Below are positions 1 through 64,000 of a DNA stretch of 64,000 nt, in pieces. The notes under the pieces were generated by a model, which did not search any database, was not told where the DNA came from, and saw only the letters and a list, made by a program, of their open reading frames with translations. The stretch is taken from positions 1,364,001-1,428,000 of the forward strand of contig NC_087442.1 in the NCBI RefSeq assembly GCF_036321535.1. Reading direction: 5' to 3'. How positions within the stretch are numbered: position 1 is the first letter of the stretch; each line of letters starts with the position of its first letter. This stretch comes from Camelus dromedarius. Lineage: Eukaryota. The position numbers and the translations under genes were made by a program.

Positions 1-190
1 CGCCTGCAAGCCCAGGAGAGCCCGACACCACAGGCAGCCGGCAGAGCAGCGTGGAGGGGCTCTTCCCCAGAACCTCCAGCAGGGCAGTGCTGCTGCTGGC
101 CTTTGCTTTCGGACTTCAAGCCTCCACGACTGTGAGACAGGAGGTTTCTGTCTGTGGTGCTTTGTTGGGGCAGCCCTAGGACACTCACTG
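1..190 (+). mobile_element. MLT1 (ERVL-MaLR) LTR 3' portion
   Basis: ttcggacttcaagcctccacgactgtgagac...gcagccctaggacact resembles the MLT1 3' end. Confidence 0.75.
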
Positions 191-249
191 ATGCGCTGTG
201 GGACGATTCCAGGGGTTAAAGTGTGGGTATCTTTGGGGCTCACTCTCCC

Positions 250-3200
250 TACCTTGAGTGTGCAGCTGAGTACAGAGCAGGAAAATACAACCCATAATGA
301 GGGGAAAAAGTCAGGCAAAACTGACTCACAGTTGACATGATTCAGAATAAGACAAGGTCATTGGAACGTTTCTTCTAACTCCAGTTCACATATTCCAGAA
401 GCTAGAGGAGAGGCTGAACATATCGAGACATAAAAGATATGAACAAGAACCAAATAAACTTCTAGAGATGGAAGCTGTAGTGTTTGAAATGAAAGTACAT
501 GGGACGGGATTCCAAAAGCAGACTGGACGTTGCAGAAGAGATAAGACATAGCAGCCGAAAACTGAAAAAGAAGCACACAGAGAAAAAAATGGCCGAAAAA
601 CTGATCAGGTCATCAGTGGTATAACTGATGTTCTTGAAGGAGGGAGGATTAAGAAAAATATTTGAAAAATTAATGGCAGAAAGATTTCAAGATTAGATGA
701 AAACTGTAAACTCACTTATCCAAGAAGCTCAACTAGCTTTAGGTACAAGAAACCTGCCAAGACACATCAAGTTGGTCAAAATCAGTGTTAAGGAGAAAAT
801 CTTAAAAGCGTTCAGAGAAAAAGATGTAAAGTACAAAGGAGCAATGACGAAACTCATAGCTTATTTCTTCTGGGAAAAAAATGCAAGACAGATGGCAGGG
901 TAGCAACGTCTTGAAAGTACCGAAAGAAGAAAGCCCCGCCAGCCTAGTTCTATATCCAGTGAAAATACTTTCTCAAATCAAAGTCTCAGTCAGGACCGTG
1001 TCAGATGTACAAAAGGCGAAAAGTCATCACCACACACCTACACTGACAAAAATAAGGGGAGACTGGTGGCAGGTAGACATCTGGATCTGTAAAACGGAGT
1101 GAAGAACTCCAGGAGTGGCTAGTGTGCGGGTGAACGCTGGAGCGATGCCATGCTAATTCCAGTAAGAAGGGGGATGGAGTAGGTGTGCTGTTATCAGAGA
1201 CGGTTAAGGAACATCCCGGGCTTGAGAAGATTGCTTCATAATAATGAAGGGGTCCACTTGTCAAAGTGACACAGTAGTAAACTTTGTCTACCTATCATCT
1301 ACCTGTCTACTTAAAGATATTTATTAAATAGCTATTAAGTACACAAAGCAAAACTTGTGGAAATTAAAGGATTGATAGTAAAAAATCACGATTATATTCA
1401 GATATACCAATATCCCCTTTTCAATAACTGATGGAACAAGTAGCCAGGAAAAACTCAAGGCATGGATACTTTCAAATACTTGAAATTGAAGACTTGAGTA
1501 ACACTTAACTAACTTGGCCTGTTTGCATTTACGGAACACTCTGCCCGTCAGTAGTGGAATACGCATTCCTTTCAAGTATTCGGGGAGTATTTACCAAGAG
1601 AACCGTATTCTGTGCCATAAGACAAGCCTCAGCACTTTGTCCTACATGACACGCTCTCTGGTGACAATGCACTTGAGCAGGGAATCAGCAGCAGCACCGT
1701 ATCGAGAAAACGCCTCAGGTAAGTGGCCACTAAATAGCACTTGACAGTAGCTCTCAGGTCGAGGAGCAAGCCGAAAGGGAAATCCGGCATACTTTGAAGG
1801 AAAGAAAAATGAAAATAAAACATCTCAAAATTTATAGCACAAAGGTAACCGTTTAGGAAAAGAGAAGTCCTTAAGTCAGTTCCCATGGCTTCTACCTTCA
1901 GAAACTAGAGAAGGGAGCAAGTGAATCCCAAAGTGAGAAGAAGATGGGAAATGAAAAAAGATGAGAGGAGACATCAATGAAACAGAAGATGGAGAACATC
2001 CACGAGGAGGTCAGCCGGGCTGACGCAGCCTCAGCCAGATCGCAGGACGCACCGTCGTGAATGTCAGGCCTGGGGGTGGTGGCGCCACTCCGACTCTGCG
2101 GCTGCTGAAGGGCTGACTAGCGCGCATGTTGAGCACCTTTATGCCAGCAAATTCAACAAGTTAGAGAAACTGAAAAATTCCTTGAAAGGCAGAAGCCAAT
2201 GAAACCCTCTTATGCATTGTGGAAATGTTACAAACATTCTCACAAATAAAACTCTAGGCCAGCAAGACTTCATTGTTCTACCAGATACTTAAAGAAGAAA
2301 TGCTGTCAGTTCTACACAGACTTTTTAAGAAAATTGAGAATGAGGGACTACTTCCTAACTCTGAGACCAGCATTACCCTGATACCAAAACCATACAGACA
2401 CACGTGAAAACTGTAGACCAATATCCCTCACGAACATAGATGCATGAATTTTTAACAAAATTTTAGCAAATCAAACATAACAATAATAAAAAGGATAATA
2501 TGTCATCACTTTTTTAAAAAATCAGTGAATATAATTCACCATATATACATATTGAAAATGAAAATTCATATGGTCATCGCAATATATGCAACAAAAGCAT
2601 ATGACAAAACTCAGTGTTCATTCCTGATAAAATCTCTCAGCAAATTAGGCACGAAAGGGGATTTTCTCATCCTAATAAAAAGCATCTCTGAAAACCCTGC
2701 AGATAACATCATACTTAATAGTGAAAGGTTGAATGATTTTTACTTGTGATCAGAACAAGGCAAGGATGTCCTCTCTCACCACTTCTATTCAACATTGTTC
2801 TGGTGATTTTTAAACAATAAAGAACATTCAGATTGGAAAGGAAAAAGTAAAACTGTCTCTGTTAACAGATGATATGACTGTCTATGTAGAAATTTTTATG
2901 GAATCTATTATAAAAAAGCTATTAGAACTAATAAGTGGATTTTGCAAGGTTGCAGGATACAAGGTCAATATATAAAACTCCACTGCACTTCTATATACTA
3001 GCAATGAGTAATTGGAAATTGATTTAAAAACCAGTGCCATTTATACACAGTAGAATCAAAAATATGAAATGCTTTGGGATGTGTCCTATATGCAGTAAAC
3101 TAGAAAACACTGCTGAGAAAAATTAAAGAGTACTGTCATAAATGGAGCGAGAGGCTGTGTTCATAGAAGACAGTACTGCTAAGATGTCCATTCTCCCCAA

Positions 3201-4715
3201 GTTGATGTTTTGATTCAACACAGTCTCAGTCAAAGTGCCAGCATGCTTTTTCTTTTGTAGAAATTGAAATGCTGGTCTAAAATTTAGGTAGGAATTCAAA
3301 GGACTTAGAATAGCCAAAACAGCTTTGAAAGAGAACAGAATTGGAGCGCTGACCGCCCAACTCGGAGTTTAAGGCCCTCGTAGCTGAGACTGCGGTGACA
3401 GCACAGAGATAGACAAATAGATGAACTGAATAGAACAGAGTGTCCAGGAATGTATCATTATAACATACTGTCATTTTACTTTTAACAAAGGTGCAAAGGC
3501 AATTTGGTGGAAAGAGGCTGTTTTTAACAAATGGTATTGGAGCAATCATAGGCAAAAAATGAACTTCAGTTCATATCTGGCACTGTATACAAAAAGTGAT
3601 TCAAAAAGATCATAGACCTAAATGTAAATCCTAAAACTGTAGCACTTACAGAGGGAAACATAGGAGACAGTCTTTGACACTGGGCTCGACCGTAACTTGG
3701 GTAAGACAATTATGCTGCAAGGCATGATCCATAAAGAAAACATTGGTAGATTGCACTTCATCAGCATGAAGGAATTTTGTTCTTTGAAAAGTACTGTTAA
3801 GAGAATGCAGAGACAGTCCACAGAGTGGGAGGAAGTGTCTGCAAATCCTATACCAGATAAGGGACTTGTAGTCAGAGTATTTAAAGACCTTGCCAAACTC
3901 AGGACACAAACAGACAACCCAATGACAATGGACACCAGATTTGAAGAGACATTTTAGCAGAGAAGATATAGATGGATGGCAAATAAGTTCATGAAAAGAT
4001 GTTCACATCATTATTCATTGGAGAAACGCAAATTAAAACAGTAGTGAGAGACCACTGTACACCTGTTGGAATGGCTGAAACTAAGAACACTGCCCATACC
4101 ATTTTTTTGGTCAAAATGCAGATGAAATTTGAACCCTGCTGGTGGGAATGTAAAATTATACACTCAACTTTGGAAAACATTTTGACAGTTTCTTAAAATG
4201 TTAACTGTACACCTGCTGTCTGACCCAGACATTGCATGTCTATGTACTTACCACAAAGAAACGAAAGCCTGTGTCCATACGAAGACTTGTATGTGTTTAT
4301 ATAACAGCTTTAGTTGTGAGAGCCACAACCCAGACAGCAGTTTGCAGGTGGATGGATGCTGTGTAGTAACTGTATTGAATCTGATACAAAGGGACAGACT
4401 ATTGATACTGTCAGTGTTGAAAAAAATCTCAAAATAATTGTACCACGGGACAGACTCCAGACAAAAACAAGGTTACATACTACACATTACCATTTTTAGA
4501 AAGTTTTGGAAAACACAGTCTTTTCTAAGGTTCACAATCTGGTGGGTGGAGTATGGGTTGGGGTGGGGAGTGGCAGGAGGCTGTGATTATAAAATGGCAT
4601 GAGCAAATGTGGGGGTGATGGATACATTCATTATCTTGGTTATGGTGACATAACTGCCCAGTTTTATGAAATTGTACACTTTGTAGTTTATATCAATTGT
4701 AACTCAATAAATTTG
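250..4715 (+). mobile_element. Old, degenerate L1 (L1M-type): ORF1, ORF2 and 3' UTR remnants
   Basis: ORF 697-903 (IQEAQ...PRHIK...KEKILKAFREK) is L1 ORF1p-like; ORF 2525-2749 (NIIHHI...KAYDK...IILNSERL) is ORF2 RT-like; L1MC/MD-type tail ending caataaa near 4710. Confidence 0.9.
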
Positions 4716-4869
4716 CTACAAATTAGTATTTTTACTTTTTATATACATCATGATTTTCTGCAAAGTGAACGTGGGTGCTCAGAAAGTAGGATAGTTTGGT
4801 ACAGAAACTACTCAGCGCTGTGCGTTAGTAGCCTCTGGGCATACGACTATTACTGAAAGCAGAAAATCA

Positions 4870-5050
4870 TTAAGTGCTTGTTTTGTTACAGGCATGCTGA
4901 CTGTTGTTCATGCCTTATTGCGCTTAATTCTCAGCACCACCTGCGGACGTGATCCTCAGCCTCGCTGCACAGGTGAAGAACCTGTGACTTAGAAGGGTTG
5001 TCATGTGAAAGTGCAGACGGGGCTTGAGCCCAGGCCTGTCTGAAACTCCA
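4870..5050 (-). mobile_element. MIR SINE
   Basis: cacaggtgaagaacctgtgacttagaaggg...cttgagcccaggcctgtctgaaactcc is the reverse MIR core. Confidence 0.7.
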
Positions 5051-6119
5051 GTGTGTGCGTTTGGCCACCATCCTGTGTGCTCTTCTTAGTTATTAACACA
5101 GTACAGCAACTGGCCATAATTATAACCCCTGTGAATGAAGAAGAGGGTTAAGATCTTTAGCATTTTTTTTTCAGGGCTGGAAAGTGGAAAAGTATTTTAG
5201 AACAGTTTTTATTTTTAAAATTGCAAATTAAAGTTCTTCTTAAGACATTGTTTTCTGAAACATTTTGTAGAACATTTTATTTCCTGCTAAGGTAAATATA
5301 TACTCTAAAATTCGCTCACTCTATCTAGATTCTTGAGTAAGAAACTTGTAAATTGATTTTTAATTATATCACCCTACCTACTAAAGGAAGTAAATCTCTT
5401 TAGGTAACCTGTACAGGTGCTGAATTATTTCTTTTTATTTGTTTGTATTCCATGCCGTTCCAAAAAGGATTTAGGGCACTTATGAAACATATATGTTAAT
5501 TTGTAACCAACACAACTGTAAACTAGTTGACTTTGGTTCCCAGACAGCTCAGCGTATAGTCTCATAGGTCTGGAGTGGAAGCTGTGAGGGCAGAGGTTTG
5601 CCTGGAACAGAGAGCTTTGTAAATAAGGGTTTTGAAAGAACAGCAGTTACCTCTTTTCAAAAACATTGGGTTATGATTGCATGTAGTCCATTGAACTTAT
5701 GCTTAGCATAATTTTTATCTTTGATTCTTGATCTTATAAATTTTAATGAAGGTTATAGCCATCAGTTTTAAAGTTGATTATTTTACGTATAAAGAGTGAG
5801 AGGTTGGGTCAAATATTATTCCAGTGACATACCTAAAGTTCTGTCTTTTAAAAAATCTAGTATTATCATGTAAGTTGCTTTTTATTGTGATTTTATGAGA
5901 GCAGAATGTGCCAGAAAGGGAAAAGGTGATGTGAGCTTGCCTGCCCCTTTTACTTTTTCTTTCCCACTTGGAATTGCTTACTAAAACTTCTGTGATGTCG
6001 TGGTTTTAAAAAATCCCCAGACTTAGTGCAGCTCCTTGCAGGCTCTGCAGCCTCGGCAGGTTTTGCGTAGCCAGCCTCTGCCGTGTCAGGGGTTGCCGTG
6101 AGGAGCAGATGAGTTTGTG

Positions 6120-6285
6120 TAATAATGTGTAAATCACATAGAATAGTGCTCAACGTAAGGGCTCAATAAATGCTAATTATTACTTTTAGGGTTTTTATGA
6201 GGCTTAAATTAAACAAGGTTGTACATGTAGAATGTTCAGTAGAGTATCTGGCATTTATTAAGTGCTCAATAAATGCTAGTGGCTC
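6120..6285 (+). mobile_element. Two MIR 3' fragments
   Basis: Two copies of the gctcaataaatgcta tail with MIR-like upstream sequence. Confidence 0.6.
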
Positions 6286-6641
6286 TAATTTAAATATTCA
6301 GGTGCCAATATGTCTGAAGAGGCTGTGTCTTTGCATCTCTGCATGTATCGTATCTTTAGTGAATGCGTTTTAGGGCTTGAGGAAAAATCGTTAGTTTTTG
6401 TGTTGACTTTTCCCAATAGGTACAAGTTACAAAGCTATAAACAGTTTGGAGAAATATGTAATCATTTTTCTGGTTTCTAAGTTTAAGTCATTTGTTAGGC
6501 CTCCCTCTCCAAGTTTATGTTTATTTTCACTGTTAAAAAGTACAGAACTTTGACTAGTGTCACAGGCTAGCTCTGTGATTTTCTTTGGCAGGACTTGTCA
6601 GTGTCTAACTCATCTTTCTTCCGTTGTTCTCCGCCCTGCAG

Positions 6642-6745
6642 GTTTGTGGAACCTTGCTTCTCTCTTTTCCAATCTTTGTTTATTTGTGTTGATGCCCTTT
6701 GCCTTTTTCTTTCTGGAATCAGAAGGTTTTGCTGGCCTAAAAAAG
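6642..6745 (+). CDS. LMBR1: LMBR1 coding exon (human exon 5), 104 nt
   Basis: ctgcag|GTTTGTGG...AAAAAG|gtaagt; translates (G)LWNLASLFSNLCLFVLMPFAFFFLESEGFAGLKK, matching recalled human LMBR1. Confidence 0.98.
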
Positions 6746-8499
6746 GTAAGTGAATTGTGTTTTAGAATTAAATGTACTAAATGAAGAAGTAAATACCAGT
6801 CTTGTTGAGCTAGGAAAACGAGGCTTCAACAGCCATTTTACTGGATTGTAAAAAGTTTAATAATAGCCTCTTGTTAATATTAATAATGTTTTTACAATAC
6901 TACTAATAGTGTCACATATTAAGTTGTTCCACACGTCCACAGGGAGGAAGTCGTCCTTTGACCTTTGAGTGCTTTGGTAGTATGTGCAAAGTTGGTGGGG
7001 TACTCTTCTGTTGAATGAACGAGCCTGATGCAATAGCTATTACTCCTTTCTTAGGCTGTCTCACTTAGTGTAAAGCATGACAGGAAATTCTAAAAACCTT
7101 AAAATGTATCTCGTTGTGAAAGTGTTTCACATCCAGTGTTTTCAGGAGAGTGGCATGTTATACTGCTCCCCCGGATAGGCAGATCCCCAGGGTACTGTGA
7201 CTTACTGCTGTTAGGTGAATGTGGGAGGGTCAGAGGTGGGCAAAACAGGAGACTGCGAGAGCAGCTTAAACAGTTGGTCCAGACGTTACAAATGCTAGTA
7301 ACTCCGTCTGTCCTTGAACATAACGACTTAAAGTGAAGGGAACAGCATTTCTGTTTACAGCTTGCTGAGCTCTTTGCTGTAAAAGCTTGGAATATACTGC
7401 AAGGATTTCAGGTGACTTTTTGGGTGACTTTTAAACATGACAAAATGAGTTCTAGTGTTGCGTTTTATAGACATTGTTCACCTTTTAATTCTTAGGAGGC
7501 TTATTCATACTCACACTGTGACGCGTGGAGTGAGTGTGCCCATGTGTCTTGTCAGGTAGTGCGCCAGCTAAGTGGAGCGGCATGGGGAGCTGCCAGCTGA
7601 GTGTGATCGTTACTACGGTTTCTCACGTAGCTTCTTGTGCTTCTTAGGGACGCAGTTGTTCGGGTGTAACATTTCGATAGTTCTTCTGATTTTAAGCCTC
7701 AGGTATAGCGCGTTTTTGACCTGTACATTGAAGGGTGCCATGACAGAATCACTGAGAGGCGACACGTGCGTTGTTTTAGTGGGCTCATTTTTCTGTTTTC
7801 CATATATTCTTCCATGCTTTAACAGTCTGCTGCTGGGAACTAACAGTTGGTTTTGTATTTAGTCTTATGCACTAAATTGTTTGTTGTATTTGGCGGTCAA
7901 ACCGGCATTGAGAAAACTGGCTTTCCTATATTTGTTTTTTATAATGGTGTTTTTAAACTATTTAAGTTACCCATGTAATGTGAAAGAATTATATAGTTTC
8001 CGTTTAAAAAGCTGTGTGTTCATAATTTCTTGAATAATTATAGGAAGTTTTATTGCTGAAAGGGATTTAGTTCAAACCCTCCTTTTATAAGGAGGAAACT
8101 GAGGTCCAAAGATATTAAGTGTTATTAAATTGTCTAAAAACCACATATGCACAATTGCAGAACCAGAACTGAGACCCAGGGGTTGCTTCTAACCTCCCCA
8201 AAGCATGCATGCTTTTTGCATGCCAGCACTGTGCAGAGCACAGCTAAAGCCAACAAGGTAGGTGACGTGGCCGGGACAAATAAGGTGAAGGAGCAGAGGG
8301 GACCGTGGCACGCTGGCAGAGGGAGGAGCCGGGAAGGGTTCTGAGTGGGTGTGCCAGGCGGTGGGAGGGTGAAGGGACAGCGGTCTGCAGGCTGACAGCC
8401 CAAGCTCTCGGAGAGCAGGGTGGGAGCATGACACACAGCCAGGCTGAGCTCATCGGAGCACTTGAGAAAGCAGTTTCTGTAGAATTTTGGAGCCTTTTG

Positions 8500-8880
8500 A
8501 TGAGTATTCATTCATTTGACAGAGTTTCACCAAGCATTTCCTAAGTGGTAGTTGTCATGCTATTATAGGAGCTTGCTGGGGACAGAGATGAAAAGACATC
8601 ACTTGCACTCAGGGGATGAGCAGAGGAAGAAGTCAGAAACGCAGGCAGAACCCCTGTGGCGGGTGGACTTCTGTGCAGCAAGCCGCGCCGGGAGGGGTGC
8701 CGAGCTTGGCCTGGGGAGCCCAGGGAGGCTTCCCAGGGGGAGTTAGCCTGCTCTTGCTCCGGGACTCGAGGGTGAGCTCCCAGGCCCGAGCACAGGCCGG
8801 GGTTCCAGCTGAACTGACGGAGTGGCTGGTACTCAGCTGCAGAACAGAGAACGATGAGAGGTGGCTCGTCAGGGTCACAT
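8500..8880 (-). mobile_element. L2 3' fragment
   Basis: attcattcatttgacagag...ggggacagagatgaaaagac is a reverse L2 terminus. Confidence 0.55.
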
Positions 8881-10014
8881 CCTGGAGGCCTGAGTCTCTA
8901 CCAGATGGTGTACAGCAGGGAATCGGCAAAGGATTTTTGATAAGAATTTCTGCATCTACTTTTATTTAGGCAAATTTAGAGATAAATACACATGTCAGAA
9001 TTTCAGCACGTCACGAGGGGAGTGAACACGTGCACCACACAGTGCAAGACTGGTTTAGAGACATCACCACACTGGCTCAGCCACGCGCCCGGCTCTGCTA
9101 AACCGAGCGCTTCAGTGTGTGTCCCTGCAGTTGCCGTGTTGGGGTTTGCTTTAATAAATACGCAGTTCTCCCTTCCCTGCCTCTGCCTCGTGCGATCTTA
9201 CCGAGCAGAAAAGACCGGCGGCGAAGCTCAGTGTTAAATACATTTTCACGTTCGGTATCAAAGTATGCTGCTTAGTTACACGTTCTGTGAAAACCTAGTT
9301 ACTAGTTAGATTATTTTCAAAAGCACTGTGCAATGTGGACACACCCCTTGTCTCCAGATTATTTTCCTCCCTTCTTGTGAACTAACCAGCTAGAAAAGGG
9401 GCCTGGCCAAATCTGGAGCAGAGTTAGCACCCACCTCTAGAATTAACCCTGGTCATGTGTCGCTATTCTCCGGTCCCCCTTACAGACTGCGGTCAAAGCG
9501 GGGAGTCAGCCTGGGGGTGGGGGGACACAGAAGGTAAGAGAAGCTGTTTTACACATACAGCTGTACAGGAGTTCTGCCCTCTAATTTTTTACTTCTAGTC
9601 TCTTTATACAAGATTAAAAGAATGCCTTTTCTAAGCGCATCTGTCTGTTTGTCTCCTCAAAATCTGTCAATGTCACCAGCTACACTTCATGATCTCAGAG
9701 GGGACTGACATGTTGAGTGATTGTAGGGTGTAGTCGACGTGACCATTCCAGTTAATTCCCAGACACAGCAAAGAGTCTAAAAAGGGGGGGAGAAGGCACA
9801 GCTCAGGATGGTTACCGTTTAGTAGACTTGGGCAGCTGGGGAATGAAAGGAGTTGTAGAAACCAGATTCAAATGTTTGGTTTTTAACGCTCTCAAAGGAA
9901 GGAGGGAGACGGGTCGTGGCTCGGAGGAGACGAGATAGGATGATTCTGCTATTAGTGTGCTGATGGGGAGGGGCCCGGGGAGAGAGTGCAGGTACTAAGG
10001 TGAGAAAATTTATC

Positions 10015-10190
10015 TTTGGTGCCAGACTGCCTGGGCTAGTTATGTCAGCTAGACCACAGGTTTTCTTTCTGTAAAATGGATGTAGTCATGATCGTTACCC
10101 TACTGTTTAATTTGGAGGATTGAATGAGGGGTGATTATTCAGGTCAGGCGTATAGGCCGGGGTTTAGCTCAGTCTGTGTCAAGAGCTTGG
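10015..10190 (+). mobile_element. MIR SINE
   Basis: tggtgccagactgcctggg...tctgtaaaatggat...ggattgaatgag. Confidence 0.7.
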
Positions 10191-10899
10191 TGCATCTGAC
10201 TGGTGGGTCTTCTAGAGGACATCCATGTGACGGGGATGGAGCATTAGAAAGCAGCAAAGTACAGCAGAGTCAGCTCTTGATTACTCACATATTGTTATCT
10301 TTGGCAACTTTAAGATTCCAGGTGACTTTCCCCATTTTGAAATGGCATGTAGTGAAGGAGAATTGAAACTGCCTGAAGAGAAGGTACGTCTAGACCCTGG
10401 GGGAAGTGTTTAGAGAGCTTTCAAGTTGGGGAATCGTGGCATGTTGTTTTATAATACTCACATTTTTCAGTTTTAAAATCAATTACTTGGAAGTTGCAAG
10501 GGTTATTGTTAACGTTGTACATTTAAGTCTAACTGTGTAAAGTGTATGTCTGAGCCTTTCAGCGTTGTGCCTTCCTGTTGGGTCAGGCCACTTGGTAGCA
10601 CTTGCACAGGTTCCGAACAGCGCTGGGGCAGATCTGGGCTGCTGGCTGCCTCGCTGTCAGGAACTCTGCTGCTCTGCCGGGGCGAGCAGCCCGCTGACGT
10701 CTGCAGCGCGCTTGCTGGCAAGCGTGTGTACTTGTGTGTATCCTTTAAGGCCCATTGCTGACACATCTGCTTCCAAGGGGACACTGAGGACACCTTAGAA
10801 AACACTTCTAGTTGGTAGATTCAGCGCAGTGACTTGCGTAACGACGAGCTTGTAACGCGGTGAAGTTAAACGTCCTTTCCCCTTCGGCCGCCCTCCTGG

Positions 10900-11180
10900 C
10901 GCTGTTTTACTGCAGCTGCGTCTGGTGGGCCCCTGACTAGCGTGTGGCCCCGCCAAGCCCCCACTGACTCCCCTGGGCAGTCGGTTTTAAAGCAGCCCCT
11001 TGCACACTGTGCCGGGACGCGGAAATTGGCCACTAGCCACGGCGGATGCAGAGCTTGAATTGAAAATCAAATTAAACAGAATTCTCTACTTAGTTTTTAA
11101 TTAAACCACTATGTTAATTCAAACAGGCCGTTTCAGGCCTGGGGGGTTGACCATGTCCTTTCAAGGGCCTTAAGTCTCCT
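10900..11180. promoter_or_regulatory. Probable pre-ZRS (pZRS) conserved element
   Basis: Lies ~0.7-1 kb 5' of the ZRS, where pZRS maps in human and dog; non-repetitive with clustered homeodomain TAAT/ATTA cores (CAAATTAAAC, TTTTAATTAAAC, GTTAATTC). Boundaries are approximate and positional. Confidence 0.5.
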
Positions 11181-11891
11181 TTCTTCTCTGTGCTTACCGT
11201 GGTGTGTGTTTCTTTTTCACTAGGACCGTCTCCTCGCCATTCCCGTTCTTTATAATTCTCAAGAGTAGGAGAGTGTAAGTGGTTTTGGTAAAGCGGGTTT
11301 TTTTTGGGTTTTTTTTTGGTAAGAAGGTAACTTTTATCTTGGCATTCTTACATTCACAGTTAAATATTTCTCTCATTTAGATTGTTTCACTGTTACCTGC
11401 ATATATTGTATCAGGCGTTACATGTTCACGTGTGTGTGAACCTGACACCGTGCTTGCATCTTGTTTCAGCTCTGATAAAGAGGCTGCATCTGCGGGGTTT
11501 GGCTGTGTTTTGTGGTAGAGATGATTCCTCCACAGTTTTTATCTGGGTCGCTCGGTCATACACCAGAGGACAAGGGTCCGGGGGTTGACAGCACTCTGTT
11601 GCTGCTACATCTCAGATCAGCAGTGCGAGTTTCTCTCCCTACTCTGCCTCACAGAGACCTCTAGATTATCTGGGGTGATGTCAGAAGATGGTTTTCAGTT
11701 GCATAATGAACTCCGAAAGTAACCTCTGGCCAGGGTTTAGATGGGAGTTAGGAATGTGTTTGCTTCATATGGTATCTTAACATCTTACTTTGAATTTAAA
11801 AGACATGAGAAAAAAATTCAACAACTTAGTGAAAGTAAAAAAATCTCTTCAGTGACAGATTATTTCATAAACCAAAGATGTTTCTGGGAGT

Positions 11892-12710
11892 AACTTTATA
11901 TTGTGCTTCACATTAATGCCTATCTTTGATTTGAAGTCATGGCATAAAATTTAACATAAGTGACAGCAACATCCTGACCAATTACCCAAGCCATCCAGAC
12001 GTCCCTAAATGTCCAGAACATAGCACATGGTCTGTGGGATTAAGAGGTTAACTCCTATAACTTCAAACGAAGTGCTTGATAATAAAAGCAAAAAGTACAA
12101 AATTTGAGGTAACTTCCTTTCTTAATTAATGAGACTGACCAGGTGGAAGCGGAGGGCTGGGTGCTGGTGCTCGGCAGGTCTATAAAGCTGAGCACCGTGA
12201 CAGCACCATGGAGGAGGAACNNNNNNNNNNNNNNNNNNNNNNNNNNNNNNNNNNNNNNNNNNNNNNNNNNNNNNNNNNNNNNNNNNNNNNNNNNNNNNNN
12301 NNNNNNNNNNNNNNNNNNNNNNNNNNNNNNNNNNNNNNNNNNNNNNNNNNNNNNNNNNNNNNNNNNNNNNNNNNNNNNNNNNNNNNNNNNNNNNNNNNNN
12401 GAAGTCCAGCTCGGGCTCAGTGAGCTTTCATTGCGTTCTTTCATTATTTTTGCTCGTTTTTGCCACTGATCATCCATAAATTGTTGGAAATGAGTGATTA
12501 AGGAAGTGCTGCTTAGTGTTAGTGGCACATGCGCATATTTGGCATGTTTTTGTGGGTGAGAGGAAATCACGTACACAAAGGGAAACTCCTGCTGGGAACC
12601 TTTCAAGGAAATTTACCTTGGGTCTCGTTTTGATCTTGGTGTTTATTACAGAAAATGGAGTCATATCTCACCAACTATTGTTATGTGTTAATGTGATTTT
12701 CCCAACACCT
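11892..12710. promoter_or_regulatory. ZRS (ZPA regulatory sequence / MFCS1), long-range SHH limb enhancer; centre in N gap
   Basis: Matches recalled human/mouse ZRS on both sides of the gap (TAATGCCTATCTTTGATTTGAAGTCAT..., GGATTAAGAGGTTAACTCCTATAACTTCAAA, GAGGTAACTTCCTTTCTTAATTAA, ATCCATAAATTGTTGGAAATGAGTGATTAAGGAAGTGCTGC, ...TTTTCCCAACAC); ~5.2 kb into LMBR1 intron 5, as in human. Confidence 0.97.
12221..12400. other. N gap, 180 nt, inside the ZRS
   Basis: Run of N. Confidence 1.
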
Positions 12711-13329
12711 TTAAGAAAAAAACCTCATTCAGTAATTTATTAACAAAAGTCCTCTACCCTCCCACAATTGGGAGGACTAATTTTGTGCCTAGAAACAACA
12801 TGGCTAAGAATGGTTATTTTCAAAACATTTAATTCTGGTAGTGTTGTTATACGTGAGGTTCCTTTTGGAATTGTGCCTCTACTGTAAAACGCGGGGTTCT
12901 GGTAATGTACACGGAGCATTTCAGACATTGAAGCTTGAAGTAGAGGATTGCAGAAAAAGACCATGAAAGGATTATTTTGAGGACAAGGTGCATTTGTTTC
13001 ATTTAAAATTATTTGCGTTTATAAGGATTTTGAATTAAAAATCATTTAGTTAATAAAATGACATTAATTTTGTCACTGTTCTTAGTACAATTGCCTGTTG
13101 GAGGTGACTGGATTATAATTTCAGTAGCAGTATCTGAACTGCTGTTGAACAGCACCTGTGTGTTTAAAACACACCACGCAGCTCCCGCATACTTTGTGAT
13201 GGTTCCATACTTTGAACTGGACCGTTGTGCAGCACCTTCATCTTTGTCTCCAGTTATCTAAGGAGAGATTTCTGCTCTAAGGCTAGACTGTCTCTTCATT
13301 TGTGTAATAGTATAGCAGCAAAACTATAA

Positions 13330-13480
13330 GCTCTAGCATTCAGAAGGCCTGGACTTAAATCTTGACTCTTCTTTTTACTGACCTGGGGCTTTAGACACGT
13401 TTCTTGGGGTCTCCATCTGCATAATGGGCTGGCAGTACTCACTCGTCCTTGGGTAGCTGAGGGGCTTGATTACTTCACTT
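13330..13480 (+). mobile_element. MIR SINE
   Basis: cagaaggcctggacttaaatcttgactct...ccatctgcataatggg. Confidence 0.6.
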
Positions 13481-16400
13481 AACCTGTTTGTACACCAGCA
13501 GGACGCAGTAGGAGCAGCGGTTGTTAGATGCGTGAGTGTGCCAGCTGTGTGCCAGCTGGCAATCATCAGGAAGATTTGTGTAGGATTACACTTTACATGT
13601 GATAGCAAAATGAGGTAAGAAATTATAGTGGTGTTGACATAGTCGGCCTTTCAGTTTTCTTTTTGAAATAGAAATGATTTTATCTTATAACAGTATGGGT
13701 TGTAAAAAAGAGGTATTATGTTTAATAGGTAACTGAATTTCAAGCTTTATTTTATATGCTGATTAAATTACTAACTAATGTCTCATAATATGTTAAATGA
13801 GGAGAAGTTTTAGTAGGGAGGAAATAGAAAATCACCAGGTTCAGATTTTAAAGTAATTATACTTTCAATTAAACTGACCCTAAGACTTCTGATATTCATA
13901 AAACGGTTTTATAGATATAATTATTGCCATCGTTTAGAGTCTCTTTTCTAAAACTTTTTTTGGGGGAATTGAAAGTACCCACCCTTGGTTGGAATGAACT
14001 TTATTTGAAAGTAAAATTAAATGTCAGATTAAACGCTGCCTGGAGAGCTGCCTGCATGATCATGATATGTCCCACAGCCTGTGGGACGAGAGCTCACCCA
14101 GGATGCCAGGGTTTGGATTGTTAAAATCTTCTATTTATTTGGCATTTAAACTCATATTTATTTGTCTATAAAATCGTTTATTCAGCACGTCACAGTGTTA
14201 ATCTTCTGATCTCTATGAAATGTATGCCAGTGTAGCTGAAACTTGGTATCTGCTTTACAGCCCATTTATTTGGCCCACTTGGCCCAGAAATAAAAGTGGT
14301 GTGTTCAGACACAGCAGAGGCAATAGGACTGCTCGACAGTTTTGACATCAGATAATATTTTGGTTGCAGTATATCTACTTTTCTTCAAAACTTAAGTCAT
14401 TAATAGTTATATTACTTAAAAATTTATTGGTTTGCACACTTTCTGTTAAGGAAAGGAGATTCTCATTTAGAAAGACAAGTTCTTACTGTTATAGAGTGAT
14501 TGAATTTTAAAGCGCTGAAGTGTTAAAAAATACATAAAATGTATGTTCTTTTAGTCAATAAAAATAAGATGAGCAGGCAAAAACAAAAAATAAGGCTACA
14601 TCAATAATGGAAAAAGAATCAAATGTACTGAAATGATCAGTGTAAAGGAAGCATTTCCTGAGTGATGGCTCCTGTGAGATCCAGTGTGTTCCTGTTATCT
14701 TTCCTAGAACACAAAGAAGAAATTTTAAGTTGTTTTATAATGCTGGATTTAAATACTTTTATACTTGCATATTTTAGTTGGGATTAATATTTGATGTTTC
14801 TCGTTACATGTTAATTAATGACTATTAAGTTTTATAAGCAGTCTTTTAAACTGACTTGTGAAGGACTTAAAATTTAAAAAAATCCTTTTTGAAGTATCAG
14901 AAAGATTTATTTGATCTCTTGATGGTTTTTGCTTCCTTATTAAATGCCTAGAATTAAATGATATATCTGATTTAGTTTCTTAGAAGAATTTAATGAAGCA
15001 CCTTATGCTGTGATAAGAACTTACCACATAACTTCAATGCATACTGTGATTCAGTATTCTGAATAAGATTCCCCTTCTCCTTCTGTAATCACCTTGGTTC
15101 AGGTTTCATCACTTCTTACTTGGATTGCTTAAACCACTGCCCATCTGTGTTTTCTACTTCCGGTTTTGTTCCCACACAAAGTAACCTCCACACCACCTTC
15201 TAGCATTGCTTTCTCAATAATGCTGCGTCTGTAACTCACCTCCATAAAATCTCCAAGGACCAAAACTGAACAGGCACAACGAAACTTAAATGCTAACTGG
15301 ATAAGTGATTCCCCGGTTGGGGCAGGGAGGTGGTTACAAGGTGGTTCAGGACCACGGGTGCATTGAGGCTGGGAGCTGGCACTAAAGCCCCACTGAAAGC
15401 CCTGGGCAAAAGAGCATGCTTGTCTCCCAGACTCACACACGTACCCTGCCCATGGCAGAGGAGGGCTGTCAGCCTTAGTTCTGGGCAGACGTCTCCCCTG
15501 AGAGCTAGTCCACAAGCGTCTCCCTCCCAGGAGTTGGGGTTCAGTCAAAACCTGTATTGTTGGGAGACCCCAAGCCAAGAAATCAGCATAAAAGCTTTGT
15601 CAAAGCCTTATGCATCATGTTATCATTTTAACCTAATGTATTGTTGACTAAATTAGAATTTGAAGTGTTTTATATAAATATATAATTAATGTTGGTTTTA
15701 GAAAGTTGACTTAATATAATTTGAGATACATAATATATACAAATTTTTGAGCTGATACTATTTATGACATGGGCTGTTTAATTACCTTTATATTAATTGC
15801 ATGAGAAAACTCAAGACTTGACAACAAACATAAAAGCAGGCCTAAACAAAACCTGATTTCATTTTATCCTAGCTTTTTTCCATTTTAAACTTACCCCCTT
15901 TCTTAGTAATTTGATATTGGTTTAGTTCTTAAGGTGTTACCACTCCTCCAAAGCCAAGGATGAATGACACGGTCTGCTCTGTTTTAGCTGCCTTTTCTGT
16001 GAGTTTTCCCCAAGAGCCAATATTTTAATCTATCTGTAGTTAATTTTGTGACATGATTAAAAAGAGTGACTCTAAATACATTCTTTTCTGTTATTCTAAA
16101 GCATTGTATATAGTATTATTACTCAACAATTATTTTTTAATATTTTAAAATTCTTTTCTATAATCACATATATTTTTAGACTTTTTGCAGCGTGTAGTGC
16201 CTGGAATCACTGCTGTTTTCTTACTTTTCTTACTGTCTTTTTATTTTTCTTAGTCTGTGATTTCCCCTGGGCAGTTCTCCATAGATTTGATCCTAGCTGC
16301 TTTCTCTCATTTCGGGATTTCTCAGAACTACTTCTCCGCTGATGGCTCCCTGTCTTCTAGCATAATTAATTCATGCAGTTAGTTCCTGTTGACCACTTAT

Positions 16401-16663
16401 TGTATGCTGGGTACTGCTACGGCTGCTAGGGGCAGTGCAGATTGATTGGTTATTTATTATGTAATTTTCATGTCTTCTGTGGTTAAAAGAAAGTATGTTT
16501 ATTAATCCGTCATCTTGAGCCGATGTCCCTGATTCCTCTCTTTCTACCTGTTAGCTTTACCAGCCCTTTGTCTGGAACTCAGTTATTGTTAATTTGGGGA
16601 CATTCTTTGCCCTTGGAGGCCTTGGAGGTCTGTAGTCCCTGCTTGTGTCGGCTCTGATTTCAT

Positions 16664-16682
16664 CAGCAAGTAGGCGGCGCTG
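16664..16682 (+). promoter_or_regulatory. Candidate CTCF site (possible orthologue of mouse Lmbr1 i5 site)
   Basis: CAGCAAGTAGGCGGCGCTG fits about 17/19 positions of the CTCF core by eye; ~4 kb 3' of the ZRS in intron 5, forward orientation. Confidence 0.45.
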
Positions 16683-19162
16683 TCTTTTGACCTCTCCGCT
16701 TTAGCTCTGCAGCTGTTTTAGCCTCTCGTGGCCTTAGTGTTGTTTAAAGAAGATCTTTTCCAATCTACTGTTCAGAAATTCCTTATCAGCATTCCAGGAT
16801 GATTCCTACAAATGTACAGGCCCTTTCTAAGTGCGTCTGTGTTCCAGGATCTTTAATGTTTAATCTCCCTAAGTCTTACTTGGCTTGGGTGAAGCAAACT
16901 CTTGAGGCTGATGATTTTGGCTGATTCTCCTGTGCATCTTGACTTCTATCAGTTTTTCATTAATATTTTAATTATAATTTAAACAAGTTTAGAGAAAGCC
17001 AATTAACCCCACATTGTATTTTATATCATTCCAAATTACCTGTCAACATTTGTACTTGGATTATTGTGTAATTATAATTAGTGTGTACATATATTTTATG
17101 TCCTTCTTACTTTAATAGTTTATTTTGTGTACATAAGTTTTCTAGTGCCAGGAAAAATTGTCCAAGACTTGGAAATGGGCAGAAGAGATCCTGGGTATGT
17201 ATGAGTGGAGTGTTGGGCCCTGTCTAGTGGGTGCCCTGTCTGGGGAGTATCTGATCCTATAGGGGGGTGCAGTTTTGGCTGATTTTCTGTTGACTTGGCT
17301 ATAATACATCTACTTAGGGTTAGAGTTAACTTGTAGGAAACTGAGAGCAATGCAAATTAATTTTGTCTGGTAGAGATATAATTGATTTCTTCCCTGTACA
17401 AAAGATAGCTCCAAACATTTCATTTTATTGTCCCACAGGGTATTATCCAGTTTTGCATCTGTTAGTAAATTGATTTTTAATATTTCTGGTTATCTAAGCT
17501 CTTCAGATTCTCCTTTGACCTGGTTTTAACAGAAATTAAAACCATATGCTAAAGGGTGCGAAGAACAGAAGAGACCAGGGTACTCAGAAAGGAGCTGCAG
17601 TCAGCAAGCAATAGTCACACTTGGCTGTGGGCTAAAGCCGAGCTTGGGTCCTGATAGTTGAGAGCTGGTAAATGCTTGCAAGTGTCCACCGGGGCACAAG
17701 TACCGAGTCACCTCACGCAGAACCAGATCCTGCCTGTCTAGATCCACTGTCACCAGAAGCAGAAGATGATAAAGAAAAAAGCAGGACAAAAACTCCTGGG
17801 TATGTAAAGGTGAGCAGGGACCCGAAGATGACCAGACATTTGGGAAAAGCCAACATTGTGAGAGGGACCAAATTTGATGTACTATTCAAGTTAATAGACA
17901 AAGAGAAGATTTCAGAGACATTTGAAAATATTTGATCTAGCATTTTAGACTGCTTTTTGGCAGAAGGAATTAAAGATGTCTTGTCCTCAGTGTTGCCAGA
18001 AATGAAAGTTCTCCTGAGTCATTCTGATAAAAAAAATCAAGTCCATACAGTTTCTAGGATATTTCTACCAGCCTTTAAGGAATAGATAACTCTAATTTCA
18101 ACAAATTTTTCTGGAGATTTGAAGATGGAACACTCACAATTGCATTTTTATGGGACTAGTATAGTCTTGATGCTGAAAGCAGAAAAGGATAGTATGAGGA
18201 AGGAACGTTATATGCCATTCTTTTTCATGAATACTTGCCAACCAAAAAATATGAAGCTGAATCCAACTACGTACATGAAAGATCATCATCAAAAGCATTT
18301 TATTTCAGCCACCAGGGTTGGTTAACATTAGAAAATCTGTATCTTGTTAGCAGAGTAAATGAGAGAAAAGAATTTAGTGAGCACCTCAGAAGAGACTCAG
18401 AGCACATCCCTGAGGTCAGGGACCGTTCAGGATCAGAAAGCACAGTGAGACTGAGAGGGAGCGCTCTCGACCTGGCCGTGCACATCCACCCAAAGCCTGC
18501 AACTGACATTGTTCTCAGTAGTAAAATGTTAGAAGTATTCACTTTAAAATTGCAATCCTATATCGAGTACTTTTATTTCTAATAATAGACAACACTGTAG
18601 TAGATTTCTTAACCAGTACAATTAGAAAAGAAAAGAAAAATTGAAAGGAACAAACAAAATAGTAATGATTAACAGATAATACTGTCTCTTGACAAATCCT
18701 ATATATAGAATCTAAATTATCAATTCAAATAGGAAAATTTAGCAAGGAAGCTGGATAGAGAATTAATACAGAAAAACCAATAAATAACAGCAACAAACAG
18801 AAAATCTAATTATAAATACCTTTTATAATAGCAAGGCAGCCTAAGGTATATTGAAATAAACTCAACAAGTGATTTCTAAAACCTTCTTGAAATAATATAT
18901 GGAAACAAAAAAAATCTTACTTAAAGATGTTAAGAAGGCCTAGATAAATGGATAGATATTCAATGTTTATTAATTTCTTTATATGGTAAAAATATCAGTT
19001 TTCAAATTATTTTTTAAAGTCAATGCAGTTCTAATAAAATTTCTGAAAGGTTATCTATGACATGTGACAAGGAGATAGTAAAATTCTTATGGAATGGCAG
19101 AGAGCCAAGAAAAGCCAAAGCAGTTTTGAAGAACATGGTGATGGAACTTACTCTGTCAAATA

Positions 19163-19290
19163 NNNNNNNNNNNNNNNNNNNNNNNNNNNNNNNNNNNNNN
19201 NNNNNNNNNNNNNNNNNNNNNNNNNNNNNNNNNNNNNNNNNNNNNNNNNNNNNNNNNNNNNNNNNNNNNNNNNNNNNNNNNNNNNNNNNN
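19163..19290. other. N gap, 128 nt
   Basis: Run of N. Confidence 1.
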
Positions 19291-19357
19291 AGATACTTTT
19301 CTCCACACCCATTAAGGGGGTTTACTGGGGGAAAAAAACTCATAAAGTTACAAGTAT

Positions 19358-19514
19358 NNNNNNNNNNNNNNNNNNNNNNNNNNNNNNNNNNNNNNNNNNN
19401 NNNNNNNNNNNNNNNNNNNNNNNNNNNNNNNNNNNNNNNNNNNNNNNNNNNNNNNNNNNNNNNNNNNNNNNNNNNNNNNNNNNNNNNNNNNNNNNNNNNN
19501 NNNNNNNNNNNNNN
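19358..19514. other. N gap, 157 nt
   Basis: Run of N. Confidence 1.
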
Positions 19515-21094
19515 ATCGAAAGCTAGGACTCCACAGATATTTCTACACCCGTTTTCGTGGCAGGATTATTTACAGCAGCCAAAGGTGGAAACAACTCAAG
19601 CATCCATCAGTGGATTAATAGATAAAATACGGTATGTATATACAGTGGAATACTGTTTAGCATTAACAAGGAAGGAGATTCTGACACGCTACAGCCTGGA
19701 CGATCCTAGAGAGCTTGTGGTCAAACACCACAAGACAAATACTGTATGATTCGGATTCATGGAGACAGTAGACGGGGGGTGTCCAGGGCTGGGCGTTAAG
19801 TGTGGAGTTACTGTTTAGTAGTGCAGAGTTCAAGCTGGAGAATATAAAAAGTTCTAGAGGCGGGTGGTGGTGGTGATCGCCCAACTGGTGTGAATGTACT
19901 TAATGCCACAGAACTGTACGCTTAAAAATGCTTAATGGTACATTTTATGTTTTACGTATTTTACCATAAGAAAAAAAAGTAAATAAATGACAAACGCAGC
20001 AGTTCAGGTTGGTGGTTACCTTTGGGCAGGTTGGTGAGGCGGGTGTGTGTGGTGGGTAGGGCCACATGGGTGCACAGTGGTTATGGCGATGTTCCTTTGA
20101 GTGGTGTATCCACAGGTATTTAATAGACATGCAAAGTGCAACAGTGTACAGACAGACACCTCAGAGATATTGTGGGCTTGGTTCCAGACCACCGCAATAA
20201 AATGATTATTGCAATGAAGTGAGGCACGTGATTTTTTTGGTTTCCCAGAACCTATAAAAGTTATGATTACACTGTACTGCAGTCTATTAAATGTGCAATA
20301 GCATTGTGTCTAAAAAACAGTGTGCATACCTTGATCAAAAAGTACTTCGTTGCTAAAAAATGCTAACCGTCGTCTGAGCCTTCAGTGAGGTGGCGTCTTT
20401 GTGCTGGCGAGAGAGCCTCGCCTCGGTGTTGATGGCTGCTGACTGATCAGGGTGTCTGTTGCTGAAGGCTGGGTGGCTGTGGCAATTTCTTAAAATAAGA
20501 CACTATGAAGTTTGCAGCATTAATGGACTCTTCCTTTCGGGAACAACTTCTCTGTAGCAGGCAGTGCTGTTTGACAGCCTTTCAACCACGGTAGAACTTC
20601 TTTCAAAATTGGACTCAATCCCCTCGGACCTTGCCGCTGCCCTGTCAGCTAAGGTTCTGTCACACCCTAAACACTTTGTTGTCATCGGGACACCGTCACA
20701 GCGCCTTCACCAGGAGAGGATTCCGTCTCAGGAAACCACCTGCTCTGCTCACCCTTTTCCGTGCACGTTTACCGTGAGGCTGCAGCAGTTCAGCCCCAGC
20801 TTCAGGCCCCACGTCTAATCCCAGTTCTGCCGCTGTTTCCACCACGTCCGCAGTTCCTCCCTGCACTGAGGTCTTGAACCCCCCGAAGTCCGCGAGGGTT
20901 AGAGTCCACTTCTCCCGACTCCTGTTAGTGTCGATGCTTTGCCCTCGTCTCATGAGTCTTGAGTGTTCTTAATTGCATCTGGAATGGTGAATCCCTTCCA
21001 GAAGGCTTTCAGTTCCTTCTCCCAGACCCATCCGAGGAATCAGTCTATGGTAGCTACAGCCTTACAAAGTATGTTTCTTCTATAGTAAGACTTG

Positions 21095-21218
21095 ATAGCT
21101 ATCTTGATTGTGTGGTGGTTTCATAGGTGTATACATCTCTCAAAGTTCGTTGAATTGTACATCTGAAATATGTGTAGTTACTGTGCAGGAATCATACCAC
21201 AATAAAGGTGTTAAAAAA
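21095..21218 (+). mobile_element. Short old L1 3' tail nested in Tigger1
   Basis: atcttgattgtgtggtggtttcataggtgtatacat...gaattgtacatctgaaatatgtg...caataaaggtgttaaaaaa. Confidence 0.65.
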
Positions 21219-22006
21219 TAAGCAGCGGTTTTGGAAAGGAATCTTTTTTTTCGGAGCAGTGGGTCTCAATAGTGGGTGGAAAATATTCAGTAACCACGCT
21301 GTAAACGGGTGTGCTGTCCCCCAGGCTTTGTTCCGTTTACAGAGCGCCAGCAGAGTAGCTTTAGCGTCATTCTTAAGGGCCCTGGGGTTTTTGAAATGGT
21401 AAATGAGCACTGGCTTCAACTGAAGTCACCTGTCCTTTGAAGCTTTGAAGCCAGGTGTTAAATTCTCTCTGGTGTGAAAGTCCTAGACGGCATCTTCTTT
21501 CATTATGAGGCTGTCTTGTCTGTGTGGAAGCCTGTCGTTCCGTGGCCCACCTGCGCTAACTGACTGTCTTGGGCAGCTTCTGGAGAGCCTGCTCAGCTCC
21601 TGCCGCAGCTCCTGCCGCGTCACCTGCTCTTTGGCATTACTGAGACGCAGTCTTTCCTTAAGCCTCAGGGACCAACCTCTGCTGCTTCAGACTTTTCTTC
21701 TGCAGCGTCCTCACCTCCCCCGGCCGTCATGGAACTGAAGAGGGTCAGGGCCTTGCTCTGGATGGGGTTTGGCTGAAGGCAGTGTTGTGGCTGGCAGATC
21801 TCCTCTGCAGACGCTAAAGCTGCCTCCACGACAGCAGTAAGGCTGTTTCCTTCTTACTATTCTTGTGTTCACCGGAGCAGCCCTTTCCATTTCCTTCAGG
21901 AACTTTTGTTTTGCCTTCACACCTTGACTGTTTGGTGTGGGAGACCCAGCTTTCAGCCTCTCAGCTTTCCACGTTTCTTCCTCTCTGAGCTGCATCGTTT
22001 CTGGTT

Positions 22007-22425
22007 ATTTTTTGTTTTAATTGAAGTGTAGTTGATTTGCAATGTTGTGTTAGTTTCTGGTGTACAGCACAGTGATTCAGTTTTACATCTGTATATTCTT
22101 CTCCATATTCTTTTTCATCATAGGCCATTAGAAGATAGTGAATTCAGCTCCCTGCGCTGTACGGCAGGCCCTTGCTGTTTATCTGTTTTATATATAGTAG
22201 TTGGTATCTCCAAATCCCGAGCTCCTAATTTATCCCTCCCTACCACATTTCCTCCTGGTAAGCATAAGTTTGTTTTCTTTGTCTGTGAATCTGTCTCTCT
22301 TTTGTAAATAAGTTCATTTGTGTCATTTTTTAAGATTCCACGTGAGAGTGATACCATACGGTATTTGTCTCCCTCTGCCTGATGGATTTCACTTAGTGTG
22401 ACGATTTCAGTCCGTCCGTGTTGCC
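22007..22425 (-). mobile_element. Cetartiodactyl-type L1 3' end nested in Tigger1
   Basis: T-rich start then ttgaagtgtagttgatttgcaatgttgtgttagtttctggtgtacagc...; degenerate TSD gcatcgtttctggtt (21992-22006) / gcatcacttctagct (22426-22440). Confidence 0.85.
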
Positions 22426-25400
22426 GCATCACTTCTAGCTTTTGATTTAAAGTGAGAGATGTGTGACTCATCCTTTCGCTTGAATGCTTGGAGGCCCTTG
22501 TCAGGGAGTTAACTGGCCTGATGTCAATACTGTTGTGGTCAGGGGGTAGGGAGGCCCGAAGAGGGGGAGAAAGATGGGGGAACAGCCGATAGGTGGGGCC
22601 GTCAGAACACCCACAACATGTATTGAATAAGTCCGCCATCTTAGATAGGTGCGATCATGATGCCCAGACGGTCCCAGTAGTGAGATCACAGGCCACTCAT
22701 CACAGGTCACCATAGCAAATATGATAACGGATGAAGAAGTTTGAAATACTGTGGGAATTCCCAAAATGTGACAGAGAGACACAGAGTGAACAAACACCGT
22801 TGGGAAAATGGCCCTGATAGACTTGCCACAGACTTTCAATTGGCAAAAAAATGCAGGTATCTGCGAAGTGCAGTCAAGTGAAGGTCAGTAAAACGAAGCA
22901 GGTCAAACTCAGTACGTAAGAGCAGAAAGGGAAAAGGTGGTTTATTTCTTGGGGATGGTCTCATGTTAACCAAACTTATGTGAAACACCAAAATGTCAAT
23001 TTACTGATTTTTAATGGAAAACTGGGAAATACTCATGCATGGGTGTACGCCTCCCCTCACAAAGTAGCTGTTACCGAGAGCTGGTGGGCTGTGGACGTCG
23101 GGGTGGGACGGGCCCAGCGCCGCCGACGGGCTGTTGGTCTGGATTCAGAGCAGACGGCCTAAAGCGTTGTGTGCGTGTTTCCTGCTTAGTTCACTGTCAG
23201 TAGGGTAGCTTGTCTGCGGTGTTTTGGAATTCTTAGTCCTTTTTGTGTAAATGCACTCTTTGCTACATAAACAGTAAGACACTATTACCTAAATTATGAG
23301 GAATTGCTTTTATGCTATGTTCTGCTCCTTAATGTCTTGTACATTTTGCTGTGGTGATGTAGTAAGTAATAACCCTTATGATCTTTCTTCTGTTGTGTCT
23401 GTCTTGAGCTCGTGCCTGGGTGCTTTAGGAGAGGCAAGGTAAGGTATTGGCAGCAGTGTGCTCTTATAGGAGTGAGCGTTTGACCTCAGCCAGAGTGTGC
23501 TATTATGGAACTGAAAACTAATGTTCCAGTAGAAGAAATGTTTGTGCATTTTGCTTTAGTTCCTTTACTAAAACTAGAGATTGTCTTGATTATGTTTTAA
23601 GCATTCTCCTCCACCTACTATTTCCATATCCGTTTGTCTTTTTATGTCTTATTTCTGTCGTATGGGGAGGTAGAAAGCGCAGGCTCCAAGAGCTGGTAGA
23701 CCTGGAGTGAGAGAGAGTGTCTGGCAGGCCTCAGACAGGGCGACCACGGGCGGGTTATCTACCCGATCTTGGGTGTGAGCCTTCTTGTTGATAATACATT
23801 TTCCTTTATTGTGAATATTCAATCAGCACATACAAAGCAGCTATGTAGTAGGAGCTTTGCAAATGTTAGTTCTTATCTCTTCCATCAAGTTTATAACTAA
23901 AGAATTATTAGCATGGAATTAGAAGAAAAGATCTGACTTGCTGACCATTAAATTGTCTTGATGTGATGCAGTGTACTGAAAATTGTTTTTTTCCCAAATC
24001 TAGAATTTTGTTTAAACATTTTGATATAAAGTCCCTGTAGTCTTTTTACAATTTAGTTCTTTCATGTACATGTTGGAAAGTTGTTGTATTAATTTATTTA
24101 CTTGCAACCTGGAGGATTTTGCTTGATATCATGAGAAATTTCTGCCCATAAATTTAAATACGGTGACCATCTTATTTAGTTCAGTGAACTGGCAATGTTA
24201 GTGTTATTATTTTAAATTATCCTAAAGTACTTTCTTTTTGTCAAGTTTTAATAACTTGAGAATATTATATTTTTAGTTTTTCTATTTTCAATAACTGTAT
24301 TAAATAAATACATATATACATATGAGATAGACTGCAGAAAATATTAATATTAAAAAACATTTCACTATAGAGCTTAGCAACACTTTCTGTAAAGCTGTTT
24401 TCTTTGACGTGGGACCCAGACTCTTTTTGTCTCTGGTTCTAATGATTCCTTTGGGAGCTAAGGGGGAAATGTGTGGCACTCTAGGATGCCTGTTTGTAGT
24501 TTTTTCATGGTTTAAAATAATTAGCACCTGCCTTTATTTTCTGTTCTTTATTAGCGCTTCTATCGATCTTCCCCAGATGACTGCATGTATGTTTGGTGCA
24601 GTCTTGATGTCATTCTGAGCAAACCTTATCTTAATGTTACTAAGAGACCCTTTTTGTTAAACGGAAACAATGGCTTGATATTTATTTTAAATGTTCCGTG
24701 AATGTAGAAATTTTTCCCAGGCTTTCCTGATGGGTGGAGGCATAGTATATAAAATGGTGTTTACATACCTTCCAGGAGGTCAAGATGTCCATGCAAAATC
24801 TTGTTTAAATGTTCATCACCATAGAAACATATCAGCTTATTGTTAGAGCTTTTGTAAATATACTGTAATTTTCACTTCATTGATGTTCAGTACAGAGCAG
24901 TTAATGTGTAATTGGCCAGTGCAGAAATTTCAAGAAGCAATTGTATCATAACTATTTTAGTGTTTTAGACTTTACTTATTTAAATCTAAAAGAAATCTGA
25001 GTCTCCATGGGTTTAGCTTCTACTAGCTTATTTAATCTAATTTAAATTGTTATAATGTTGAGATAGTTGTAATTTCCAAAATAATAATGGTATGAAACTA
25101 ATGTAGTTAACTATATAGCATATGCTTCTTAAAAACAATACGATGTTTCCTTGGCAGAAAGAAAGTACTTTATTTTGATGGTGTTTTCTACTGAAACACT
25201 GAGTGCTTATTACACTATGATTTTAATAAAAGGGGTGGAATCACAGATTTATGTTTTGGGGGGAGGGTTAGGACAATTACTCTTACGGGAGATAAAAATA
25301 TTATGAAGTTCATGAAACCCTATTGCTGTATGGCTTAGTAGAAGCCTTCAAAACTATGTGAAGCAAGTACAACTGTTGGTAAGTAGTTCTCATAGTTCTG

Positions 25401-26658
25401 TGATCTTGTGTTCAGGAGACTTTTCTTACTTTTTAAGATGAACAATGGGAACCTTCTTCCACTGACAATGTTTCGCCACTTTGTCGTTTGCAGGGTATTT
25501 CAGTAAGTTATTCTGACATCTGGTACATCTTTTAGCTCAATGTATGCAAGAATGGACCCTCCCCTTGGGGCTTCCTAGCTCCCGATTGTGACTCTTAATG
25601 GTAAAATGAGCAGTAGGCATATTTTTGCTTATACTGTCCTGCTGGTGATTAATGGTAGTGATAAAAGCTCTCACAGTGCTTTTCGTTACTTTGCAGACAG
25701 AACCACGTACAAAAGTTTAAAAACCTCACACAGTACATGCCACAAAGCCTGTGGCTTTAGGCTTTGTAGTATTTTAATGGTCTCAAGAAAGGTAGTGATA
25801 ACAGTTCACATATTTTGGGCATGCATATGAACCAGTTGATGCTAAATTAACAAGGGAAGTTCATTTGTTTTATCTGATTATTTATAGTCCCATCACTGTT
25901 CTTCTCTTTGTTTTAAAGTTGTTGAAGGTAAAAAATCTGCCGCATTGCCCCAGTGAACAGCCTTGCTACATTTCTCTATTGGTTTTGCTAAAGCTTATAA
26001 ATGTGATACTTAATTGATTTGGAGTTGTGCTGATTTTGTCCCATATAATCACAAAAAGAGAATAAAATTAACAAAGGGAAACACAGCTGTCCTAGCCTTC
26101 TAGTGGATTAAGTCGGAACAATGGTTGTTTCTGACCACATCAGTTATCTTCGATACTTCATAGACAGATATGATCATACTCTGTAATGCTGATGGCTTGC
26201 TCTGTGGCGGCCTTTTCTGTAGGTGTAGTCCTGATGTACTCTCTTTTATTTAGATTGATGGCTGAAAATGAGCAGATTTCTTTGCATGAGTGATTTACTG
26301 TCTTTCAAAAGAGATGTTGATCCATTTGAAATAAATGTTGAAGAGTTCATGTGCCTTGACTACAGAGGTGGTTTTTTTTGGTTAAATGTTTCTTATTTGG
26401 CTGCTTAAGCATGTAAATGTACATTTTAGACATTTCTTCTTGATACTATTCATATATTTGTAATAGAAGAAGTGCCTTGGAATTATATAGCTTGCTTCTT
26501 TTTAGAAAGACTGTTCACATGTAATTTTTAATCACATAAGAGATTTATTTGGGGGGGCTTAGTTTGTAAGTAAATGTGAATGAATATATGGATGTTTAAC
26601 CTTATTGTCACTTTTAGACAGGATAATACTTAGGGTGCACTTTAAATACTATCTTTTT

Positions 26659-26732
26659 TTTTAACTTTTTTTTTATTGATTTACAATCATTTTACAATGT
26701 TGTGTCAAATTCCAGTGTAGAGCACAATTTTT
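26659..26732 (-). mobile_element. Very short 5'-truncated camelid-type L1 insertion with perfect 12-bp TSD
   Basis: poly-T then attgatttacaatcattttacaatgttgtgtcaaattccagtgtagagcacaattt; TSD tactatcttttt at 26647-26658 and 26733-26744. Confidence 0.8.
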
Positions 26733-27014
26733 TACTATCTTTTTCTTAATGAGGGAATGTACTTTTTCTTTATGTAAACATAAAGGAGTAATTTTTAAAT
26801 TTAATTGTAGATTTTCTCTTTTTGACATAAATGCTACTTACAAACACTTAAGAAAGAGCTATATAGCATGTTAAATGAGGCGGTTGCTTTAACCAAGGTG
26901 TTGTTCAAAGAATTTTATATCAAGATTAAATTTAGGGAAATGACCAGAAAGTACTTGAGAGTACAGAGAGTACTTACGTCAGGTTTTGTTTTTGTCGGAA
27001 GCAGACTGTTAGTA

Positions 27015-27220
27015 GTCTACTCTGACTAGTGTGGTAACTGTTAGCCATATGTGGCTATACAAATTTAAACTAACTGAAGTTCAATAAAATTAAAAAATCT
27101 GCTCTTCAGTTAGAGTAGCTGTGTTCTAAGTGCCCCGTAAACAGCGATGGCTGTCAGCTGTCTCAGTGGATGGCACAGGATGGGGCATTTCCATCAGTAC
27201 GGAAATGTGTTGACAGTACT
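27015..27220 (-). mobile_element. MER3 (hAT-Charlie) MITE
   Basis: tagccatatgtggctatacaaatttaaa...atttccatcagtacggaaatgtgttgacag resembles reversed MER3. Confidence 0.7.
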
Positions 27221-27239
27221 AATCACACATAATTTGTTT

Positions 27240-28800
27240 TCTCTCCTCTGTATTTATTTTACACACTCTCCAAACAGCAGAAGAATAGCAGGGCCCACCT
27301 TTAAGGATATACTTGTGTAGCACCTCGGTTGGTTGGAGAGCGGTGCTAATGAGATTGGGGTTTTATTATTTGTTGTTGCATTAATGCATCGGTTTCCTAG
27401 TTGCAGGCCTGTACCTCTGTTAGCAAGGTGTGACAGAGTGACGTGATCAGATTTGCATTTTGAGGAGACCACATGCTCACTGCGATGTGGGTGGCAGGTC
27501 AGAAAGGGAGGGGTGCGGAGGACTACTAGCTGGGAGGCTGGGGGTCGCCCAGGCCAGGTGGGCACAGCGGGCGGCAGTGGAAAGGGAAGGGGGTGAACTA
27601 GAGTTGTGATGACTTGGGGGAATCGAAAGGGCTTGGTGTTTGACAGGACCAGGGTCCGGGATGTGTGTGTGTGTTTTGGGGAGGGGTAGGTGTAGCAGGG
27701 AAGGGCTGATGAGAATATTTCCACAGTGTCTGGCAAAACCAACAAAGTGAATAATGGTGCCATTTATTGAGGAGGAGCAGGTGTAGGGGATGAAATAATG
27801 AATTAGATTAAAAAAAAAAATTTTTCCCCTTACCAGAGGCACTGGGGATTGAACCCAGGGCCTTGTGCTTGCCAAGCGCATGCTCCACCACTGAGCTATA
27901 ACCCCCACCCCAAGTTTGATTTTAGTATTCATTTTAAGGTACCTGTGATATCTAAGGGGGAGATAGCTGTTGGGGAATATGGATCTTGGCCTCAGTGGCG
28001 AGATTTGGACTAAAGGTGTAAACTTGAGAGTCGTTGGCCACATGAGGAGTCAAGACCATCTAGGGAAGAAGAGAGCAGTCTGTCTGGTGGACCATCTTCA
28101 TCAGAATTGACCGAGTGCCCCTTTGGGCTGGTACTCAGGAACTGACAAGCCCCTGCTAAGTCCATTGCATGCTGACGTTCAAGAAGCACTGATACAGCCT
28201 GCGAAAGGACGAACGTCTAAGACTGAGCCACGGGAGAAACGGGACCTTCACAGACTGAGAGAACTGTGAATGGATACAGAGAGACCCAGGCCTGGGGGAA
28301 GGGCACTGTGGGGACCGCAGGCTGCCTGGCTCTGTCTCACTGAGGGAGAGGTCAGGTCTGCGGTCGTGGAAGAACTCAGGCATGAGATTGGGATCAAGGA
28401 GAATGGAAAACACGTCCAGGCCTCAGAGGGAATCGTAGTCAGCGGAGATCAGTATAAGGATCGCCGTGTGGCACTGAAGGCCCGCTTTAGGATGTAGGAG
28501 CAAAACTTCTCGTGGTTTTGTACATTTCTTCAACAGTGCTGAGAATTTGGAGTGAGCGTCCAGTGGCGTTAAGCTGGTGGTGGAAGTTAAAGGGACCAGG
28601 AATACTGGAATATTACTGATACTGAATCAGGATTAGAATATTGCAGTTCACCATAGGGCTTAGGCAAGTAAAAACAAGACTGACTGGAGGGCAGAGAGGT
28701 TCAAGGGAGGAGATAATGACAAGACAGAGCTCGGTTACAGGCGGAAAGGTCAGAGGAAGCCGGGAAGTTGTGGGCTGAGGGAGCACCTCCCAGCATGAGG
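27240..28800 (-). mobile_element. L2 fragments, interrupted by a SINE
   Basis: gtgacgtgatcagatttgcattttgaggagacc... and ggatcttggcctcagtggcgagatttggactaaagg...gagagtcgttggc are reverse L2 motifs. Confidence 0.7.
27821..27911 (-). mobile_element. tRNA-derived camelid-type SINE
   Basis: Reverse complement GGGG..TATAGCTCAGTGGTGGAGCATGCGCTTGGCAAGCACAAGGCCCTGGGTTCAATCCCCAGTGCCTC has A box TAGCTCAGTGG and B box GGTTCAATCCC; not a foldable full tRNA. Confidence 0.85.
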
Positions 28801-29129
28801 TCTCAGAGGTGGGCCTGGGAGACGGTGGGTCCGGTCCGTCCCTGTGCAGGAGGACGTAGTAGATTGAAGGTCGGGCTCATTAGGAGTTTGTCTGGAACTC
28901 AGGGTGGCAGGAGATATGAGAACTTGTTACGAACTGGGTGCTCATATCATCAAGAAAGATGGGGTTATATCTTCTTGGTCTTTACGTGGTAGGTGGCAAA
29001 GATGGGAAGAGTGACAAGCTGATATTAGAAGATGGTATAAAATTAATTGAGAAACACAAATGATATGTGAATTTCCAAGCCTTGGAGATTCCAAACACAA
29101 AGGCAACGATTTGCACTATTACAGTTACC

Positions 29130-29350
29130 CTCACTAAGCACCAGACATTGAGCTAAGCATGTTGCATATATTAACTCATTTGGTCCTTACGACAACCCCA
29201 TGAGGTAGGGGTGTTATTAATAAACTCATTCTACAAAGGAGGAAACTGAGGCACAGTGGTGTTTAGTCATTTGCCCAGAGCTACCAACACCAGTTGGTCC
29301 ATGACAGAAACAGGATTTGGACTCAAGCAGTCTGCTCCTAGAGTCGGGGC
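29130..29350 (-). mobile_element. MIR SINE, near complete
   Basis: ttaactcatttggtccttacgacaaccccatgaggtagg...gaggaaactgaggcacag...caggatttggactcaagcagtctgctcctagag. Confidence 0.85.
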
Positions 29351-32124
29351 TCTTAACTAGCTTATTATACTGTCTGTCTCGTAAACTGAGCTTGGAGATT
29401 TTAAAAAAGCCATTCTTACGGGTGCCAAACTCTTGGATGTTTGTCATTTTAAGAAAAAAATTGAAAATTAAAAGCAACATTAGTTTGTTTTTATATTGCT
29501 TACTTCATACACATCCACTGTAGAAAATTGGGAAAATATAACAAAGCACGAAGTATACAAGAGAAAGAGTTGCTCATAACCATAGTCCTAGATAGCACAG
29601 GAGCTGGCTGTGCGGGACTCGCGGCTCCACTGTCACAAAAAACGCCTTCATGCTTTTGCTTGGCTGGAGGGCGGTCCCACGCCCTGTCACAGCTCTGCCC
29701 TGGCACATCTCCTGCCTGCCTACAGCCCGGGTGAGGGGGCTCGCTGCCAGGCCCAGGGGGGCTTCTCCCAGCCCTGAACCCAACCTGTGTGGGCCTTGGT
29801 TTGCTCTTCCCAGAAAGCCGTGTGAGCTTTCCACTCTTGTCGCCCAGAGCTGAGCGGAACGTGTCCCAGTACTTGCATCTGCCAGACCTGTGGGTGCTGG
29901 TTGTAGACACGAGACTCCTGGGTCAGAGACTGAGGGCTCCATCACTCGGCGTGCAAGCGCAGGAGCCTCCGGTTCCTGTCAGCTCCCCAGGACCCCAGCC
30001 CCTTGGGGTCGGTGCGGCCCAGGTGGAAGCTGGCCCAGGGTGGGCTGGTGTCGCAGCTGAGAGAGCCCGCTGTTCAGGGAGCCCACTTCAGCGTAATGGG
30101 CTGCAAGCAAGCCGTGGGGGACCTTGGCTTCCATATCGTGCGGTCTGCAGACCTGCTTCTGCTTCTGCTTCTGAGACACCGTCCCTGTCTTCCAAGGCTG
30201 TTTGCTGCATAGATCTCCTTGAAAAGACAGTCCGGAAAAGGGCTGCCCCTGCCTCCACTGGTGAGGCCACCCGGGGTGGGGGGGGCACTGCCTTCCGACG
30301 CGGAGTAGCCGTCTAGAGGAAAAGAAATGTAACTGCCGGGAAACATTGCTTACCAGGATATCAGCGGAAGTGTGTGACTCCTATTGGTGAGCTTGTCCCC
30401 AAATTTATTATCGTTGTAACACTTATTGTTACATTATTATCGTTGCTTCATGTAATAGTTACGACACGTGGTAGCAAAACGCAGGTGTTTGGGACATCAG
30501 GTCTCAGGTGGGTCCCAGCAGCGCGCCTGTTCGTATAATACACGGCACACTGTTGCGCTCGCACAACATCGCCCTTCAGATTTTGGCGGTGTCTCAGAGC
30601 TCGAGGGTTCCGATGGGCTGCTTGTGGGCAGGCGGGACTCAGAGGCAGGAAAAGACAAAGCTGAGAGGGTGTCATACACTTGAGAGCCCGCTCTTTCTGT
30701 TTTACTTACAAGCTTTTCAGGTAATGTTTAATGTAACTAAAAGGTTCTTGCTCAGAAAGGAAAAGAAGAAGAGTCAGTGTTAAGAGGTGGTGGTGTTTGG
30801 TGGAGCCTCCCAGGCGGTGTGAAAGTTGGGAAGTGCGGGTTCGGAGAGTTGCTCAGGGAGGTGGCGCTGTGTTTTCAGCCGTGTGCCTCGTGGCTGCTCC
30901 GTCTCACATGAGTAACGGCTCCTGGGAGATCCACGTGTTAGGTGAGTACCGGCTGTTGTCTCTGGCTTGCCGGCATCCCTGGCTGTGAGCACGTACGGGG
31001 CACTGACTCTCACTTTTGAGGACACATGTTAACCTGCCAAGGGCTGCCCAGTGGTCAGAAATGGACACTTCAACCCTGAGTCACCATTTAGGGCTGGGTC
31101 CGCTTGGCTGTGGTTTTAGGACAGTGCCTTTCCTATTGAATTTGAGGAACTGGGGTGCTGTGATTTAGTGCAACCCATTTCTTTCGTTCAGAAATTAGAA
31201 TATAATATTTAGGGCAAAATTGAAATAAGTGTATGTTTTAGATTTTTATTTATAACTCATGTCTTTAAACTTTTTAATTTGGAAAGAAAGATCACTTGAT
31301 TTATTGGGAAATGTGGATATACTTACAATTTTGTTTGTTGTGTTAGATGTTGTAAATTCGTGCATTACAGTAGAAATTATCAACATGAATCTTTACATTT
31401 AGGTACAGATTCAATCTTTTGGTGACTTTTCAGGAATATGAGAAAGTTTCGTTTTTGTTTTTATTTTTGCCTTGTTCGGTAGGTTTCAAGTTGAAGTCTG
31501 GTCTCTAGTTTTGTCCTGAGGGCAGAATTTGTTTTATATTTAAAACAGAATTGTACATAATCTTTCCTCATTGTAGTCGAGCCTCACGGATTTAATGAAA
31601 ATTCTATCTAAAGTGGAGAAGGGGCTGATACTTGGTTGATCTGCGCGGTTTCCAGCGCTGGGTTACCTGGAGAAGTTCTCGGACCGCGCACTAAGGGGCC
31701 CCGGCGGCTGCGGGGCGCCGCTCCGCACGGGCTCTGTGCCCTCCCCAGGTCGGGGCGGTCCCGCCGCCCTTTGGCAGTGTGCCTTGCTTAGCCTTCTAGT
31801 CCCTTGATTAGAGTCACAGGTGAAAATTTGTTAATCTGCAGTCTTGGTGGAAAGTGTTAGGAAAGTAATTAATTGTTTAAAATAGTTCTGCAAGATGTTT
31901 TTATGAATTTTTGGTACTTTCTTCAAAGCTTGATGGTATTTTACATAATTTTGAAAACAAAAGTCAGTCTAAACATTACAAACTGTAAACATTTAGTGTT
32001 TTTTGTCCTGCTAATAAATATAAATTTCCTCCCCTTCCAGAGGATTTTTATGCTTTCATATAGACAGAGACCTAATTGCTCATGAGATGAAATAAAACAT
32101 TAAAATTATGTCTTTATTTTTCAG

Positions 32125-32251
32125 GGAATCCGAGCCCGAATTTTAGAAACCCTGGTCATGCTTATTCTTCTTGCCTTGCTTATTCTTGGGATGGTGTGGG
32201 TGGCCTCTGCCCTCGTTGACAATGACGCTGCCAGTATGGAGTCTTTATATG
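32125..32251 (+). CDS. LMBR1: LMBR1 coding exon 6, 127 nt
   Basis: tttttcag|GGAATC...TTATATG|gtacca; GIRARILETLVMLILLALLILGMVWVASALVDNDAASMESLY; phase-compatible with exon 5. Confidence 0.97.
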
Positions 32252-32712
32252 GTACCATCACCCTGTTTAAATCAGTTTCTCTAGTGGTGACTCTGGTATG
32301 GGGTATAATTACACATGCACTTTTTAGAACATTTTAATAATGTTTTGTATGGTTATCCTTGTTAATTTACAAAATTAAAAAGACTTTAGACATGTTTAAG
32401 AAAAGAGATGAATGTTTGTGTGTTTCGTGCATGCAAAAAAAGCAAGCAACTTTTCAGACTTTTTTTTCCCTTCGGTTAATTGGTTTCTGTTCTTAAAATT
32501 CCATGGAGGCTGATTTTCTCCCTCCAAACAGGTTTTGCAAAAGGGTTATTTCCTGTTCTTCTAGTTTAGATCTTTTTATTGTACAATTTAGAAATTATAT
32601 GGTTTAGTAGACTCAGGCAATTATGATGTTTACTATACATTAATGTATAGTCAGTCTCTATCTTAATGTACAGTATTTTGGATGTACTAAAATATATTTA
32701 CATTTTTAATAG

Positions 32713-32781
32713 ATCTCTGGGAGTTCTACCTACCTTATTTGTACTCCTGTATATCATTGATGGGGTGTTTGTTACTTCTCT
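32713..32781 (+). CDS. LMBR1: LMBR1 coding exon 7, 69 nt
   Basis: taatag|ATCTCTGG...CTTCTCT|gtgagt; DLWEFYLPYLYSCISLMGCLLLL. Confidence 0.97.
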
Positions 32782-33004
32782 GTGAGTATATTTCTGGCAT
32801 AGTATTGATGGCAAAGTAGAGTTGTTCTGTGTTCTAGAAAATTATGGGGAAGCTTTCTGATGAGATTCCTTAATAGCTTGGAGATTTGTTTAAAAGCTGT
32901 CCCCTAACTTTTTTTTATGTTCAAGGTAAATTTTGGTAAATTGAAACCTTGAAATAATAAGATAGTTTTGTTTATCTCTAAGGAAAGCCTCTTCCACAGA
33001 GTTG

Positions 33005-33232
33005 GAAAGAGAGGGGGAGGCGGGATAGAGAGAGATATGGTCGGGAGAGAGATGGAGAGATGATGAGGGGAAAGATGGTGGGGGGAGAGATGTGGGGAGA
33101 GATGGTGGGGGGAGAGATGGAGAGAGAGATGGTGAGAGGGAGAGATGGAGAGAGAGATCGTGAGAGGGAGAGATGGTGAAGGGGAGAGATGGTGGGGGGA
33201 GAGATGGAGAGAGAGAGGCGAGAGAGGCAGAT
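33005..33232 (+). repeat. Compound purine-rich tandem repeat (~15-nt unit GGAGAGATGGTGGGG with GA runs)
   Basis: More than 10 GAGAGATGG-type cores separated by G or GA runs; visible directly. Confidence 0.9.
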
Positions 33233-33795
33233 ATGCATGCATGCATGCACACGTGCCCACTGTCACAATACTAGCTTCTGCTTTTGAACGGTAATGGTAG
33301 AATTCTGTATGTCTTTTTTTGTTTTCCAAAACTTTTTCAGTTTTACTTGAGGTATCAGAACATATCTCAGATGTTATAAGCAGATAAATGCGGGTTAAAA
33401 AGATTTGAAATTATAGTTGTCACTTTCAGATATTCTTGTCTGGTACTCAGTTCAATTAGTACTTGAAATTTAGTCTGTTCTCTATTTGGTTTTCTTTAAT
33501 TTATTTTAAGTGAAAATACTTATTATTATTCAGCTACTAAAGTCTTGCATGTCCCATGCCTCCTTTTAGTCTCCATGCATCTTTCCTTAAATACCAGAAA
33601 GCCCGTCCTCCGCACACCAGCCCTCTGGCTCCTTTAATGGTGACGCTGAAGAGTCCTCTGCCAAAACAGGGAGAGACCCTAGATTTGAAACAAGCGTTTT
33701 CTTACGGCAGTAGCCTTTGAGTTTGCTTTGTTTTTCAGACCAGTGGTTTGTCTGACTCTGAAGTAAATGTCTCTGTTGGTGATCTCATTCTGCAG

Positions 33796-33860
33796 TGTGC
33801 ACTCCAGTTGGCCTCTCCCGCATGTTCACAGTAATGGGGCAGCTCTTGGTGAAGCCAGCA
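33796..33860 (+). CDS. LMBR1: LMBR1 coding exon 8, 65 nt
   Basis: tctgcag|TGTGCACT...GCCAGCA|gtaagt; LCTPVGLSRMFTVMGQLLVKPA. Confidence 0.97.
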
Positions 33861-34419
33861 GTAAGTATGTCGTGGCACATCACTTTGTTTGTTACATAAA
33901 CATTTTTACGTGTTAACATCTGTTAGGTTCTCAACTGACATTCAGAAGCAGAAGAATTTTGTGTGTTTATGATCCAAATGGTTAGTTTTTATTTTCATCT
34001 TTTTCATCTTTGGAAACCAAATTTGTTTTTGCTCTTAAAATGCTAACTATAGGCATTCAAGTAAAAATTATTCTAGCAAATTTTAAGACAAAATTTACAG
34101 AAATTTACAGTATTTTAGGCATCCATTATTATATATCAAATAGTAATAACTTTATTATGTTTCAAGGTTTACCATACATATTCTTTGATTTACAAAGCAG
34201 TTATTTTTCTGAAAATTCATCTGTATCTTACATCTTGATTAATTGAATTTTACCTTTCTCTTTAATCTCAGAAATATTGTATATTCATTTTAAAATAATT
34301 TTCACTTGGTAGTAGTTTTGATGATTTGTCCCTAAGTTACTTTGGCCTCTAGTTATTTTGTCAAATATTTAGTAATATGAAAATAATTCTTACCTGTATC
34401 TGGGGAATTTGTCACATTA

Positions 34420-34850
34420 TGTTTATGGAACCTCATTGCCTAGAAACTCATGTCTAAACTGTTCACGTGTTATAAGGCCTCTCACAACCTGTCCCACACT
34501 GAATTTACCCCTCTCCCCCTCCCCATTGACTCTGATTCCAGTCAGTCCCACTACTGACTTGCTGTGCTCAGAGACAGCTGGCTGCACTCCTTACCCAGGC
34601 ACATCCAGCGTCTGTCTCCCGCCAGTGCTTCTTACCTGCTTCAGCCACCTGACAGCCTCCTGAAGGCCCAGCTCTGCTATCAGCTGCGTTCACTACCTGT
34701 CTGTGAACCTTGCCTCATTTCTCCTTTAAGCTAAAATAATTAAGCTCCTTTCTCTGCATTTCTCATATTCCCCTTTGTTGGTCTGTCACTGGTGGTGCTT
34801 ATTAAGTTGTTATGATTACATGTTGGTCTTCCCTATCAGGGTGATTCATC
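34420..34850 (+). mobile_element. L2 fragment
   Basis: tataaggcctctcacaacctgtccc...ggcccagctctgct... resembles L2 3' region. Confidence 0.55.
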
Positions 34851-35439
34851 AAGGGGAAAAACTAAGAAATTTCGTAGTAGACATTCTTTTAGTAAATGCT
34901 AAATTTTGAAAGTTTTAAAAAATATTTTCTTTTTAAATTAAATGGGTGTTTTATCTGCTGTATAAATATGAACACACTCAAATGTAATACACACATTGCT
35001 ATTAAATCTTGAAATTTACTCCCCTCTTAAGGAGGTTTTGTGACACTGTATTCATTTAATTTCTTCTTAATCCTCTGGATTTTTTGTTTGTTTGTTTGTC
35101 TCTGTGTTTCCATTTTCTGCCCCCTAAAATAGGCAGATGTTTACAGTTCTGTCCTTGGTCTAAAGTTGCTCTGCTCTGTCTTCCTGACCACCTCTGCCAC
35201 TTGCACATCACTTCTAAATGTCTACTGCTAGAGAGAAGACAGTGAAAACAAACGACAGTGTACTTTAAGTGCCGCAATTCCCTGAGGAACTGAAAACTCA
35301 ACATGCATGCAAAAGCCAAATGACTTCTTTCTCTCCCTCCCCAAGCTTTTCTCCCAAACTTATCTGTTATTAACAAGATCTTTAAGACTTGGTTATCTTT
35401 GCCTCTTTTCTTGTTGCTAACATCCAATAATAATGGTTA

Positions 35440-35680
35440 TTTATTCAGTAATTGAGTGTATGCTGTATGCTTGTGCTAAGTACTTTATTTACACGTATAA
35501 TTTTATTGAATCCTGATGACAAACCCATAAGTTAGGTGATGGTGTTCTTATTTATGGTTGAATTATCTGCGATTCAGGGAGCTCATGTAACTTGTCCAAG
35601 ATCACAGACATGAGAGGATGAGGCCAGGTTTGAACCCAGAGGCTGTTTTCAGAGCCTGGGCTCTGGACCAGTGTGTCCTC
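35440..35680 (-). mobile_element. MIR SINE
   Basis: tgtgctaagtactttatttacacg...gaatcctgatgacaaaccc...aacttgtccaagatcacag...aggtttgaacccag. Confidence 0.75.
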
Positions 35681-37668
35681 CTCCAGAGATATTGAGCCAC
35701 TTCACTGCTGAGTGTACTCTGTACCTTTCCACCTGTATGTTTTGCTTGTCATTTTCTTTGATTGAAATGCCTTTCCTCTTTTTGGTAAATAAAGCTGCAA
35801 GTAAGATGCCACTACCATCAAAAACATTTGCCTAAACGTTTTTCTTCCCAAATAGAAGTTGGGAATCTTTCTGCCTCTGCAACTTTTGTAACATTTTAAC
35901 TTCAGCTTTGACATTGATTGCAATCCTATAGTTATTATTCTTTTGGATTCGTTGTATCTCTCCTGGACACTAGAATATAAGCTGTTTGAGATCAAGGACT
36001 GTGTCTGGCCCATATTCAGGTCCATCAGCCGAGAGTGGCCAAGAGCACAGGCCTGGCCGGCAGGTAACTTTCCTCTGCCGGACCTTTCTTGGCATTTACA
36101 AGGCTGGGTTGAGGGCAGTCTGTGCTTCACAGGGTCTCTGCAGAGACAAGGGGTGATGCACGAAGCCCTGAGCAGGAGCGTCTGTGCGCTCCTCACTCAC
36201 TCGCTCACTCACACCAACACGTCCCTGCGGTGGTGAGTCATTATTGGGCGGTTTGCACAGCAAGAGGAAATCCTTTTGTATGTGTTGGACCTTGAGGAAC
36301 GTAAAAACTGGCAGTTGTGATCCAAACACTAGAAAGTGGTGAGGACACTGATGGGGAAGGAGCTTCGGACCATGGCCCACAAAGGCGAGGTCCCCGCTTT
36401 CCTCCTGCGCGGAGTCTGTCTCGGGCGACTCGGCCCCGCCCCCCGCCCCCAGCCGAGGCTCGCGATGGGCCCTGTTCTCTCCCACGCGGGGCGGCCCTCC
36501 CTGGGGCCCCGCTGGAGGCTTTCTTCCCAGCCCCCCACCCTGCTCACAAGACGGGCCTTGTATGTAATTATTTTTTTGTGTGTTTTTATTTATTCTTATT
36601 CTATTATTTTATTTTGTTTTCAGCTCTAGGTCATAGGAGATTATCAGTATTTGTTGAAATACTGGGAATTATTGGATCACTTTAAATAAATTTTATATAA
36701 ATTCCAAAAATTTGATACCTAATAGGGGTTGCATGAGTGAGACTCCTTTTTCTGAAAATGCCTCATTACGGAGCTGGAAGGATAACATATACAGGGTTTC
36801 CATCCTTCTGTTTTGTCTATCAGTTCCTCACAGTGTGCTGTTTTGCGGAGGATGGGTAGTTCTGGGTTGAATGGTAACAGGACGTTAGTATCAGCTCTGG
36901 GCCCCTTCCACATTTCTTTCCAGGGCTGAAGGATACTTAGGGCTGTCTCACGAAGGACAGCTGTATTGATAAAGCTGGACTTAGACAGGTTTTAGGGTTC
37001 ATCAGTTTTAAAGACAGTGCAGATCGCATTCCATGTAATTGGTTATTGATCGGTGGCTTTTTGGTTGTTTTTTCAGGAGTGTTTGTGTTACAGCAGTGAA
37101 TGGTGTGTATGTCAGCAGACTCTTTCTCCAGGGTTCTTTCTATGGGATGATTTTGGTAATTCCAGTGTTAATATTTCTGGGAACTTTTTAGTATATAAAG
37201 ATGATATAAATGGAAAGTATTGATGGTAGTGATTTAGTTTTTGGATTTCTTATTTTAAACATTCTGCAGGTTAGTATGGATGAGAAACCAGTGTTGGACT
37301 GGGTGATCTGTTCCTTCCAGCTCTAAAATATCGGCTTGGGCATAAAGAGAGATTACTGTATTTAGCTTTTCGGATGTTTAGAATTCATACATTGGTTTGC
37401 CGTTGAGAGAGTTGCAGAGTTCTTTCTTTAACCCTTTGATAGCCTGAAAAAAATCCAATTTGTATGTACGTAGATACTCAGCTTATGATGTATTTAGTTA
37501 TATGCTAAGAAATTTCTACTTAATTTGCAAATAGATTAGTTTGAGCATTTTTATTTCAGATTCCTAGTAACTTGAATGGTTCTCTAAATTATTAGCCAAG
37601 TAGCTTTCAATATTCTCACTATCACTATTTTTGTAATGTATTATTCAGCAGTTGATCTTTAAATTTAG

Positions 37669-37741
37669 ATTCTCGAAGACCTGGATGAACAAATTTATAT
37701 GATTACCCTAGAGGAAGAAGCACTCCAGAGACGACTAAATG
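37669..37741 (+). CDS. LMBR1: LMBR1 coding exon 9, 73 nt
   Basis: atttag|ATTCTCGAA...CTAAATG|gtgcgt; ILEDLDEQIYMITLEEEALQRRLN. Confidence 0.97.
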
Positions 37742-40549
37742 GTGCGTATATGTCTAAATGACCAGGATAAAAATTATTTAATTTAAAAAAGACAGATAAT
37801 TGAGAGGAGAAATACAGGCTTCTCAGTACCTTGTGCTGTTCCATGGGGTCAAGACGTAAGAGTGATATGTAACCTTCCTGGGGGAAGAAAGTTTTGCCGA
37901 GGACCAGTGGCTCTTTGGTAAAGTTCCCGTCTCTCCCTGACTGAAATTAGCTGTAATCTGGCAGCATCAGTTCAGTTCTGAGACACTGGCCACTAAGAAG
38001 TATCCTTCCGTTAGTTTATTTTAGGCATTATTACTTGTAGTTACTGAGGTTTTGCAGATTTGCATGTTATCTTAGTGACTGTATTCTCTCAACTTTATTT
38101 CTCTCCTGAGGTCTCAAATTTATGGTAGAAAGCAGTGTTTCTCTTACACCAAGGTGCCAAGTTAGACTCTGTTGTACTTAGGAACTCTGTTGTTACCTGA
38201 GGGTGCTGTTCATTTTCAGGTGATAACTGAGTAAGCATGTGAAAGATTTTAAAATTTAATTTTTAATTACTGATCATTTTTGGGTTCCAATGGTGAATCA
38301 ATGAAGAAAAGAGTAATGACAGTTTAAATTTAAATTAAATTAAAAGAGAAATGACATAGTAAATTTTTAAACATTTTATATAAGTGATATTTACCCTGCA
38401 CTCTTTTCTCCTACAAACTTTTTTTTTTTAATGTTAAAAACCTACCGTCAAGGTATAAAATGGAAGGTTACTTTAACTCTGAAATATTGAGAAATAGGAA
38501 GAAATATACCTACTTTCTTCAGTTACAAATAGTGAATTTAAATCATCAACCCAAAAGCGTTGATAACATTTAGAGCTTTGTTCTTAGATCAAAGAACTTC
38601 ACATTGTATCTATTCTAGAGAATTCCTGTCAGTTAGTACTGTACACGTTGATGCTAGTAACTTTTAGACTGGAACTGCATGTATCTTTTATCTTTCTAGC
38701 TTTATGAAAGCTACTTTAACATCTAAATATCTAAACCTATTTAATTTAGGAATTAAAAATTTAATCAATATTGTCAGCTTTATAATACTTCATTAAAGTA
38801 GCAAATATTACAACGAATGTGTCATATTTAAGTAATCATGCTGTTGTGTGATAAACATACCTGAATCATAGAGAATAGGTGTCCGGCTGCCTCCTGCAGA
38901 GGGGGTAATGCTTCAGCCTAGGTGTATACTCTTCCATCTTACAGCCAGGAGGCTGCCGTCTAGGAAGGGTAAAATATAGTGCCCTATGAATTAAAGACTT
39001 TCAATGAAGTCTCATCAAGACAGACCCCAAAATACAGCCTTTTCTCACTTTGCCCTTCCACAGTGGGACAAAAGTCCCTCCAGAATCTTTCTAGGTCCTC
39101 TGGCTCCTCAAATCAAAAGTGATTTGTTGTATCTAAAGAAATTGAAGAGGAAATACTTGCCAGAAGTCTAAAGTATCATAAAATGAGGCCAAGCCAAAGT
39201 AAACAAAACACCCCGACTAGCACAGAAATGTGGTTTGGAGAGGATTAAGGATGGCATGATAACTGGCGCTGAGTGTCATTTTATTTCCTGCCGTTCTGGT
39301 GAGCCGTGCTGCTCTGGTAGCACCATGGGCTGGTCCGCGTGCAAAATGATAGGCTTGTCACATAAAGGCTCCCACGGCCAACGGAACATTCTGACTAATG
39401 CAGACTAGGACTGTGAGCTTCAGCAGAGGACATTTATCAGTGTGTGCAGAGGGGGTACAAGCTGGGACAAAGCAGTGCTGTGTGGCTTGCTGTTTTTTAA
39501 GGAAGTGTAAATCATGGGGGGTTAGTAATGGAAATCATCCCCTGGGTTTTATTTCATTGAGTATTTTGTCCACTATGTTTTGCTGTAACAGTTATTTTAT
39601 ATTTTACATTATTTTTTGAAATGCAGTTTGAATTTTTTTACTCTGGGCTATTAAAAAAATTGCAGACTGACTAGAATGAAAGATTTTTTTTTTTTTTAAA
39701 TGCAGATGATAGCGGTGATTTACTCCGGAATGTGTGGTGGTGTTTTGCTGATGGTACATGATGGTACAGGGAGTGAGCTTTCTTGGTCCGTGTGGGCTGT
39801 GACGCCTGTCACGTGACTCTCTGGAGGCATCTGCACGGTCTGCTCTGAGCCCAGCTCTGCAGTTATCTGGAAATCATGGCACTGCATACGAAGAGGTGCT
39901 TTGCTGGAGGAGTAACACTGCTTTTTTCCTGGAAGATGAGACGGCTTGTGGTAGTTCCCGTATTGCTGGAGTTGCGTTGTCACGCCTGGTGTTTGAGCTG
40001 TCAGTGTAGCTTTCGGTGGAGTCCTGCCTGTGACTTCTCCATTGTTCCTGGCTGATACTTAATGGTGCTGGAGGGTTTGTTCTCGTTAATATTACTGTTA
40101 TTTCATGAAGTACAGTAACGAAATAAAGCTCGCCTGCATGCTGTTACAGTGTAAGGCAGTGTCCTCAAGAAGCCATTGTGTTACCAGTCTGCTCCACTCT
40201 TTCTTCTCCCTTTTCTGTTTGCTGCACATCTTCTTCTAAGCACCAGCCATCGTGTAGTTGAGTTTAGAACCTGAGTCTCAAGATCATAGACAAGTTAACT
40301 GAAGAAGAGGAAGAGAAAGGATGAGAATCTGTGGAGATTGTATCCAGCACTGAAAGACTTGAAGAAAAGCACTAGAGGGAAGGAGCTGAACGTGTTCCTG
40401 GAGCGGGAGGGAGCCCGAGCCCTGCGTCCGGTTGAGACCACCAGTCCCTGGCGCTCACATCACCGTGGCAGGAGTCAGGTGACGTCCCCAGAGCTCCCTG
40501 CCCCCTCCCGCCCCAGCACTTGAGCCTCTCAGGAATAATGGCTTCATTT

Positions 40550-43500
40550 TGCCCTCTTCCCCTTTCGACAGCCAGCTGAGGAGCCCAGAATACCCAGGTC
40601 TTTGCATCGTGGGCTCTCTGTTCCCCGTGTCCCAATTCTGGCCCAGTTTCCCACTGAAGAACCTTGGTTCTCCCAGCACCCCTGGCTCTTCTGGAACCAC
40701 CACCACCCCACCCCACCCCCGCCCACCTTGGATAGGAGCTCTGTTTTCCCTCATCCCTTTCTACTCCTCCTGGAGTTTGGGTGGGGTCCTCTTGTTCTCT
40801 TTCAGGCACATTGAATCTCCTGTCTTTAGACCTTGACCTGATGGATTTCTTATCCCCTTTCCAGTTCCTGTCCCCTACAGGCTCTTCCTGCTCCTTCGTG
40901 GGGGATGTGGTTTTACGTCCGCATTTGTGATCATCCTCTCTGCTGCAACACCTGTCGAAGTTCTCAGTGGTTTCAGGGTCCCTGTGGTGACCTGGCAGTC
41001 TGGGGAGCTCGCTGACCTCTCCTGGTGATCTCCCCCAGCTGTTACTGCTGGGGCTGTAGCTCAGGCCTCATCATTAGCAGCAACTTGAGTTCTGCATAAT
41101 CTCAGATCAGTCATCCCCCTCTCCATCTCTGATTTTTCCCGCTCACTCCCCGCAGCTCTTCAGTATTGAGACTTAACGTGCCATTTGTTTATCCTAATAA
41201 CTTTTCACTGCCTTTCCTCTTGCATTTCCTTCATACTCTTGCTTCGTCACACTTTAAATTCCTGGGCCGGTGTTACCGTCTGTCCCTTGCGTGCACTCCC
41301 GGTCCCTTTCCCTCTCACCGTACTGCCCTCGTGCCTGGCCACGCTCACCCAGCCTTGCTTGTATCCAACCCTGGGCGTCCCCTGCACTCACCTCTGTCCA
41401 GCCACCTGACCATGACTGCCCGGCCTCGCTTGACATGTGTGACCTACATTCTCCTGGATGTCTGTTAGAGCTTCTCTTTTCTCGAACCTTCTTCACTGTC
41501 ACTCTCAGCTGATAGCTTTGCTTCCTGTTTTCTTAAGAAAATAGAAGCAATTATGACAAAGATGTTCTCAAGCTTTTTCCTTTGTGTTGATTCACCTCCA
41601 TGCAGCTGCCCCTGCTTGGGCTGCCTTTTCTCCTTAACCTCTGGCTGGACTGTCCCTGCTTCTGGTTGAGGTCCCCTCCCCTGCCACACTGGGTTCTGTC
41701 CCTTCTCACCAGTTCCACGACAGACCTTCAGCCATTCTACCATCTCTCATGGAGAATCACTTCTCACCTGCTGGATCCCTTCCGTCAGCTAGAGAAGTAC
41801 AGTGAGTCTTCTCAACAGAATGAAAGTATGAAGGAAAGAGAGGAAGGAAGGCGGGGTCGACGAAAAACTAATCAGCTGATCTAAGAAAGAAATGGAAAGT
41901 TTTATTCCAACAAAATTGCGACTTATAACCTGGGAATAGCCTCTCGGGTAGCTCCGAGGACCACTCCTCCCATTAGAGGTCAAAGCACAGTTATATACAT
42001 TTTTGAGACAGAGGGCTGTACGTTAAATGAGGTATTATTGACAGTTCATACATCCCAGACCTACGGAGTGAGTAGTGGTTAGTGGGTCATCGTGGCCCCT
42101 TACCAGGTTAGGAAGGAGGGTTATCTCCTGCGGAGCTGTCTTATTGGTGCCAAGAGGGTGTTGCTGTTTACAGCTGAGCAGGTGTTTCTGTCGATGGGGA
42201 GGTTTGGTCGGTGTGCAGCGTGGATGCACGGTGCCCGGTGAGGGGGGAGAGGAGGCCTGAGGACAGAGAGAACTTTCAGGTTAAAACTTTCCTTGACTTG
42301 CCTTAGATGACACATCTTCGTTTCATCCAAAGGAAGGAAAACGAGTCAGTCTGTCCTGACCACCTACCAGCTTGCTGCCTCATTGCTTCCTCCCTTTAGA
42401 GCAGAACCCACCAGGGTTGTACTCTCGCTGGTGTCCTTTCTGTGCTTCGCTTTGGCTTTGAGCTCGTCCTTGCCTCCGTGACTCTCCCGAGATACTGTCA
42501 TCAGGTTGGCCGTGACCTCATAGTCCTCATCTACACTCCTTTCCCCTTGAGATATTTGTATTCCGCTTGGTTTTCAGTTCACTGCACTTCCTTTGTCCTT
42601 CTGCTGGGCGGGTTGCTCCTTCTCAGTCCGCTTGGCTGGCTTTTCTCCGTGCCCACTGCTTCTTCACACTGGCACGCCTCGTGCCTCCTCCGGTTCTGTC
42701 TTCTGGCTGCTCAGCTGTAGCCACCACCCATGTACTGCCACCCTCCCGCCGTCTGCCGCGCTCCTGCTGGCGTGTCTAGTCAGCACCTAGAATGGATCTC
42801 GTCCCGAATCCACTCATCCTGCTGCTGTGTCAGGGGCCCCATCCTGCGTCCCTTTTGGCGGCAGACTCATTCTTCCAGTGCTCAGGCCGATGCCTTTGAG
42901 TCTCTTTCTCTTAATTCCTGTGTGGATTTCTTCAGCCAGGCTGCTGGCTTTAGCTCCTGAGTATCTCCAGCATCTGACCATTCCTCCCCACTTGAACTGT
43001 CACCACTCTGGTCTGAGTAACAGTCACCTCTTGGTTAGATTTTGTAGTTTCCTGTTGGCCTCCATGCATCTGTCTTTGGTCTTGAAAGTCAGAGAGAGCA
43101 CTTGAACATGTGAGTCAGACCTGACTTGTTTGCTCAGTATCCTCCAGTGGCGTCCTGTTTCCACAAGAACAAAAGCCGGGGTCCTTCCAGCGGCTCCCCT
43201 CTGTGCCTCCTGCACGTCTGACTTCCTCCCCTGCAGGCTCCTTGCTGTTCTCCCCTCACGCGCCTGTCCTGCCTCTGCCTCCTGCCTTCAGGTCCTCACC
43301 CGCCGGTCCCCTCCTCAGCGGGTTGTCCCTGGGGCTGTGATTTAACACTGAAGGCCCACCTCACCCGGCACTTGCCCCCCTGGTTCCTGCTTTATTATTT
43401 CCACTCGCTGACATACTGTTTCACTTTTCATGTATTGCCCACCTTTCCACCTCGAACAGGAATGCTGCAGGGCAGGGATTGTTGCTTGTTTTCTTCCTGA

Positions 43501-43570
43501 TCCTCTGACGTTGCTAGGCACACGGTGGGTTGGTAGTAAGCATTTGTTGCGTGTGTAAATGGTTGGATAA
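40550..43570 (+). mobile_element. Long degenerate L2 with 3' end, interrupted by an LTR-like insertion
   Basis: C/T-rich L2 ORF2-like sequence (ctgtcaccactctggtctgag...; cagtggcgtcctgtttccacaagaacaaaagcc); terminus gcagggcagggattgttgcttg...gcatttgttg...aaatgg. Confidence 0.75.
41850..42312 (-). mobile_element. Solo LTR-like element (ERV1-class), antisense to LMBR1
   Basis: Minus strand starts TGTC (42312), has TATA-like GTATATAAC (~41990) and AATAAA (~41900) near its 3' end; ~460 bp; interrupts L2; family not determined. Confidence 0.6.
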
Positions 43571-46500
43571 AAAACCATGCACAGTGGAGAGCTGTCGTTT
43601 TACCATCGACTGAAGAAGGAAGGAGTAAAATTTGGTGATAGGATCAAAGACAGTCGCGTGGAAAGAGTATTTAGGAAAGCCCAGCAGAGACCTCTGGAGT
43701 CGAGCCAGGGTTGAGGGGCTGGAGGGCTGTGTGTGCTGGGTGGTGGAGAAGCAGAAGTCTGGTGATTTCCCCTGTTGTTAAGCCATGAAGTATGAGCAAT
43801 CACGAGCCACTTCTGCTCCAGGACCCCCGAAGACTAGCCCAGCAGGAAGTCCCATTGCATTAATCGTGGTAGGAAATCTTTCGTGATTCCTCCCCAGGAT
43901 TAAGATGCATATATCATTAGCGTGTTTAAATGTCTAGGTGGTGCAACAGCATTAACTGAAATAATTAGCTTTCGTGTGTGTATAGCCTATGGCTGTACTG
44001 GGTAACTTTAGAAGTGCCATAATGAATAGGAATTATTTTTTGTTGTTTAAGTTCAAAACCCTCACAGTTCTTTTAATGTAATTTATTTAAAAATATTACA
44101 GCCTTTGAACTTAATGATTCAATTCAGTTTTGGTGGGTCCTGTTTTCATCTTCACACAAGAAGTTAGTCTATCGCTTTTGGCAGCAGTTACTTCCCTGCT
44201 TCATTCTAATGTTTTTTAAAGCTTTTCTGTTGCAGTTTGTAGAATTCTTTATTCTTAAGAGCACGGAAGATGGACTTGTTTCATTTTTGCTGCGTGCCCG
44301 TTGCAACACCTTTGTATTCTGAAAGGTAAAGGATTGAAGTAAACAACACATCCCACTTTTCCATGGAGCTTAGTGACCTGCCCGAAGCGTTCTGTCGCCA
44401 TCAGTCCTTGAGTCTTGCTGTTTGTAACCAAGCTCAGATTGCCAGGCAGCCCTATGGTGATGCCACGTTTAGGGCGGCACCCTGCTGTGCTGGTCTTGGC
44501 GGGGTGGCATCCTGTCAGAGGATTCCCGTCGTCCCGGGCAGGGCGATTAGCTGCGTGGTTGCTTTCGCGTAGTAACACCCTGAACAGCGTAACGGAGCTC
44601 GCGTTGGTTTTTATCTTACGTCCCCTGCGTTGCTTTCATCTTGACTTTGCCTAGGCATTTTCCCGTAGTCTAGCAACGGTTATTCTAAGAATACGATTTA
44701 CTGTTGGTTATGTCACTAACGTGAGGCCGTCTCAGATTTGTCAGACTCTGGGCCACTTTGAGAAACGTTTGGGCTTGGACAGGCCGAAGGTGGAAGCAAG
44801 TGTCAGCTATCATCAAGAACATGCATAGCCAAGACGGTCGGCACTGCACGACTCTTTTCTTGGCAGCACTGTGACAGAAGAAGGTATTTGGTGATATCTT
44901 AACATCATGAGCTAGCAGAAAAGAATATGAATTCTACTGGTAACAGTGATGAAGTGATTTCTTCTAATAAGATACCAACAAGGTGTGAGAGACACCTTGT
45001 TACAATTTATTCAGCTTCTTGGGCCATATAATCACTTTTATGACTATAAAATGTGGCCCAAATAATGAGAAGATGAAGAGAGGAAATGAGGTGACTGAAG
45101 AGATACAAGCTAATATGCAGTATTAGTAGGTAAGGAATACTTACGAATAACAAACTGTAGACTACAGATCAGGTGTCATATGTTCTCTGAAATTTGGAGG
45201 GAGAGATTGCTCTGTGTAGATGATCCAGGTTTGTTAGCAGAAGGTGAGTTTAATGCATATGTGTTACTTGTGCAGCCACACACCTGTGGATGAAGGTGTC
45301 CCCGAGAGTAGAATCATAACATCTTATCTACCTTAAAATCTACCAATAACTTACAGCTAAAGTAGAAAAAAAAGGCCAAACCATTACTTTAGTTACATAC
45401 AGCTTCATGTGCTGTTTCTAAAGCTGACTGTGTAGTATTCCCTGTCTTGCTTGTGGTCAATTATAATGAGTGTATTTTGCATTTTCAAATTTGTCTTGGA
45501 TAGCAAAAGCCTCATATTCCTTCGTTCTGTGACTACCCACGTCTTTGTGGATCTGTCAGAAGTAAACAGGAACTATTAGTGTAACAACTGTCGGCATTGC
45601 GATGGGGCAGAAACAGAACTGAGTTCCTGAGCTTGTGGGCTGTCTGTCTCCTCCGCAGACAGCAGCAGTGTTTGTTCACACCCGGGTGGGTGCTTTAGAG
45701 ATTTCGTGTGCGGGCTTCAGCCTTGAGAAGCTCCCTGGGCTCCGTCTAGCCGTCAGTGGCTTCATGGTGACTGGCGCTTGCTTGGAGGGTGGGGACTGTC
45801 CATCCTGTGAATTGTTAGGGGTCTTGAGCTTTAGTGACCGGATTGTTTGCCTGAGTGGCTAGAGATGATTACGGGCACTTGCCTGACCTCACATTCTCGA
45901 TGACAGAGATAGCTTTGGTCAATTTAAAGTAGCAAGTGTAATCAGAATTTTAAAGAATTACTTAGATAATAGGTTTTCAAATCAGCTTTCTCTTAGCTAT
46001 GTGCTAAATTTAAAAATTAAGTGAAAACACACTGTTTATACTAGAGGTATCTATTTCCCACCAGTCTTCATTGAGACTAAGTTGAGGACACTGAGTTGTT
46101 TAGGGAGATTGTTTTATTGCTTAATGTTACTTGAATTGTTTGTATACCCAGTTGGAGATTTGTATTTGTTTTTCAAAATACAACATTATATATTTTATGC
46201 TGAATGATTAGTGTCTGCCCTTTAAGGTATGAATGAACGTCAGTCCTATGTATTAAGAGAAGGCGTAAGGACGGCCTGATTATTAAAGAAGTGCTGGGCT
46301 CTGGGGAATCTTGGAAGCAAAGTATTTTCAATTCCAAACTAGTTTTTCAGCTTAAGTATAAAGCTGGGAAAAGTTGCCTTCAGCTACTAGTTTTCCTGAA
46401 TCCGAAGAGGCGGGTGGGGCAGGATCAAAAATGCTCATTTGATCAAAGTTATTGGCTCTGAAGGGGCTCTTACCTGTGTGAGAAAGATGAAAGGTGTTGT

Positions 46501-48478
46501 TTTTATTGCATGCTAGTAACAGGGTGATTCTGAACTAATTGGTGGTGAACTGCCAATCACCTAAGGGGAATGCAAATAGATACTCTTACAGTTTCCTTTG
46601 AGGTAGTGAAATCTTATGTCGAGGCTGGAAGGAAAACGGAATAATACCGTTAAATTGACCTTAAATGAGCTGCTTTGTGGTTTTCTTGGAGAATCCCTTT
46701 TTCTTTTTCATGACTAGCCCAAACAGGTTTTGTCTGCCAATTTGACTTATTGACTAGACAATGCTGACTTGAACATTTTAGATTCATTTCGAAATAAAGT
46801 AATGATGATACTGTTCTTCAGGATGTTTTTGATGATTCTGTAGGTGCAACTTAAATTTGTGTGGCATTCCAGCATTTGTTTGCAGTGTGTCATGATTCCT
46901 TACAGTGGCCATCATTTGCTTCCAGCCGTGTATAGTGGAATATTCTGCCCAGACAAGCTTACTTTTCTCACTTAGGTGATGAGATACATAGTAAAGGATG
47001 GTGGTGTCTTTGAAAATTGTGTTATTCCAGATGAATCTAGTCCTTTAATAAAAGCATGATTTCTTTGAGGACAATAAGAATGTAGTCTTGATTTCAGTGC
47101 AAGTCAGGCAGTGTTTATTAGCTGCCTGTTGTGTGCCTAGCACTGTGTCACCACAAAATAAAATACAGCATTTCAGAAATACCACCTTAGTTATTCCCCT
47201 TTGGAAAGTAACACATTGATTGGTCTAGACACCCCTGTTGAGCTTTGTAAACATCACGCTTCCAAGGCGGGCATTTGTGTCTTTTCACTTAGGTGTGAGT
47301 TCGCAGCAGCAGTTCTGTCTACTCTGGTTCCCTTTCAAAATTCGGAATGTTCATCAGATTACTTTTTCTAGCAGTGAACTGGTTACTGGGATAATCCTTT
47401 TCTTTACAAGTGTAGAGAATGAAATGTACTTTGGAATTTTATTTGAAATTTATCAGATATAGAAGTTAAATGCATTAACTAAAAATACACATCATATAAT
47501 TTATAAAGAAATAGGATAAAAAGTAAAATATATTTATCTCTAAGACTGTTACATTCAAAGACACTTGAAAATCTTACAAAGCTATGCCATCTTACAGTAA
47601 ATCTCTTTGTTATGCAGAAATAACCTATTAATTCCCTTTTGGGGAATGTTTCCCTTTTTGCTTTGGCTGCTAGAAACTTTAAACTAAATTTGTAATCAAA
47701 GTTTAGTAGTTTGGGGTCATGCTACCTGAATACCTCTGTACTATCTTTAACCCCATTCTCTTATATATTATATGTTGACAAATAAAATGATGTAACTCAC
47801 AAGCTCTGGAGATAGCATGTAACATTTCAGTGCTTTTAAGACCCCGGGTTCTCCAGAAGAGAGCGTGCTGGATTTCTCTCTCTTTACTGGTGGACAGAGA
47901 GGAAAGGAAATGTAGAGGGGGCAGAACTTACCTTCCGTAGCAACCTGGGGCAGGACTGGAGTTCTGTGATTCCAGAAGAGGGCTTAGGGAAAAATGGCCT
48001 CTGACTGAACCCCTTATTGCATGTGCACCCTGCTGCCTTGTGCTGTTGGCCTGAATCCCCCTGGGCCTCTCTCCCTTGGAGAAAGGAGCACTGCTTGCAT
48101 CTCGAGAGACACCAGAGCACTGAGTCCTCTTCCTCCTGAGTCAGTGCTCCTGGCCAGTTCATCGCTAGTCCCCAAGAGAGGAAATTGCTGGGCCCTCCAG
48201 ATGTTTGTCACTGTGTGAGGGACTGTCTGCTCTCAGTAGGTGTGAAAGGAACAGTAGCAGCAGATAAAGGTGCCACTCACTTAAGACTGAATGATGAAGG
48301 CGGAGCATCTCGGATGTGTGATTCCTACTGAAGTTAATAAATGGGAGAGACAAATAGGAGTTTGTACTTAGCCCCCAAAAGTAATACAGATTTTCGAAGA
48401 GATCGAATTAGAGCAGAAAAAAGACTGCCTAGAATATGGGAAAAGTAAAATTTGGTAGACAAAAGATGAAATAGTCCT

Positions 48479-48787
48479 TGTGGTAGACAGAATAATGGTC
48501 TCGCAAAGGTGTCCCAGTCCCAACCCCCAGGGCCTGTAACTATGTCCCCTCACCTAGCCAAAGGGATTTGGCAGTGTGATTAGGTGGGGTGTCTCGAGAT
48601 TGTCCTGCGTGGTCTGGTAGGACCAGCGTCACCACAGTGTTGTTGTGAGTGCAGATGCAGCAGGAGGGTGAGAGAAGGAAATGTGGCAGTGGCAGAGGGT
48701 GGAGTGGCCTGAGCAAAGGACCGTGAGCCAGCGAGTACTGGCAGCCTCTTAGAGCCAGGAAGACAAACAGGTTCTCCCTGCGATTCT
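48479..48787 (+). mobile_element. MLT1D-like MaLR LTR, truncated by N gap
   Basis: Begins tgtggtagacagaataatgg...; aaagggatttggcagtgtgatt; gcagcctcttagagccaggaa. Confidence 0.8.
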
Positions 48788-48916
48788 NNNNNNNNNNNNN
48801 NNNNNNNNNNNNNNNNNNNNNNNNNNNNNNNNNNNNNNNNNNNNNNNNNNNNNNNNNNNNNNNNNNNNNNNNNNNNNNNNNNNNNNNNNNNNNNNNNNNN
48901 NNNNNNNNNNNNNNNN
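48788..48916. other. N gap, 129 nt
   Basis: Run of N. Confidence 1.
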
Positions 48917-51885
48917 CAGTTCTTCTGAAGATTGAATTAATCCTTTGGTAGAATCAAGTGGAAGAACTATTTCATGTCACAGAACAAAAGTACGAAGAGA
49001 AGGAAGTCACTGATGAAACAATCAACTTGGGCTACAGAGCTGATACACCTAATCTAGAGAGTAGCCACCTAGAAGGAGAAAAAAAAAAAGGAGAGAAATT
49101 TAAGTAAATAAATAATAGAAGAAAATGTGAATGAGCTGAGGGGAGACTTGAGTGTACCTTAAAAATTAGGTTACAGAGACCTAGGCAAGATTATTAAGCA
49201 GGAAGATCCAGAGTTATCCTATAAGATTCATGAATTCCAAGAATAATGATAATAATTTAAAAACTTACAAGTTTTTACATAGAAAAGTTACTTACAAAGG
49301 AGAGAGAGAGCAACGTCAAACTTCCTGTTCATAACCTGTTAAGGATGTTTGAATAAGATGTAGTCTTGCAGGGCAGGGAAGAGTGCAATTAAAAACTCAT
49401 TTATTTCCAAAGATGTCATGTATGTATTAGGGCCCAAAAAGATACTCATTAATTTATTCATTTTATAACTGTGTATTTAGTGACTAATTTGTGCTAGGTC
49501 CCATTCTAGTTGTTAAGGATATGAAAGCTTCCATACTAATGGAAAAATTTAGTAGTACTCTCAAACTAAATGTTTTTAAAATAATCTCAACACAATCCAG
49601 AATTTAGGAAGGGAAGATGGAAAGCAATGAGAGCATGGCTTTGAAAAGCCTTGTGAACATTTCACCCTGGTGTGGGGAAGTTACCTAGTAAGATATTCCT
49701 GTGCACTTATGAGAATGTGTGTTAAGAATGAGAAAGTAACCATCGAAGTGTCAAGTTAACATGGGGAAGAAGAATAAACAGAAACTTCTCTTGCTGGGAA
49801 AAGAAGCAAAATAAAGCAAAATGAAATAAACAGAGATTATGAGATTACATGAAAGGAGAAAGAACACCAGTCTTCGTAATAAGCTAGCCTGTGGATGGCA
49901 GGATTCAGTCCCTGGATGTCACTGTTGAGCTGCTGGAAAACCCAATTTGAAGCCCATTCTGTGTGTAATCTTCTAATTGCATGAAATTATTTCCTTATTT
50001 TTTAAGCTACTTTGAGTTGAGTTTTCTGATTGAGTACAAAGCATCCTAATAATACACCCCATTTCACAGATGAGAACACTGAGGTTTTAGAGAACATAAA
50101 CCTAAAAAAGAAGGAGAACTTGAGAGAAGAAAACCACAAAAATTTTTTTGGAATTTAGCAGACCTGAGAAAATTTTAGAAGTAACTAATTTAGCAGACCC
50201 AAGGAAGTTGAATACTAAACCATCTGTGCTTGATTTATATCTCAGAATCCCCAAAAGTCCCCAGACGTGGCACCACTGGGTGGGTACCTATGAAAGTGGG
50301 GTTGAAGTGGAACGAGTTAAGCTAAGGAGGCTGGTGGAAAAGTCTGCTTATGAAGTGATTTGACCCCACATCATTTCCCTTCACCCAGGGCCCCAGACCA
50401 CCGCCTCCTCCCCGCTCCAGCAGAGGAGGGGGGGTTATTCTCAGGGAGAGTGAGACTGGCCTGGGTGCGGCTGTTGGGGGCTGGGAACTGGAGGGGTGCT
50501 CACAGGCTGAGTGTGTGGGCCCCCGCCTCCCTTTACGTGGGCAGCCAAGCTTTCCTGCCCCAAGGGAGAGACGGAAGAGTCTCCCGGCGATCTGTCCAGC
50601 CCAGGAGGGAAGCCTCACAGCCTCCTGGCAACTGGGTGTCCATGAAAAACCCACCAGGATGACCCAACGGTGCCACCCATGCTATCTTAGAGTTTCAAAT
50701 CATCATTTTTCTTGCTTCCTTCGCAAGTACGAACAGACAACTAAGACTTACCAGACTTAAGAGGAAGACCTCGGCTGTGAAAGCAGAGGCCAAAGCAAAC
50801 AAACAAACAAACACACACCAGGGGGAGACAGAATATGCACAGGGTAGGAACGTCCCTGAGAAGGACAAGGATTCCATAAAATGGATGAGCTAGTGAACAG
50901 AAAGGGCTTCTTGAAATTTAGAAATGATAATATATCTAAAACATTGGAAGATCAAGAAAATAGGTCAAAATGACAAAAATAGGGAAGAGTTAAGAATATT
51001 AGAGACCCAGTTCAGAAAATCTACCATACGACTAATAGGACTTGCAAATGGAAGAGGAGAGAAAATGGGATGGGAGAAATGACAAATCAAGAAGATCTCT
51101 CAGCTCTAAAGGACGTGAACGTGGAGACTGAAAGTGCTCACCCAGGGCCCAGCGTGCAACGTGGACGACTCCCCAGCCCGGGGCACAGGCCTTCCATGGC
51201 TCTGGGGACAAGGAGAAGCAGCTCGCGCGCGCGGGCACAGGAGGAGGAAGTCAAGACTGGAAGCTGGAGGACAGTGGAGCAGTGACTTCACGGTTTGGAG
51301 GAATAATTAGTTTTGACCTAACTAGTAAATAATGATGAACTGGTAAGCACTGAATAAGAAGGTTCCCTTCTATTTCTTGATTTTCCAGCTTTAAGTATTA
51401 ACTGTTAACCTTCCAGCTATGGAAGATGAGGATTTAATCTCTGTAGACCACACACCTTTTCATTCCTCATTTATATTTTTTAAATATAAAAAATAATTTA
51501 TATTTAATAAAACTTTAATATTCAGACTTGAATAGTTTCAAAAAAATTCCCTCCCATTTACCTTTTCTTTGCAAGATACTGAAATAAAGACATTTGAAAG
51601 GAAAGTTAAGAGCATAAAAAACTAAGTAAATGAAAGCCAAAGGTTAGTTCTTAAGAGTGGGAAGAAGAATGTTACTGAAGAAAGGAAAGCCCATCGCAGT
51701 TTATTACACAGGTGAGCGGTGAATAATAGAGTTTGTATTGTAATAATGTAGACATTGAATGTCGGTCTAACCAAAGTTACCAATACGATGATGAAGGAAG
51801 GAGAAGGTGAAAACAGAGAAAAGCATTTAAGACAGTGAGGTCTGCAAGGAACATGTCACAGTCTTAAAGGGTCCCAGATCTTAGC

Positions 51886-52060
51886 GGACAGGACCTACTG
51901 TGCAGCACAGGGAACTGTGTTCAGTATCTTGTAATAACCTATGATGGAAAATAATCTGAAAAAGAATATGTATGTATTTGTGTGTGTATAACTGAATCAC
52001 TTTGCTGTACACCTGAAACTAACACAACATTGTAAATCAAATATACTTCAATTTAAAAAA
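51886..52060 (+). mobile_element. Cetartiodactyl-type L1 3' end with TSD
   Basis: ggacctactgtgcagcacagggaac...ctgaatcactttgctgtacacctgaaactaacacaacattgtaaatc; TSD atcttagc at 51878-51885 and 52061-52068. Confidence 0.85.
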
Positions 52061-52340
52061 ATCTTAGCAAACAAGTACAAGCACATAATGAAAACATTCT
52101 TAAAAACTGAGAAAAAACTGATCAAAGTACAGTTGTAGTGGGGAATTTTAATTTGTCCATTTCAGAACTTAACAGATGAAATAGAAAGAATACAGAGATA
52201 TATAAACCATTGGAGAAATAAGCAGAAAATTTGAATATGGTATGCATATTAAAGTAACAATACGAAAACATTTTTTACCCATTATACTGGCAAAAATTCA
52301 AGAGTTATAATGTCCAGTGCCAGGGAAGAGATTGGAAAAT

Positions 52341-52550
52341 ACAGATCTCCCTTGACTTACAACACAGTTACGTTCTGGTAAACCCATCGTAAATTGAAAA
52401 TACCGTAAGCCGAAATGCACTTAATCCTCCTGAGCTCCTGAGCACCATCGCTTAGCCTGGTCTACCTGAGGTGCCTGCAGAGAACTTAGTTAGCCTGCAG
52501 TCAGGCCAAACCATCTGACATCAAGCATATTTTATAATAAAGTGTTGATA
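52341..52550 (+). mobile_element. Tigger4 (Zombi)-like non-autonomous fragment
   Basis: cagatctcccttgacttac...gttacgttctggtaaacccatcgtaaattgaaaat...attttataataaagtgttga. Confidence 0.75.
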
Positions 52551-53360
52551 GAAATGTAAATTATTACAATAATGTATTAGAAGAAATCACAATATTTGGG
52601 GAGAAGTAGCCTTTAAATATCTCTTAATACTGTAAATGCTCATATCCTTTGGCTCAGCAGTCTGAATTTTGGGAATCTGTCCTACAGCAGTAATAGAACC
52701 AGAATGTACTCGGTGTGCAGAGAAAAATGTTTATAGTGGCAAAAAATTGAGGAAAATCTTAATATAAATGGAATAAATCTGAATAAAATTGAAGTACATT
52801 CATACTCTGGAATTATTATTTAGCTGTAGAAGTTGGGACTATCTGTCATGTCAACGTGAACATACTAACTAGGAAGGTGAGTGGTGAAATAATGTCTGGT
52901 TTGACCCATTCTTATGAAATATGTATTAAAGCCATAACTGTGGTGTATATGCGTGTCTGAGTGTGTGCAGGAAGCTGAAGAATGCACCAGCCATGCTGCT
53001 GACAGTCGCCACTTCAGGGAGAGGGGCTGGGCTGGGGAAGAGGAGATCTTGATTTTCTTTCACTTTTAATAATAAGCACATGATACTTTTGTAAATAATA
53101 AAAAAATTAATAATAGACCAAGTAAGAATTTTACCAAAATAAGAAATTTTCTAAGAAACATGTAGTGTTTAATCAGCAAGAACTTGAAAGTTTTAAGGGG
53201 TAAAGAAGTGGATGCACTTTTCTGTGAATCACAGCAGCCTTTGTTCTCATTTTCAGAGATCAGGACTTGCAGTGTGTTATTTTGTATTTTCATTACATGA
53301 GAGGGCTGCCTGTTCTGGGGTTCTGTTGTTACAGTTCTAACATATTTTTGCTTTTGGTAG

Positions 53361-53441
53361 GACTGTCTTCGTCAGTGGAATACAATATGATGGAGTTGGA
53401 ACAAGAACTTGAAAATGTGAAGACTCTTAAGACAAAATTAG
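53361..53441 (+). CDS. LMBR1: LMBR1 coding exon 10, 81 nt
   Basis: ttggtag|GACTGTCT...AAATTAG|gtattg; GLSSSVEYNMMELEQELENVKTLKTKL. Confidence 0.97.
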
Positions 53442-53659
53442 GTATTGTGCTTTTTTCCCTTGCCTTATGTATTGGTCTTGGTTTCTTATTAAAGACTTTA
53501 CTGTAGTCTGAAATATTTTTAAAAATTATGAAATCTCTAGTTTATGTTATAAACTTTTCAGTCTGTCCAAAGCCGTTTAGTAAAGGATGTCTTTTAGTTT
53601 GGGGAGAGGATAAGTACATATGTATTTACTTTTTCTGTTGTGTTTTTTTGTATGTGTAC

Positions 53660-54950
53660 AGAATGACTTTTCAGAGATGCTGATTTTCAGAAATGTCACT
53701 CCACCATCTTTTCACTTGCATTACTTCTAATAAAGTAGTCTTCTGTTCTTATCTTTTAATGTCTTTTTCTTTGTATTTATCCTTTTTTGAGATCTGTGAC
53801 ACCTCATGGGTGTATGGCTTAATGTCTTTCATCCATTTGGGAAATTGTTGGCCATTATCTCATCCAATATTGCTTCTGCTCATTCTCTTTTATTTCCTCA
53901 GGCTCCAGTTACACATATGCTGGATCTTTTAACTCTTATATGTTTCCCTATATATTTTTTCTCCTTTTGTATGTGCTTCAGTCTGTGATATTTCTACCGA
54001 TCTTTCCTCCATCTCTCTTTCACTCTTCAGCTAAGTCATAACTGTTGTCAAAACTATGTGTTGAACTCTGAATTTTAGTTAGTGTTTTTTCAGTTCTTGA
54101 ATTTCCATTTGATTACTTTTCTAGATTCAAATTGTGACGTTTGCCATTTTGTTTACTTGAACATTTTAATCCGTTGTTTTAAGGTCTCTTTCAGTTAGGT
54201 CCAATATCCAGATCCACTGCAAGTCCGTTTCTATTGTCTCCTTTTCCTTTGTCCAGTCTCCTGATGATGTTGGATCGAATGTCAGACATTTCTCGTACAA
54301 AAATTGTGGACACTCTGGATGATGTTTTGTTTTTGAGAGGATTTCCTTTTGCTTCTGGTGGGCAGTTAGTGTAGGGACGGATCAGTCTAATCTGTCGGGG
54401 CTTGAGGTCATTCGGGACCAGGATTTGGTCTTGACGAGGGCTTGTCTGTTTCGAGGTTGGCCTTCCTCCTTGGGTATAGCTTTTCCTTGATCCTGACTGA
54501 GAGCCTGGCTGTTTTGTGGTCTCTGTGATCCATCTTCTTCATGAGCCCTGCACTCTGATTTTTACCTCTCGGGAAGCTTGAGCCTGACAGAGCTTTGCTT
54601 TGCTTCTCTGTCTCCTGCTCCGCCTTCTGCTCGTCTTCTTAGCCTCTGCGGCCCTGACGCTGGGCAGCGGAAGTAGCTGAGTGTCGGACTCACCTTTCCT
54701 CTGTGCCCAGTGCCTCTCAAACGCTGGCCACCTTGAGTGTGGAGTGTGCTGCAAGCTTTGCTTTAGCGTCATTTTCTTCTGCCCACAGACTTGGGCCTTA
54801 TTTCCAGCCGCGTGGCCCTGGGCCAGTTCTGTGCTGGAAGACACCGTGCAGGGAGAGTAGTGCCCGCTGGCGGGCTCCCTCCAGCTCATTTCACAGAATC
54901 GGCCCCTCGCCTCCGTCATCACGGAAGCACTCTGATACCTTCATACGGGT
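53660..54950 (-). mobile_element. Old L1M fragment (ORF1/5' region), antisense
   Basis: catccatttgggaaattgttggccattatctcatccaatattgcttctgctc...ccagttacacatatgctgg is a typical reverse L1M ORF1 tract. Confidence 0.7.
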
Positions 54951-55495
54951 TTTTTTTTTAAGTTAAGTTTGACCCATCCTTTTCCAGTTGTCCCATGGCA
55001 TAAGGATTGGTGTGGTGTAAGGTAGACCATTGTCGCTGGAAGCAGAAGTTTGCCTCCAGCCTGTAGGAAACTGGAAGTGTTACCTTGGGGTGTGGGACTG
55101 GAGGGGTTCTTACTCATGTTACCTGATTTTTTCGGATCTCTATCAGATGTGTGTAAATCTGTCAGTATGCAATATGTCAATAAAAAAAGCAGTGCAAGTA
55201 TTTCTGTGTTTTCAGAGTAAGCTGCACTTTCACAATGTATGTCACTAACAGTTGAAAGGTCTTCAGTGTTAGAATTTAAATGTAAGATTGGGCTGTTTAA
55301 CACAGAAAACTGATTTTAAAGTTCTGATTTTTATGGCTTGTGGAGGAAAATTAAAAATAATTTATGTCTTTGGGAAAAATTATTTATGTAAAAATAATCC
55401 TTACTGGTTATAGTAGTAAGGGATGAAAATGTGGATCTGGAGAGAATTTTTGTAAATTACTGAAATGTTTGATATTTTGTTTTTCCTTCTAATAG

Positions 55496-55572
55496 AGAGG
55501 CGCAAAAAGGCTTCAGCGTGGGAAAGAAATTTGGTGTATCCTGCAGTTATGGTTCTCCTTCTTATTGAGACA
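55496..55572 (+). CDS. LMBR1: LMBR1 coding exon 11, 77 nt
   Basis: ctaatag|AGAGGCGC...GAGACA|gtaaga; ERRKKASAWERNLVYPAVMVLLLIET. Confidence 0.97.
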
Positions 55573-56213
55573 GTAAGAATTTATTTGCCTAGTTAAATAA
55601 AGCAAATTATTTTTTACTTTAGCATTTGTGTATGGCAACTCCCTCAGCTAAATGGTTTCAGGTAAACTGGTTTTCTATCAACGGGATTAAAATCCACCTA
55701 TGCCTTTATTTGTAAAAACTCAGTAGAGCAAAAGATGAAATTAATGGTAATTTTTAAGAAGTCCTCAAGATTGCCTATTTCCTCATAAAAGCAGGAAATG
55801 CATTCTTTTGTTTCAGTTGAAAATTAAGGAGAGACAAGGTGTTGCAGATACCCTGCTGCAAACTTTGTGACAGGATATGAGAATTTTACTAAGTTAGTTC
55901 TGATAACAGTTTAACCATTTTTAAAATCTGTGGACTTGTAGGTTTCCAGTTGGTGAAATCAGTTAGTAAATGGATCTATATTGTTAGCTTTTGTCTTAAG
56001 CTTTGAGATTATAATACTTTGCAGAATTGTAAAGAATTTACTCTGGAGTTTATAGTCTCATTACTTCTTTAAGTTTATGTGTAGAATTTTGGTCTTAACT
56101 GCTTTTCCACTACTCTGAAGCATACATTTGGTTGGTTACTTAGGTTTTAATATATATGTTTTGGCAGAGTATCTTTGAAATTAAAACCTGACGGCTTACT
56201 TTTTATGTTGTAG

Positions 56214-56291
56214 TCTATTTCAGTCCTCTTGGTGGCTTGTAATATTCTTTGCCTGTTGGTTGATGAAACAGCAATGCCAAAGGGAACAAGG
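56214..56291 (+). CDS. LMBR1: LMBR1 coding exon 12, 78 nt
   Basis: gttgtag|TCTATTTCA...ACAAGG|gtaaag; SISVLLVACNILCLLVDETAMPKGTR. Confidence 0.97.
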
Positions 56292-57014
56292 GTAAAGTAA
56301 AACGCTTTAAAGTGCCTTTCTTTTGTGTTAGTGTTCTGTATGTACACCCTGAGTGCTTCAGGTAAGTGAATGAGAGCATTCCCCTTTCTGCATACATCCG
56401 CTTCAGTTTGTATGAGTTTCTTTATGCAGTGAGCTTTCAGAGCAGTGTTTATGAACTCCAGTTTTTGTTTCTGATTTCTTAATTTGGATTGTCTGAGGCT
56501 TTTACCAGGTTTCAGAGTTTCATACTTCGTATCAGAGTTTATCTTTGTTTTACTGAAATTCTTATTTGTGATCCTTTAAGAAAATGTATACTCTGTGAAA
56601 TACAAGGAAGGAGTTTATCAGATGGATTCATTGTGTTTGCAAAAGATCCAGATGTATGGTTGTAAGGGCTCGTGCTTCCGAAGAGTCAGGTGTTTTATGA
56701 ACCTGAGTCAAAATGTTCAGTTACTGGAGGAGAGTCAGATGCACATCTTTTTCATGAATTAATACTCTCTCTTCTTTAAAAATTTGTGATTTTATTAAAT
56801 GCCATCAATTAGTCTATTTAAATATATTCTCCATATGGAAGGTAGTCTCCTCTAAATATTCATATATGGCATCCTTTTTCTACGTGTCTCTATAAACTTT
56901 TGGATACTTAAAGTAGCATTTAAGTTTTGACATTTTATTACACTTTTCAAAGTTAGCACCTTTCCCATTTCCCATAGAAATGACTTCAAAACTCTTTCAG
57001 ACTTTTGATGCTTT

Positions 57015-57505
57015 AGGGGAAGGAAAAAATTGTTCTTAACCCTTTCTAGGTTCTCCTGGCTGGTCTAAGAATTAAAATGACGTGAGACAGATTAACAGGA
57101 GAAAATAGATTTTAATTATGTGTATATAAGAACAGTGAGACCCCAGGGCAAGCTGAGCAGTTGAGGCTTCTGTGGCACCTGAGAGGAGAAGGGAGAGGGG
57201 CTTGGGACTTGGAAGAGGAGGGAGGCAATTCTCATGCAGATGGAAGAGCAGATGGGCCACAGAGAGGACTCTGGTTCCCAGGTTCTGCCAGGTGGCCTCT
57301 GCCCCGAGCCGGGACTCTCTGTGGACGTCTCTGGTGACAGGGCCCCTCCAACCCAGTCCTTTCTCTAAATTCTTTCAGGCAGTTAAGGGGTGAGTGGGTA
57401 GGGGCAAGAGGGAAGGCTTCCTGAGTCTTCTGTTCCTTAAAAACAATCAGCCCGAGATAACCCTCGTGCTGGCACGTTTGAGGGGGCAGGTTTTGTGTCC
57501 TCCGT
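57015..57505 (-). mobile_element. Solo LTR-like element (ERV1-class)
   Basis: ~490 bp block ctggtctaagaattaaaatgacgtgagacagattaacaggagaaaa...ttcctgagtcttctgttccttaaaaacaatcagcccg; family not determined. Confidence 0.55.
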
Positions 57506-57639
57506 GCCACTTCTTTCTCTGAACCACCTCCTACACCTTTTCTCCCATAGAAAAAAGCCAATATCTATATTTAGTCCTTTCCTTCAGTCCAAGATGAAGA
57601 GACTGTTCTTTCAAAGGCTAATTCTTTCAGCACGATTCT

Positions 57640-57990
57640 CAGTTTGGCTCCCTGCCCCCGGCCTTTCAGGACCTGGTGCCATTTGTTACTGCCACTGTCT
57701 CCATGCCACTGTGAGCCTCCCAGCACTCTCCAGGTGCCTCACTGCGCTGATGAGCAACCGTGAACAGTCCTCCTCCATCTACCGCCCTGGCTTGGTCTTC
57801 TTTTAGACCCTAATCCATTGACTGAGCAGGAAGTCAACTACTGTGTTGACTTCCATCCCTTTCTTGGCCCATTTTCACATATACCGCACACTAGGTAAGG
57901 CCCAAGCCCCGTGGTGCTGTGTTGTACCATCCCCCTTAGTACATAGCACGAGGGACTCACACATGGTAGGCGCTGTATGATTGTGTCCAT
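57640..57990 (+). mobile_element. L2 3' fragment
   Basis: ...ccccttagtacatagcacgagggactcacacatggtaggcgct. Confidence 0.5.
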
Positions 57991-58988
57991 AAATCAGATC
58001 CTCCTAATCCTGCCTGGGGGCCTTCTCTTGAGACAGAGAATATTTCCAAAATGTTGCCATCCCAATTAATAAGCTTTCTATTAGCAGTCTTCATTTTTTC
58101 TTCAGAAGGTTGACAAAAGTTGATAAATTCTTTGCCCTTACCTCATTTATGTATGCAGTTTCCATTGGTGTTCTTCTTTATGTCTAAATACGATTGTGTA
58201 AATAATATGTATGATATTATTCATTGGTTTATTTTTTCTTAGGCTGACTTTACGTTCTGGTTTATCTGTCAGATATAATTGAAGCTGATAGCAAAATAGT
58301 AGTTCTATTCAGAGAGTTCCTTTAATTAGTAAGCTTTGAAAAAATTTTTCCTCTTTCAGTAAGAAATGATGTTTTGCCTATCTGGTTTCATTAGTAAATA
58401 TTACTTTTTCCCCTTATTTTATTAAGTTCTAGATAAAGATAGATTTTGAGAATAGCTGTAATGTTTAGGGAAAAATATATAGCATTGTGTTTGAAAAATC
58501 CCTGTTAATTAAATCTATGAATTCCCAAAGAAGATTTGGGGAAAGGAAACTTGCAAGAGTAGAAACAGGATATGCACATTCAACTGTCTTTCTTTGCTTG
58601 CTTCAATTTTGACATACTTTAATTGTGTAGTGTTTATATCGTTGCCTCAGGGTTCAGACAATTATATGCCCTATTCTTATTGTAGTATTATATTAAAAAA
58701 TTTCTTCCAAGAATATTTAGGATTTAACAATAAGTATAATCATACCATTTTGAGAAGTAACTTAAAAGACATTTGAGAACTGAGCTTGTTGGAAGTGTTA
58801 ACTTGTGGTTGAGTTAGTTGATGAACTCAGTCTCCTGTCACAGTTCATTTTCCTTTGAAAGCCTAGGTGTTATTCCAGGGTATTAAACATTCCTGATTTC
58901 AACTGTCTTATGTTTATGAAACAACACTTTTAGGGAAACCAAATATAATGGTGTCATTGAATTCTGAAAAGTGTTTTTTTTCCCCCAG

Positions 58989-59062
58989 GGGCCTGGAATA
59001 GGAAATGCTTCTCTCTCTGCCTTTGGCTTTGTGGGAGCTGCACTTGAAATCATTTTGATTTT
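58989..59062 (+). CDS. LMBR1: LMBR1 coding exon 13, 74 nt
   Basis: cccccag|GGGCCTGG...GATTTT|gtatcctt; GPGIGNASLSAFGFVGAALEIILIF. Confidence 0.97.
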
Positions 59063-59296
59063 GTATCCTTTCTCTGACTGAAGTTTCTGTCTGTTAGCAA
59101 TTTTTTTGTCCAGTTTTCTGGGACAGTAGTAATTTTACTAAGACACTTTCCTGGAAGAAAAACATGCCAGCCTTCCTCAAGCACTCCAAGTGGCCTTTGC
59201 TTTTGTTTTTCGTTCGGGCCTCAAGGCATCTTGGAGACTATTGAGAACTGAAGGAAACTGGCATTCTTCGGAGAGCTTTTTCCTTGATTCTCATAG
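59063..59296 (+). other. LMBR1: U12-type (minor spliceosome) GT-AG intron, LMBR1 intron 13, 234 nt
   Basis: 5' site GTATCCTTT (U12 consensus RTATCCTTT); branch site TTCCTTGAT at 59280-59288 (consensus TTCCTTRAY) just upstream of the AG; no U2-type pyrimidine tract between branch site and AG. Confidence 0.93.
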
Positions 59297-59387
59297 CTAT
59301 CTTATGGTGTCCTCTGTTGTTGGTTTCTATAGCCTTCGATGTTTTGGAAACTTTATTCCCAAGAAGGATGACACGACTATGACAAAG
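59297..59387 (+). CDS. LMBR1: LMBR1 coding exon 14, 91 nt
   Basis: ctcatag|CTATCTTATG...ACAAAG|gtaagg; (F)YLMVSSVVGFYSLRCFGNFIPKKDDTTMTK. Confidence 0.97.
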
Positions 59388-60616
59388 GTAAGGTGAAGTC
59401 TTAGGTGACTGTGCCTCCCTTTTGCTTCCCAGACAAACGGGCTGTTTTATTTAGTAATTGCCCTGAGCGGTTCATTTGCAGTTCTAGGTATTTGTGAGTT
59501 GCGTAAACACACACTGGAGGATTTTCAAAATGCTGAACGAGTGGGAAAAGGATGTGCTGTGTTTAGTCTGGATGGCCTCCATTCACGTGTAAATGCAGAG
59601 AGCCGCGGAGCTTGTTAACCCGCCGCGGAAGGCTCCTGAAAGGACTCTTTCTCCTACAAAGAGAACGTCTTGCTAATGAGTAACTTTGATTGTGCTGACT
59701 GTACTTCAGGGAGCTTGTTTGAAATCTGAAGAACTTAGCTGCCACAAGTAGCAGAGACAGAGTATTCCAAATTTGAATAATTAAAGCAAAACGGAAGAGA
59801 TCTATTCAGAAACATTTTGTAGTCTGAGGCCAATTTGACTTTCTGCGGTGTGTCATTGGCTTCCGAGCGACGAAGGCTGTTGTCTTCTGTGGTGACTGCA
59901 TCCTTGTGAAATGTTCCCACAGGCTGACAGTGAGGAGTGACAAGGGCTGCTGGCTGCTTTCCCTCATTGTATTTCCCCATTTCAGCTTACTTTACGGGGA
60001 GAGGCTCTTGTGCATATCTTTATCTGCCTAACAGGCTGTGGCTTCTTGAGATACTTGGCACCTAGTGCAAGTAATCCTGAGTATCCGTGTTTTCGGCCCC
60101 TCTTACTTGATATGGAAGAATGCGCACAAGATACGTTGTAATGGACTACTAGAACTTAGGTGTTTGGGATTGCTAGCTTTTTGGTATTGCATCTTATAAT
60201 AGTTAAACATATCAGAAGTAGATATTATATATCTTGAGCAGTGGTCTTGGCTTTAAGAATAGAGCCAGAAGTTCTTAAAAGTATTCATTCTTCGTTACTT
60301 GTCAGGCAGACTTTTTTTTGAAATTGGCGACCTCAGTCAGTAATGTAAAGTGTGTGTCTGTAAAGTAATTTAAGTGCCCTTGAACTTTGTGTTTGTGCCG
60401 GGGGCGGTACATGTCCTGTAGAGCTTACAGATAGAACTGCGGGTGTTTGTAGAAACAGTTTTCTTGTTCTCCTTGTTTTCTACATCGAGGAGTATCATTA
60501 AGAATCCAGCAGGTACAGCAGGTAACTGGCGTGCACAGTAACCTGCCAGGCTGTGGGCGGACTTGCTTTCCCCGTGCCGTGTAACTGCCCAGTGCTCCTT
60601 CTGCCTCCCATCACAG

Positions 60617-60683
60617 ATCATTGGGAACTGTGTGTCAATCCTGGTCTTGAGCTCCGCACTGCCTGTGATGTCAAGAACACTGG
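60617..60683 (+). CDS. LMBR1: LMBR1 coding exon 15, 67 nt (last exon seen in window)
   Basis: tcacag|ATCATTGGG...ACACTGG|gtaagt; IIGNCVSILVLSSALPVMSRTL. Confidence 0.97.
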
Positions 60684-62105
60684 GTAAGTTCACGTGACAA
60701 CTTTTCGCTTAAAGTCTGTACCTTTTCAAGATATTTTTTATAAACTTCTAGTTTCTAGACTTTTTTCAGAAAGATCATTCTTCGAAATATAGTACTTCCT
60801 CCCATATTATTTTATACCTTTACTTCTATAATTCATTTATATATAGGGCTATACCAAAACAAGCACTTTTATCAAATAAAGGCCATTTTTTTTCAGATAC
60901 TTAAAAATACTCCTTCTCCAAACAATAGACTTAATTTTTTTCACTGACTAGTTTAACTTTTGAGTACTCTAGTGAGGAAACTGATTTTTTTTAAAACGAT
61001 GTTTAATGTCTAGAAAATATTAAACTGATTTTTTCCCACATGAAACATTTTTAAAAACTTATAATTTTGTAAGTGGTTTTAAAAATTGAAAATCTATGAA
61101 ACTTGTTTTATGCTGCGTTATGTCCATGGAATTAGACCTGACAGCGGGGAGCTCTATGAGAGCACACCCGACGTGAAGGGCGCCCGCCAGCTCTTTAGTG
61201 CTTTACTCGCCTGTCGTTCATACAGTTTTCTTAATACTTCAGTTCACAGAGAATTTACTTTTAAAAGTGAAACGTTTCTACTTCGTCATTGAAATAGCTG
61301 ACTAAAGCTTCATTTGGTGTTCTTATCTTTTATAAAGCACTGTTGCAGACTGTATTCTCAGTTCTTGGCTAAATATTATTTCAGACAAAAAATTCCATTA
61401 AACAGTTTTCTTTATTTCTAGACTTAGGATCTGACTTAAGAGTGCTCACCAGTGATTAGAAAACCCCATTATCCAGCCTCAGCTGTCTGCTTACAACACA
61501 GATTACGAGTAACTTCTGGGAGCCTTTGTTTTAGCTCCTGCACTGCTCTATTATGCATTCAAGATTCACAGCTATGAGGGATGCAGACTGTGCCAAGAAA
61601 GTGTAAGCTTTATTACAGTTGTCTTCATAATTCTTACAAAGAAGCTCACGTTTTAATAAAAAGTGAAACCTAAGTGTAAATGTAACAGGGACCACTGTTC
61701 CCCGGGCTGACACAAAGCCCGCCTGTTAGTGGTCTGTCTTCTTTTGTGTTTGCGATGTAAGGCTTGTTATTGTTCGACAGCTGCTCATGGTGCGCAGATC
61801 TTGAAAATGCCAAAAATATGTACTTCAGTAACTTGTAACTGTTATCATTTGCATTATGGCAGTCCAACAGATAATTTCTGTGATATTACAGCCAACCTAC
61901 CATTTTATCAGTGATGAAATTCACTCTGCTGTTATTTAAAATTAATTGTTAATAGTAATATATACTGATTTTATGAAAGAAAATTACATGCTGAGTACAG
62001 TTTTAATACAAAGAAAACAAATTAATGGCAAAATGTGCTTTTTGAAGATCAACAAATTAAATTCCTGAGTAGTTTGCCATAGAGATAAATAAAAAGAAGA
62101 AAAAG

Positions 62106-62405
62106 NNNNNNNNNNNNNNNNNNNNNNNNNNNNNNNNNNNNNNNNNNNNNNNNNNNNNNNNNNNNNNNNNNNNNNNNNNNNNNNNNNNNNNNNNNNNNNN
62201 NNNNNNNNNNNNNNNNNNNNNNNNNNNNNNNNNNNNNNNNNNNNNNNNNNNNNNNNNNNNNNNNNNNNNNNNNNNNNNNNNNNNNNNNNNNNNNNNNNNN
62301 NNNNNNNNNNNNNNNNNNNNNNNNNNNNNNNNNNNNNNNNNNNNNNNNNNNNNNNNNNNNNNNNNNNNNNNNNNNNNNNNNNNNNNNNNNNNNNNNNNNN
62401 NNNNN
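62106..62405. other. N gap, 300 nt
   Basis: Run of N. Confidence 1.
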
Positions 62406-64000
62406 CTTGGGAATTGAGTCTTTGATTCTAAGAGGATAAAACATAGAGAACTGTCATGAATATTATCCTGGTGTATAACGGGGTTTTGATTTACTAGACG
62501 AAAAGCTTGTAAGATTAGAATAGAGGATGCATTTAACAGCCAAATTCCAAGCTGTGAAAGTTTTCACTCTTTCTCATTGCCTCTCCTGAGGAAATCCCGA
62601 CCCTTCGGGTGCTCTCGTGTGCTCCTGTGAGTTCAACCAGCAGTCACAGTTGCATGAGAAATGAAGCAGCAAGAAGTAGAATTTACCTGTGTATGGGCAG
62701 TTTTGTTCTTATTTTAATAATTTTTAGTGATGATTATAACTTTAATTGGAAATTGGAAATACATTGAATCCTGTAGAAAATAATTAATTTGGTGAGACTT
62801 TTGCTTCAAAAATGAGAATTTTGAGGGTTTTTTAAAAAAAAATTTAATTTGCCAACTGCTACTGCTGCGCCGTCACAGGCTTAAACTGTAGCTTTAGGCG
62901 TGAATGCCTGGTGACATGACAGGTTTATTAAAGAATTCCTTTGAGATAGCTTCTTATATTTAAACTTAGAAAATTTTGTACTGATTGAAAAATTACTGCT
63001 AAGTAGATTTTATAAGCATATCACTTGCCACGAAGAATTAGGGAGCGAGCGTTCTGGCCGTGTATTTCTAGCCAAATATAATTAATATAGATGATAGTTT
63101 TGTTGCCCACAGGAAACACAATGAGTGAGTGCTTAACATTTCTTATTCAGACTCTTTAAAACCTTTAAGAGTAATGCTGTGCTAGTGGGTATGATTTCCA
63201 AACACGGTTTGGCTGCCTATTTAGTCTTCAGTTTTAAAGGCTCTAACATTTTGGGGGATATGATGTCCACATTTTTAGTAATCAGTTTACTGTTGGGTAT
63301 AATAGACTCTCAACGTGGTAAGAGGAGATGGTCAACAAGGTGAATATAGAACAGGATCAAACCCAATGCCTTTTCTATAGTAAAGTATTTTAAAGGCGAC
63401 AGTGAGCTTTGTGAGAATAGATTTTGCAAGGTTGCTGACATGTTCTTTGTTGTGCTTAATCGGGGAAAAACTTGAGGGGCTGACAGTTTTTGCATCATCT
63501 TTATTTGAAATCTCTAACAGGAAAATTTTTCTCAGATAACCAACAAACTTTGCAGTACTTTTACCAATTTCTATTTTGAAATTATGTTTATAGTTATATT
63601 TTTATCCTGAAATTCTTTCTGTAACTTGTAAGTTATGCAAGGCCCAAACGCAGATTTTTTTTTAATGTGCTTATGCTATTAAAACAAAAAACTATTGTCC
63701 TTTCAAATCAGCTTGAATTTATTTTTAGTGCTTCCATGTATGTATCCTCTGGGTCCCATGTAGTCCATCACCTTGCAGAAGAAAAAGTGGATTATTCTCC
63801 TGGCCCATGATGGAGGGGCCGTGTTTAAAAACTGGTCCTTTTCGGAGAGGTCTTTGTTTGGGTTTGTAAATACACTGCTGATCTTTACCCAGGGCTTTCC
63901 CCCTCACTGTGAATCAGAAAGAAGTGATGCTTAGATACGACCGTTGGGAAATAAATGTGAGTCATGATGTGTGTTCCTGACTGACTGTGACTGTAATGTA

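Follow-up and report, generated by a model that had tools for sequence, protein, structure and literature searches.

The block at positions 11892-12710 of the analysed window (a 64-kb stretch of Camelus dromedarius DNA) is the orthologue of the ZRS, or MFCS1, which resides in an intron of LMBR1 and serves SHH as a limb-specific enhancer over a long range. We put the probability of this reading at roughly 0.97. A sequence-only reading of the same DNA had already named the block as the ZRS, and that claim is supported by the position in an LMBR1 intron, the sense orientation, the colinearity with the axolotl element and the contexts of 18 published variants. The copy is that of a placental mammal.

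Among the long-range enhancers of vertebrates, the ZRS is the benchmark. Single-base changes within it lead to preaxial polydactyly, and its loss leads to truncated limbs. For annotators, its identification marks the most important non-coding element of the window. It is already known biology, as the sequence-only reading rightly remarked, and nothing new is added to it here. Two results are of practical use. The run of Ns in the element behaves as a mask that preserves length and hides the central subdomain, and each readable position of a known disease variant has the normal base.

Position of the block within LMBR1

The host gene was recognised through the open reading frame at 6557-6784, which matches the Pfam family LMBR1 (PF04791) with an E-value of 1.9e-7. 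Its exon part is followed by a donor site, GTAAGT, at 6746. One of the matching protein clusters bears the NCBI name 'limb region 1 protein homolog [Vicugna pacos]', and of the proteins retrieved, that of alpaca comes nearest to the LMBR1 exons (95%). In total, eleven LMBR1 exons were located on the plus strand of the window by tblastn with two LMBR1 proteins as queries, and splice signals were seen at most of their junctions. The main features are the following:

6641..6745, plus strand: LMBR1 coding exon, residues 107-141 (GLWNLASLF...GLKK); PF04791, 100% identity to LMBR1 proteins over 35 aa
6641, ~32125, 32712, 33795, 37669, 53360, 55492, 56214, 58986, 59298 and 60611, plus strand: starts of the LMBR1 exons by tblastn
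6746..32124, plus strand: LMBR1 intron with the ZRS, about 25.4 kb; the next exon runs from ~32125
11909..12693, plus strand (LMBR1 sense): ZRS core, about 785 bp, approximately human ZRS positions 1-780, supported by axolotl blocks and by published variant contexts
12221..12400, no strand: N run of 180 letters, approximately human ZRS positions 307-486 by the same numbering, covering most of the central subdomain

The block begins 5.1 kb into this 25.4-kb intron, between the exons for residues 107-141 and 141-183. LMBR1 exons flank it on both sides on the plus strand, and the block itself is in LMBR1-sense orientation. The extent of 11892-12710 given by the sequence-only reading does contain the core, and is slightly generous against the interval of about 11909-12693 that follows from human numbering.

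The literature places the ZRS in intron 5 of LMBR1. The host intron is intron 5, and the exon at 6641 is exon 5, if the gene has 17 exons, two of them downstream of the window. LMBR1 exons 1-4 and SHH fall outside the 64-kb window, and the intron number rests on the published count of 17 exons together with two further exons downstream.

Several further features of the window deserve mention. The LMBR1 intron at 59064-59297, between the exons at 58986-59066 and 59298-59390, carries U12-type signals: it starts GTATCCTTT and has TTCCTTGAT a few bases upstream of its 3′ AG, both being typical of the minor spliceosome. A GA-rich tandem array with periods of 12 and 27 bp occupies 33045-33226, in the intron that follows the exon at 32712-32780. 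Within the ZRS-bearing intron, a tRNA-like sequence is found at 27833-27907 on the minus strand (Rfam tRNA, 52.9 bits; tRNA-Ala(GGC) by ARAGORN), which is probably the head of a tRNA-derived SINE. An open reading frame of 230 aa (19057-19749), interrupted by the two N runs near 19.2-19.5 kb, may be LINE-1 ORF2, which it resembles.

The G+C content reaches about 0.47-0.53 at 8000-10000, 28000-31000 and 40000-44000, against 0.30-0.46 elsewhere in the window. These richer stretches carry many long mechanical open reading frames on both strands, and may represent clusters of repeats or further regulatory DNA. In mouse, the CTCF sites i5 and i9 have been described in the introns that match them; a strict consensus regex for CTCF, which is a crude instrument, found no site over the whole window.

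Colinearity with the axolotl element and human variant positions

An 821-bp axolotl ZRS is printed in PMC12176643, where it was used in a ZRS>TFP reporter. In a full-text literature search with exact strings from the window, ZRS context was met in this axolotl paper only (two strings); other literature matches to a 13-mer of the window were dismissed as chance. The comparison was made with 19 short blocks, taken in order from the axolotl element and located in the window, rather than as a full alignment. All but one of them (18 of 19) occur in the same order on the plus strand between 11942 and 12643, and each has a single plus-strand occurrence in the window, with the exception of three very short ones. 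The exact matches include stretches of 17, 20, 27, 21, 22 and 27 bases, for each of which the chance expectation lies between 7e-12 and 7.5e-6. At 12468-12515, two adjacent blocks combine into 48 consecutive bases identical to the axolotl ZRS. Furthermore, the N run divides the axolotl blocks by origin: those of the 5′ part are found on its left and those of the 3′ part on its right, all on the same strand.

The second line of evidence comes from published variants. Lim et al. 2024 (PMC10830414, supplementary tables) give known ZRS variants by human position together with 21-base contexts. Those contexts that lie in readable letters were assigned window coordinates by eye. Thereby 18 polydactyly-associated positions, from human 41 to 769, map to visible letters, and every one of them has the wild-type base; none of these 18 readable polydactyly-associated alleles is present in the window. 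The offset from human numbering to the window is nearly constant, from +11908 to +11914. The positions, each placed by its variant context, are as follows:

Human ZRS 41: 11949, wild-type A
Human ZRS 105: 12019, wild type
Human ZRS 131: 12044, wild-type A
Human ZRS 165 ('Dutch 2'): 12079, wild-type A
Human ZRS 252: 12166, wild type
Human ZRS 285: 12199, wild type
Human ZRS 287: 12201, wild type
Human ZRS 295: 12209, wild type
Human ZRS 297: 12211, wild type
Human ZRS 305: 12219, wild type
Human ZRS 515: 12429, wild type
Human ZRS 555 (Hx): 12468, wild-type G
Human ZRS 574: 12487, wild type
Human ZRS 619: 12532, wild-type C
Human ZRS 621: 12534, wild-type C
Human ZRS 739: 12652, wild-type A
Human ZRS 743: 12656, wild-type T
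Human ZRS 769: 12682, wild type

By this numbering, six bases at 11961-11966 are extra with respect to human. They are also found in the axolotl ZRS block GACAGCAACATCCTGAC, which makes it probable that human has a derived, shorter form.

The same landmarks describe the N run. Positions 305 and 515, the last landmark before it and the first after it among the contexts used, are separated by 210 bases both in human numbering and in the window, with an offset of +11914 at each. This equality on the two sides, together with the colinear axolotl blocks, implies that the flanks are continuous and that the run keeps its true length. Judged by its flanks, the run at 12221-12400 therefore behaves as a length-preserving mask over 180 real bases and not as a gap of estimated size; since the element is non-coding, reading frame plays no part in this test. 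It leaves 639 bases of the block readable, while 180 of the approximately 785 core bases are masked.

Several published positions fall under the mask: ETS-A (328-334), ETV site A (329, Belgian 2) and the WMS/Cuban cluster (396-407), as well as variant 417, which is labelled 'HAND2 site' by Lim et al. (PMC10830414). Published descriptions assign HOXD13 site 2 and E-box 2 to the centre, and neither is seen in the readable letters. The remaining experimentally defined HOX sites and the HAND2 E-box 2 fall under the N run. A placement of ETV site A/Belgian 2 at the TTTCT of 12118, beside ETS site 1, was considered and rejected, as the published position, 329, is masked.

In the window as a whole there are five N runs (12221-12400, 19163-19290, 19358-19514, 48788-48916 and 62106-62405), with what we would call odd lengths (180, 128, 157, 129 and 300). 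At least the one in the ZRS is, by the spacing of its flanking sequence, a mask and not an estimated assembly gap.

Predicted sites in the readable flanks and alternative readings

The ETS, ETV, HOX, E-box and homeodomain sites lie where PMC3314984, PMC12263586, PMC5561167 and PMC12267059 put them. The ETS cores, the HOX-type motifs, GGATTA and the GAAGT half site listed in the sequence-only reading are all present exactly where it had put them. The following sites were located:

11943..11949, plus strand: 5′-HOX-type CATAAAA, kept in axolotl as GCATAAAAT; contains human position 41 by the variant contexts
11976..11987, minus strand: [C/T]AATTA homeodomain (LHX2/9-type) site 1, CAATTA core at 11979-11984; one mismatch to the mouse 12-mer
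12037..12042, plus strand: GGATTA, kept in axolotl; near position 131 (12044)
12080..12087, plus strand: predicted HOXD13 site 1 of the 5′ subdomain, TAATAAAA; contains AATAAAA (12081) and adjoins 'Dutch 2' position 165
12112..12118, minus strand: predicted ETS1/GABPa site 1, ACTTCCT (AGGAAGT on the minus strand); inside an exact 20-mer shared with axolotl
12120..12131, minus strand: [C/T]AATTA homeodomain site 2, TAATTA core at 12123-12128; two mismatches, outside the core
12140..12145, plus strand: putative E-box 1, CAGGTG
12401: GAAGT half site, directly after the N run
12475..12480, plus strand: CATAAA HOX site of the 3′ part, 7 bases past the Hx position; inside an exact 27-mer shared with axolotl
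12501..12507, plus strand: predicted ETS1/GABPa site 3, AGGAAGT; inside an exact 21-mer shared with axolotl
12526..12531, plus strand: putative E-box 3, CACATG, likely a HAND2 site; human positions 619 and 621 lie just 3′
12561..12567, plus strand: predicted ETS site 4, AGGAAAT; inside an exact 22-mer shared with axolotl
12606..12612, plus strand: predicted ETS site 5, AGGAAAT; inside an exact 27-mer shared with axolotl
12650..12656, plus strand: predicted ETV4/ETV5 repressor site B, AGAAAAT (Lettice 2012); spans positions 739 and 743

The ETS sites stand out by number: the 639 visible bases contain four copies of the 7-mer AGGAA[AG]T, where its rate elsewhere in the window predicts 0.41. Lettice 2012 described five ETS1/GABPa sites with the pattern AGGAA(G/A)T, sites 1 and 3 being the strongest binders. 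The four visible matches, in their order along the element, fit sites 1, 3, 4 and 5, and both AGGAAGT copies coincide with sites 1 and 3. ETS site 2 should lie either under the N run or at its edge (GAAGT at 12401), since it is expected between sites 1 and 3.

HOX-like sites, E-boxes and the other short motifs are individually not above chance in number, and their weight comes from their conservation and not from their counts. For HOXD13, Ball et al. 2025 give the motif C/TAATAAAA, and Lim et al. 2024 (PMC10830414) attach the label 'HOX site' to the Dutch 2 variant. The CATAAA at 12475 is probably Hoxsite 4 of Lettice, a number that we assign by inference. GGATTA at 12037 has no factor assigned to it in the ZRS papers cited here.

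In the account of Ball et al. 2025, E-box 1 is near ETS1 and E-box 3 less than 20 bp from ETS3; these authors argue that E-box 3 is the likely entry point of HAND2. We took CAGGTG at 12140 as E-box 1 because it is the sole CANNTG near ETS site 1, and CACATG at 12526 as E-box 3 because it is the sole CANNTG within 20 bp of ETS3.

The homeodomain sites were located by means of the mouse 12-mers mutated by Bower et al. 2025, single 12-mers being in themselves not above chance. Two of the three [C/T]AATTA sites mutated in that work are present here with intact cores; the third was searched in the visible letters and not found there. Mutation of these sites in mouse abolished the long-range and not the short-range action.

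In the two visible flanks the element looks intact and ordinary. Factor binding, activity in the limb and SHH as the target of the block are what we infer from the conserved sites.

The main alternative is an orthologue of the ZRS with weakened or lost function, as in snakes, owing to changes under the mask or in the flanks. We consider it highly improbable. Such a reading can point to the 180 unreadable bases, to differences in the flanks (for instance GACCAATTACCC here, where the mouse 12-mer has T) and to the 6-base departure from human numbering between positions 41 and 105. Against these stand an intact ETS site 1, in the very region that snakes lost, and the presence of ETS sites 1, 3, 4 and 5, ETV site B, HOXD13 site 1, E-boxes 1 and 3 and two homeodomain motifs. 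In addition, the visible variant positions taken from the tables are wild type without exception (18/18), and the spacing across the N run is exactly that of human in their numbering. Our verdict on a ZRS disabled by changes under the mask is that nothing speaks in its favour.

It is similarly doubtful, with very little probability attached, that lineage-specific substitutions in the ZRS alter the dosage or the domain of SHH and matter for the limb form of the animal. Candidates for such a change could be the T-to-C substitution beside the first CAATTA motif and anything under the mask.

The block might also be a conserved non-coding element of another kind in the LMBR1 intron, one that serves some other target or tissue and resembles the ZRS in short motifs only; to this reading we attach a negligible probability. 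The sole argument for it is that short motifs alone are weak, single 12-mers being no more frequent than chance allows. The long exact matches, colinear with a functionally defined amphibian ZRS, speak against it, as do the near-exact matches to 18 published ZRS variant contexts, with consistent numbering.

Just as negligible is the reading as a coding exon or as a gene for a structured RNA, for which one could invoke the mechanical open reading frames of 54-75 aa that run across the flanks. It was rejected on the Pfam and Rfam results: the longest stop-free stretches of the block (54 and 71 aa) had no Pfam match, the best Rfam scores in the block were 16.6 and 22.6 bits, where the gathering scores are 50 and 80, and tblastn gave no alignment of LMBR1 proteins within the block. 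The description of the block as non-repetitive and non-coding in the sequence-only reading holds, for the block is also unique in the window by self-BLAST.

Proposed action of the ZRS and comparison with known enhancers

With the ZRS as the preferred reading, a mechanism may be proposed from the literature and the conserved sites. The element would be open in limb mesenchyme and would act in the distal posterior limb-bud mesenchyme. Several low-affinity ETS1/GABPa sites, AGGAA(G/A)T, would add up to set the width and the posterior boundary of the SHH domain, while 5′ HOXD and HOXA proteins on the HOX sites may raise the level of expression stepwise. HAND2 would work through an E-box. FGF-induced ETV4/ETV5 on AGAAA-type sites could provide anterior repression. 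The [C/T]AATTA motifs of the LHX2/LHX9 type may enable the element to reach the SHH promoter across almost 1 Mb, and CTCF sites in the neighbouring LMBR1 introns may support a preformed contact between the ZRS and SHH. According to published work, one gained ETS or HOX site, or a slight rise in affinity, results in SHH expression on the anterior side and in extra digits.

The human and mouse ZRS (mouse core mm10 chr5:29314881-29315667, 787 bp) share with the block the LMBR1 host intron, the strand and about the same length. The 21-mers of the 18 variants match with 0-6 mismatches each, as counted by eye, and with wild-type alleles. ETS sites 1, 3, 4 and 5, ETV site B, HOXD13 site 1, E-boxes 1 and 3 and homeodomain sites 1 and 2 are in place. 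The differences consist of scattered substitutions and, by human numbering, of the six extra bases between positions 41 and 105 that axolotl also has, and of one base fewer in the T-rich stretch at 515-555. This T-rich stretch varies among mammals (Lettice 2012).

The axolotl ZRS resembles the block in its colinear blocks across both flanks. It differs in that the landmarks bracketing the centre are 236 apart by a hand count, against 227 here, and in that the sequence between shared blocks has diverged. Lastly, the REX range-extender beside the Sall1 limb enhancer (PMC12267059) is a separate element without enhancer activity of its own, whereas the ZRS carries the motifs as part of the enhancer itself.
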